Of a stretch of 56,242 nucleotides of DNA, positions 1 to 56,242 are shown piece by piece. The first letter of the stretch is position 1, and the number at the start of each line of letters is the position of its first letter. Source of the stretch: Nemertoderma westbladi. Taxonomy: Eukaryota > Animalia > Xenacoelomorpha. The DNA is taken from contig JAUCBJ010000819.1 in the NCBI GenBank assembly GCA_032718475.1, positions 1 through 56,242 on the forward strand, written 5' to 3'. Both the position numbers and the translations under genes were made by a program. The notes under the pieces were generated by a model. The model saw nothing but the letters and a program-made list of their open reading frames with translations. It was not told the origin of the DNA and did no database searches.

Positions 1-2
1 GG

Positions 3-1721
3 CCTAATTATCTCAGGCTCATCAACTATTGTAGAGAGTCTTTGGACCTTAATACTTTGGGCCGTAGGTTCTATACTACTCAAGTCTGTGCTAGCTAGCT
101 GTCTTCTAACAGCTGGGGGCAAATCAGGCAATTTGCGACGGTAAGATGTTTTTCTACGCCTACTTAGATGAGATCTATTTCCTCCGCCTTCAGGATCGGT
201 AGTATCGCCTTCCTCCGAGGATGTGTATCCTTGGCGCTTGGGAGTAGATTTTCTCATCATCTGCATCTGATTAGCAGTATACTGTTTATTTATACTGTCT
301 TGCGTCTCTTGCAGATTTTCCAACTCTAGTTGGATAGTCTCCTCAGACGCTCTCCGTTCTGCTTCTGCCACTGTTGCCTTTCTTTCGGCTTCCGCCGCCT
401 TTCTTTCTGCTTCTGCTTCTGCCTCTTTTGCCTTTCTTTCGGCTTCTGCTTCTTTTCTTTCTGCTTCTGCTTCCGCCGCTTTTGCCTTTCTTTCGGCTTC
501 TGCTTCTTTTCTTTCTGCTTCTGCTTCCGCCGCCGCTGCTGCTGCTACCTTTCTTCTCTCTATCAGTTCTTTCTTTACTTGCTCTTCTCGGACTCTAGTG
601 AGGCGTAGTTTTTCATCACATTCAGCTTGGTTTGCAGCTAACATTTCGGCATCGATTGAGTCCAACACAAGCTTGGTTCCTTCACTATTAGGGGAAAGTC
701 CAGACAGCCGTCTCCTCAACTCTTCGTCTCCTAGGAATCGCTGATAGTCGGACAAATAAATGTCGATAGCGTCTCTAGTTCGCGGTTTCTCGGCGGTCTC
801 TTCGCTTTCCGCTTGAGAAAGGGTGACATCAGTTTGTTCTTCACAGGTTGATCTCTCAGCCAGCTGGGATTTCCACTGGGCCGTTTCCTGTACTTGGAGA
901 TCTACCCGATGTAACCAAGTTTTGACAGCAACCTGCAGCGACGTGTCCTGTCTTCTTTTGGAAGTTTCCTCAAAGGCTGAGAGGATTAGTCGTATGCGTA
1001 GGGTTCTTTCGCGTATTTGATATAGCAGCTCTTCCTGCTCTTGAGGTCCTTGAGGTTGTCGAAACAGTTGTTCTTCCAATCGATCCAAGGAGCCGAAGAA
1101 TCCCTGCACATATCCTGCTGCCGACCTCTTCCAAACAGCTGGATCCATTGTATCTTTAGCCACTCCCATCCTGTGTATATCTTCCCAAGTAGCCTCAGAC
1201 AGATCCAACGGGAGTCCGAGTCCGGGAAAGTTCCATTGTGATTCAACAATAGATATCAATTCTTCCCTGGCGTATCCCGCGTAATTGTCTTGGGTCGCTC
1301 GCTTATTCCTCGCCCAGTCGGCTTGATGTTCTTCAACCGCAATGAATATAGTAGTTAGCACTGCAGCAGGAAGGGTAAGAAGGGGGTCCGAGTAGACTGT
1401 AGCAGCCATCTGCACTCCGCGTTCGGGGGTCAGCTCTACAGTATCCGAACTGCTGGAGCTATCGGGTCGCTGGGAAGTAGGTTCTTGACCAAGATGTTGC
1501 TGCGATAGGACAGCTGCCTCTTGGTTCCGTTTGACCTGTGCCCGAGTGCCTATGATGGACCTATGGTGGACTAGCCTAGGGTCTGATACTACTGGAGGGA
1601 TGACCTTTTTTGCAGTAGGAGGTGAGCTGAACTCCTTTCTTAATCGCTCCACACTCCTATCTGAGTCACAGATAGTTGTATCGATCAGACTGTCTGACAG
1701 GTTTTGCTGAGTGTCAGACAT
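3..1721 (-). CDS. gag: Bel/Pao-like Gag N-terminal part (element B); runs off the left window edge
   Basis: ATG at 1721. No stop in the parts I translated, and its absence from the ORF track fits a frame that runs off the edge. MSDTQQNLSDSLIDTTICDSDRS resembles MSDKQDYTKNTQTDYDSCDADKS of the 31729 Gag-Pol. WKRSAAGY parallels VVRSVGGY. An AEAERK coiled-coil repeat lies at about 350-545. Confidence 0.75.
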   Translation of the reverse strand, partial: MSDTQQNLSDSLIDTTICDSDRSVERLRKEFSSPPTAKKVIPPVVSDPRLVHHRSIIGTRAQVKRNQEAAVLSQQHLGQEPTSQRPDSSSSSDTVELTPERGVQMAATVYSDPLLTLPAAVLTTIFIAVEEHQADWARNKRATQDNYAGYAREELISIVESQWNFPGLGLPLDLSEATWEDIHRMGVAKDTMDPAVWKRSAAGYVQGFFGSLDRLEEQLFRQPQGPQEQEELLYQIRERTLRIRLILSAFEETSKRRQDTSLQVAVKTWLHRVDLQVQETAQWKSQLAERSTCEEQTDVTLSQAESEETAEKPRTRDAIDIYLSDYQRFLGDEELRRRLSGLSPNSEGTKLVLDSIDAEMLAANQAECDEKLRLTRVREEQVKKELIERRKVAAAAAAEAEAERKEAEAERKAKAAEAEAERKEAEAERKAKEAEAEAERKAAEAERKATVAEAERRASEETIQLELENLQETQDSINKQYTANQMQMMRKSTPKRQGYTSSEEGDTTDPEGGGNRSHLSRRRKTSYRRKLPDLPPAVRRQLASTDLSSIEPTAQSIKVQRLSTIVDEPEIIR

Positions 1722-3084
1722 GTTTAGCTATACAGTTGAATGCCTACTACTATAGTTTCAGTTAAAGCAAGTCTGGTAATTCAGTATGACCGCAAGCCTA
1801 GCGATTTATTACCGGTACCGTTACTCAGTGTAACGTGATATATATACAATATATTAGAATACCGGTATGCTTATAATATATATAAGTATTATTACAGACT
1901 AGATTTGTCACAGAGTACCGGTATATAATTTTAGCACAAATATATATATATATATATAGTAGGCCTATCGTGAATACCGGTATACAGCTGACACTTATAG
2001 TATATATAAGTATAATTATGAACTAGAATTAATTACAGAGTACCGGTATGATTTCAGCTCAAATTTATAGAAACAAATATAATAAGCCTATGGTAAGTAC
2101 CGGTATGTCAATTATTTTTTAGAATAATTGAATTTCTGAATATTTTAGGGTTACTTGGTTACTTTAACTTACTTTATTACCGTTATTTAAGCAGTAGTCC
2201 AACTGATATTGAGACCTAGTTGTTGTATGTCAGGCCTACTATTTATAAATCGTTTGAGTTGATTTATAATATTTATATACCCGTTTAAAAATGGGTTTTG
2301 TCAATATTTGAAATAAATGTTATTATTTCTGGGGGAGTCACTACACAGAAGCTGTGCGCTCTCAGTGAAGTGCTATTGATTTGACACTAAAACTGATAAT
2401 TCTAATTTACCTAAGTTACTTAATACTACGAATTACTTACTATACTGGTGAGATTAATTCTCTAATTAAACACAACAAAAATATTACGTACGAAATTTTT
2501 AGGGTAATTTTACAGGAAGTCTACAAACCAGCCTAACAAAGGGTTAGAATTCTGGTTATTACAACGGACAGGGTACTACGGTATTTGAAATAATAAGTAG
2601 TAGTAAATATACTGTACTGTCCAGATAGGAAAATACCACCGCCTGACGACCTATAACCGTATCGCTATAGGTACTACGTTATGTATCACGGATTGTTCCT
2701 ACCCAGAAGCTAATAGAGCTAATGAATGTGCCTATCAACCACTTTACAACACAAATATACTGCCTACACTAATTACTTCGGAAAGCACTGTACACTAAAC
2801 CCTAAATTAGGTACAAGTACCGGTATAACAAATAATCAGTAGTTAAATATACTTGAACAGTTAAAAGAACCACGGCATCTGCTGGAGTGACCGAAGCACA
2901 AAATCTCCAGTCTTTACCTACGCCGAGCAGCCCTGATGTAGTACCGGGGTTAGTTTAACTATATCGGTATGTATAACAAGCACAATTACTGTAGGAATAA
3001 ACTTGGGGACATGAATGTTGCGAATAATCGCATAAACTCTGAATAATAAATATTACGCTACCCGTACAGAATACTCAAACAGAA

Positions 3085-3610
3085 TACAAACCAAACGCTG
3101 GCAGACTACTATCAAGCCTAAACAAACTACAGTATGTGCAGATTCTGAAACTGTTAGTTAGTATGCGTTCTAACACGGTAGTACGACTTATTCTTTAAGA
3201 GGGGATTGACCTTACAGCATATGGCTGCCCCAACTTACTAACGGCACTTTATCAGACCAACTCTACACACGCAGCAATCCCTTCAGGCCTAAGAATAGCT
3301 AGACAACAATCCAGCCTACAAAATATCTGAGTAATAACTATTACGGTACCCGAACAGACTACACAAACAAACACAGGCTAAAACACTGGCAGACTACGAT
3401 CAAGCCTAAATAAACTACAGTATATGCAGATTCTGAAACAGTTAGTTAGTATGCGTTCTAACACGGTAGTACGACTTATTCTTTAAGAGGGGATTGACCT
3501 TACCGCATATGGCTGCCCCAACTTACTAACGGCACTTTATCAGACAAACTCTACACACGCCGTAATCTCTCCAAACCCAACAACAGTCAGACAGCAGTTC
3601 AGCCTACAAT
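3085..3610. repeat. Two-copy ~288-bp tandem duplication in the leader/LTR region of element B
   Basis: gcagactac...gattctgaaac...ctttaagagggggattgacc...ctctacacacgc begins at 3101 and again at 3389. Confidence 0.85.
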
Positions 3611-3787
3611 TATCTGAACAATCTGAGCAGACTTACACGTCTTCAGCTCAATATTAACTTACTAGGAAATAAAACCGACAGAAATAAGTAAGCTCCAAAA
3701 GAAACAAGGGGTGTACAGTCCCTAATCTCTTAAACAGCCTACCGGTATACAATAATCAAAATCGAATAATACTAATGTACTTATACA

Positions 3788-3915
3788 GCAGTACCGGTTA
3801 GGACAGTTGGACCTACAGACCTACAGAAGTACCGGTTCTGCCAGTTGGACCTACGGACCTACAGCAGTACCGGTTCTGGCAGTTGGGCCTACTGACCTAC
3901 AGAAGTACCGGTTCA
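3788..3915. repeat. ~37-bp tandem repeat, about 3.5 copies
   Basis: Unit like cagNagtaccggttctgNcagttggacctacNgaccta. Confidence 0.8.
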
Positions 3916-5298
3916 GGTTTACCGGTCACTACGGTATTTTGCAACCTTATTGCCTACTGCAATAAGATCGTTAACTGTTACTGTTCGCGCTTTTGAAGAC
4001 CTTTAGCAGTTTAACCTGCCAAAATTTATATGTCTTTTAGTTAATTAAAACAACTTTAGCATACGACAATATTTTATGCTAATACACAAAACATTACCCG
4101 AAGTCAGCCCATGCGCGATCATTCACCCGATGGATCTACACCCGGGAGGCTGAATTCGGCTGCTTAAATTTTATTATTGCAGTGTAAGGTTGCAGTGTAA
4201 ACTTACTGTATTATTCGATAGATCGTTAATAATTAATCTCTGACAGATATTATTGGCTTTCGGGAAATATTAACAGTTCCTTTAGGACGTGGCGCTCTAT
4301 CTATTTAAACAGAACTAGGACTTATACTAAACGCAACGATACCGCTTATGATTAAAGTATAAGGCGCATTCTTTAGGAAATGCTTTGTTACCAATCACAA
4401 TCATGCACACTATTCTGCCGACCGTCAGTAAATTTGATCACACATAAAGAGAGCAGCAATTGACTCATGTAGGGTCTGCTAAATAACATTAGATTCAATA
4501 CACACCACATTAATATAAATCGCAATTGTTATGTATAGCCTGTCTCTCTAACCTGTAGTGTATCAAGAAAATTGGGAAATTTGGGTGATTTATCCGTATT
4601 ATCCAAAGAGCAATATTTCCATCAACAAATAGATACAATTAATAACTGACGGTAAATAACAGTACAAACAATATGATTAATAGTGAGTTAAGTAAGTTAA
4701 GATTGATTAGTTAAGTTAAGGTAACAGTTATACTTTCGATAATTTAAGCAGTTTTACTGGAGTTATTCCCAAAAGCCGGTGTTATGGCGAAAAATGGGAA
4801 CATAACAACAGAATCATATAAAATCATATGACTAGAATGACTATACGAGTATACCAACTACCCTTATTCCCCGAAGCTCCCGTCCAACACAGAGGATGAG
4901 CAGTGAGATAGGAAATTCAGTTCAGTAGCTCTGGGATAGGTCGAAATCAACGCCCACTCAAATTCTATTGGCCGATACGGACAGCAAGGCTAAGGCAACC
5001 TCTCTAAGCTAGTTGGCCGATTAAACTGAGCCCAGATATCTCCGTACAGCACATCAGCCAATAAGCTGGTAGCTTGCACTATTTTAGTTATAAATCCCTT
5101 TGAGAGTATTCTAGCGACTGGGGGGGAACTGGCCAGCAAAGGCAAACGTATCAGTTATCCCACAAAAGCTTTTACACCCATACCAGCGGGTGCCGAGGGC
5201 GACCAACCGCCAAGGAAGTTAAGGGAGCTAGAGGGATGGAGAGCTACGGGCGATAGCCAAGGCGGGAAGGGACATAGTGGATCCATCGGGATAAGGGG

Positions 5299-6162
5299 TT
5301 GGAGACACTGCCAGAAGAGGAGGACGACGACGACGAGTTCGGAGAGATGCCGCCCATCGAGAGGATAGGCCACTCGGACACGGACTGGGTTGGCGGGAGG
5401 GTGGTGACGGCCAGTGGGGCGAGAGCCTTCTGGGACAAACCCGGCAAGCGGACCTGGGTGCACGAGGAGCCGGCGATGGATTTCGCGGGGAGCACTATCA
5501 GGTTGGGCGAGCAACCGGGGACGGCACCACGGGTAGTATTCGGGGAGACGATGCCCGAGAGGGGCGGAGAGATCGACGTAGACAGAGACACCAACGTGGA
5601 GAAGTTCGCCTACCAGCGACTCCACAGACCGCGGAGATCGCTTGGGACGAAAGACGACGTGGGACGGGAGACATTGGTACTCGGCTGCGACTACTGTGGG
5701 AGACAGACCCATCGGGAAAGGAGCTGCTTATACCGGTTCCAGAAGGGAACCTTTTGTCTCTACTGCCGAGAGCCAAGCCACAGGATGGGGGCGTGTCCAC
5801 GGTTGCATAACCGATGTCCAAAGTGCCACTTTCGGGGACACTATGGACGCGAGTGCGACTGGATGAACGACGAGGAGAAGTTCACAAGATTCGAGGAGTG
5901 GGCCGACGTCGGGGCCATGACGCGCCAGCGCATGAAGGCCCAGGAGTTCAAGTGGGGTTTCTTCCTTATCAATCAGGAGACTCACATGGAAATCATAAAG
6001 CGGAGGCTACCGTTTACCTACCAAGAGGTAGCAACGGCGGCGTCGTACGCCGGAGTGATGAACACGCAGCGATATTTGGACAGGTGGACGCCAGAGAACC
6101 GAAGGGAGTTTAGGGATTTCTTGGCGGAGCACGTACCACAAGCAATGAAGATGATCCTATAG
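5299..6162 (+). CDS. Accessory triple CCHC zinc-knuckle protein of LTR element A (start uncertain; first in-frame ATG 5347)
   Basis: Three CX2CX4HX4C knuckles (CDYCGRQTHRERSC, CLYCREPSHRMGAC, CPKCHFRGHYGREC), then FEEWAD...R...WGFF. Clearly similar to 41126-42184. Lies upstream of a PPT and LTR. Confidence 0.8.
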   Translation: METLPEEEDDDDEFGEMPPIERIGHSDTDWVGGRVVTASGARAFWDKPGKRTWVHEEPAMDFAGSTIRLGEQPGTAPRVVFGETMPERGGEIDVDRDTNVEKFAYQRLHRPRRSLGTKDDVGRETLVLGCDYCGRQTHRERSCLYRFQKGTFCLYCREPSHRMGACPRLHNRCPKCHFRGHYGRECDWMNDEEKFTRFEEWADVGAMTRQRMKAQEFKWGFFLINQETHMEIIKRRLPFTYQEVATAASYAGVMNTQRYLDRWTPENRREFRDFLAEHVPQAMKMIL

Positions 6163-6384
6163 GACGCCACCAGAGGGAGACAACCGGGCCACTCTGAGGG
6201 GCCACCGGCGAAGCGATATCGGGCACTAATAACACCAGCGCCCAAGGAGCCAACGACCGGGATCAGCAGGGAGGTGGCGGCGAAGGTCCGAAAGCAGAAA
6301 GCGGATCCCAGAGGAACGGTGGTAACCAAGAAACGACCCAGGGAAGAGGACGCCAGGGGGAACTATCCCCAGAGGAACAGATAG
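6163..6384 (+). CDS. In-frame 73-aa basic extension after the TAG of the zinc-knuckle ORF (possible readthrough domain)
   Basis: DATRGRQPGHSEGPPAKRYR...VTKKRPREED...RNR*; no ATG of its own; NLS-like PPAKR and KKRPR. Confidence 0.4.
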   Translation, partial: DATRGRQPGHSEGPPAKRYRALITPAPKEPTTGISREVAAKVRKQKADPRGTVVTKKRPREEDARGNYPQRNR

Positions 6385-7086
6385 GTTCCCAGAGCCGAGG
6401 GAGAGAAACTGAGACTTGGACGTGGTGCGCCTGGAAGGCGCCGCGTGGGACGTACGAACTATTAAGTACAAATTTAATTAATGCAAATAATCATATAAGT
6501 GCAATTTGTATGTACGTATGTAGTAATTAGTAATCTACGAATATATACGCTCGAAGTAAGTACTATAGTCATACAACCTTTCTCAATTAGCTACTGGGAC
6601 TGGGGGGTAAACTGACTATGGCACTATGGACGAGACACCAGACAATTTCACACTTCTTGAGTGCGACGGCAGAGAGGGGGGGGGAGATTCGCCAGAAGGG
6701 ATGAGGTAGTCCTAGTGGGGTTGAGGGACAGAGTAGTAGGTGCGAAGTGCGGAGAGAGTGCGGACGCAATTCTAGTGTGGGGGGGGAGAATAAGAGGCTG
6801 AGTGAGTGACGAGGAGGTCCGAGTGTATGAGAGAGTTAGGATGAGAGTGAAAAAGAGATAGGGCGGAAGTGTTGGGGAAACAAAAGTTGCGTGAGAGGTG
6901 AGCGCGATCGGCCCGACATGAGACGCCAGGCACACAGGGTAGCGTTATCATACCCATAGGGAGCGGCCTGGAAAGCCGGCTCCGAGAGAAAAGAATTCCA
7001 CCCCACACCCGATACTAGATCGGGATCCAGCGGGATTGTAGCGCACTTTTTTGGTTGATGCTATCTTCTTACCGTGAAGATAGCAT

Positions 7087-7095
7087 GGGGGGGAG
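7087..7095 (+). promoter_or_regulatory. Polypurine tract of element A
   Basis: G-run ending ...gggag abuts the TGTTAG LTR start; preceded by an 11-bp hairpin (atgctatcttc/gaagatagcat). Confidence 0.8.
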
Positions 7096-7607
7096 TGTTA
7101 GCTTATTCAATCCCGCTAACACCCCATAAAGTTAAGCCGATAAGCAATATTGGGAGCCACGAGATTGGGTAATTAACCAACTCGTGCCATCCCAATAAGA
7201 ATGGGAAGGAGAGGCACACAATGAGGGTCAGGGGCCAAACCCCTAACCCAGAGAGAACAGGTGGAGTGAACGGGAACACTCCAAAGGGCGCCAACAAGGG
7301 TATCAACCAATCAGAGGGGGGAAAGGCATCGATTAGGTAGAGTAACAAGGCCAACCGTGCAATATAGCCACTTGGCAGTAATCATATCAATCCAGTTATC
7401 TCAGTGCAATATTGGTGTTAGTTTAGGTTACATAGTTTAGCTAGGGAAGGACCGGGACTTTAGTTACCGTATCCCGCCTTCCGTATACAACAACTATATT
7501 ATCTCATATCTATACCTATATCTATATCTGTATACCCAAATATTATATACGACGAACAGCACAAACTCATTTACTCTTTATACACGGCGGGGACGCGTGA
7601 ACTAACA
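7096..7607 (+). mobile_element. 3' LTR of LTR retrotransposon A (512 bp)
   Basis: Inverted termini TGTTAG...CTAACA, preceded by a PPT, with an internal CCAAT box. The partner LTR is not in the window. Confidence 0.8.
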
Positions 7608-7660
7608 TCGGATAAACCGGGATCCCTCTTGGATCCCGTCACAAAAGTCTTAGCTCTATA
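7608..7660 (-). CDS. Host gene exon (last visible), apparently interrupted by LTR A
   Basis: AAG acceptor after a 59-nt intron; phase 0 continues YRAKTFVTGSKRDPGLS(D) and runs straight into the LTR end. Confidence 0.5.
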
Positions 7661-7719
7661 CTTATGTGAATAATAATTAAATTAATTAAGTTGAATATAA
7701 CAGTAAGCTTTAAACTTAC

Positions 7720-7865
7720 ATTTAGGTTTTCAACGCCGCACTGATATTGTACACAGTAACCAGGGTTTCTGGGGTCAGATATGTAACCATGGAGACACAG
7801 ACATACACCATCGTTACCGCAGCTACAATACGGGTTGCCGGTATGTACTGGTATGCATTCATTAC
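7720..7865 (-). CDS. Host gene exon, EGF-like
   Basis: cag/gtaagt boundaries; GNECIPVHTGNPYCSCGNDGVCLCLHGYISDPRNPGYCVQYQCGVENLN; phase-consistent. Confidence 0.9.
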
Positions 7866-7915
7866 CTGTTGGTTTATAAAATGATAAATTTTGAAATATT
7901 TGTTGGCATAAATAC

Positions 7916-8530
7916 AATTGACAGCAATTGATAATTATCATCTAAGGAAGGTCGACGACTTCCAGTACCTTGGATCATGGATAGAGAGTAGCAAAAAGGA
8001 CATAGAAGTTAGGAAAGCAAAGGCTTGGGTAGCTCTATCAAAAATGGATACCATCTGGAAATCAGATCTCTCCAGGCACCTGAAGACTACAGTAAGTTCT
8101 TTCGAGCCACAGTGGAAAGTGTATTTTTATACGGGGGTGAGACCTGGACACTTACTAAATCACTTGAACAACGAATTGATGGTTGCTACACAAGACTACT
8201 AAGGGCAGCCCTAAACATCAGCTGGAGACAACACATGACAAACGCCGAGCTTTATGGTACAATACCACCTGTATCAACCACCCTCCGTGAACGCAGATTA
8301 AGATTCAGTGGGCACTGCTGGCGAAGTAAAGACGAGGTCATACCAGATCTACTTTTCTGGCAACCAACACATGGTTAGCGTAGCCGTGGACGACAGGCCA
8401 TAACATATATAGATCAACTTGAAAGGGATACTGAACTTAGGAGAAACGAAATTGCGACAACTATGGAGAATCGGGAAGCCTAGAAGGATCTAATTTCCAC
8501 TGTTCGAGTTCGCTCGACCTAGTATAGTAG
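7916..8530 (+). mobile_element. 5'-truncated RTE-clade LINE fragment (family RTE-a), frameshifted
   Basis: VDDFQYLGS...RRLRFSGHCWR; nearly identical to the 3' end of 46422-49168; TAG-type tail. Confidence 0.9.
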
Positions 8531-8776
8531 TTGGTAAAAGAAAGACATCTTATTTCGTTTCTTATGTACGTATTTCAAGTTCGATAAATCAATTAATGTA
8601 TCTCATAGTACAATAATGTACGCATGAGGTGCGACAGACCGTGGTATATTTTCGTTATTATTTGTATCACTTCATGTCAGGGTCGGGTAGCAATACAACT
8701 TTGTGAATAATTAATTATTCAGGTTATCTATATACTGTATACAACATTGAATACTTTCTACTACATCATGACTTAC

Positions 8777-8971
8777 CATCTTCATTAACTAACAACCAAC
8801 TCCAGCTGCTGACCACAGATACCTCGCTTTTAATCTCGTAAATCAACTCGCATTGGTACCCTGCTGTGTCTTCTGGAATCACGGTCTCTTGCCATGTCGT
8901 TGTTTGTCCTGTGTCATCCTTCCTCCAAAGTTCTCGGATCCCATTCCACCGAGCTCTGTAAACTTTGGTAC
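8777..8971 (-). CDS. Host gene exon, Ig domain 5 C-half
   Basis: tag/gtaagt; ...ETVIPEDTAGYQCELIY... (D-x-x-x-Y-x-C Ig F-strand motif). Confidence 0.9.
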
Positions 8972-9286
8972 CTATTCAAACGATTGAAACCTATTAATGA
9001 ACCTACAGGAACAGTGTTGACCCCCTATTATGGGAGGACATGAACTGATGGTGTATAATTTACCAAAGATGCCCATAAAATGCCTACCATAGTGTCGTTT
9101 GATTGCATTGTTCTTCTCAAATCTTATCATATTGATTAGCTTATAGGACTAGGCTTCAGTATTAAACGTATTGTGCAGCAATTGTGAATCACTTTCCTGG
9201 GACCTAGTATTTCATAGACTGTCCTAGAGTGACAACGTTAGACCATTGAATAAAAAAAGTAGGGGAGATCAATCTAGACAACTTAC

Positions 9287-9422
9287 TAATGGTGTTGAGA
9301 TTGGCTTTGGCGCATATTGACTCCGAATACAGACAAGGTTTTAAACACTGGATGACGACTACTGAATCGTGAGGAACTATAGTCACTCTTCTCGGTTGGT
9401 CCCCAGATCCCAAGGATCGAAT
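9287..9422 (-). CDS. Host gene exon, Ig domain 5 N-half
   Basis: cag/gtaagt; IRSLGSGDQPRRVTIVPHDSVVVIQCLKPC...; phase 0 to 1 fits both neighbours. Confidence 0.85.
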
Positions 9423-9665
9423 CTGCAGAGAAAAATTATTAATTGACACCATCCATGGCGTAAACAATCACTTTATACTACTTGCCCTAGACCGCTAATG
9501 CTAAATTAATCCATTACTCGTTTTATTTCATTATGGTGGGAAAAAATACAGCGTGCAGTTTCTATATGGGACACAATCTGAAACAAAACTATGTTAGGAT
9601 AATTTATTATTATTAGATAGAAAAAAATCGCTGATGTATTATGATTACATCTTACTCTAGCTTAC

Positions 9666-9830
9666 ATCTATATCCATATCCTTTGTGGGATCAGCAACGT
9701 CTATCTTGTAACGACTTGAGCCGACTATTACGTGAGCTGGTCCCAGCTTCGCGTTGCATTCATAAACACCGCTCATATAGTCCCTAGGTTTCGGTAGGGT
9801 AAGCACCTCTCCAATAAAGTTGAATTTACC
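9666..9830 (-). CDS. Host gene exon, Ig domain 4 C-half
   Basis: tag/gtaagc; GKFNFIGEVLTLPKPRDYMSGVYECNAKL... Confidence 0.9.
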
Positions 9831-9989
9831 CTATAAAATGTTAAATAATATTTTTGGTTTCAACAGTTAATTAATTTTCTATTACAATAATAAATGATTC
9901 ATCAGCGGACAAAAACTATTTATTACTTTTGTACACTCAACTCCCCTTCGGTAGCTAGTTATAATAACCAGTAATTAGCAAGTCGTTAG

Positions 9990-11155
9990 ACTTGATTACT
10001 GTAAGAAAAAAGCTACTGGCTACCGGCTACTCGCTACTGGCTACTGGCTACTGGCTACTGGCTACTGGCTACTGGCTACTGGCTACTGGCTACTGGCTAC
10101 TGGCTACTGGCTACTGGCTACTGGCTACTGGCTACTGGCTACTTACCTAGAGCAAAAAGGGCTCTAACGATTTGGATGAAATTTTGCATGGACCATGAAA
10201 ATGGATTTCTAAGGGTACTTGTGAAATCGCGGTTTAAATTGAAACATCTCAACTTGTTTTATTTCGAAAAATAGCCCCAAAACACGAAAATTGCCATAGG
10301 CGCAATGATAAAACACCAGATGGCGCTCTTGAAAAATGTATAGAGATGGCCTGGTAATGCATTCAATAGGAAGGCCAACTAACAAAGAAGTACTTTCTGT
10401 GCCATGTATTATCACTCTACTCTACAACCCAGACTGTAAGCAAACATTAACTGGTTTAGCTGCCTATTACAGTCTCAGCTGAATAACTCTTCCCAATGCA
10501 TCCTTGCTATGTTAATTAATTGGCGTGCAAGCTAAATGACTGTTAGTTATACAGTGTGTTGGCTACACAGTGTATTGTACAATGCTCTCATCGCATTATT
10601 GTTTTATTTTGACATCTTTGTACAAACATTAATACTGTGGAGGCTGTATGTTGATAAGGCTGAATGTTTACTCAGCCTAAATGATTCTCCATAAGGCTAA
10701 CACTATAGTATGAAATATAAAAATCTGTTATTATAATAATATAATTGTTGTATTTAATTAATATCGTGGTTTACATTGAACATTGTAAATTGTTAATCGC
10801 GGTTTACATTGAAACATCTCAACTTGTTTTATTTATTACAAAAAGAAAAACGAATTTGTCTTATCACTTCTTTTGCGCGATTGTATATTGAATTCATGAC
10901 AACTGCTGTTATTATTATTAATCAATTGACACCTCGACTCCTCTCTGACTGCTCTCTATCTTCTATAATCACAACAGCTTTTATAATTCATTAGATGATT
11001 ACAACATAATCATTTCTCGTAATATCGTTCTAAATTTCTCGTACACCAACGGGACTACCCTCACACTAATTTATTATCAGACAGAACAAAAAGCTTTTAC
11101 TTGACTCGTACTGTCTCCTACCACTTGCTTCACGGGCCGCTAGGCCCGTCTCTAG
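9990..11155 (+). mobile_element. Non-autonomous Helitron-like element (5' boundary approximate)
   Basis: 3' hairpin acgggcc-gcta-ggcccgt followed by CTAG|T at 11152-11156; 7-mer microsatellite near the 5' end. Confidence 0.6.
10011..10142. repeat. (CTGGCTA)n heptanucleotide microsatellite
   Basis: Directly visible, about 18 units. Confidence 0.95.
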
Positions 11156-11616
11156 TATCAAAATAGTCAGTTAGTTCATTCGTGTTGCCTATTCCATGTT
11201 AACGTTTTTCCTTTGATATATTTATTATATTATTCATCTTAATTTATATTTTTCATTTATTATTTTGACTGGTACTGTGTACAGTATATAGTAGAAAACT
11301 AATTAATATAACTTCTCTACTAAACAGGGTATGTGACAACGCCCATTACAATCATCTACTAACACGTTTAATGTTTTGTTTAATTGTTTAATGTTTTGGT
11401 TGCATTCACTCGGCTTTCGGCCTTTGTTACCTGATTGTTTTCTGACCTATTGCATAACAGTCAACATTCATTTTGCATGTTAACATTACACTGCCTAACC
11501 CCCAGAATAAACTGCATCATGTACATAATCGTTGGTAAAATGTAAAAAATGAGTTAAAAGTATTTTTTTAAGTAATTTTCAGCATATTCTACATTTCGCA
11601 CATTGGTGATATTGGT

Positions 11617-11722
11617 GGAAGGGTTTACTGTCGAAGATCACCCATGGTGGTGAACAGACATTCCTTTAGGAAACAGAGTGGAAGGGTTTACTGTCGAAGA
11701 TCACCCATATGGTGGTGAACAG
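11617..11722. repeat. Two-copy ~43-bp direct repeat
   Basis: gtggaagggtttactgtcgaagatcaccca(ta)tggtggtgaacag occurs twice. Confidence 0.85.
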
Positions 11723-11971
11723 GAAATCCTTGGCTTAATGAGCCTAAAAGAATCTCCCATTCATTGGTGATATTTTTTGTCTATATTCGATATAAAAACG
11801 TAACAGAAAATACTCTTTACATAAATGTTGCCCTCGAGTCTTGAGTTTTCCTCTTGGTTGTATTCTACATAGCACTCACTTCGCTAAAAACTTGCCAACT
11901 CGCTTTCTTTTGAAGCGTGAACTCGACTTTAATTTATTGACCCCTCCCTAGCACCTCTCTTCTAAACTTAC

Positions 11972-12165
11972 CCCACTCAGTACACTGATTAGATCTACGT
12001 GAGCGATCTGCTGACCATCACGTTTCCACTTTATATCCGAGATCGCCTCGTCTTCCAATGTCAGTAGTTCCTCCATCACGATGTCACATGTCAGGGTAAT
12101 TGGGTCATTTAAGACATAATCGGTTGAAGGTTGAACCTTCAAGTCTACAGCGTCCAATGCGACCT
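11972..12165 (-). CDS. Host gene exon, Ig domain 4 N-half
   Basis: tag/gtaagt; ...NDPITLTCDIV...IKWKRDGQQI (Ig B-strand Cys and C-strand Trp). Confidence 0.92.
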
Positions 12166-12434
12166 CTAACGGGAATGAATAAAAGTTAGAGTTTATATTA
12201 ATTAAAGTCGCTCTAAATGTAATGTATATAAAATATGTACAGTAGAAGACAATATGACTTTATTCAACGAAGAAATGTAAGTTGAAATTTCATGTTGTAT
12301 TTCTACAAAGAGATTTTGTTACAAAATTGAAATAAGGTTAGGGTAGGTTGCACCATTGCACAGTGCTTCTCCGGCCAGGGATCGAACCAGAGGCCTCGGG
12401 ATTAGAAGTCCAGCATATAAATTGAATACTAAAC

Positions 12435-12640
12435 CTATAATAGTTATTTTCGATATTGTGCTGATACCCCATCTGGAGTACTTGTTCTTCATATGACATG
12501 TATATGAGCCCTCATGATCTCTGTTTGCGTTCATTATGGTTATCCCGTTAGTGAGTCTGTTCACAGGAACTGCTTCTTCACCTGGTTCAGCTTTAACAAT
12601 TTCTCTGAAATCAGCTTCTTCATTTTTCTTGTAATAAAAT
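12435..12640 (-). CDS. Host gene exon, Ig domain 3 C-half
   Basis: cag/gtttag; ...ITIMNANRDHEGSYTCHMKN... Confidence 0.92.
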
Positions 12641-12735
12641 CTGTAGAAGTAGAAATATAACAAATTAAAAAAATTATATGTAAATTCACGATAATTTATT
12701 TGGTGTTGTGCGCGTTTTTTTTTTACCATTATTGT

Positions 12736-12884
12736 ATATACACATACATACAATGATATACACATACATACAACGATATACACATATATACAACGATATA
12801 CACACACATACAACGATATACACACACATACAACGATATACACACACATACAACGATATACACATACATACAACGACATATACA
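12736..12884. repeat. 20-bp minisatellite (atacacacatacaacgatat-like), about 7 copies
   Basis: Directly visible. Confidence 0.9.
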
Positions 12885-13017
12885 AAAATCTTACTAAATT
12901 TTATATAGCTCGATGAATTATTTATTTTTATGATCTAAACAATTTTCCTCTGTTTATTTTCGTAGATATTTCACTGTTTTGAGAACTTGGTAAACAATAA
13001 ACACACATAGATCTTAC

Positions 13018-13132
13018 CTAAATGGTTCCTCAGTGCCCATTGCTACTATGGTATCCGCCATACATTCCAATTTAAACGACATTTTATCGAATACGTTTTC
13101 TGGTAACCATAATCTTACATTGGCTGGTGTAT
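13018..13132 (-). CDS. Host gene exon, Ig domain 3 N-half
   Basis: cag/gtaaga; (D)TPANVRLWLPENVFDKMSFKLECMADTIVAMGTEEPF(R). Confidence 0.88.
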
Positions 13133-13166
13133 CTGTAATTTATAACAAATCTATTATTAGGAGCCC

Positions 13167-16003
13167 ACTGACTGACTGACTGACTGACTGACTGACTGAC
13201 TGACTGACTGACTGACTGACTGACTGACTGACTGACTGACTGACTGACTGACTGACTGACTGACTGACTGACTGACTGACTGACTGACTGACTGACTGAC
13301 TGACTGACTGACTGACTGACTGACTGACTGACTGACTGACTGACTGACTGACTGACTGACTGACTGACTGACTGACTGACTGACTGACTGACTGACTGAC
13401 TGACTGGCTGACTGACTGACTGACTGACTGACTGACTGACTGACTGACTGACTGACTGACTGACTGACTGACTGACTGACTGACTGACTGACTGACTGAC
13501 TGACTGACTGACTGACTGACTGACTGACTGACTGACTGACTGACTGACTGACTGACTGACTGACTGACTGACTGACTGACTGACTGACTGACTGACTGAC
13601 TGACTGACTGACTGACTGACTGACTGACTGACTGACTGACTGACTGACTGACTGACTGACTGGCTGGCTGACTGACTGACTGACTGACTGACTGACTGAC
13701 TGACTGACTGACTGACTGACTGACTGACTGACTGACTGACTGACTGACTGACTGACTGACTGACTGACTGACTGACTGACTGACTGACTGACTGACTGAC
13801 TGACTGACTGACTGACTGACTGACTGACTGACTGACTGACTGACTGACTGACTGACTGACTGACTGACTGACTGACTGACTGACTGACTGACTGACTGAC
13901 TGACTGACTGACTGACTGACTGACTGACTGACTGACTGACTGACTGACTGACTGACTGACTGACTGACTGACTGACTGACTGACTGACTGACTGACTGAC
14001 TGACTGACTGACTGACTGACTGACTGACTGACTGACTGACTGACTGACTGACTGACTGACTGACTGACTGACTGACTGACTGACTGACTGACTGACTGAC
14101 TGACTGACTGACTGACTGACTGACTGACTGACTGACTGACTGACTGACTGACTGACTGACTGACTGACTGACTGACTGACTGACTGACTGACTGACTGAC
14201 TGACTGACTGACTGACTGACTGACTGACTGACTGACTGACTGACTGACTGACTGACTGACTGACTGACTGACTGACTGACTGACTGACTGACTGACTGAC
14301 TGACTGACTGACTGACTGACTGACTGACTGACTGACTGACTGACTGACTGACTGACTGACTGACTGACTGACTGACTGACTGACTGACTGACTGACTGAC
14401 TGACTGACTGACTGACTGACTGACTGACTGACTGACTGACTGACTGACTGACTGACTGACTGACTGACTGACTGACTGACTGACTGACTGACTGACTGAC
14501 TGACTGACTGACTGACTGACTGACTGACTGACTGACTGACTGACTGACTGACTGACTGACTGACTGACTGACTGACTGACTGACTGACTGACTGACTGAC
14601 TGACTGACTGACTGACTGACTGACTGACTGACTGACTGACTGACTGACTGACTGACTGACTGACTGACTGACTGACTGACTGACTGACTGACTGACTGAC
14701 TGACTGACTGACTGACTGACTGACTGACTGACTGACTGACTGACTGACTGACTGACTGACTGACTGACTGACTGACTGACTGACTGACTGACTGACTGAC
14801 TGACTGACTGACTGACTGACTGACTGACTGACTGACTGACTGACTGACTGACTGACTGACTGACTGACTGACTGACTGACTGACTGACTGACTGACTGAC
14901 TGACTGACTGACTGACTGACTGACTGACTGACTGACTGACTGACTGACTGACTGACTGACTGACTGACTGACTGACTGACTGACTGACTGACTGACTGAC
15001 TGACTGACTGACTGACTGACTGACTGACTGACTGACTGACTGACTGACTGACTGACTGACTGACTGACTGACTGACTGACTGACTGACTGACTGACTGAC
15101 TGACTGACTGACTGACTGACTGACTGACTGACTGACTGACTGACTGACTGACTGACTGACTGACTGACTGACTGACTGACTGACTGACTGACTGACTGAC
15201 TGACTGACTGACTGACTGACTGACTGACTGACTGACTGACTGACTGACTGACTGACTGACTGACTGACTGACTGACTGACTGACTGACTGACTGACTGAC
15301 TGACTGACTGACTGACTGACTGACTGACTGACTGACTGACTGACTGACTGACTGACTGACTGACTGACTGACTGACTGACTGACTGACTGACTGACTGAC
15401 TGACTGACTGACTGACTGACTGACTGACTGACTGACTGACTGACTGACTGACTGACTGACTGACTGACTGACTGACTGACTGACTGACTGACTGACTGAC
15501 TGACTGACTGACTGACTGACTGACTGACTGACTGACTGACTGACTGACTGACTGACTGACTGACTGACTGACTGACTGACTGACTGACTGACTGACTGAC
15601 TGACTGACTGACTGACTGACTGACTGACTGACTGACTGACTGACTGACTGACTGACTGACTGACTGACTGACTGACTGACTGACTGACTGACTGACTGAC
15701 TGACTGACTGACTGACTGACTGACTGACTGACTGACTGACTGACTGACTGACTGACTGACTGACTGACTGACTGACTGACTGACTGACTGACTGACTGAC
15801 TGACTGACTGACTGACTGACTGACTGACTGACTGACTGACTGACTGACTGACTGACTGACTGACTGACTGACTGACTGACTGACTGACTGACTGACTGAC
15901 TGACTGACTGACTGACTGACTGACTGACTGACTGACTGACTGACTGACTGACTGACTGACTGACTGACTGACTGACTGACTGACTGACTGACTGACTGAC
16001 TGA
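13167..16003. repeat. (ACTG)n tetranucleotide microsatellite, ~2.84 kb
   Basis: About 709 units, almost pure; GCTG variants only near 13406 and 13662-13668. Confidence 0.99.
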
Positions 16004-16369
16004 TATTTTGTCGCGAAATTAAAAGCAATGGTAAAATAACAGCTGGTGTTCATGATGAAATATGGCTTAATATGTTATACACAGTCATAGTAAAACGTAA
16101 AGCTACCGCCTAACTTAGCAGGAGTACCTATATTACATATTCACATAGGATTCACTGGGAAGAGATATTCCGCTTGACGACGGGGTAATACCTATAGAAG
16201 GAAACTAAATTTGTTATTTGGCTCTATTCGTTGTTATTTATCTGGTTGTGCATCATGGGCATTTTTTATAAATATTCGGTAATCGCATCTTATATCTTGT
16301 AAACGTGCTTGATAATGAAATTATATAGTTCATATTATATTTTTGTTAGTGGTAGCAAAGTTTAATTTT

Positions 16370-16653
16370 TTATTATGTGGGGCGAGCCACAAAGTCAGCT
16401 ATCCTCACGCCTTACAGTTTAGACAATTTTAGTTTACTTACTGCTGACTGACATAGTTCTTTGTAATAGTCTTGGCTAGGATTTTTCCCCCCGGGCTCCT
16501 TCCAGCCAGCTTGCTGGCTTTCTAGTTTAATCACACCTTCCTTATTATATAACTTTAATTGGACACAGAAAGTCGGCAATGACGTCCAGGTGGAATCGAA
16601 CTGGTGACCTCCGGGTTGGAAGACTGACGTTCTATCCATTCAGCTAGCGGCTC
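16370..16653 (-). mobile_element. tRNA-derived SINE
   Basis: Head gagccgctagctgaatggatagaacg...cagttcgattcc (box A/B), then a body and an A-rich end. Confidence 0.65.
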
Positions 16654-16677
16654 AGGTAAAAGGTAGAACTGAAATTA

Positions 16678-16991
16678 CGGTACGCAGCAAACTTCGCCCG
16701 CGCGAAAGCTTCTCCCGCGTCCAATTTTCGCCCGGAACAATCTTCGCCCACAAAATCAGCATCTATCGCCCGGCGGAAACCTTCGCCCGCAGGCAAACTT
16801 CGCCCAATAAACAATTAATGTTTGGGTTAGAAAAAAACCATCTCTGTAACCTGCTCATTTCCCCCAATTAGTAACACCATCGTTTATTGTTTTGGTTAAA
16901 AAAAACCCGTCTCTTTTACCTGTTCCGGTAAATCGTGGGCGAAGGTTTCCCCGGACGAAGGTTGTACGCGGGCGAAGATTGCACCCAACCG
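16678..16991. mobile_element. MITE with imperfect TIRs and internal cttcgccc repeats
   Basis: cggtacgcagcaaacttcgcccgcg versus cgcgggcgaagattgcacccaaccg. Confidence 0.7.
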
Positions 16992-18340
16992 GAATTACTG
17001 TCTGATACCTTGTACGTCCGCTATTTACCTTCTCAGGGCCTCCCTGTTGCACCCAACCGGAATTACTGTCTGATACCTTGTACGTCCGCAATTTACCTTC
17101 TCATGGCCTCCCTGTTGCACCCACCCGGAATTACTGTCTGATACCTTGTACGTCCGCAATTTACCTTCTCATGGCCTCCCTGTTGCACCCACCCGGAATT
17201 ACTGTCTGATACCTTGTACGTCCGCAATTTACCTTCTCATGGCCTCCCTGTTGCACCCACCCGGAATTACTGTCTGATACCTTGTACGTCCGCAATTTAC
17301 CTTCTCATGGCCTCCCTGTTGCACCCACCCGGAATTACTGTCTGATACCTTGTACGTCCGCTATTTACCTTCTCAGGGCCTCCCTGTTGCACCCAACCGG
17401 AATTCCTGTCTGATAACTTGTACGTCCGCTATTTACCTTCTCATGGCCTCCCTGTTGCACCCAACCGGAATTCCTGTCTGACACCTTGTACGTCCGCTAT
17501 TTACCTTCTCATGGCCTCCCTGTTGCACCCAACCGGAATTCCTGTCTGACACCTTGTACGTCCGCAATTTACCTTCTCATGGCCTCCCTGTTGCACCCAA
17601 CCGGAATTACTGGCTGATACCTTGTACGTCCGCTATTTACCTTCTCAGGGCCTCCCTGTTGCACCCAACCGGAATTCCTGTCTGATAACTTGTACGTCCG
17701 CTATTTACCTTCTCATGGCCTCCCTGTTGCACCCAACCGGAATTCCTGTCTGACACCTTGTACGTCCGCTATTTACCTTCTCATGGCCTCCCTGTTGCAC
17801 CCAACCGGAATTCCTGTCTGACACCTTGTACGTCCGCTATTTACCTTCTCAGGGCCTCCCTGTTGCACCCAACCGGAATTCCTGTCTGACACCTTGTACG
17901 TCCGCTATTTACCTTCTCATGGCCTCCCTGTTGCACCCAACCGGAATTCCTGTCTGACACCTTGTACGTCCGCTATTTACCTTCTCAGGGCCTCCCTGTT
18001 GCACCCAACCGGAATTCCTGTCTGACACCTTGTACGTCCGCTATTTACCTTCTCAGGGCCTCCCTGTTGCACCCAACCGGAATTCCTGCCTGATACCTTG
18101 TACGTCCGCTATTTACCTTCTCAGGGCCTCCCTGTTGCACCCAACCGGAATTCCTGTCTGATACCTTGTACGTCCGCTATTTACCTTCTCAGGGCCTCCC
18201 TGTTGCACCCAACCGGAATTCCTGTCTGATACCTTGTACGTCCGCTATTTACCTTCTCAGGGCCTCCCTGTTGCACCCAACCGGAATTCCTGTCTGATAC
18301 CTTGTACGTCCGCTATTTACCTTCTCATGGCCTCCCTGTT
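16979..18340. repeat. 68-bp minisatellite, 20 copies
   Basis: Unit tgcacccaaccggaatt(a/c)ctgtctgataccttgtacgtccgctatttaccttctca(g/t)ggcctccctgt; contiguous, no spacers. Confidence 0.97.
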
Positions 18341-18538
18341 AATGCAATTGTGTTCTTTGTTATTTGAGATGACTTATTTTGCTAAATTTAAGATTTAAAA
18401 GTTTTTTAAATTTTATATTATTTTTTAAAAGTTTTTATAGAGAATTATCGATAACACGGGAAAGCCCGGGCCTATTGCAGAATTTTGAGTAAAAGCCAAT
18501 GTTTTCTACAGAGGTATTATTATTATTAATTACGTTAA

Positions 18539-18883
18539 GGCCTGTGCTCCTCCACACTGACTGGTACAAGTCATAAATCTTTTTTTAAAAATATAAGATC
18601 CGTCTCATTTTTTCCTTGTACAGTATTTTCTGGCTTGCTGCTACCCAAATTAGCCAATGACAGGCCTCTTGTCGGATATAACTCACGAGTCGTATGCCTA
18701 TGATGGAATATGGTAGATAATCATTTTGACTCATGAGTCGTAACAAACGACTTGTGACCAGAGGACTTATGACTATGACTTATGCCAGAGGAGGCGCTCC
18801 CATTGAAACCAATGTGTTCTATCAATTATTTCCACTTATGACATCCGACTTATGACATACAACTTACCAGTGGAGCACGGGGC
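18539..18883. mobile_element. PIF/Harbinger-like MITE
   Basis: TAA flanks; ggcctgtgctcc...ctggta versus taccagtggagcacggggc. Confidence 0.55.
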
Positions 18884-19456
18884 TAATAGTATTAGTACCG
18901 GGCTATAAAATGTTGCTCAAATCCCGGGAGGAGGTTCATATAGACCCCCGCGTAGTAGACTTCGACGTAGTATGGCACATTTTTGTGCTAATAGTACAAG
19001 TTTGAGATGTCCAGTGTTGATTTTATTGATTCCATCGGAAGTACATATATACTTTACATAAATGTAAACAAAATTTACATAAACTGACACTGAGGAAGAT
19101 AAAAACATGAAGTTTCTCATGGCAATATAATTTGTATGGTAACATGATTCATTATTTAATAATTGTTTATGTTATTATAATGTGTTTAGATTATATCTTG
19201 TAACAGTTCATTAAATTGTTCGGACCGAGGCTGGTTCACTTATTCACTGCAAACAACGTAATGTATATAAAGCATGTTGTGTGTCTTTTATACACTTCTT
19301 AATAGAAAAAAAAGTATAACAGTTACTAACAACTGCCTCCACTAAGTAGGCCTAATGGAAGTAATGTACAGACGCGTTATGTTGTGTTTCAGGTTTCAGC
19401 ACATTTGCGCACAATTTACAGTGCCATGTTGAATAAAAATTTCCGACTCAACTCAC

Positions 19457-19640
19457 CATATATACGTATTTTTAAATGTTTACTATAAATGTAACTTTGA
19501 CCCCCAGTAAATAGATGACCGCACACTAGTTGGTTGTGGTTGTCTATTCCATATTTGAAGGAAGTGACGTCATTTAATGCTATCGTTTCTGAGACCTCCT
19601 CGATAATCTCAGTATATCCATCGTTATTATAAACATACCA
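19457..19640 (-). CDS. Host gene exon, Ig-like domain 2 C-half
   Basis: cag/gtgagt; WYVYNNDG...NQLVCGHLF...LKIRIY. Confidence 0.88.
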
Positions 19641-20990
19641 CTGTAAGTAAACCACTAAATATTAATGTGGTAAATTATTAGAAGAAAGTTGTAAAGGTTC
19701 ACAAAGAGTTGTTGATTAAAAAACATTTCTAAAAATTACAAGAAAAAGTCTTTATATCCCTTTTACCCCGAGATGTATTATTGTATAATTTGTAGAGCGA
19801 GAGAAGGCGAGAGAAGATAATTATAAATCAATGGAAAAAAATGGAAAATATACATCTAGGGAAAAAAAGGCCTATTTGGTTCACGTGTAATTAATTTTAT
19901 TTATAAAAAACGATACAGGACAGACCCAGTTATTTATTGAGATATTATCTATTAGATACAATCTAGTGTAATAAAATAGTATAAATAATATTAGTTCAAA
20001 CTTTTAAAAATTTCAAACTGTTATATTTTCTGTTTGTTTTGATAATTCTGAAGTTATACTGTTTATCAAGGCTGCTGAACACGATACAACTCGTTAAAAA
20101 TCATTCGTGGTAACACAACTATAATTTGTCGTGCTGGTCTGGTGAGACGAATAAAACAAGTAGCGTAAAATCGAATTTTATTGGATAATGTGACATTTTT
20201 GAGTGTCATATTCGTGATAAGCGTCCCAGAAAGCCCTTAATGTCATGAAATCATGTTGATTTGGTAATGATTTTTGATCATAAAATTTGTGCTTCTTGAA
20301 TATTTTTCGTGCCGCACATTGACACGTGTCAAAAAATGCTGCAATCAACTTCGTTACGATATTTTTCAGTGTCATATTTGTCATCAGCATCTCAAAAACC
20401 CAATATTTACACTACTTGGTTTTTTCGAGCCCCATTGAAAATTAACAAAAAATTTCTCGAATGTTAAATTTGAGTTCTATAATCGTGATCAGAAAACAAA
20501 AAAAAACTCTATATACCGGTACCGCAAATTTTAGGAACTATAAAAACTTTTAACAATTTGAACACGAAAAATAGTGGATATGGGTGCCAGAAAGGGACCA
20601 CAGCACAAAAAATAACATAGCCATATAATTGGCTTTTGCTCTGTTGGATAGCCCGTAAAATTTTAGGAAAAGTCACGAATTCTCGGTTTTACAAACAAAT
20701 CTGTCTAAAGACACAATTTATAAAATACTGTAATTATTGCTTCCCTCCCCCCGGCCAAATAGGGTAAAATAAAAAACAAAACTCTGTTTAAATCGGTATA
20801 ATATACTTGGTAAGGATACTTCACTTTACCATAATTATGGTACCCAATCTACAAAACTATTTTACTAACTTTTAAACCGCACCTTAGTATAATCCGTTAA
20901 AAAGTAAATTAATGACGGGTGCACCTGTACATATTTTATATTTAATTATTTAGTAATAAGTATAATTAGTTACAATAGGTTAATATTCAC

Positions 20991-21178
20991 CTTATATGAA
21001 TTTGTTTTAAGAAGCCTGACAGCATCATTAGTGATAACGCATTGTAAATTAATAGTGTCACCACCTCTCATCTCCCAGTCAGCATCAGGTTCAGTGGATT
21101 GTTTGAAATAAAACATGTTTGAATCGACTTCTGTGTTTGTATTGGCCGAAGATTCATCCACATGTATATCCAAGAAAT
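20991..21178 (-). CDS. Host gene exon, Ig-like domain 2 N-half
   Basis: cag/gtgaat; ...MRGGDTINLQCVITND...SYK, splicing onto WYV. Confidence 0.88.
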
Positions 21179-21590
21179 CTGTTGGAATTGCCAATTGATT
21201 TTTCATAAGATATACTTAAAAATGGGTGAATGCGTGTTAAAAATTAGTTAAAAAAATAGAATTTCAATATTATCTATCAACATATTTTTGTGCGACTTTT
21301 TAATCCGCTATTTTTTGAGGAAGACAGGAAGATAAAAAATTAAAATTAAAATAGTATCTAAGTTCTTGACCGGGCGCCTTTACATTATGGAGAACAGGTT
21401 AAAATTAACTAATTCCATGTTAAGTTAATAACAACTCCTGATCACCATCTCCCTCGCTCTAATTGAACTGCATTAAGATTTTATGGAACCAATTCACTTG
21501 GAGATACCTTTACTAGGATTCCACTGTGTGCAACTCTAGTACCCCACTAGGATAGATACTAATCTTTGGTAATAAATATGTACATACTTG

Positions 21591-21822
21591 TGTGTAGGTG
21601 TAAAACGCGGATCCGGATCCGGATTCCAAAATTATCAATTAAGGGAAAGGAGCAGGTTACATTGGCACGTTATTTTAACCAAAACAATAAACTAAAGTCA
21701 ATAGAACAGGTTATAGTTTTATTTTTGGGAGTTATAAAAATGTAAAAAAAATCGACTTCCGTAGGGACAATGTTAAATGTAGAATTCGGATCCGAATCCG
21801 GATCCGCGTTTTACTCTGACCC
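21591..21822. mobile_element. MITE with 8-bp target duplication
   Basis: catacttg at 21583-21590 and 21823-21830; TIRs gtaaaacgcggatccggat / atccggatccgcgttttac. Confidence 0.8.
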
Positions 21823-21826
21823 CATA

Positions 21827-24377
21827 CTTGTTTGTAAAGTTTTACGTTTACAGTGTGATGATCCGAGTGGCTTTGTTACACGAACGAACGTTAGTGAGTG
21901 AGTGAAAATAAAGCCACGAGGATCAGAACGCTGTAAAGTACTTCGCAACAAGTATGTATGTAGTTTTATTCCAAAATTGTAACATTACGAAATGATTGTA
22001 TATATATTATAAGTGATAGAAACTGCACAAATTATATTAGTTGCTGTATAAATAAATGTAAAAATGACATGAATAATGTTATAAATAAGTTACCTTATAT
22101 TTATGGTGGCGTGTAGAGCCATGTTATAATAATATACTACTACTACTACTAGGATCGGCATGCTGCATTGCAGCTGCATTTTTAAGAATGCTGTGCCGGC
22201 TTATCGACAAAATTGCACCGCCACAAATCCCTATCACCCATGACATTTGCTAGATCATCCGCATCTTCAAGGCCAGTGTCCTTTAAGATGCGTCTCAAGA
22301 AAATCATGAGCTGTCCACCATGCTTATTCACTCCATGAGGCTGCCAAAGTACAAGATTATGCACTGGCTGGTCCTCACGGCGAAAGCAAAGTCCTGCAAA
22401 GCGGAGGCGATTTTGTTCTAGTGTCAAGCTTGGGGGGACCAATGAAACACCTCCAATGTTATATAGTGTCTGGTTGGAGATGTGTGCATTGAACTTGACA
22501 CAATGAACCCGGCGTAGCATTCTTGTGAATGTGCCATCCAGAGATTTGGTGTCCTCAGCAGTTAGAGCCCAGCATGGACTCCCATAGAGGAGTACTGGAA
22601 CTACTGCTGCTCTAAATAACCGGACCTTAAGTTTCCGATTAATTCTCGGTGACTTCCAAATCCTGGAAAGCCTATTCAAGGCTGCCCATGCCTTTCCCTT
22701 ACGTATTCGAAGGTCCTCACCTGACTTCCGGATCCATGATCCCAGGTAACAGAAGTCATCAACATGCTCAAGCATACCATCTTTTGAGCTTATGCTCATC
22801 CGATCAGAGACTTGCTGAGGACTTTCAAAGTTAACTGTCAACATTTTGGTCTTTCTGGAGTTAATAAAAAGACCAACACTAGAAGCAGCATGTTCTAATG
22901 AGCTGAGGAGCCGTTGGGCTCCCTCTAGTGATTCTGAGAGTACTCCTAAGTCATCAGCAAAGTCTAGATCAGTTAGGTACTTGGCAGGATTGCCTCGACT
23001 TCTGGAGCCAGTAGGTGGAGTTATCATCACCCCATCATCATTATGATGATCTAAGGACATGCGTAGAACATAGTCAACAACAATTATGAACAAGAATGGT
23101 GCAAGTGTGTCTCCTTGGAGGACGCCCCATAACACTTCAAATGGTTCTGTGTTACCGTCAACAGTAGACACAAATGTTGTCGAACCATCGTATACTGATC
23201 TGATTGCTGCAATAATTTCATCAGGAATCCCATATAATGAAAGTATGCTGAACATACGTGAGCGGGAGACTGAATCAAAGGCCTTGAAGAAGTCAACAAA
23301 GATAACAGCCAGATGCCTGTCTTTCTTTTTTGATACCTCTTCCATTATCCTTCTAAGTGCCAAAATGGGCTCCATGGTCCCACGACCTTTACGGAACCCA
23401 TTCTGATTTCCACGGGGCAGTCTCTCAATGGGATCTCTGATGAGATTTAATAGAATTCTATTGTATAGCTTTGCAGCAATTGAGATCAATGAGATTCCCC
23501 GAAAAGAACCATAGAGTGTTAGGTTGCCCTTCTTGGGAACTGGCACCAACTTATTTGTTTTCATTTCTTGTGGGACTCTTGTTGTACGGTACATGTCTAC
23601 TATGATGGGATAGATGAGCTTTAAACATTCAGGTATTTTAAAGACCTCAGGGGGAACACCATCTACTCCACTGGCACGATTGGTCTTAATGCTCTTTGCA
23701 GCAGCCTTCACTTCTGCAAAGGAGATATCGCCAATGGGAATATCTGGGAGTACAGACTCAGACACTTTTACTTCTATAAAGTTATCAGGCAATACCCTGT
23801 CATTATTGAGGAGCTTTTCAAAGTGGGCCTTCTAACCATTGAGGCGATCGGCTGGTGATTCAGCCTTAACCTTGGTGGTTGGTTGGCTTTGTCGACCAGC
23901 AAGCAAGTTGATCGATCTCCATGCCTGGGATGATTGCCTGCTGTCGTCAGCATCATTGATGGCATCAAGCTGTTGGTTTATTAGCTCCTGTAAATTAACC
24001 GAGTACTGCCTGTTCAGGGACCTAGATGCAGCCTTAACTGCATTCTTGGCCGCTGTAGTCTGTTATATAATAATATAGCTAGGCCCTACTGGTTATTCAT
24101 AGCTATACCCCGTCTACCGGTAGGTAATGCAGTAGGCCTATCTGGCTGTCAGGCAAATATCCACCTATTGTTTACGTGGTAACCAATGACGGCGTTAAGT
24201 AATGTCCTCTAAGGGGACATTACTTAACGGATAACACCAAATTTCCAAATACAATACTAATAATGTACTGTACAGGCCAATACAATGCTGTAATGTCCTC
24301 TAAAGTTGTAAAGTGCTAAATAACAACTCGCTGTTAATACAAACGGCTTTGAGTAATGTTACAATTTTGGAATAAAA
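21827..24377. mobile_element. Unclassified non-autonomous DNA element (long terminal hairpin plus 25-bp inverted repeats) hosting an RTE insertion
   Basis: Imperfect hairpin at about 21825-21953; ttttattccaaaattgtaacattac at 21964 is inverted at 24353-24377. Confidence 0.55.
22137..24065 (-). mobile_element. 5'-truncated RTE-clade LINE (family RTE-b) with RT domain
   Basis: ORF 22182-23792 with KASGVDG-like, QNGFR, FVDFFKAFDSV, GVLQGDTLAP, DFADD and YLGS motifs; (TAG)n tail; TSD tataataatata at 22125-22136 and 24066-24077. Confidence 0.95.
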
Positions 24378-24589
24378 GATTGCATAAGACGAATGCATGC
24401 ATTTCTGGGTCTCCAGTCCTTTATTTCTCTTGCTGCACATACAAACACGTAAGGTTTTACATTAATAAATGGTAGAAATTACTGTAAATGATTTATAATT
24501 AACTAACTAATCAAACTTTAGTATTTATAATGCAGAAATTATAAGAGCATTCATCTATTATCTGGCAATATAATTAAGATGGAACTTAC

Positions 24590-24750
24590 GTGTTGGATAT
24601 AAAAGTATCGGAAATGGTGAACTCTTTACTGAACCGCGGTATTTGGGGAAAATAACTGAGCATGTAATAGTCTTGGGTTCATATAACCGTCCGAGTCTAA
24701 TAGAATCACTGGTCTCACTCCTTAATGTATTACCCACGTGCCACTCGTAC
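24590..24750 (-). CDS. Host gene exon, Ig-like domain 1 C-half
   Basis: tag/gtaagt; KYEWHVGN...KTITCSVIF... Confidence 0.9.
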
Positions 24751-24876
24751 CTAAAATATATATATTATATAAATATATTCATTGTCTATGGTATCTGATT
24801 ATGCTCAGTAGGTTATACTTCAATATCAATATTGCGAGTAACATCAATAGTATTACATCATCGCACAGTATTATTA

Positions 24877-25723
24877 CACGTTAATTAAATATATATTGAA
24901 TATTATAGAATTAACAGAAATTAAATCAATATTGTGCAAATATTGATTCAATATACAAACATATTGAATTAATAATTTCAAATATTGAATCAATTTTCGC
25001 ATTTAATCAATATGTTGACATGTTGGCAACATATTGAATCAATATTCGCACATATTGAATCAATAAGTTGACATGCTGCAACATATTAAACCAATATATA
25101 ACATGCTGGCAGCATATTAAAACAACATGTTGGCAACATATTGAATCAATATTCGCACAAATTGAATCAATATATTGAAATGTTGGCAAGATATTGAAAT
25201 AATATGTTGACATCTTGTCAACTTATTAAAACCATAATATGTTGGCAACATATTGAATCAATATTCGTACATATTGAATCAATATGTTGAGTTGTTGACA
25301 ACATATTGAATCCATATTCGCATATATTCAAGCAATATGTTAAACATGCTGGCAATATATTAAAACAATATGTTGGCAACATATTGAATCAATATGTACC
25401 ATGCTGGCAACATATTGAATCAATATGTAACATGCTGGCAACATATTGAATCAATATGTAACATGCTGGCAACATATTGAATCAATCTGTAACATGCTGG
25501 CAACATATTAAAACAATATATTGGCAACATATTGAATCAATATTCGCACATATTCAATGAACACGACGTTTAATGCCACATATTGATTCTATATTAGAGA
25601 ATATTAATTCAATATGTTTGAATATTGAATCAATATTTTGCACAATATTGATTGAATTTCTGTTCATGATTGAATTTATGTTAAATATTGAATATTCAAT
25701 ATATACAGTATTTAATTAACGTG
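24877..25723. mobile_element. TIR element (CAC termini, TA flanks) filled with a ~30-bp AT-rich minisatellite
   Basis: ta|cacgttaattaaata ... tatttaattaacgtg|ta with ~100-bp imperfect TIRs; internal unit atattgaatcaatatgtaacatgctggcaac. Confidence 0.8.
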
Positions 25724-26061
25724 TAACTATATAGCATACTGATAAAATTCAAGTTCATATATATCCAATTTAAAAACAAAATCATACAAAATTTATTAAA
25801 AAAATAAGAAATGAATAGACAGCGTATAAGTAAAGTAGTACTGTAGTGAACGCTGCCACACGCACACTGAACAACAAAAATGTAGCTGGTATAGTATAAA
25901 CTGGTGGATTGCAGGTAATTGTACTGTATAAGTCAAAGAAATATAAAGGGTACCGGTACTGTAGTAATAAACAACAGATAATACGACTCCTACATATAGA
26001 AGTAAAATCCACGATTGGTCAAAGTCTGAGAAAGTTTATATTACAGTATAATAACACGTAC

Positions 26062-26194
26062 TTGTCAATGGCAGGTCCATTTATGGGGTCATATTTCACG
26101 TGACATGATGCACTCAACGGCTGTACATTTTGGCTGTAATCAGATATCACATTACCAGGTATAAAAGTGATGCTGGGACCAACATCACTTTCAA
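26062..26194 (-). CDS. Host gene exon, Ig-like domain 1 N-half
   Basis: cag/gtacgt; LESDVGPSITFIPGN...LSASCHVKYDP... Confidence 0.88.
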
Positions 26195-26859
26195 CTGAAA
26201 GGAAACAAATGACATTTAATTTTAATTATATTTAATAAAGGGACTTTTAATGACAATTAAGGGGGTGGTGGTCTACAAAATAGATTATTGCATTTGCATT
26301 GAGAAACAGGACCAAGCCTAAGTTTAAAATAAATGTGCATGGGTTGCTCGGAGAGCTCACCTAAAAAATATGAATACTTTAAAATAATATAATAAAGAAA
26401 GTAGAAAACAATATGGAGGTGGAATAGAGGTGGTATAAAGTAATAATAAAAGAATGTAAAAATACTAAGCAAGGCAATATGAAATGGAATAAAGTGAAGT
26501 CATACTGGGGCGAGGCCGAATAAATGTCATTATTAATTAATACACATTATTGAGTCAAAAATAATCCATTAATCCTTTAAAACGGGTTTTTATCGAAAAT
26601 ATTTATTTTTTAGTATTTTTTTCGATGTTTGACACTTTTATCTGGATCTACATGAAAATAACTATGAAATTTAACAAAATTTGGTACAAAATTGGTTATT
26701 TTGTATATAAATAAAGCTACTGTAACTCAATCAGGCATATATAGTTATAATTATACGATCTCTTTATACAAAAGCAATCAAACAATCGGATGAAGCCGGG
26801 GGCGACCCGAAGGCTCCACTATCTATAGCTGCTAGCCGAGGCTGTAGTCTATCCCTCGT

Positions 26860-26956
26860 TTAACTCCTATTTATTCACCTTGTCCTCATTTAATCGAACC
26901 CATGGGATTGGGATGGAAGGCAGAGTGAACCCTGGCAGGGTTCGAACCTTCAACCA
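26860..26956 (-). mobile_element. SINE fragment (box B plus central domain)
   Basis: ggttcgaaccc followed by ctctgccttccatcc...taaatgag, similar to the SINE at 50150-50425. Confidence 0.5.
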
Positions 26957-27046
26957 ATAGATTGTAGCTATAACAAGCTATAACAAAAATCGTCTTCAAT
27001 ACATTGTTATTCAACATAAATATATATAAATTTTTTTTCAACTTAC

Positions 27047-27160
27047 GTATACAAGCGTCACTCCCGCTGACTTCTGATTGGCCAGTTGGTACGTAACCCG
27101 GGCGACAGTCACATAATGTGAAACTGCACGGTGGCAATGGGCACCCTGGTTCTGGGATTT
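27047..27160 (-). CDS. Host gene exon, EGF-like/Cys-rich
   Basis: aag/gtaagt; EIPEPGCPLPPCSFTLCDCRPGYVPTGQSEVSGSDACI. Confidence 0.9.
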
Positions 27161-27300
27161 CTTTGATATGAAAAAAAAATAAACAAATATATTATTGCTA
27201 TTCGCAGCCACTTTAAATCCTGACTGTGGACAAAATTATGGTTTGCATTCAATAACTATTCAATACTATCCTTAACATCAGGTCTTATCATTCGATGGAT

Positions 27301-28774
27301 CAGAGGCGTAGCGAGACCTTCTCTGGCGCCCAGGGGAATTTTTCATTTCATTTTTATTCCAGACATTGAATTATACAATATATTATTACATTATTTTAGT
27401 AAAACATTATTTATAAACATTATACATCATTTATAAAATTGAGCACAATTATTGAATTATTAAATACATACTGCTACTGTACCTACACTACGGAAAAATA
27501 ATTTACATAGAGCCTAATATTTAAACAAATTGGTGGGACCGTATTATTGACACACTTCGAAAATTCTAGACACCATATGGCATGAAGCTGATCCCCCATT
27601 CAATAATTTTAACTTTTCATTTATGGCGGTTTTTTTAAATATTATATAATATTAAAAAAAACATCTAAAAAAACAGTTTACTAAAAGTATATAACTATAT
27701 CAAATCTATTTTACATAAGTTTGATATAGTGAAATTATAATACAGTATATTGATTGGCGAGCGAAGTGAGCAAAGACAATTTTTACATTTTTCGCTTATG
27801 ACACATGTCCTGTACCGGGTGTTCCATAATGATTGCCCCCCACCCCCTGGCCAGCCAAAACTGTCAGACATGCACCTTAGTGTAATTTACCATTCGAAAG
27901 AGAATTTAATTCTGAGCTTGCATGCAGAAATTTAGGGTCCAATACAAAAGTATAAAAATTTTATAGGCTATTCTTTAAACCTATCTTACTTTTCAATATT
28001 TTGTGATTTAAAAAATATAATTTACCCAGCGTTAGTCATCTGCTTTACAGCCATGTTTCCCCTTTGCAGCACGGGGAGCTCCTCGGTAGTGGCAAAGGAT
28101 GTTGGCCCTTAAAAGGGGCGTTTTAGTTTGAGTTTAGTTTGATTATGCCACAGAATCACGACCCTCTCTAAAAGTAACATCTCTGATCCTGTCAACCTTA
28201 CGTTTTTCTTCAGAGTCATCGAAGATTGCACTGGAACTTGTCATTTTAATTACTTCTGTTAGGCCTAATTCAGTAAAATTACCAAATTTTAACACTAATA
28301 CCGGTAACTGAATACTGTAATATATTGGAATACAGCAAAAGTCAGGCAGTAATAACTGTTTAAACAGAGCTGCAACCGGCAAAGCTGATGGCTAACGCTG
28401 GATAAATTATATTTTTTTTTAAATTGTGATTAAATCACAAATATTGAAAAGTAAGATAGGTTTAAAAAATTTCCTATAAAATTTTTATACTTTTCTATTG
28501 GACCCTAAATTTTTGCATGCAAGCTCAGAATTAAATTCTCTTTCGAATGGTATATATCACTAAGGTGCATGTCTGACAGTTTTGGCTGGCCAGGGGGGGG
28601 GGGGGGGGAATCATTATGGAACACCCGGTATACTGTATCATAATCCCTGAATTTTCACTGATTTGTCTTAAGTTTACAAGAATACAATGATATTTGCCTG
28701 GCATTTCAGCGCCACCCGCCCGGGTGAGAGCGCCCGGGGGAACATTCCCCCCCCCCCCCCTCGTTACGCCTCTG
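27301..28774. mobile_element. Non-autonomous hAT-type element
   Basis: TIRs cagaggcgtagcgag / ctcgttacgcctctg; 8-bp TSD cgatggat (27293-27300, 28775-28782). Confidence 0.9.
27815..28628. mobile_element. Tc1/mariner-type MITE nested in the hAT element
   Basis: ta|ccgggtgttccataatgatt ... aatcattatggaacacccgg|ta; TIRs about 235 bp. Confidence 0.9.
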
Positions 28775-29021
28775 CGATGGATCATCAAATGGATCAATCT
28801 TGCCCAACTCAATGTGACGGATGATGGAGCTCAGATTTTAGTTGTATTAATTTCATGTTCCTAAACTACTTACTAAACACAATGTAGGATGACTTGGTGA
28901 GATGATCAGCGATAGTTAACTGTATGTAATGCCAGAAACAAAACAATCCTAAATAAAAAAAAACACTTTCTAAGTTCGGTTTTTTCTCACCACGAAGGAT
29001 TGGATACCATATATACTTAAG

Positions 29022-30918
29022 TATAGAATTATATTCCCTAAATGCCGTGGATTTTCAAAATTTTATTTTATTCGGATTAACTTTGTAAAGATTGCTTTGA
29101 GTTCTCATTCGTATTGGTTCTATCATTTGTACATCTATCGGTCAAGTGGTTCAGTAGCTCAGTCGGTAGAGCGTTGGAAATTATATGTGTAGTAGGTATT
29201 GAGTTCGAATCCTAGTAAGTGCGAATTATTTTTTGTACAGAATTTCAACTCATTTAAATTAACCGCTACAAATTAATTGCATTTATCTGTACCAATGAGA
29301 CTGTAGTTATTTGATTGTAACCAATGTCGTGCAAGTTATATATTAGCTGGACCAATAGCTATCTTTAAAACCTTGTTAGAACCCATAGAACAATCGAGAA
29401 TTTTCTCGATTGATTGCGGCACAAATTTGCTATATAAAGGTGCGATTTGTTCATTAGTTATTCCATTTTCTTATTCTCTCAGTTATTCAGTTATCTGATA
29501 TTTGTTTATTCTGTCATTAGTTTTCAGATTACATTGTATTATAATTATATCTTCTGTAATAAAGTCAGAATTATCGCTAATCTGCTTTTCCTATCTGTTT
29601 TACTATGATTCACCACGGTGAACCCAACTAAGGGACAGGATGGCAGGCTAGAGATCGGGCCGCAGCAATGAACGGGAACATCACCGGAATGTAGACGAGA
29701 GACAACCCGCAATACCATCTAGAGTTATTCGCCCATCGCCTGAAAGGTTAGAGGGCGTTCGATCCTTGCTACCTAAGTGTAAGACCAAAAGATCAAAAGG
29801 TAGACGTAGTGACACGCTGTAAGCCTAAAATTACATCTAAGGGACTGTACTGTCTTGATTCAGGAAAAACCGCAGTAGACCTTCATATTCCTACGGGAGG
29901 GAGAGAGAGCAGAGATACTAGTACGCAGATAGGACGTAGGCACACCGGTACGAAGCATACAAATTGGTTAGGGTGCAGCAAACTGTACGCTTAACTCTTG
30001 CTAAGTACAGGTGCGTCTGTGACTATTTGCCGTACAACGGTGTCCATTACATCAGAACTTGTAGGCTAGGAGGGTTATTGTGTTTTCACCTGAATTAGGA
30101 TTGTACCGTTCAGGCGGTAGGGCAGTTTACGTACTAGGCGCAAATAAATTGAGGCTATTAGGGATACTAACATCTACCGTGTCCCCGCCAACGCCCTGAT
30201 AGGAAGTTACCTGGACTACCTGGGTGACTAAAATTCTAGATAGGACGCCAGGATAGCTATTAGTAACTGTACGCCTACAGTAGTAAACTAACACATCTCT
30301 TCTTAGTATCAGGGACCTGGTACCTAAAATTGCCGAATTCTGGGCGTAGTATTAACCTTATGCCTGAATTTGAGTCCTGGAAATACGCAAGAGGGGAAGG
30401 AACCTTATCATTCGTGAGTATTGGACCTACAAGTTACAAAATTAGAATATTCGTAAAATGCACACCGTACCCAGTAATTATATATGTGAAGGAGCAAAAC
30501 TGCTTTTGACCGTTCAGAATTAACACACGCGCGTTAGAAATTATTTACACCTCAAAATATATAAAATTAACTTTCGTCCTTACTGCACTTTGCTCGCTAG
30601 TTAGACATCTCCAAATCTCTGCCTGTACCTAGCTAGCGTCCCTTTGCCCAACCATATAAATCACACCGCGGCAAAGTATACGAGCCCCTTAGTCCGTCAG
30701 CGAGTCAGCCTGATTTTAGGATTCGCTGCGCGGGATTTTGTTTTATCGAAGTTTGTCTGCTCGTAGACTGTTTTCTGCCTCACCGGTTATAAGAGATCGA
30801 TACTGCAATATATTCGCTTACTTAGAGTTTACTGTTTTGGTGAGAAGGTCGGATTTATGATTTGATTCACAAACTTTACAGTAGGATATTGCAGGTATTG
30901 TTGCTGTCTCTTCGAATA
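29022..30918 (+). repeat. 5' LTR of element C (1897 bp)
   Basis: tatagaatt...ttcgaata; TATA at 29431; AATAAA at 29558 and 30143. Confidence 0.95.
29148..29234 (+). ncRNA. tRNA-like Pol III cassette inside the LTR (second copy 43378-43464)
   Basis: Box A tagctcagtcggtagagc with intact D-stem, box B gagttcgaatcc, then a T6 run; acceptor and anticodon stems do not pair. Confidence 0.55.
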
Positions 30919-30929
30919 GTAGGAATATG
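30919..30929 (+). promoter_or_regulatory. Candidate non-tRNA primer-binding site
   Basis: gtaggaatatg directly follows the 5' LTR and is the exact reverse complement of catattcctac at 29884-29894; no TGG-type PBS present. Confidence 0.55.
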
Positions 30930-31728
30930 TTTTACTGAACTACGGTTCGGTAGGACTAAAGTTATTTGAAAATTTTGTATTTTGAGGTAAAAATTTATAT
31001 TTGATTAGCTGAGTGCTAATTTTTTGAAATAAAATTTGATTTGAACCGCGTGTAAAATATTTTTGGAATTGAATACCGGTGTTTAAAAAGGGTTTAAATA
31101 CCATATTGTACCGGTACAAAATTTTCGTAAAAGTAAAACCTAACTCTTTTGTTTTTCAGGATTCAGAACTCATTTCTAGACTGTAACGGGAGCAAGACCG
31201 TGTTTAGCAAGTTTGGGAGATAGATAACTCAACAACTTTGGTTGGGAAAATCGCGTTTCGTCCGCAACGTTAAAAACGGAAAGGTTCACGTCCGGTTTGT
31301 ATCTGGGAATCTGTTTTTCTGGAGAATTATTGGAGTGGGTGAGTTCGAAAAGTTGCATAAATAAGTTAGGCATTACCGTATTAGTTAAAATTATTGTGGG
31401 TTCCACTGTCTCAAGTATTTATGCATTCCGTATGATTTCTTTGTTCATTGCTGAATTAGTCCGTATTATTGTATTTAATTTACCTTTTGATAACGCATAT
31501 CGTTATCCGATTTATTTGTTATAAAATTGGCCGCTAGGCTAATTTTATTATATACTTATTCCGTGACATTTATTTGCTGTAAAATTGGCCGTTTAGGCTA
31601 ATTTTATCCATCTGCTATAAAATCGGCCGGTAGGCTAATTTTATATGACTGTAATTAGTACCGTTTAGATATAAATACGGTAAACTCGATACTTTGACAC
31701 TCACTCCACTTGACTTACAACTACCGAA

Positions 31729-34700
31729 ATGAGTGACAAACAAGACTATACGAAGAATACACAAACCGACTATGACTCGTGTGACGCGGATAAGTCAGCA
31801 GCGGAGGAACAACAGGGGAAGACTCGCGAGCCTACCGAACCTACACCGTGTGCGTCACCAGTACATCCAACGGGAGTACCGGATGCCGTAGTACGAGGCG
31901 ACGGCAGGACCGAGGACTTTCTAACTGTTCCGCAACCTAGATACAGGGAAACGGACATGGTAAGTTCAGCAGGAAGTCAGGAGAGCGTGGTTAGAAGCGT
32001 CGGTGGATACATGGCGCATATTACCAGGAGTATTGGAGAAGGCCAACGCATATTAGACGGGTTGACCGCTCCTATGTCTCGATTCGAGTTCTACACCCTC
32101 CAGGTTAGAGTACAGAGTAAAGTATATAAGTCCGTAGATAATCTAGTTGGCCTACAAGATCTAGCTAGACAGAGACAGGACATGGATACTCAACTTAGAA
32201 TCCTCGGGAAACTAATGATCGCTAGAGAGAAACTGATTCAGTTTAAGTCGACGATTAGACGGATACAACAGGAACAAGCGGACCAGTTGTTAGGTGAGTC
32301 AGTTTCGGACGAATTATTACAGCCCGAGGAAGAACAGGAACTGTACCGACTGGATGGACAATTGAAACATCTGACGGACCACTTACGTATGTGCGGCGAA
32401 GACGTCGGCGATTTGGAAACCGTGCCGGAATATACGAGGGAAACTTCACCCGTACGAATCGAATCGGCACCGGGAATGCTGGACCAATCGTTAGTGAGTA
32501 TTCGCAGCGAAATTGGCGAGATAAGTATCGTGACGTCAGAAATTTCCAGACAGCAACAACAACATGATAGACAACAACGGGAAGCGGAGGAACAAGCTCA
32601 ATTGTTGACGGCACAAGCGGCGGTAGAAGAAGAAAAACTACGTGTTGCGAATGTTGCAAGAATCTCTCATCTGCAAGAACAAGCCGAGTTGGAAGCGGCC
32701 GAGATGGAAAGGTTGGAGTTGGACATCGCCCAACAAGCAGCAGCGGCCGAGTTAGCGCGACAGAGGTTAGTATCAGAAGCGAGAGCCGAGATGAAAAAAC
32801 GGCAAATAAAGGCTCAGTCAGCTATACGACAAGCAGAGTTCGAGGCGCAACAACAACAAACGGAACAACGCGAGAAAGAAGTTAAACTTCATTTCGAACT
32901 CGGGAAGAAGGCGAGAGAATTAGCCAACGCGAAGGAAGATCTGGATCTACAAGCCCGCGATCGATCGATGAGATCTCGAGATGGACATGACTTGGACCAG
33001 ATAGAGGTAAGACATCGCCAAATTCAGGAACGGAAGAAGGAAGGAAGCGTAGGAGCACCCGGACGGGAACGACAATTAGTAAAGGACTTGTGTCAACGAT
33101 TCCCACAGGTAACTCATATGTTTGCACCGGTTACGACTAAGGAACCTGTTTCGATTGCGGGTAGTAGTAACATTTCTCCTATCCATGGTGCGACGGAACA
33201 CAGGTTTGTTATTCCGGACGAGTTTACACCGCCAAGAGCAACGTCGTCGCCTATTCCAAAAGTCAAGGTAAGTAACCCACCGATTACAGATCGTAGTAGT
33301 TTATTAGTCGAACCTGCACTACTGACAACTAAACAGGTGAGTCCACCGTCGACACCTAAACCTGTTACACACTACGCTTATCCAATGACGTTTCGACCCA
33401 CAAGGCCAGTTGTTTCAAATGCTGTCATTCGCCCACCGATCAACCAATTTGCATCGCAATCTACGACTTCGAGGAAGACTTGTGAGCCTACCGAACAACG
33501 GAGAACAGTGGAGACGCGACCATTCAACCAATTTACATCGCAATCTACGACTTCGAGGAAGACTTGTGAGCCTACCGAACAACGGAGATCAGTGGACGAT
33601 GTTCCGAAACGAAACGTGAGAATTCGTACGACGCAACGAACGCGAGCACGTCAACCACCATATCCAGATGATAGTAGTACTTCGAGCGAATCGGATTACC
33701 CGAAACGCGAGGTATTTAGAACAGGGGCGGCCGATGAATATAAACGCGAGCGTTCAGACAACTCCTTTGCAGACAATCCTCCACAGAATACACCAACACA
33801 GAAGGCGTTACAACCAACGGACGCAATTAGTACACAACAGTTCGCCGACATCCTGCGACCAGTTGTTAATAAGTTGGCTCAGATCGAGGAACGTCTGGAG
33901 GAAGTTCAAACCGACAGTTCGAGAAATTCCGAATTCGAACACAATAGACACCCGAAGGAACCACAAAGACCGGTACCTTCAAACCCCACATCGTATCAGG
34001 GAAAAGCGCCAAGAAGGGATATCAACCAGCGTACCAACCAAGGACGCGAAACTCTGAACGTTGCCGAGGAGATAGCGAAATTCGCAGCCAGACAAGGATT
34101 GCCGGTACAACAACCACCGAAGTTTTCCGGTAGCTCAAAACACTGGCATACTTTCGTAGACTATATCGAATCCCAGATCGCCGTGTGCGCCTTTACATCA
34201 CGGGAGAAGTTCAATTACCTGCTCCAAACGTTGTCAGGAGAACCTAAACGTTTGGCGGAGACTTTCGTCGGTGTACCGGACGCTTTCGAACTAGCGTACG
34301 ATCGTTTAACTTCGATATACGGAGGTACAGTTAGTATGGCCAGGTCAGTAATAGAGGAACTCTGTAAGGGAGGGGCTATCACTAAACCCGTCGACTTATT
34401 AAAACTAGCTGACGAGATAAAAAACGCTATCACTACTTTAAAATCCATTGGACAACTTGATTACGGGAATACCCCTACAGTCCTATTAAAGATCATAGGA
34501 CGACTCCACCATCGACTTCGTCGGGAGTGGAGAAAGGTCGAATACCAGCGAGAAGAGCGGGGAGGATTCTTAAAATTAGAAGATGTGTACCTTTTAATAT
34601 CCAGGGAGGCGGTAGTAGAAACTCGATCTAACTACACCGACCAGCACATCGTGGCAGAAGGGATCACATTGCCATCCTCCAACCGACAAAAACCCCAGAC

Positions 34701-37700
34701 AACATCCACTAAGACGGCCACTTACACCACACCGACGGAATCACGACAATTCTCGGACGGTAGTAGGGTATCTGCGCCCATTGGGACAAAACAGACGAGA
34801 CAACAACTCGGTACCGACTTCAGCGGCTGCCAATACTGCGAGCATCTAGGCAAGCGGTATATCGGTCACAAGTTTCGAGGTTGTCGACAATTTCGCGAGT
34901 TGAACTCGGAAGAACGACGGCTGCAAATACGGCCATTGGACTCTTGTTGGCGGTGTACGCGACACGGACACGTCCGTAAAGATTGCCCAAATACCGACAC
35001 TTGTCCATCCTGTGGACGCAACCACGACGGTCTGCTCCACACAGACAGCCACACGCCGACGAAACGCTTCGCCAGGGAACACCCGGAAGCAGCAGCGAGA
35101 TGTGATGCGGCTTACCGAAAACGAGAATCGAAAACGACTCCAACCTTCGTGACCCATATTGAGGATTGCTTCTCAGAACAATCCGGATCGTCGGACGAAG
35201 AATCAGAAGACGACGACGAATATTCCAATGGAGACGAACAACCGTCGATTGCGCTTCTGACTACTGACCAACTGAAGGGATTCAGTGTAATTCCGATTAA
35301 GGTTACTGGCACAAAGGGGAGCAAAAGAATCTACGCGATTCTAGATTCAGCCTCATCTCATAGCTACGTGGATGAAAAGATAGCTGACGTAGTGACGGAT
35401 CTTAAACAAGGTAAGCACGTCAGTTATACCGTAAGTAGTATGCACGGACAGCGTGCAATACCAGTGACACGAGTCAAGTTAAACTTAGACTCTCTTCTTC
35501 CAAAATCGCAGCACAGCGAGAGGGAGAGGTCTTTGTTACCTTTTAGAGATCTAACCTTTGCGGCCACGAAGGACTTTAGTAACCTACTAGGTCCAGTGCC
35601 GGAACAATCTCTAGAGGACCGTAAGTATTTCAGACACCTTGGTGTACCCGAATGTCCTGTCAATTATAGATCGGTAGCAATGCTGATCGGGACGGACCAA
35701 TTCAACCTACATCAGGTGTGGGAAACCAGACCATCGGCAGTTGTAGCGGGAAACGCATACGCCTGCAGAACGCCGATAGGGTGGTATACTCGAGCGCCTG
35801 TGCGCACACTAGACGTAAGTGACGAGGAAGACGATGTACAGAGTACATGTAGTTTATTAACTACAAATTCAATTCATTCCTTCTCACACGACGTGAACCA
35901 TACTACACTACAGTCGACAAAACATAACAGACGTGTAACTAGTATGATAAGTCACAAGGAGCAGCTAATCCACAAGGTGAGTTTAGAACTTGGGGAGAAG
36001 ACGAGTCAGCTAGAGATTCCATCGACGACAGATGATAGGCTTGCGAGTCTACCTACCCCAACGACATCAACAATGCCCGTCGATATCGATGATGACGCGT
36101 TGAGAAATCATCAAATGGAACAAGCCGCATTGGACAAAGAATTAACGGAGAAGACTATCAGGTGGTTAGAACAAGATACAGCTGAACCTGGTAGCTACGA
36201 ACCTTGTATGTCGGAACAGGAGAAACAATCTCTGAAGATCATGGAAGATACTATCCACCAGACGAAAGACGGACATTATGAGGTAGGGATGTTATGGCGT
36301 AGCCAAAGTCCTAAACTTATAAACAACTATCCACTAGCCTTGAGACGTCTACACTCAATACGGCAACGTCTATTAAAGGACGAGAAAGCCCATCTGCAGT
36401 ACAATACTCAGATGGAGACGTATTTGACTAAGGGATATGCTATCCGAATGACTAACCCGGAGATAGTGACTGACCAAACATATTACTTGCCACATCACTA
36501 TGTGAGACACCCCGATAAACCAGACAAAGTACGCGTAGTCAATGACTGTGCGGCTCTGTTTGAGGGAATGTCCCTCAATAGTGAGTTGATGGATGGACCA
36601 AACATGAATAATTATCTTATGGGGGTGATTATGCGCTTCCGTCAGCGTCAAGTAGCCTTTACATGTGACGTTGAAGCGATGTTTCACCAAGTGAGAGCGT
36701 TAGAGCGAGACAGAGACAGTTTGCGGTTCCTCTGGTACCCGGAAGGAGACTTAAGTCTACCACCAGCGACTTACCAAATGCAAGTTCGCGTTTTCGGTGC
36801 CAGAGACAGCCCAAATTGCACGATGTACGCCCTAAAGCAGGCCGCTAGAGATCAGAAACATCTATATGACCCAGAGATAATTAAAATCGTAGAGCGTGAC
36901 TTTTACGTTGACGACGGTTTACAGAGTTGCGACACAGTAGAACGTGCTACAACAGTAGCACATCAATTACGGGACTGCTTAGCGGGCGGAGGTTTTAACC
37001 TCACCAAATTCGCCTCAAACAGTGCCGAATTAGTAGACTCATTCGGGACGACTGAGCGTGGAGGTGGTGACATAGACCTAGAGTTCGAACCACTACCGAC
37101 GACCAAGGTGTTGGGGCTCTTTTGGGACCCAAACACGGACAACTTCCGAGTGAAGGTGAGACTGGACAGTCAAGAGAACACACTGACAAAGAGATCATGC
37201 TTGTCAAAGTTGAGCCGATTGTTCGATCCGTTAGGATTCATCAGTCCAGTAATACTGCAAGCTCGCATTTATATGCGCAGTATTTGGAAGGATGGACTAA
37301 CATGGGACGAGCCGATCTCATCAGACCAAGTGGACTTATGGAAGACCTGGGAGGCGGAATTATCTTCGCTAGAGGATTATTCCATACCCAGGGTTTACTT
37401 TCCATTACAAAGTACATTTCCTGACAACTTGGAATTACACTGTTTTTCTGACGCCAGTGACAACGGTTTTGGTGTGGTAGCGTACTTGCGCAGACAAGTA
37501 GACTCAGACGAGTTCGATGTTTCGCTCATTACTTCTAAGGCTAAGACCATGCCTACTAAGTATATGACGACACCACGAGCTGAGCTACAAGCCGCAACCC
37601 TGTCAACCACCATCGTGAACCTCATACAGACAGAACTACAGTCGAGTTTACAGATATTTTATTGGACTGACGCGACGTTGGTTTTATTTTACATAAACAA

Positions 37701-40308
37701 CGACACGCTTGAATTCAAGACATTCGTAGCTAACCGTCGCGCAGAAATTCTAGATCGTTCAATAAAAGAGGATTGGCGACATTGTCCCGGACCACAAAAC
37801 CTAGCTGATATTGCGTCGCGAGGAATGATGCCTGAGGAATTCTGTAAACCGGAGAACAAAGAATTTTGGCAACACGGACCCCAGTTCTTGCAGAAATCGA
37901 CACAAGATTGGCCTCCGTTATACGACAACAAGTCTAACACCATCCCTAAGGACGCCGAAATCAAGAAACCAAAAAAGGGGAAGACAAAGAAAAAGACAAC
38001 GGCGGTCAAACTCAAGAAAAAACCGAAGGCGAAATGGAAAGATATAACTTCAAAGGTCAAGAGAGGAAGACTTGCGAGCCTTTCTACACCAGACATATCG
38101 CCAGACGGTCAACCAGACACGTTACTAGACGGTCAACCAGACGTTTTGCCAGACATATCACAAAATGTTCTACCAGACACTAGTGACATACTGACAAATA
38201 GTAAAGCCGCAGTTTCCCTATTGGAGCGGCCTTCTATCGACAAACAACCAGATACGTTACCAGACGTATCGCCAGACACATTACTAGACAGTCGACTAGA
38301 CATTTTGTCAGAAACATCACAAAATGTTCTACCGGACATTAGTAATGTATTGACAAACAGTAAAGCCGCAGTTTCCCTATTGGAGCGGCCTTGTATTGAA
38401 AAACTACCAATTTTGACACACTTGAGCAACCATAAGCACGGTGAAACCTCATGTATTACAGATGTGGGTAGTACCTACGCTAATGTAAATACAGGTGTTA
38501 CTTTGCGCTCAAGAGACATACCAAACTTGCAACCTATGGTGAGACCTGGGATTAATGTCGGCAGAAAATTAAGTTTACCGAAACCTGCTGACCCCATAGA
38601 GTTCAAACCACCATTAACGATCGACTTACAAAGTACTGACGATCAAGGTAAGAAGACGAAGAAGGACAAATTACTTGTAGACCCGGACGGATCAACAGTC
38701 AACAAGGGAATACTTACCGGCGGACCCGTGGGCCCTTCTAGTAATTCAAAACCTTCCAAAATCTCCATTGACTTACCTGATGACGTCACAAATACTTACG
38801 TCGACCGTATTGTAAACCTAACAGATTCTTGGTCAAACGCTTGCCGAAAATTAGCGTGGATTGTACGTTTTGTACAATACGTTAAAGGCAAACGTGACTT
38901 TACACGTCGACTTACATTGGCTGAGATTGACAGGTGTGAGATTAAATTAATTCGCCATTACCAACTGCGATATTTCGCGCGCGAATTCACATCTATAAAT
39001 CAAGGTCAACCAATCAAGTCGTCACCAATACTGAGTTGGAGTCCGATTATTTATAATGGCTTAATTTGTCATAAATCACGGCTTCAAAACATTGACTTTA
39101 ACACAAACTTTAGGTACCCAATAATAATACCGCAACACCACGAACTACAACATGCAATGATACTGGACGCACATCTACATCTGAAACACGCTGGAAGACA
39201 CCACTGTCTTTCCTACTTACGTACTAGATTTGTATTAATTAGACCCAGTAAAGCATTAAGTTCAGTGACACGTACGTGTATTATTTGTAAAAAGGTACAT
39301 TCTAGAATAGGTACCCAAGAAATGAGTGAACTACCACAAGCACGACTTCAAGCATTCAGACCACCTTTTACAGAGACTGGAATTGATTGCTTTGGTCCCA
39401 TACATACGAAACGTGGACGCATACTAGTAAAACGCTGGGGACTGATTTTCACATGTATGTCCAGTAGGGCAGTTCATATTGAACGTGTGATGGATCTTTC
39501 CACCAACGCGTTTATACTAGCACTGCGGCGATTTATCGCCAGACGCGGACTAGTGAAATGCTTGTACTCAGACCAAGGGACAAACTTTGTTGGTGCTCGG
39601 AATGAGATTGCTAGAGCCTTTAAGAAATTAGATCATGATCAAATCTCGAACGAACTACAACCTCACAAGATTGTTTGGAAGTTTAATCCTCCAGATAGTC
39701 CTTGGAGAGGCGGAGTCTGGGAGAGATTGATTAGATCTATAAAGACGGCAATGGCAAAGGTCATTCCAGTAAACCACATACTGACAGACGACCAACTGAC
39801 AACACTGTTTGTTGAAATCGAGGCAATACTAAATACTAGACCAATAGTATTAGTACCCGATGACAAACAATCTCAGTTCGCTTTGACACCGGCACACCTG
39901 CTAATGCAGGCACCGACGACTTTGATGCCTATTTCTATTCCAATAGAAAGCGACAGCTACGGTAGAAAAGCGTGGAAAATCACGCAACTACTGGCTAACA
40001 AATTCTGGGAAATATGGCAAAACCATTATTTGCCCTCTATTTCTGCCAGAACAACTTGGTACAATAACACCCGCGCATTAAAGCCGGGAGATCACGTGCT
40101 GTTAGCGGAAGTGAATCTAAAAAGACGCTTCTGGATAACAGGTGTCATTTTAGCCACACATCCATCTATGGATGGAGTGACAAGAACTGTGACAGTACGG
40201 ACAATTGACGGTCGTACAGTTGACAGACCGACTCAACGTCTCGTACTTCTTGAAGAGACTCGTAACGAGTCTGGAGACTACAAATCTCCACCTAATACTA
40301 GTAAATAA
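31729..40308 (+). CDS. gag-pol: Bel/Pao Gag-Pol polyprotein, 2859 aa
   Basis: Gag core PPKFSG..W..F / EKFNYLL..L.GEP; three Cys/His knuckles; protease AILDSAS; RT YLPHH..KVRVV and FYVDD; RNase H LHCFSDAS, YWTD, NLADIASRG; integrase HHCC, GIDCFGP, SDQGTNF, GGVWERLI. Confidence 0.98.
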   Translation: MSDKQDYTKNTQTDYDSCDADKSAAEEQQGKTREPTEPTPCASPVHPTGVPDAVVRGDGRTEDFLTVPQPRYRETDMVSSAGSQESVVRSVGGYMAHITRSIGEGQRILDGLTAPMSRFEFYTLQVRVQSKVYKSVDNLVGLQDLARQRQDMDTQLRILGKLMIAREKLIQFKSTIRRIQQEQADQLLGESVSDELLQPEEEQELYRLDGQLKHLTDHLRMCGEDVGDLETVPEYTRETSPVRIESAPGMLDQSLVSIRSEIGEISIVTSEISRQQQQHDRQQREAEEQAQLLTAQAAVEEEKLRVANVARISHLQEQAELEAAEMERLELDIAQQAAAAELARQRLVSEARAEMKKRQIKAQSAIRQAEFEAQQQQTEQREKEVKLHFELGKKARELANAKEDLDLQARDRSMRSRDGHDLDQIEVRHRQIQERKKEGSVGAPGRERQLVKDLCQRFPQVTHMFAPVTTKEPVSIAGSSNISPIHGATEHRFVIPDEFTPPRATSSPIPKVKVSNPPITDRSSLLVEPALLTTKQVSPPSTPKPVTHYAYPMTFRPTRPVVSNAVIRPPINQFASQSTTSRKTCEPTEQRRTVETRPFNQFTSQSTTSRKTCEPTEQRRSVDDVPKRNVRIRTTQRTRARQPPYPDDSSTSSESDYPKREVFRTGAADEYKRERSDNSFADNPPQNTPTQKALQPTDAISTQQFADILRPVVNKLAQIEERLEEVQTDSSRNSEFEHNRHPKEPQRPVPSNPTSYQGKAPRRDINQRTNQGRETLNVAEEIAKFAARQGLPVQQPPKFSGSSKHWHTFVDYIESQIAVCAFTSREKFNYLLQTLSGEPKRLAETFVGVPDAFELAYDRLTSIYGGTVSMARSVIEELCKGGAITKPVDLLKLADEIKNAITTLKSIGQLDYGNTPTVLLKIIGRLHHRLRREWRKVEYQREERGGFLKLEDVYLLISREAVVETRSNYTDQHIVAEGITLPSSNRQKPQTTSTKTATYTTPTESRQFSDGSRVSAPIGTKQTRQQLGTDFSGCQYCEHLGKRYIGHKFRGCRQFRELNSEERRLQIRPLDSCWRCTRHGHVRKDCPNTDTCPSCGRNHDGLLHTDSHTPTKRFAREHPEAAARCDAAYRKRESKTTPTFVTHIEDCFSEQSGSSDEESEDDDEYSNGDEQPSIALLTTDQLKGFSVIPIKVTGTKGSKRIYAILDSASSHSYVDEKIADVVTDLKQGKHVSYTVSSMHGQRAIPVTRVKLNLDSLLPKSQHSERERSLLPFRDLTFAATKDFSNLLGPVPEQSLEDRKYFRHLGVPECPVNYRSVAMLIGTDQFNLHQVWETRPSAVVAGNAYACRTPIGWYTRAPVRTLDVSDEEDDVQSTCSLLTTNSIHSFSHDVNHTTLQSTKHNRRVTSMISHKEQLIHKVSLELGEKTSQLEIPSTTDDRLASLPTPTTSTMPVDIDDDALRNHQMEQAALDKELTEKTIRWLEQDTAEPGSYEPCMSEQEKQSLKIMEDTIHQTKDGHYEVGMLWRSQSPKLINNYPLALRRLHSIRQRLLKDEKAHLQYNTQMETYLTKGYAIRMTNPEIVTDQTYYLPHHYVRHPDKPDKVRVVNDCAALFEGMSLNSELMDGPNMNNYLMGVIMRFRQRQVAFTCDVEAMFHQVRALERDRDSLRFLWYPEGDLSLPPATYQMQVRVFGARDSPNCTMYALKQAARDQKHLYDPEIIKIVERDFYVDDGLQSCDTVERATTVAHQLRDCLAGGGFNLTKFASNSAELVDSFGTTERGGGDIDLEFEPLPTTKVLGLFWDPNTDNFRVKVRLDSQENTLTKRSCLSKLSRLFDPLGFISPVILQARIYMRSIWKDGLTWDEPISSDQVDLWKTWEAELSSLEDYSIPRVYFPLQSTFPDNLELHCFSDASDNGFGVVAYLRRQVDSDEFDVSLITSKAKTMPTKYMTTPRAELQAATLSTTIVNLIQTELQSSLQIFYWTDATLVLFYINNDTLEFKTFVANRRAEILDRSIKEDWRHCPGPQNLADIASRGMMPEEFCKPENKEFWQHGPQFLQKSTQDWPPLYDNKSNTIPKDAEIKKPKKGKTKKKTTAVKLKKKPKAKWKDITSKVKRGRLASLSTPDISPDGQPDTLLDGQPDVLPDISQNVLPDTSDILTNSKAAVSLLERPSIDKQPDTLPDVSPDTLLDSRLDILSETSQNVLPDISNVLTNSKAAVSLLERPCIEKLPILTHLSNHKHGETSCITDVGSTYANVNTGVTLRSRDIPNLQPMVRPGINVGRKLSLPKPADPIEFKPPLTIDLQSTDDQGKKTKKDKLLVDPDGSTVNKGILTGGPVGPSSNSKPSKISIDLPDDVTNTYVDRIVNLTDSWSNACRKLAWIVRFVQYVKGKRDFTRRLTLAEIDRCEIKLIRHYQLRYFAREFTSINQGQPIKSSPILSWSPIIYNGLICHKSRLQNIDFNTNFRYPIIIPQHHELQHAMILDAHLHLKHAGRHHCLSYLRTRFVLIRPSKALSSVTRTCIICKKVHSRIGTQEMSELPQARLQAFRPPFTETGIDCFGPIHTKRGRILVKRWGLIFTCMSSRAVHIERVMDLSTNAFILALRRFIARRGLVKCLYSDQGTNFVGARNEIARAFKKLDHDQISNELQPHKIVWKFNPPDSPWRGGVWERLIRSIKTAMAKVIPVNHILTDDQLTTLFVEIEAILNTRPIVLVPDDKQSQFALTPAHLLMQAPTTLMPISIPIESDSYGRKAWKITQLLANKFWEIWQNHYLPSISARTTWYNNTRALKPGDHVLLAEVNLKRRFWITGVILATHPSMDGVTRTVTVRTIDGRTVDRPTQRLVLLEETRNESGDYKSPPNTSK

Positions 40309-40974
40309 TTAGGAGTTTACAAATAGATTTCCACGTACCTGTACACTGTAGTAAGGACAGCGGTAGAATTCCATTGTCTTTATATGTGAACATTGAGGGT
40401 AGTACCCTTATGTGTCACATAGGAGCGGGATTTGTAGGTATAAGAAATGGAATTCTACTTGGAACTCACAATATTGAGACATTTTCGAAATTTTAGACAA
40501 TCCATTTGGATTTGAAAAATTTTTAAAAAATTTTCTCCAGTGAATAGATTTCAGGGTACAGTCGGGTGGAACTTAAAATTAGAGAAACAAGAGAGGAAGA
40601 CTTGCGAGCCTTTCTTAAAATTTTAATTAAATTTTACACGGTCTTGTTTCAATAAGTTACATCAAATAAATAGACTCCCCTATATTTATTACTAATTCTT
40701 GACTGCTTATTTTCTGATAATAGTTTGGGATCAAAAAGTGAGTATTTTAGACTCACAGCCAGTTTAGCCCAAATTCGTTTTTTATTTCGGCAAAAAATTT
40801 TAGATAAGAAGCAGCGTGTCATTAAAGAAACCTTAGATCTTAGGCTATGGGTAGGAGGTTAGAGCGTTGTCGAAGCCCAAAAGGCAGACGAAACTCTCAC
40901 GTCTCCTCACAACTAACCACAAACTCTGTTGTATTCCCTCTAGTAGTAATGATTATGTAACTACACCTCTAATT

Positions 40975-41157
40975 ATGGAGAAAGGGATACAAGGAGAGCC
41001 GAGATGGGGATATGATATTCAAGAGGAAGCGGCAGCTTCATTCGAAAGATTTGGAGCTAAAGATTACACTATATTTGGAATAAAGGAATTATCAGAAAGT
41101 ACAGCGAAACTCGCAAACACTAAATATGACACGACGTATCGTGGAGATTACGGATGA
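40975..41157 (+). CDS. Small 60-aa ORF overlapping the start of the zinc-knuckle ORF
   Basis: ATG at 40975 (MEKGIQGEPRWGYDIQEE...); overlaps 41126 by 32 nt in another frame; no recognisable motif. Confidence 0.3.
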   Translation: MEKGIQGEPRWGYDIQEEAAASFERFGAKDYTIFGIKELSESTAKLANTKYDTTYRGDYG

Positions 41158-42184
41158 ATCACGGCAGACGCGCGCGCCTATCGGTCACCTTGGTGATGAT
41201 TTCGAAGTAACTACTACGATCGCCGACGATCCTTTAGAGGAACTTCTTGAGATAGAAAGGAACCTCCCGAAGAAATCTCAGACGGAGATTCGACAACTTG
41301 AAGCAACAGATGCTATAGTTTGTATACAACCTTCAGAAACCTACCAACCCATAGACCCAGATGATTACGATTATAGTATGGGAGGAAGCGCTCGACCGAT
41401 TGGGGATCTTATATACGAACGAGTATGGTACCCTGCCAATACGATGTGTAGTAAATGTGGCGTCGCTGGACATCATATGGCAAAGTGCAGTGGAAAGCAC
41501 ATTACTACGACTCAGCTAATCTGTGGATGGTGTGGGGATCAAGGGTCTCATACCTTTTATACTTGCTGGAGATTTATGGCTCAATGTACTTACTGCAATA
41601 TAAAAGGACATCGAGCATCTGAATGCCAACTAAGAGACATACCTTATGAACACGAATCTGTAAAACTCGTGAGGAAATTATTTGACGAGTGGGAAGATTT
41701 AGCCGACGAACATGTATCAGCACAAAGAAGACGGTTTCCGATGAGAGCGCATCTCGGATTTTGGGCGGTAAATCCTCAAACGATGATGTCGGAAGGATAT
41801 ATCTCCGCTATGCCCCAATATGACGAACTTATCGAGGTTGTCGATATTTTGCCCCACGACAGCGGATTCCGAGTGGTGCGCGAGTATCTGTTACAAATTC
41901 ACCCGGATAACAAAAACACATGGAATTTTCAGAAAGTCGTTAATCGGATTACGTATGGTGAATTCGATCGTTTCCGAACTGAAAAGCGGAACAAGGGAGC
42001 TTGGTTAACCGTCGCATGGGCGTACCGAGCCGCGTTTTACCACAAACGTATACGAGCGAGCGTATTCGAGGAAGAGGAGGTCCTAGAGGCGACAAATATA
42101 CCAGCCACTCCGGTTGCGCCGTCTGCACGTCACCCTCGGGAGGACGGACAGGGTAGGATCATACGGGTCCAGAAAGTGGGCTAA
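41126..42184 (+). CDS. Accessory triple CCHC zinc-knuckle protein of element C, 352 aa
   Basis: Acidic N-terminus; CSKCGVAGHHMAKC, CGWCGDQGSHTFYTC, CTYCNIKGHRASEC; then FDEWEDLAD...RR...LGFW. No obvious signal peptide or TM segment. Confidence 0.85.
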   Translation: MTRRIVEITDESRQTRAPIGHLGDDFEVTTTIADDPLEELLEIERNLPKKSQTEIRQLEATDAIVCIQPSETYQPIDPDDYDYSMGGSARPIGDLIYERVWYPANTMCSKCGVAGHHMAKCSGKHITTTQLICGWCGDQGSHTFYTCWRFMAQCTYCNIKGHRASECQLRDIPYEHESVKLVRKLFDEWEDLADEHVSAQRRRFPMRAHLGFWAVNPQTMMSEGYISAMPQYDELIEVVDILPHDSGFRVVREYLLQIHPDNKNTWNFQKVVNRITYGEFDRFRTEKRNKGAWLTVAWAYRAAFYHKRIRASVFEEEEVLEATNIPATPVAPSARHPREDGQGRIIRVQKVG

Positions 42185-42577
42185 CAATTGAAGAAAATTA
42201 TTAATGTAGAAGAACGCAAGGGAGTTGAGCCGACTATTCGAGTTACTCGGGATACGGTATCGCTTCCAAGAGAACCAGTAGGAGGGTCGGGACATACACC
42301 AGCTGATCAACAGGGGGCGCAAGCTACTCTTGGGTCTGCGTCGTCCGCTTCTCGCGCGTTCCCAGACGTTCTACCAACTGTAGTGACAACTGATCGGTCA
42401 CGAGGAATCGGTCGAGGTTTTGGGATGCCAAATAGACGAATTTGCGAGGAAATAGTCGCACCGTCTCTCAACGTCCAAACGAAACCAGTGACTCGCCCCA
42501 CGAGTCCCATATCGCGAGCAAAGTCACCTGTGCGCAGTTTTCGAGGACGCGGCAGGGCTCGATCAACTAAGCGATAA
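42185..42577 (+). CDS. In-frame 130-aa Arg-rich extension behind TAA-CAA-TTG (possible readthrough domain)
   Basis: Same frame as 41126; ends RSFRGRGRARSTKR*. Confidence 0.5.
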   Translation, partial: QLKKIINVEERKGVEPTIRVTRDTVSLPREPVGGSGHTPADQQGAQATLGSASSASRAFPDVLPTVVTTDRSRGIGRGFGMPNRRICEEIVAPSLNVQTKPVTRPTSPISRAKSPVRSFRGRGRARSTKR

Positions 42578-42679
42578 AAGGGAGGGCAAGGGTGGACGGA
42601 GGACTCGTGAGCCTTTCTTGTGAATTTGTGATTTATTTGAATTATATGTTTTATATTTAGAAAGTTTTGTATTCTGGAA

Positions 42680-42945
42680 AAGACTCATATTTAGTAAAAC
42701 TTATATTTAGTAAAACTTATATTTTATATTTGTGCTTATTCCGAACTTATGCAATTTATATTATTCCGAACTTATGAAATTTAGAAATAAGAACTTATAT
42801 TTTAGTAAAACTTATATTTAGTAAGACTTATATTTGTAAGAATTTATATTTTATATTTGTGATTATTCCGAACTTATGCAATTTATATTATTCCGAACTT
42901 ATGCAATTTATATTGTTCCGAATATTATGCAACTTATATCTTATA
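42680..42945. repeat. AT-rich tandem repeats in the 3' UTR of element C
   Basis: ttatatttagtaaaac and ttattccgaacttatgcaatttata units. Confidence 0.8.
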
Positions 42946-43251
42946 AGCAGTATTTGTATTTACAGTGAAACAGAAATATTTGTAATTGTTTGAATTTATG
43001 CAATATTGAGATGCAATAGATTTATATTGGTGAATTTAATTTAGATTTATATTGTACTTACTTAGTAAAGCCTTAAATACGTAAAGTTTGAATTTGTAAT
43101 TATTTTGTATCGAATCATTACGTAAAAAGGAAGTATTGTTTGAAATTTAATTGTAAATATGTAAGTACGCCCTAAGTATTCTATAGTTTGATTGATTATT
43201 GGTGAAAACCGTATATTTTATGCACGATAATATCCTGTTTTCATGGAGCGG

Positions 43252-45156
43252 TATAGAATTATATTCCCTAAATGCCGTGGATTTTCAAAATTTTATTTTA
43301 TTCGGATTAACTTTGTAAAGATTGCTTTGAGTTCTCATTCGTATTGGTTCTATCATTTGTACATCTATCGGTCAAGTGGTTCAGTAGCTCAGTCGGTAGA
43401 GCGTTGGAAATTATATGTGTAGTAGGTATTGAGTTCGAATCCTAGTAAGTGCGAATTATTTTTTGTACAGAATTTCAACTCATTTAAATTAACCGCTACA
43501 AATTAATTGCATTTATCTGTACCAATGAGACTGTAGTTATTTGATTGTAACCAATGTCGTGCAAGTTATATATTAGCTGGACCAATAGCTATCTTTAAAA
43601 CCTTGTTAGAACCCATAGAACAATCGAGAATTTTCTCGATTGATTGCGGCACAAATTTGCTATATAAAGGTGCGATTTGTTCATTAGTTATTCCATTTTC
43701 TTATTCTCTCAGTTATTCAGTTATTCAGTTATCTGATATTTGTTTATTCTGTCATTAGTTTTCAGATTACATTGTATTATAATTATATCTTCTGTAATAA
43801 AGTCAGAATTATCGCTAATCTGCTTTTCCTATCTGTTTTACTATGATTCACCACGGTGAACCCAACTAAGGGACAGGATGGCAGGCTAGAGATCGGGCCG
43901 CAGCAATGAACGGGAACATCACCGGAATGTAGACGAGAGACAACCCGCAATACCATCTAGAGTTATTCGCCCATCGCCTGAAAGGTTAGACAGCGTTCGA
44001 TCCTTGCTACCTAAGTGTAAGACCAAAAGATCAAAAGGTAGACGTAGTGACACGCTGTAAGCCTAAAATTACATCTAAGGGACTGTACTGTCTTGATTCA
44101 GGAAAAACCGCAGTAGACCTTCATATTCCTACGGGAGGGAGAGAGAGCAGAGATACTAGTACGCAGATAGGACGTAGGCACACCGGTACGAAGCATACAA
44201 ATTGGTTAGGGTGCAGCAAACTGTACGCTTAACTCTTGCTAAGTACAGGTGCGTCTGTGACTATTTGCCGTACAACGGTGTCCAGTGCATTAGAACTTGT
44301 AGGCTAGGGGGGTTGCTGTGTTTTCACCTGAATTAGGATTGTACCGTTCAGGCGGTAGGGCAGTTTACGTACTAGGCGCAAATAAATTGAGGCTATTAGG
44401 GATACTAACATCTACCGTGTCCCCGCCAACGCCCTGATAGGAAGTTACCTGGACTACCTGGGTGACTAAAATTCTAGATAGGACGCCAGGATAGCTATTA
44501 GTAACTGTACGCCTACAGTAGTAAACTAACACATCTCTTCTTAGTATCAGGGACCTGGTACCTAAAATTGCCGAATTCTGGGCGTAGTATTAACCTTATG
44601 CCTGAATTTGAGTCCTGGAAATACGCAAGAGGGGAAGGAACCCTATCATTCGTGAGTATTGGACCTACAAGTTACAAAATTAGAATATTCGTAAAATGCA
44701 CACCGTACCCAGTAATTATATATGTGAAGGAGCAAAACTGCTTTTGACCGTTCAGAATTAACACACGCGCGTTAGAAATTATTTACACCTCAAAATATAT
44801 AAAATTAACTTTCGTCCTTACTGCACTTTGCTCGCTAGTTAGACATCTCCAAATCTCTGCCTGTACCTAGCTAGCGTCTCTTCGCCCAACCATATAAATC
44901 ACACCGCGGCAAAGTATACGAGCCCCTTAGTCCGTCAGCGAGTCAGCCTGATTTTAGGATTCGCTGCGCGGGATTTTGTTTTATCGAAGTTTGTCTGCTC
45001 GTAGACTGTTTTCTGCCTCACCGGTTATAAGAGATCGATACTGCAATATATTCGCTTACTTAGAGTTTACTGTTTTGGTGAGAAGGTCGGATTTATGATT
45101 TGATTCACAAACTTTACAGTAGGATATTGCAGGTATTGTTGCTGTCTCTTCGAATA
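43252..45156 (+). repeat. 3' LTR of element C (1905 bp)
   Basis: Matches the 5' LTR apart from an extra ttattcag and about 11 substitutions (counted by eye); preceded by a short purine-rich ggagcgg. Confidence 0.95.
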
Positions 45157-45314
45157 TTAAGTTTTAAGCAAAAGCTTGTGAAACGGCTCCCCCCAGCATT
45201 AAGTTGTGGGATTTCCAGGCTAGGTTTTTAGTATTAATTTAAGTAATGTTGTTTAGTCACGCACACAGTAGGCATAGATACAGTAGTAAAAACAATAAAT
45301 AATTTCTTACTTAC

Positions 45315-45401
45315 CTGCACAAATTATTTTATCATTTATAGACAGTGGCGTGTATCCCATCCGGCATTCTGTTGTTTCAACACATGGTGAACATACAGAG
45401 G
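45315..45401 (-). CDS. Host gene exon, Cys-rich/EGF-like
   Basis: cag/gtaagt; ASVCSPCVETTECRMGYTPLSINDKIICA. Confidence 0.85.
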
Positions 45402-45958
45402 CTGAAAATGTAATCTTTTTTATGATGAGAAAATTTGGAAAATTTACAAAAAAAAATTGTATATTAAGAAATTAATTTGTTTATCAAAATATAAAATTAA
45501 CATGGTAATGAAAACGGCGATCTCAACTTAGTCATTTCGCCTTAACTGTTGCAGGTCCAGAGAAACATGAATTGAAAGAACAGATTTAAATTTTAAAAAT
45601 CACTGAGAATTTACATATTAAGACTTATATTAATTAATCATAGATATATATATATATATAACTCGCTGAATATTAATTCATTCGCAGACTACCTCGATAG
45701 ATAGATGATGAATGATAATTGTCATTGCATTTCCTTATGCCATCCTTGTATTTTTCCAAATATGTAATGTTGTAGCAATTTTGACAAATTTCACCAATTT
45801 ATTAATATTCGTAATTTCTTAACCAACATATATTTGAATTATACAGTAATAATAATAATTTTGAATCTTTTCCCATATCATGGAGAACTTTGATACTTCA
45901 TGCCCATTTTACTATAAATCATCAGTCTAATGTGATATAATGTGATTATAATAACTAC

Positions 45959-46091
45959 CTGGTTGACCCATGCAAACAGCCTTGTGCGATGCGTCACAAT
46001 CATCAAATTTTATTGCACCTCCATGAATATACCCACAATCTTTATTATTACTGTTACTTTCCATATTAATCAAATTGTACGGAATCTCAAC
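45959..46091 (-). CDS. Host gene exon, C-type lectin domain C-terminal part
   Basis: tag/gtagtt; ...NKDCGYIHGGAIKFDDCDASHKAVCMGQP. Confidence 0.9.
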
Positions 46092-46421
46092 CTATAAAAT
46101 ATGAATAATGAAGAAATAGTTTAACATCATTATTTATTATTTAAAATAATATTTATGTTCCGTTAGGAATACACTAAAAGGACTGAAATTAATGAGAATG
46201 CATCAAACTCTTAAAATGCTATTACTGCTATTACTAAATTGCTATTATTAAATGAGAAAAACAAAACAGGACAAAATGTTGAAGATAAAATGTTTATGGT
46301 AGAATAACTAAAATTAAATTATAGAACAACTCTAAGACGTTGTAGTCAACCTCCGTCACGGAGCTGGTAGAGTCAGATGTCTAAACATCTCGAACTACAT
46401 GGGTAGAAGACTTCTCACCAG

Positions 46422-49168
46422 CTACTACTACTACTAGGTCGAGCGAACTCGGACAGTGGAAATGAGATCCTTCCAGGCTTCCCGATTCTCCATAGTTGTC
46501 GCAATTTCGTTTCTCCCAAGTTCAGTATCCCTTTCAAGTTGATCTATATATGTTATGGCAGGTCGTCCACGACTACGCTTTCCATGAGTTGGTTGCCAGA
46601 GAAGTAGATCTGGTATGACCTCGTCTTTACTTCGCCAGCAGTGCCCACTGAATCTTAATCTGCGTTCACGGAGGGTGGTTGATACAGGTGGTATTGTACC
46701 ATAAAGCTCGGCGCTTGTCATGTGTTGTCTCCAGCTGATGTTTAGGGCTGCCCTTAGTAGTCTTGTGTAGCAACCATCAATTCGTTGTTCAAGTGATTTA
46801 GTCAGTGTCCAGGTCTCACCCCCGTATAAAAATACACTTTCCACTGTGGCTCGAAAGAACTTAGTCTTCAGGTGCCTGGAGAGATCTGATTTCCAGATGG
46901 TATCCATTTTAGATAGATCTACCCAAGCCTTTGCTTTCCTAACTTCTATGTCCTTTTTGCTACTCTCTATCCATGATCCAAGGTACTGGAAGTCATCGAC
47001 CTGCCTTAGTTGATTATTATCAATGGTTGTCAAGTTTCCATCAACATTAAAGGTCATGAATTCGGTCTTGGTAGCATTTATATGCAATCCAACCTCCTTA
47101 GCAGCCCTCTCCACTTTATTTAGTAGAAGCTGTGCATCTGCTAGCGTATTAGAGAGCAGGGCGATGTCATCCGCAAAGTCGGTGTCTGTGACTGTAGTTG
47201 CCGGATTTCTACTACTTCTGCGTTCTTGAAATGTGAATCCCAAATCTTCACCCTTTGTCGCCGTCCTCATTGCGTAATCCAGCACAATTACAAATAGTAA
47301 TGGTGCTAATGTGTCACCTTGCAGTACGCCAGCCAGGATTGAGAAAAACTCAGTTTCACCATCTGGTGAGAGTACCTGCGCTTCTGTGTCACAATATAAC
47401 AATCCAATGCCAGCAACAATTACTTCTGGTATTCCATAAGCTCTTAGGATTTCAAGCATTTTACCTCTATGGATGGAGTCGAAGCCTTCTTGAAGTCCAC
47501 AAAAGTCATGACTGCGGGGAGATTCTTTGACTTAATTCCTTCAATCAGTCTCCGTAGTGCAAGTATCTGAGCTATTGTTGATCTACTTGGTCGAAATCCG
47601 TTTTGGCTCTTACGCAGTAGTTTCTCTATGTGAGGCCTAATCCTATATAGAATCATTTTATTGTATATTTTGGCAGCTACCACAAGCAGACAGATCCCAC
47701 GATAGTTTGTTGGTATGCCGAGGTCTCCTTTCTTGGGGAGAGGCTTTAGTTGACCTTTAGTCCACATTGGTGGTGGCTTTTCCCCTTTTAACATCCGGTT
47801 GCAAACATTCAATAATGGTCTATTTAGCACTCCGGTTTTCCATACCTCCGCTGGGATGTCATCTAATCCACTCGCTTTATTATTGGACATCCTTTTAATG
47901 CTTCTTTGGAGTTCGGCAGGTGTGAAGTCCCCTGTTTCTATAGGTAGTGTCTTGTCATATATTTTCCTTGTAGGGCTGACCTCGATGTTTGGTGGCTGCC
48001 CAAGCAATATTATTCGTCCGGCTTCACGCCCCGGTGGCTATATTCAGTAAAAAGGCCCGTTTGCACAACTTTTCCGACCAGATACCTCATTTACAGTTTG
48101 CCAGGTAAGTCTTGATTGTTGCTGTATGTGAGCAGTAGTAATTGCTTCAGTTTTATCCTGTATGTACTTTTCCTGGCTGATGTTGTAGGGCAATTTAAGA
48201 TCGTCCTTAGATTTCTCAACCTTGTTAATGTTTTCGGTTGTTGGTTGTTCGGTTTTAACTTTGTAGGCTATCTTAAGATCTTCTCTCTTACAAGTAACCT
48301 CAGAGTTTTGCCATGGCACATACTGTTTTCGTTTAGGTTTCTGGGGGATATGCCTTTTAGCTGATTCCTTGTGGGCTGTTATTATATTCTGGTAAATTGA
48401 ATCGGTGGATTGGTCTTCATCCATTGACTGAAGTGCTTCAAAGCGGTTTTGAACTTCTACTGTATAAGCATCCTTTACAGCATTGTCAGTTCTGAGTTTC
48501 TCCCAGTCATAGTTGATTTGCTTGCTTGTCCTGGGTTTGCTGGCTCTCAAACTGAGTCTGATCTCTGCAGTCACAATCTGCAGTAAGGCTTCCCCTTACT
48601 CTTTTCGAATGTGTTGTTTGTTGGTATCAATTCACATTCTTCCATTAGGTCTAAAAGTAAGTACCAATTTCTGTTAGAACTGGTGTTATAGGTGTAACCC
48701 TTGATGTCTTCTGGGCCAATTTGGGCATTCAGGTCACCAGCAATGACTTTAACATTGTGTTTCGGAATGTCCTTTATAAGTCCAGTCTGTTCTTCATAAA
48801 ACTTGACTGCTTGTTCTGGCTCTGATGCATTGGTTGGACTGTAGCAACATATAACTGTTGTCTTGGGATTCCCATCAAATGTTGCGATCATAACCCTGGA
48901 ATTTATAGATTCGATGTTGTTTAGGGTCTGAAGTGCAAATGGGCTTAGCAGAATTCCTACTCCACCAATTGATGCATTGGCCGAGTTTCTTACTGCTGAG
49001 CTTGTTACTAACGTCCATCCATTTCCAATGTCATTTTCCTTCATGGCAGTGTCTTCATGACAAATCCGATGTTCTTGGATGCAGATGAGCTGGGAGCAGA
49101 GTCACGGAGCTGGTAGATTCACCTGTCTAAACATCTCGAACTACATGGGTAGAATACCTCACCAGCTA
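46422..49168 (-). mobile_element. Degenerate RTE-clade LINE (family RTE-a), APE endonuclease plus RT, with frameshifts and deletions
   Basis: ICIQEHR, GGVGILL, CYSPTN, AGDLNAQIG (EN); KASGLDDIP, QNGFR, GVLQGDTLAP, FADD, YLGS (RT); (TAG)n tail. Confidence 0.95.
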
Positions 49169-50149
49169 GCTCCTTGTATATTTTCGATTTAGCAGCCTCA
49201 GCTTCCGCAGCCAATCCAATCATGTGATCACACCGGACTAGCTCATAGAAATAGTGAGTCCCAAGTGAGCAGTCAACTGAAACTCATGGTGACTGGAGAC
49301 GCGACGCACCAACATTCCATATTTTGCTGCCTATACTATAGTTCTGTACAGTAGGTTCTAGGAGGGATATAATACTGACCAATGATCGCTTGGCTATTTC
49401 ATTGACCAAGTATGTTTGGGATGCTGTCATGGATTTGGGATGTGATGAAATACCATCCGAGATCAAAATACAGTTTTTCAAAAAATTTCAAAAATCAATT
49501 GCTACCCACATTATAAGTACGGTACAACGAATTATATTTATCTTCTAGCTCAGCATACAACAACACACAATTGGTTTCGATGTGAGCCTTGTGGGCCATT
49601 AACATTATAATAACTTTATGTGGAATTATTTGTAATAATATCGAAGTTTTCAAGAGAAAATAAATTAAATGTTAAACGGCCACCGTCACATGCTTGCAGT
49701 TTAGACTGTGTGTTTGTTTGTCACACGAAAGGCTCCGAAATTATCCGGTCAATTGTGTTGTTTTTAGTACCCTCCTGTAGATATATGGTCTGAATGGGTG
49801 TATAAAGCAATTTTCAGAAAAATACAGTAATTAGTTTTGCAAAAAATGAAATAAACGAAAAATGCAATGGTAAAAATAACACCAATATCAGCTGATGTCC
49901 ATGATGAATAATAGCTTATGTAATGGGTTGATGAGGTCGCCAAGATTATTGTACTTAGTACACCGATACTGTTTGCTTTAGAGGTCCTACTTCCTAACTC
50001 CACCCCTTACAAACTTTAAATTCTTCATAGGGTAGCATTAGTGTGTGTTAAATATTTTATACAGCTGATAGCCTTCTCAGTCAAGGTGTATGGGCCATGA
50101 GGTATGGTATTACTTATTCCAGGTGAATGAATTTTAATAATATGGTAAA

Positions 50150-50425
50150 AAAGTAAAAAAAAAGTAAATTTTCTTCGGCCACTAGGCCAGGGATTACGCA
50201 CAAAGTCTGACGACTTATTTCCAGTGCGGTCCCCCCAGAACTTTACTCCCCAGAGGAAACTCCAGTACTCATTTAGCTACCACTTAAGGATGCAAGGCAG
50301 AGATGCGCCCTGGCTGGTCCCTTTAAAGCATTCGTGCCGAAACGAAAACTGCCCTGGCCCATGTGAGGATCGAACCCACGACCTACAGGAGATGTGAATT
50401 CAATGCAACCACTACACCAAGGTGG
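50150..50425 (-). mobile_element. tRNA-derived SINE
   Basis: tggtgtagtggtt (box A), gggttcgatcct (box B), central ctctgccttgcatcc...taaatgagtac, tttac-repeat tail. Confidence 0.75.
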
Positions 50426-52027
50426 AACCTTATGGTAGGCCTTCAACTGTAGTACTACAATAATTGGTGTAATTAGAATCATGAGAGGGAAACTTAGGTA
50501 TATTTGTTTTAGCTGATGGTATTTGTCTGTATTGTGTATTAATGGAATATAGTTGACATTGTCTACACGTTCGTGGGGCCATCGCACAGGACGAGGCTCA
50601 GTTATTAGATACATATTAAAATTGAGCAATTCTATCCCAAAATCGGTACTTAAGAAATTTAAATAAATAATTAAGAAAATTTAACCAAACTTTTACTTTA
50701 AAAAAAACTTTCGCATTGGCAGCTTGGCATCGATGTCATAGAAGTCCACAGTCAAACTACTCAAAAAATTCAATGCATTCTTCAGTCGTCTGGTCTCGCT
50801 CATCGGTTAGTCCAGTATGCCCTTAGCGCTAGCGCAGTAGCGATACCGAAAGTCGAGGTCGCCAACGACACTACGACAGACAGAGGCGGTGGTCTTGATG
50901 GCGAGTTGTTTGAGTACTGGTACAATTCCAAAACGTTGCTGGGTATTGCAGTATTGGGCTGCTGGGGTACCTAGTGCAGTAGTGGATACCGGAACATGGA
51001 TTAAAGGGCAGCTGGTACAACTTGAAAATATGTCAGTCTGTCTTAAGTCCGCATAATTTCAAAACTTCCATTGCTGCATGGTTGCCGTTGCCGAGCCAAT
51101 TGGTGGGTGGCACCAATGATCTGAAGACAGTACCGGTAACTCTGTACCACTGTAACAGTACCGGTACTGTACTGTAAAACATATGTTTAATAAGATTAAG
51201 GTACCGTACCGGTACATGATATGGCTGAATAGTCGCGATATCGCAATTCAGACATCACTCAGGCATTGCAGGACTCCCTACCCTACCGCACGTACCAATA
51301 CTCAGATAATGCAGTAGCAGTACCACACAGACAGCACACCACCACATACAGCAACAGCAGTGAGCAGTACCGGTACTGAGTACAGGCATCTCATGGTACC
51401 GGTGTCATACTCTGAACTCTGCTTTCTGGAAATGCTGGAATGGCTGAAAGTGAAATAGGCCTACCACACTTCCCAAGGCCACATTATTGCTGCATTGTAC
51501 CGGGATTGCAGAATTTCAAACCCACCTGATATATCCTGCATTCTCCTAGCAACCAGCTGATGCCAAGCCTAATAATTTTTGGATAAATAAATGTATTATA
51601 ACTGCAAGACAGTTAATATTTCTAAACTTTGGCCAGACACATGTGTACCAAGTTTGGTTAAAATTCATTAACATTTGGCTGAGTTATTAACGTTTAAAAT
51701 TGGATACAACAGAAAAACAGAGCAACAGAACAACAGACACACCGATTGAGTTAGTAGTACCTGTATGCTAAGCTCGCTTACCTTCGTCGCTCACCCTACA
51801 ACAAATATTTTCTATAAATTATTATTATTATTCTGGGAGTTTCTAGATTACGTGAAATATTATAAATACTATAAATATTATAATATAAATATAATATTAT
51901 AATATACGTGAAATAATAAAGATTACGTTAAAATTAATTTATGTTTATTTATGTTTGTTTAATATTTTTTGTTCTTTTGTTTATTGTTTGTTTGTTTATG
52001 TGTTCTGAAGATTGATGATTTACATCC

Positions 52028-52047
52028 CGCGTGCTGCACGCCACTAG
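52028..52047 (+). mobile_element. Helitron-like 3' terminus
   Basis: Hairpin gcgtg-ctg-cacgc then CACTAG|T. Confidence 0.45.
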
Positions 52048-52141
52048 TCAAAATCAATCAATTAATCGCTAATTGGCCCTGTGGTGACAGATACCTGCGG
52101 TCGTAATCATATTCCCCAATTTAATTAAATGATAACTTTAC

Positions 52142-52218
52142 CTTTCCGCTGGACCATTCTAATACGTCCTCATTGTCCTTGTCATTCAAACCAATCCACA
52201 AGTTTCTATTAGAAGATT
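52142..52218 (-). CDS. Host gene exon, C-type lectin domain (WIGL motif); upstream exons not found in the window
   Basis: cag/gtaaag; SSNRNLWIGLNDKDNEDVLEWSSGK; splices in phase 0 onto 46091. Confidence 0.92.
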
Positions 52219-53180
52219 CTGAAATGATAAGATAAAGAGAAAATCAGTCGCATGTTATATTTTACGGAATTGGATGAATTGTGATTTCGGGAGACTTGTT
52301 TTTATACTTCTTGTTTAACGAGAGAAAGCCGCCCCAATATTAGATTATAACAACAACATTTCCATTGGGTAAGAAAGTGGAGAAGAGCCAGGCCCGACTC
52401 TCAATTTTTTAGTTTATATTACGCGATCAATTTTCACTCATCTCGTCATGAACACAACATGTATGTAAACTTTTGATAAATTTGTTGGCTATGCGTTTGC
52501 GGCTGTTTGGGCGGGGTGTGGTAGGCCTACACTTTTCACACTGAAACATTTTGGTTGTGAAATGTTCAGGGCACAGCGATCAGAGATATTTCATATATAT
52601 TTTATTATGAGAGGAAGAAGAACATACAACGTTATTTACTATATTATATGTAACGAAATAATTGTTTTTGGGTTTGGAAGCCTCCCCAAAGAGTTGATAT
52701 ACGATTATATTTAAAATTATTTCCATGGTCATGGTCATTCACCCGTCTTTAGTTAGAAATTTGTTTGCATGAAAGACAGTTTAGTTTGGTTTTTACTGAT
52801 TATTATCTCTTATCTGACTGGGGTAATAATAAAGGATAGGATAAATGGAAGCAAAGTGTGACAGTAACAATTATTTCCCTGACAACCGAGCATGTCTTAA
52901 GTATACGATATCTAAAAGGGGGAAGTTTGGATTCACTGCATAAATGCAGTTCACCAAACTTCCCCCGAATGCACACTGTAACTTCCCCCTTCCCCCAAAT
53001 ATCCACTGTTAAATTAATTTGAAGCGATATAATAAGTACAAAATTGTGCGAGTTTTTAATTGTGTAGTCCATTTGTTATTTGATCTCTATTTATTGTTTA
53101 AAGTGCATTTAATATCACACTGGTTTTTTAGAATATTACAACCTTATGTTTTATTTATTAACCCAATCGAAGCCTTAATA

Positions 53181-54739
53181 AGGGCCGCTTATTTGTACGC
53201 ATATCCCTAATGCGCTCAGTATGAGCCAAACAACATATTAATATGAAAATAAAGTATCTGCAAAGAAAAGAACCCAATGCTATATAATTTGACCTTATTA
53301 AAAAATTTGCACTTTTGCACACTTATTTGTACAAGTGCACTTCAGCAGATCGTAATGGTGGTTCTTATTTAACAAACTTATGTTTATCCTCTACCGATCT
53401 ACGATGGTGTATGATCAAGTGTCAGTCACTAAAAGTGTAAAAAATCTAATTTAATAAATCGCGACATTTGCGATTTTGGACCATATTCATGGGCATTTTA
53501 AGTCACTTTATATACATAAAAAGTTAAACAAATGTTACGATTATAGTTAGAAATCACTCCAAACTACATTTTAATCCAAAAAATAACATTCTACGATGAA
53601 TGGAACTGGAAATAATAGTGTTTGAAATATCGAAAAAATGTGTACTTTTTAAGTGCATTATGCACTAAGTGCACATGCGTCTTTTCCCAAGTTGTATCCT
53701 ATTTCACACACTACAATCTATCCTCTATCCAATGAAAAAAGTTTCAGATCAAACGGCCCAGTAGAACAGAAGTTATTGATGTTTAAAAATAATCACTCGA
53801 AAATTTCAAATTCTCTTGGTCACGTAGTCTAGTGGTAATCAATCACGTTAACGATACTTAAGTTCGTGGGTTCGAAACCCAATATGACCATTCTTAATTT
53901 TTTGCAAAAAAAAATATTTTTAATTTTTGACTAAATTTCGGTTCTGGTGCTCCAAATTCAATAAAATTGGTATATTCTTTGCCGTAATTTTTTTTTCTAT
54001 CTTTTGAGAGGGGGTATTTTTGGCCCCAAAAAAAATGAAAAAAAAGGGCCAAAATTACGCGATATTTTTCGACCCTTAAAACTCGTTATTTTAATTATAA
54101 ATGTTAAGAAAAAAGATAGTGGAGTTAATTTGCTACATTTTACAGGAACTTTTGGCGCAAAAAGTTAAATTATAATGTAATGGCGATTTATTAAAAAAAA
54201 ATTTTTCGTCCCTTTTTTATAAGTAGTATATTTCACACGATCGTCTGCCGCTTCAGTTATATAATAGCTATGGCGCTGTAACTACCGTTGAAAGATAGAT
54301 AATTTGACGCTCTATAAGACTGTTTAAATAAGTCTCCCAGACCTTATGTATTTTTCGAGCTAGACGAGTTCCCGCGAAGCGAGTTTGAAGCGTGAAATTA
54401 TAATTTGGGCCCTAATTTTTTTAATATCGTTTGCGCGGCAAAACCAATCGAATATTTGGATTCCCCGTATCGATATTAACCGTATAAAATGTACTTTAAC
54501 CTTCAAGAGTCAAAAATAAAAAAGTTGTTAGTTATAAACTTTTTATTATTTTCTGGCCCTTTTTGGACCCCTTTGCCTACATATTTTTTGTACCCCCATT
54601 CGATAGGAATGTAGCCCCTGTGGTCTTCTACGCTTTCCGAAAAAGAATTGGCAGATTCCTACTAGCGTTGTCGAATTAAAAATTTTGGAAATAATAATTA
54701 TGTAAAAAAGATGGAAAAAACGGACAAAGTTACGGCCCC
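53181..54739. mobile_element. Probable non-autonomous TIR DNA transposon
   Basis: agggccgcttatttgtacg versus cggacaaagttacggcccc; AT-rich non-coding interior. Confidence 0.4.
53818..53890 (+). pseudogene. tRNA-Val(AAC)-like pseudogene or tRNA-derived cassette
   Basis: cgtagtctagtggtaatca...taac...gggttcgaaaccc; acceptor ggtca/tgacc pairs but the anticodon stem does not; T-run downstream. Confidence 0.55.
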
Positions 54740-54741
54740 TT

Positions 54742-55774
54742 TTTGTTCATTGTTCATTATTGTTGTTGACTATGTTATTATTTGTGCCCGAAATATATTT
54801 ATAATATCTGAACATATAATTAATAATTGAGTTGTTGACTATGTTCTACGCATGTCCTTAGATCATCATAATGATGATGGGGTGATGATAACTCCACCTA
54901 CTGGCTCCAGAAGACGAGGAAATCCTGCCAAGTACCTAACTGTTCTAGACTTTGCTGATGACTTAGGAGTACTCTCAGAATCATTAGAGGGAGCCCAACG
55001 GCTCCTCAGCTCATTAGAACATGCTGCTTCTAGTGTTGGTCATTTTATTATCTCCAGAAAGACCAAAATTTTGACAGTTAACTTTGAAAGTCCTCAGCAA
55101 GTCTCTGATCGGATTAGCATAAGCTCAAAGGATGGTATGCTTGAGCATGTGGACGACTTCTGTTACCTGGGATCATGGATCCGGAAGTCAGGTGAGGACC
55201 TTCGAATACGTAAGGGAAAGGCATGGGCCTTGAAGGCTTTCTAGGATTTGGAAGTCACCGAGAATTAATTGGAAACTTAAGGTCCAATTATTTAGAGCAG
55301 CAGTAGTTCCAGTACTCCTCTACGGGAGTCCATGCTGGGCTCTAACTGCTGAGGACACCAAATCTATGGATGGCACATTCACAAGAATGCTACGCCGGGT
55401 TCATTGTGTCAAGTACAATGCACACATCTCCAACCAGACACTATATAACATTGGAGGTGTCTCATTGGTTCCCCCAAGCTTGACACTAGAACAAAATCGC
55501 CTCCGTTTTGCAGGATATTGCTTTCGCCGTGAGGACCAGCCAGTGCATAATCTTGTACTTTGCCAGCCTCATGGAGTGAATAAGCATGGTGGACAGCCCA
55601 TGACTTTCTTGAGACGCATCTTAAAGGACACTGGCCTTGAAGATGCGGATGATCTAGCAAATGTCATGGGTGATAGGGAGTTGTGGCGGTGCAATTTTGT
55701 TGACAAGCCGGCACAGCATTCTTAAAAATGCAGCTGCAATGCAGCATGCCGATCCTAGTAGTAGTAGTAGTAGT
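54742..55774 (+). mobile_element. 5'-truncated RTE-b LINE copy, frameshifted
   Basis: Highly similar to 22137-23100; DFADD and YLGS motifs; (TAG)n tail; a small insert is flanked by duplicated gttgttgactatgtt. Confidence 0.93.
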
Positions 55775-56242
55775 GGGGGCTACTCTCATGTTCCACCCCG
55801 ACCAACAAAGACATTGGTGAATCTGAGGCAAGTCACTAGACTAGCCTCAGTAAACATCCTAACACTCGGGTCCCCAATGCGACAAGGTGAGCTGACTGCC
55901 TTGGCAGATAAGCTTTCTCTTAGTGCTGTGTGTGTTCAAGAGCACCGAATGCAGACTGGGCAGACTGATGAAGTTCTGATTAAGGACATGGGGGGGCGGT
56001 TGGCGAATCGCCCTCGCTTCAGCAGATGATAGTGGCAATGGTGGAATTGGTCTATTGATGAATCCAACTGCACATGCAGCATTGGACAAAATAGACCAAA
56101 TCTCTAACCGCATCATCTGTTGCCACTTCTTATGTTCTAGAAGACTGGCTAAGAAGTTTCCTAAGGTGGTTCTGATTGTGTGCTACTCTCCAACTAGTGT
56201 TGCCCCTGTAGAGGAGGTGGAAAATTTCTACCAGAATCTACA
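55775..56242 (+). mobile_element. Start of another RTE endonuclease domain, running off the right edge
   Basis: RLASVNILTL...AVCVQEHR, then (after a frameshift) GGIGLLM and CYSPT. Confidence 0.85.

Follow-up and report, generated by a model that had tools for sequence, protein, structure and literature searches.

Architecture of the element and its surroundings

The window, by which we mean the whole 56,242-nt stretch of Nemertoderma westbladi DNA that was analysed, contains an intact Bel/Pao-type retrotransposon of 16,135 bp at positions 29022-45156; no further copies of it were found elsewhere in the 56,242 nt. Inspection of the flanks revealed a 5-bp target-site duplication, TTAAG, on the left (29017-29021) and the right (45157-45161), to which no strand applies. 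LTR alignment defines a 5' LTR of 1897 bp (29022-30918, + strand, like every stranded feature described below) and a 3' LTR (43252-45156), with 1887 of the 1906 aligned columns identical and a single 8-nt gap. In the contigs of the sequencing runs, loose ends of the flank type at 29021 and 30918 agree with the 5' LTR borders; four such runs show that the element exists in multiple copies and numerous variants, including subfamilies about 82% alike. The LTRs begin with TAT and end with ATA, and not with the TG..CA that forms the usual termini of LTR elements (PMC12440569, in part). An alternative reading of the borders, with a 4-bp duplication and an LTR that starts with G, is possible; it is less symmetrical than the TTAAG version. 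The TA..TA termini of the window element (29022-29024 and 30916-30918) may be set beside those of one relative, L026, which are TG..TA.

A single uninterrupted gag-pol open reading frame (31729-40308, 2859 residues) encodes three Cys-His boxes, a protease, a reverse transcriptase (RT) with the YVDD motif, RNase H and an integrase. The order of the Pol domains, PR-RT-RH-IN, and their Pao-type Pfam profiles place the element with Bel/Pao, as do the triple Cys-His arrangement of Gag and the YVDD motif, both described for this group (PMC554778, in part). The polyprotein matches Peptidase_A17, DUF1759 and DUF5641 in Pfam, the same set that is found in its top homologues; these are 39-44% identical across RT-RNase H, and those that are named come nearly all from marine invertebrates. 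Against homologues about 1900-2100 residues in length, the polyprotein shows long insertions, and its reading frame contains tandem duplications at 38088-38405 and 33435-33596 (spacing 159 nt and 84 nt, respectively). Downstream lies an extra open reading frame (41126-42184, 352 residues from the first ATG) with zinc-knuckle-like motifs that fall below the Pfam cut-off; it is not env-like by Pfam, and a comparison with proteins of 201-641 residues found no homologue at E<=0.001. The internal region ends in a weak polypurine tract that is short and interrupted (43242-43251); the tract given for Belpaoviridae by the ICTV is about 10 nt (PMC8742986).

The ICTV description of Belpaoviridae also specifies a primer-binding site (PBS) of 18 nt to which tRNA-Arg or tRNA-Gly binds by its 3' end, an LTR length of 0.2-1.2 kb and genomes of 4.2-10 kb (PMC8742986). 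The window element shares the single gag-pol frame, the domain order and both motifs with that family, whereas its 16.1 kb and its 1.9-kb LTRs lie outside the size ranges, and it differs further in its TA..TA ends, in the unrelated extra reading frame and in the want of a TGG-type PBS. There is no TGG within 8 nt of the window LTR end, nor is an 18-nt site for tRNA-Arg or tRNA-Gly present there. The element is, in short, Bel/Pao-type by its Pol and departs from the family description in its PBS.

The remainder of the window is rich in repeats. Tandem arrays occupy 13031-16100 (8-nt units), 16843-18434 (68-nt units), 9984-10165 (7-nt units) and 12716-12909 (20-nt units). Non-LTR retrotransposon fragments with RVT_1 and DUF6451, which include inverted pairs that are 97% identical, lie at 7918-8524, 22135-23831, 46355-49160 and 54831-55772. 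Two inverted-repeat elements, MITE- or foldback-like, are found at 24884-25693 (with internal AT-rich subrepeats) and 27836-28604.

Primer-binding site and its complement in the LTR

The predicted PBS (30919-30929) begins with GT at offset 0 after the LTR and is the exact complement of a contiguous segment within it, the predicted self-primer (29884-29894, ending in AC). An earlier note on this DNA had claimed this perfect complementarity at a site lacking TGG, and had observed that the 3' C of the oligonucleotide pairs with the first base past the LTR; the match is indeed exact, and both its position and its orientation are those required for priming. Within the window the 11-mer occurs at 29884 and in the 3' LTR copy (44122-44132), and nowhere else. 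The AC end and the GT start at offset 0 are the same features that mark the related elements with a predicted primer at a splice junction (see below). A split primer, assembled by splicing, was not found in the window LTR; the primer here is contiguous.

How far such a match could arise by chance depends on the rule that is applied. The figure of about 5e-4 proposed in the earlier note sits inside the range of 2-9e-4 obtained on recomputation, in which Markov models of order 0-3 give expectations of 2.4-6.2e-4 for an 11-nt match, and 11 of 12,321 internal positions (9e-4) have a complement of at least 11 nt in the LTR. Under a looser published rule, which accepts 10 nt at offsets 0-5, the chance rises to 1-2%, and when split matches are permitted 5 of 300 positions reach the same length in the window LTR. 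Because of these last two values, the 11-nt match taken alone is suggestive, not decisive.

Several further features of the pairing were considered. Extension of the duplex past 11 nt (at least 21 bp with loops, -28.5 kcal/mol) was equalled by 11 of 60 random internal 42-mers and was discarded. A purine tract (29895-29909) lies directly past the predicted cut; it was not seen after the primer in relatives and was likewise dropped as a conserved cut signal. The primer-PBS helix appears in one of four predicted folds, the one that begins at 29884, while in the other three the PBS pairs locally with the end of U5. Between 30830 and 31000 nine places vary with a share of at least 1%, one of them inside the PBS: 30927 A>G, at about 30% of contig depth in runs X1, X2 and X3, keeps the pairing as G-U. 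This variant gives only weak support to self-priming, since transitions are the commonest change. Among the positions displayed, of which 29886 is not one, no compensating change was seen in the family.

The end of the LTR appears to have a history of its own. Located 38 nt inside the present end (30875-30891) is what was probably once the LTR terminus (..ACA), accompanied by a PBS-like copy, and loose ends in run contigs show that in some other family copies the LTR end bears one more PBS-like repeat. The PBS-like copies in 30875-30918 and in these other copies suggest that the LTR has grown by capturing its PBS, and capture of the PBS into U5 could also be the origin of the TA end.

The U3 region contains a tRNA-like relic (29148-29235, second copy 43378-43465) comprising an A box with a D-arm-like hairpin (29155), a B box (29203) and a T run. 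A real tRNA gene in the LTR was sought and rejected, with no hit from ARAGORN and four chance-level Rfam matches (E 6.8-9.4). It could be argued that a Pol III transcript of this segment is the primer: both promoter boxes and the T run are in place, and the region forms the second-best duplex with the PBS area. That duplex, however, pairs downstream of the PBS, off the LTR edge, at an energy within the control range, and the tRNA-like segment in the LTRs of Helenus elements is not complementary to their PBS (PMC10886601, in part). We regard a Pol III primer as highly improbable. As in Helenus TRIMs, tRNA-like sequence is located within the LTR; Helenus, in contrast, is non-autonomous and tRNA-primed, whereas the window element is autonomous and its segment degenerate (PMC10886601, in part). 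The segment could serve as a Pol III promoter or an insulator.

Complementarity in related elements

Relatives were collected by a metagenome scan, from which the best 80 of 524 confirmed stretches, representing 79 loci, were retained; they are 38-45% identical to the window element across RT-RNase H. A search of viral contigs yielded no locus. The set includes no tRNA-primed Bel/Pao control. In 14 of the 79 loci the LTR's 3' end could be fixed from both copies by self-comparison. A second set of 17 loci, to which L043 and L078 were moved as their ends were unclear, has the LTR start alone fixed, and the other 48 loci were left unscored. All counts below refer to these best 80 of 524.

None of the 14 anchored loci has TGG within 8 nt of the LTR end. 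Contiguous complements of the PBS reach at most 9 nt in them, and yet in 12 of the 14 a complement of 10-15 nt is found across a GT..AG intron of 67-186 nt in the element's own LTR, forming solely at the exon-exon joint (L007, L020, L025, L026, L037, L040, L045, L057, L059, L068, L069 and L077). In each of these loci only 0-1 of 300 null positions reaches the same length when split matches are allowed. The 12 loci represent 11 families, between which the letters vary while complementarity stays. The two misses, L050 (6 nt) and L035 (7 nt), apply to the LTR copy used; L045 and L068, family mates of L050, have the match, and L033, the mate of L035, has a perfect contiguous 10-mer. In the second set 15 of 17 loci match over at least 10 nt (13 split, 2 contiguous), the exceptions being L029 and L043. 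This evidence is weaker than that of the anchored set, because the LTR end was picked by fit and there is no null; several of the loci also repeat families already counted. AC forms the end of the predicted primer in 11 of the 12 anchored and 14 of the 15 second-set matches, and also in the window.

These relatives bear on the proposal that the window element is primed by a small RNA of the host, such as a tRNA half, and that the match in the LTR is due to chance or purely structural. Primers of the tRNA-half type exist in Copia-type elements (PMC6317226, PMC10886601, both in part), the looser matching rule leaves the chance of 1-2% given above, and PBS-like words recur in the window LTR (29192, 30881). 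Unrelated tRNA halves would not, however, be expected to track each LTR, and 12 of the 14 anchored loci match their own splice joints with differing letters and a common AC end. A host small RNA is, in our judgement, distinctly unlikely to be the primer.

A quick tree of 25 of the 79 loci, the window element and one outgroup puts the window element on a long branch (1.72), without a settled placement, beside the family of L033 and L035, which has no intron (SH-aLRT 89, which is not reliable here). The long branch and loose placement indicate that the relatives are distant. The window element is thus a member without an intron in a group whose signature is widespread, and its link to the other members is a distant one. 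The earlier note had inferred that self-priming arose independently in this element. Its first half, self-priming, draws support from the lack of a tRNA-type PBS, the priming geometry and the complements in relatives; the second, independent origin, is not supported, as the signature is present in most readable relatives, mostly across an LTR intron. Self-priming is predicted to be a lineage-wide trait, not one that is independent to the window element.

Transcription, the proposed priming route and known systems

The likely main Pol II promoter of the LTR consists of three CCAAT boxes (29292, 29321 and 29352) and a TATA box (29431), spanning 29292-29438, from which transcription is likely to start near 29460. 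Of the two AATAAA signals, the first (29558-29563) is located upstream of the primer segment; the second (30143-30148), 248 nt past the primer end, would give an R region after the cut if it is used. The TATA box and both AATAAA signals were already listed in the earlier note, and all are present. TATA-like words also occur within U5 (30558, 30655).

One contig of run X4, at a depth of 250, shows a GT..AG intron (29747-31159) whose excision takes out the primer segment together with the PBS; the joint of 29746 to 31160 is absent from X1, X3 and X5. Among the runs listed as containing the element, none is recorded as RNA. Although recorded as 'DNA?', X4 is RNA-like, with the GT..AG joint, an A>G-rich contig and an adapter-like loose end, which we take to be a template-switch adapter. 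The spliced molecule is likely to be the gag-pol mRNA. It should be emphasized that contigs carry no information on RNA starts; the splice from 29746 nevertheless places the beginning of a transcript upstream of the 11-mer, in agreement with the caveat of an upstream start raised in the earlier note. Compared with X1, X4 shows greater contig depth over U3 and less beyond about 29550 and 29746; such depth is a measure that cannot rank the parts of a gene, and no conclusion is drawn from it. In the same run a contig covering 30072-30775 has many A>G changes of which X1 and X3 show next to none, a pattern that editing of double-stranded RNA would be expected to produce, and the adapter-like loose end at 30857, 62 nt before the LTR end, may be an RNA 5' end or a reverse transcriptase stop.

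The earlier note favoured a start at 29884-29885, and a second start there, as in Tf1, could make a genomic RNA whose first 10-11 nt prime while the upstream promoter makes mainly spliced mRNA. A YYANWYY initiator-like match does overlap the 5' end of the primer, as the note had claimed, but the word occurs 20 times on the + strand of the LTR; no TATA lies at about -30, the nearest TATA-like word being at -453, with the three CCAAT boxes before the TATA, such that the strong promoter is about 450 nt upstream. The lone helix-forming fold began at 29884, and Tf2 separates copyable from non-copyable RNA by alternative starts (PMC5341516, in part). Among the relatives, L037 has a TATA exactly 31 nt before its primer, in keeping with a start at the primer, whereas in four further relatives the nearest TATA-like word is at -64, -88, -120 and -135; L020 has its sole such word at -277, and 15 of the 21 relatives examined have none. 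From the words 64-135 nt before the primer in several relatives, internal primers look common among them. We consider a Tf1-like start unlikely in the window element.

It could also be proposed that the pairing is an inherited RNA structure for packaging, dimerization or splice control, the element being primed by another route. Local hairpins compete at the PBS, and both sites fall within one intron, as might be expected of such a structure. In every positive relative, however, the complement lies at the priming position (offset 0-5) and with priming polarity, and this reading appears very unlikely.

The reading that we favour, by a modest balance of probability, is that the window element primes minus-strand DNA with an internal segment of its own unspliced RNA; that it is self-primed by one means or the other, from an internal segment or from a Tf1-like start, is quite probable. 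RNA starting at about 29460 would fold such that 29884-29894 pairs with the PBS, and a cut after the final AC (29894), for which the element's own RNase H is the likely enzyme if Tf1 is a guide, would free a 3' OH. A 5' fragment some 435 nt long would then carry the primer at its 3' end, and the primer would not be the first 11 nt of the RNA, as it is in Tf1. From 30918, synthesis of strong-stop DNA would proceed back as far as 29895, and the product would then transfer to the identical sequence of the 3' LTR. For this the element would need either an RNA whose end lies past 44133, as the second AATAAA would provide, or a further, uncut copy of the RNA on which priming takes place in trans. 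The splice of 29746 to 31160 would delete primer and PBS together, leaving an mRNA that cannot be copied. The AATAAA at 29558 is a difficulty for this route, since, if it marks the main 3' end, priming in cis would proceed without an R region. In HIV-1 a splice donor suppresses such a signal; the splice donor 190 nt past the first AATAAA could, speculatively, suppress that signal in both LTRs here.

Extending this route to the lineage, we tentatively suggest, with somewhat less than even confidence, that a large lineage of animal Bel/Pao elements has lost tRNA priming and lets splicing decide whether an RNA serves as genome or as message. Most members would build the primer by removing an LTR intron, while the giant member in the window would carry a ready-made internal primer, cut by RNase H after AC, and an LTR splice donor that deletes primer and PBS for the mRNA.

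Currently Bel/Pao elements are described as primed by host tRNA, and their replication as poorly understood (PMC8742986). Titles and abstracts of the open literature, to which our survey extended, as distinct from subscription journals, Repbase and supplements, yielded no report of Bel/Pao self-priming. The accessible portions of PMC3118150, PMC554778, PMC6238403, PMC3601003 and PMC12440569 make no mention of it, and that of PMC11042837 adds nothing further; the supplements of PMC3118150 and PMC6238403 could hold notes on PBSs. A parallel with an own-tRNA primer in Cer7 of C. elegans was not confirmed by the literature consulted and was set aside. While self-priming itself is known from gypsy and copia elements, the predicted Bel/Pao instance is thus likely to be new as far as the literature found extends. 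If it is correct, Bel/Pao would be the third self-priming superfamily beside these two, would probably escape silencing by tRNA fragments, and, through an internal or splice-built primer, would employ a mechanism different from that of Tf1.

In the plant lineages TAR (Copia) and Tcn1 (gypsy) self-priming has been predicted from complements of at least 10 nt located 0-5 nt past the LTR, a rule that the window element satisfies; those lineages belong to other superfamilies, and a splice-built primer is not described for them in the accessible text (PMC6317226). In Tf1, Tf2 and Tj1, members of the Tf1/sushi group (Metaviridae, Ty3/gypsy), the element's own RNA contains an LTR segment that complements the PBS and has to be cleaved before it can prime (PMC4600332, PMC5341516, both in part), and a role for RNase H in cleavage of the Tf1 primer is cited in PMC4600332 (in part). 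The window element resembles these elements in that it has no tRNA PBS and that its PBS complements part of the LTR in the orientation needed for priming. It differs from them in a Pol that is Bel/Pao and not Ty3/gypsy (chromovirus), in a primer that probably lies inside the RNA, some 425 nt from its start, and in having relatives in which the predicted primer is mostly assembled by splicing.

Follow-up and report, generated by a model that had tools for sequence, protein, structure and literature searches.

A triple zinc-knuckle gene behind gag-pol in a Bel/Pao retrotransposon of Nemertoderma westbladi, its spliced RNA joints and a possible part in RNA export

A Bel/Pao retrotransposon of Nemertoderma westbladi, here called element C, carries between its integrase and its 3' LTR an additional gene for a protein with three CCHC zinc knuckles, and two splice joints lead from its 5' LTR to a point just upstream of this gene. 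The element lies in contig JAUCBJ010000819.1 (assembly GCA_032718475.1), of which positions 1 to 56,242, the whole stretch of DNA that was analysed, are referred to as the window. The reading that we favour, by analogy with Rev and with CERV of Caenorhabditis elegans and with a probability of roughly 40%, is that this third, non-env gene is expressed from a doubly spliced RNA and that its product would bind the element's own unspliced RNA and bring about its export.

Element C is a Bel/Pao (Belpaoviridae) retrotransposon that occupies positions 29022-45156 of the plus strand (16.1 kb), and its LTR pair encloses Gag-Pol and the knuckle gene. The 5' LTR (29022..30918, +; 1897 nt, TATA box at 29431, AATAAA at 29558) and the 3' LTR (43252..45156, +) are 99% identical, a short purine tract (43242-43251, +) stands directly before the latter, and a 5-bp target-site duplication, TTAAG, flanks the element (29017..29021 and 45157-45161). 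The LTR ends, which were set by this duplication and by flank contigs, read TAT...ATA instead of TG...CA. A single Gag-Pol frame (31729..40308, +; 2859 codons) comprises DUF1759, knuckles, Peptidase_A17, an integrase zinc finger and DUF5641, with Pfam E values of 1.5e-42 for Peptidase_A17, 3.7e-20 for DUF5641 and 3.2e-11 for DUF1759, and its domain order, Gag with DUF1759 and knuckles followed by Pol as PR-RT-RH-IN, is of the Pao type. Two other Bel/Pao elements, L001 and L021, were recovered in searches with integrase and reverse transcriptase and show 33-36% identity to C. Between its RNase H and integrase, C has some 330 additional codons, in part repeated, that both of them lack (37850-38900). 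The long stretch linking these two domains also contains an AATAAA inside pol (37761-38000), towards which contigs of run X4 pile up and which is a possible internal poly(A) site. By eye, a stretch of U3 (29148-29225 and 43378-43455) has a tRNA-like appearance with A-box and B-box, which was not picked up by ARAGORN or Rfam; tRNA-like LTRs are described for the non-autonomous Helenus elements in the accessible text of PMC10886601.

Contigs of four runs (X1, X3, X4 and X5) were compared with the window at a likeness setting of 85%. Diverged contigs in their thousands (21205 in X1, 9005 in X3) covered all 30 bins of C including the knuckle gene, which therefore belongs to the C family and is no stray insertion. 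Contigs of X1 and X3 match the left flank and leave the window exactly after 29021, from where they continue unlike the LTR of C, one of them for about 1370 nt; this fits alleles without the C insertion. Since the LTRs are 99% identical and the insertion is absent from these alleles, the C family is young and multi-copy, and C is an unusual, recently active Bel/Pao family. Third codon places account for 23 of the 29 differences listed in gag-pol, these being the best-supported few of about 800, and both gag-pol and 41126-42577 are free of the 12 best-supported indels (of 64), which are confined to non-coding parts.

The triple-knuckle gene of C (41126..42184, +; 352 codons) starts 817 nt past the gag-pol stop, between integrase and 3' LTR. 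Its product has an acidic N-terminal part (net -12), three CCHC knuckles at residues 108-167 (41447-41626), the second of the form CX2CX5HX4C, and a predicted helical part. The first-pass annotation had described an intact ORF of 352 amino acids behind integrase; an open frame of 352 codons does lie inside the LTR pair, but the word intact is likely wrong, as the stop at 42182-42184 is absent from every covering contig in X1, X3 and X4 (three of the four runs, X5 giving no cover). Behind this stop, the only place within the gene at which a difference was listed, the frame stays open for 130 more codons as a basic Arg/Lys/Pro-rich stretch (42185..42577, +; net +14). Because other copies do not share the stop and the frame is open beyond it, the C-family protein likely runs into this tail, which quite probably is a nuclear-targeting one. 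The earlier proposal that the extra frame constitutes a genuine accessory gene of C is supported.

Several other origins of the C gene and of its counterpart in element A, described below, were considered and rejected. The best 19-residue hydropathy value is 0.54 in the C protein and 0.68 in its tail, against 0.36 and -0.06 in A, so that the earlier statement that no signal peptide or transmembrane helix is apparent holds; the view that the gene is not env is supported, as there is neither a hydrophobic segment nor a Pfam match. An origin from a LINE ORF1 was rejected, as only untranslated sequence, a purine tract and an LTR follow both frames and these are carried family-wide. A copy of the element's own Gag knuckles was dismissed, the C knuckle protein giving no match to the Gag of C, and an enzymatic ORF3 of the rotifer type (DEDDy, GDSL) was dismissed likewise, the non-knuckle parts having no Pfam match at E up to 5. 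Structure models of the two knuckle proteins reached pLDDT values of 34 and 36, the helical part thus being weakly modelled, and a fold search with these models, which are too poor for the purpose, returned nothing at E 0.001.

Two joints together would give a spliced RNA of C. Intron 1 (29747..31159, +; 1413 nt, GT...AG) begins inside the 5' LTR, crosses the LTR end and reaches into the leader; it is followed by a small exon of 179 nt without ATG (31160..31338, +) and by intron 2 (31339..40943, +; 9605 nt), which takes out all of gag-pol. Joint 29746/31160 and joint 31338/40944 are both of the GT..AG type and were each found in one X4 contig, with 25 and 29 letters, respectively, on the short side, and neither was found in X1, X3 or X5. 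Intron 2 has a full donor, GTGAGT, and a strong acceptor, polypyrimidine-TAG, and this acceptor had been singled out from the sequence before the run contigs were compared; the joint falls 182 nt upstream of the start codon of the knuckle gene. Among the 13 further joints shown for C (15 shown of 66), not one is of the GT..AG type. The search for a spliced RNA suggested in the first-pass annotation thus yielded two joints at consensus sites, with one contig each in a single run. X4 carries the label DNA by guess, its contigs bear no strand or level, and no contig shown spans both joints. Its depth rises towards the AATAAA sites (37761 and LTR) and single-copy flanks are without cover, a pattern that looks like RNA but is given no weight in the argument; 3' bias alone can account for the higher depth over the knuckle gene. 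The spliced leader would contain nine upstream ATGs, one of which opens a frame of 60 codons (40975..41157, +; no Pfam match) that overlaps the start of the knuckle gene, and the start context of the latter is weak. Very probably, both joints belong to one RNA that is translated into the C knuckle protein.

A second frame with three knuckles is found in element A (5278..6162, +; knuckles at 5686-5856, residues 130-186), and its N-terminal part is likewise acidic (net -11), so that both the acidic N-termini and the three CCHC knuckles reported earlier for the two proteins are borne out. The homologue in A had been placed at 5299-6162, just upstream of the polypurine tract and LTR. A frame matching C was indeed found at 5278-6162, on the plus strand and before a purine tract (7087-7095, +) and a TG...CA LTR-like end (7096-7643, +), but there is no ATG at 5299, the first ATG in the open part being at 5347 and another in-frame ATG at 5236 lying above two stops, and the frame ends about 0.9 kb before the tract. 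A basic Arg/Lys/Pro-rich in-frame tail of 73 codons (6163..6384, +; net +11) follows behind an unshared stop, and about 0.7 kb of untranslated sequence separates frame and tail from the purine tract. The stops at 6160-6162 and 5254-5256 are not common to other copies in the run contigs, and the window copies of the knuckle gene in C and A both look cut short. The family proteins of A and C are likely composed of an acidic part, three knuckles, a helical part and a basic tail. A programmed frameshift shared by the 5' ends of the two genes was rejected, as the overlapping frames differ in phase, and stop read-through was dropped because other copies do not share the stops.

The partner LTR of A lies outside the window (none was found within 4740-5300), neither gag nor pol of A was found in the window, and A may be a Gypsy or a Bel/Pao element. 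An X1 flank contig begins at 7616, with single-copy flank beyond the LTR-like end. In the knuckle frame of A, 7 of the 13 listed differences fall at third places (P 0.10) and one at a second place, again among the best-supported few of about 800, a weaker bias than in the gag-pol of C (7/13 versus 23/29). No GT..AG joint was seen for region A among 15 shown of 55, and upstream exons may lie outside the window. CCAAT and TATA boxes stand above the frame (4960-5120, +) in a stretch that varies among copies, and the knuckle gene of A may be driven by a promoter of its own instead of depending on splicing. Joints 5656-6407 and 5850-6408 in X1 and X3 indicate that some A-family copies are without most of the knuckle frame. 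The 9-mer RGACGCCAS, a pattern picked after the fact, occurs at 6086, 6162, 6348 and 6921 in the tail region of A and once in each LTR of C, that is, in 6 copies where 0.8 are expected.

Element A abuts near 4750 on element B (1-4750, minus strand), a very high-copy repeat with a Gag-like coiled-coil frame of 575 codons. This frame (3-1727) runs along the minus strand as part of B, and 6 of its 7 listed differences fall at third places. In B, a TATA-like box stands near 4305 and an AATAAA near 4176; its LTR is apparently very long, like that of C, and its poly(A) signal would be masked by inverted repeats that are nested (4219-4174 with 3965-3761). The idea that the gene of A is an antisense gene of B was rejected, as the purine tract and LTR of A are on the plus strand. 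Elsewhere in the window there are LINE pieces of two families (RVT_1 and DUF6451) with copies 96% alike (22135-23831, 46355-49168, 54820-55772 and 7918-8531), and tandem arrays with units of 8 and 68 nt, a palindromic AT-rich repeat and an inverted repeat resembling a MITE (13031-16100, 16843-18434, 24874-25726 and 27813-28630).

Within the window, the knuckle proteins of A and C match each other best, with tblastn E values of 1e-5 and 5e-6, and neither has any other match there at E below 1; blastp gives 26% identity over 114 amino acids. Most of the score lies in the knuckles, where none of 20000 shuffles reached it; when the ligands were masked, 117 of 5000 did. The part behind the knuckles had been said to contain a shared segment, and similarity there is colinear and begins right behind knuckle 3 (53 of 10000 shuffles when anchored at this knuckle), but it is modest in a free local alignment (458/20000). 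No similarity was detected in the parts before the knuckles, be it by local (13287/20000) or by anchored alignment (9463/10000). The linker of six residues, xRxxxx, which had been offered as a shared mark, proved generic, since the Gag-type database match P0005 has it too. Comparisons within the window revealed no DNA or LTR similarity between A and C, as had been stated, and third-place GC differs much between the two genes (0.43 versus 0.75). Both proteins have the same order of acidic part, knuckles, predicted helical part and basic tail, and having this arrangement in common strengthens the argument for homology. With P values of 0.005-0.02 beyond the knuckles, together with shared layout and position, homology appears likely from the sequences, though on thin evidence, and the frame in A is probably a distant homologue of the knuckle gene of C.

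Within element C, a 16-nt word, GAAGACTYGYGAGCCT, is present in six sense-strand copies where 0.08 are expected, the pattern having been chosen after its copies were seen, and it constitutes the only dispersed 13-mer family of the element. Five copies reside inside intron 2: one in gag (31818..31833), two that form one local duplication in gag (33474 and 33558; 33474..33573), one in the linker between RNase H and integrase in another reading phase (38066..38081) and one in the spacer before the knuckle gene (40596..40611). The sixth, with one mismatch, lies just behind the basic tail (42599..42614), in the 3' part kept in the spliced RNA. The word thus occurs in both non-coding stretches around the knuckle gene and never in the LTRs, and its use of two reading phases and two non-coding places argues that it is kept at the nucleotide level. 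Its core, CTYGYGAG, is self-complementary by G-C or G-U pairs, and the six copies, all on one strand, vary only from C to T at places facing G and never from G to A. No significant hairpin was predicted for the word (z -1.3 to +1.3), and it was not found in those parts of A and B that lie in the window; in viral contigs, 19 single matches look like chance and match none of the proteins. Two joints of X3, from 43007 to 40595 and from 40623 to 43087, are consistent with one more copy of the word within the 3' untranslated region of other C-family members.

No primer site of the tRNA type (TGG-type) was found behind the 5' LTR of C. The first 11 nt behind this LTR are the exact complement of 29884-29894, a degree of complementarity that 11 of 12282 internal places equal, and the LTR stretch 29884..29917 (+) is predicted to pair with 30895-30929, which comprises the end of the LTR and the 11 nt that follow. 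The predicted duplex has -39.8 kcal/mol, as compared with -22 to -29 in 12 shuffles and -31.6 for the best internal control. The complement at 29884-29894 lies about 430 nt below the start given by the TATA box and inside intron 1. The modelled duplex could possibly serve in self-priming or be a structure closing intron 1. A similar LTR duplex was not found in B, whose LTR ends are not defined.

Relatives of the knuckle proteins were sought in several collections. A length-filtered protein search with P0001 and P0002 (near lengths) and with the alignment (shorter lengths) gave no relative among 1771, 277 and 161 candidates, an exact look-up of four proteins gave none, and a scan of 1.84 billion representatives gave three matches, all on knuckles of Gag-like or repeat proteins. 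PDB sequences gave nothing below E 0.5, a weak likeness being to retroviral NC; no match to CERV or Rev appeared in Pfam, PDB sequences or the protein collections; and locus searches with the knuckle protein gave none in metagenome or viral contigs. The collections searched are poor in animal repeat DNA, with Repbase and Dfam outside the scope, which makes these blanks weak for novelty. The two elements L001 and L021 are ordinary Bel/Pao elements with no knuckle frame behind pol; the downstream frame of L021 repeats the start of its own Gag region. L021 is of the animal type but comes from the metagenome-assembled genome of a bacterium, and it most likely represents host DNA that entered this bin. 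Literature searches gave no account of an ORF3 with knuckles or of a self-priming Bel/Pao element, and the sequence supplement of PMC3118150 (file 1) may hold examples that went unremarked; the knuckle gene of C is apparently undescribed.

The proposed function starts from the splicing pattern. The LTR promoter of C would make an RNA with two introns; full splicing would give the mRNA of the knuckle protein, and Gag-Pol and the genome would need intron 2 to be kept. With working splice sites in an RNA that must keep intron 2, a way past nuclear retention is needed, and the default spliced product could supply the protein that opens the nuclear exit for intron-containing RNA. The basic tail would carry this protein to the nucleus, where it would bind sites in intron-containing RNA, perhaps the repeated word, and thereby let this RNA out. 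CCHC knuckles bind single-stranded RNA, and from this known behaviour it can be expected with high confidence that those of C do so as well; that the repeated word is the target and export or protection of intron-containing RNA the outcome is a tentative proposal. It would be an unlikely extension to see in C a complex Bel/Pao lineage that combines a Rev-like circuit with the word, LTR self-priming and TA...TA ends and that shares its gene with an unrelated LTR lineage.

The same features admit other functions. The knuckle protein might be a second, free nucleocapsid-like RNA chaperone that acts in the cytoplasm or in the particle and anneals the words or the LTR duplex. Words with a self-complementary core could give RNA dimers or compaction, the knuckle spacing is like that of Gag nucleocapsids, the database matches are Gag-type knuckle arrays and, weakly, retroviral NC, and the stable predicted LTR duplex stands in place of a tRNA primer. 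However, the Gag of C keeps knuckles of its own, so that a second chaperone is not plainly needed, and a nuclear regulator would better explain the acidic N-terminus and a basic tail whose clusters resemble nuclear signals; we regard this alternative as somewhat unlikely. VANC proteins bind DNA motifs for VANDAL transposons and so counter host silencing, and an anti-silencing protein that binds either small RNAs and the factors associated with them or, as DNA, the repeated word (a CpG-bearing palindrome) would suit a family as young and multi-copy as C. Dispersed short motifs that come and go between copies would fit a DNA target. The restriction of the word to one strand and its variation from C to T only, small as the numbers are, suit RNA pairing more than DNA, and the protein has no nuclease or other known suppressor domain, which makes such a role improbable.

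Two further readings concern the gene itself rather than its function. A and C might have captured knuckles independently, from Gag, a LINE ORF1 or a host gene, with a likeness that is generic; the gene of C, though real, would then be specific to its family and might be a passenger or serve to hold copy number down. The concentration of the score in the knuckles, with little outside them or once the ligands are masked, the occurrence of the linker pattern in plain Gag, the different third-place GC and the open class of A would all agree with this. Against it stand the colinear match from knuckle 3 onwards, the same position, strand, charge layout and basic tail in both elements, and the lack of any match to the Gag of C or, in Pfam, to a host or LINE family, so that independent capture seems quite unlikely. 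Finally, the frame might be a decaying capture that is not expressed, the joints being assembly chimeras or cryptic splicing: each joint is in one contig with a short side of 25 or 29 letters at the 85% setting, many ATGs lie upstream, and both window copies are interrupted. Yet the two joints are independent, both are GT..AG at strong sites and together they frame the 179-nt exon, the 13 remaining joints shown include none of this type, and the frame occurs throughout the family and is left untouched by the listed indels; this reading is highly improbable. Expression of the knuckle protein as an export factor from a doubly spliced RNA remains the reading that we prefer.

Every LTR element with working splice sites must export unspliced RNA, and CERV is the one element-encoded solution outside retroviruses that was found in the literature. 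In the Gypsy element Cer1 of C. elegans, CERV is the product of a gene in the env position, is made from a spliced mRNA and is needed for export of genomic RNA, according to the available text of PMC10309623. As far as this text goes, the knuckle gene of C resembles it in being a non-env ORF between pol and 3' LTR on a spliced mRNA, with no homologue outside its lineage, a cysteine-rich candidate RNA-binding part and a candidate nuclear signal. In contrast, some exons of CERV also belong to gag, and the protein combines a C4-type loop with a G-protein-like domain, whereas C is a Bel/Pao element whose spliced RNA contains no gag and whose protein has three CCHC knuckles; export of genomic RNA, proven for CERV, is proposed for C by inference (PMC10309623). 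As C pairs a candidate protein with a candidate 16-nt target, the question of export becomes directly testable.

Among Bel/Pao elements, the ICTV profile names env-like third genes only, gives a tRNA primer with an 18-nt site and calls the replication of the group poorly understood (PMC8742986). C agrees with the env-bearing members Tas, roo and Atlas (PMC8742986 and the accessible part of PMC13524379) in its single Gag-Pol, domain order, place of the third gene and 5-bp duplication, but its third gene encodes a soluble protein with knuckles and not a glycoprotein, its ends are TA...TA and it has no primer site of the tRNA type, so that it departs from the primer site and ends described for Bel/Pao. 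Its sizes (16.1 kb, with LTRs of 1.9 kb) exceed the 4.2-10 kb and 0.2-1.2 kb stated in the ICTV profile (PMC8742986) and are within the maxima of 22.8 kb and 2.4 kb given in supplement 9 of an automated survey (PMC3118150). As in the self-priming elements Tf1 and Tj1, the first bases behind the 5' LTR complement an LTR stretch (11 nt exactly in C), although in those two elements the complementary stretch is the RNA's own 5' end and in C it lies well downstream of the TATA-box start, in intron 1 (PMC4600332, as far as its available text shows).

The bdelloid rotifer elements Juno and Vesta also have an extra, family-specific ORF behind pol; such ORF3s typically come from spliced messages, and the same type of ORF occurs there in unrelated retroelement lineages (PMC5408684). 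If the gene of A is homologous and A is not a Bel/Pao element, the knuckle gene has moved between superfamilies, as the rotifer ORF3s did. Those ORF3s encode DEDDy exonucleases, GDSL esterases and coiled-coil or membrane proteins in Gypsy-like elements, with no knuckle-only ORF3 among them in the available text of PMC5408684. Non-env third genes are thus already known, and what is apparently new in C is an accessory knuckle gene in a Bel/Pao element, with the first evidence for its spliced RNA and a candidate target.
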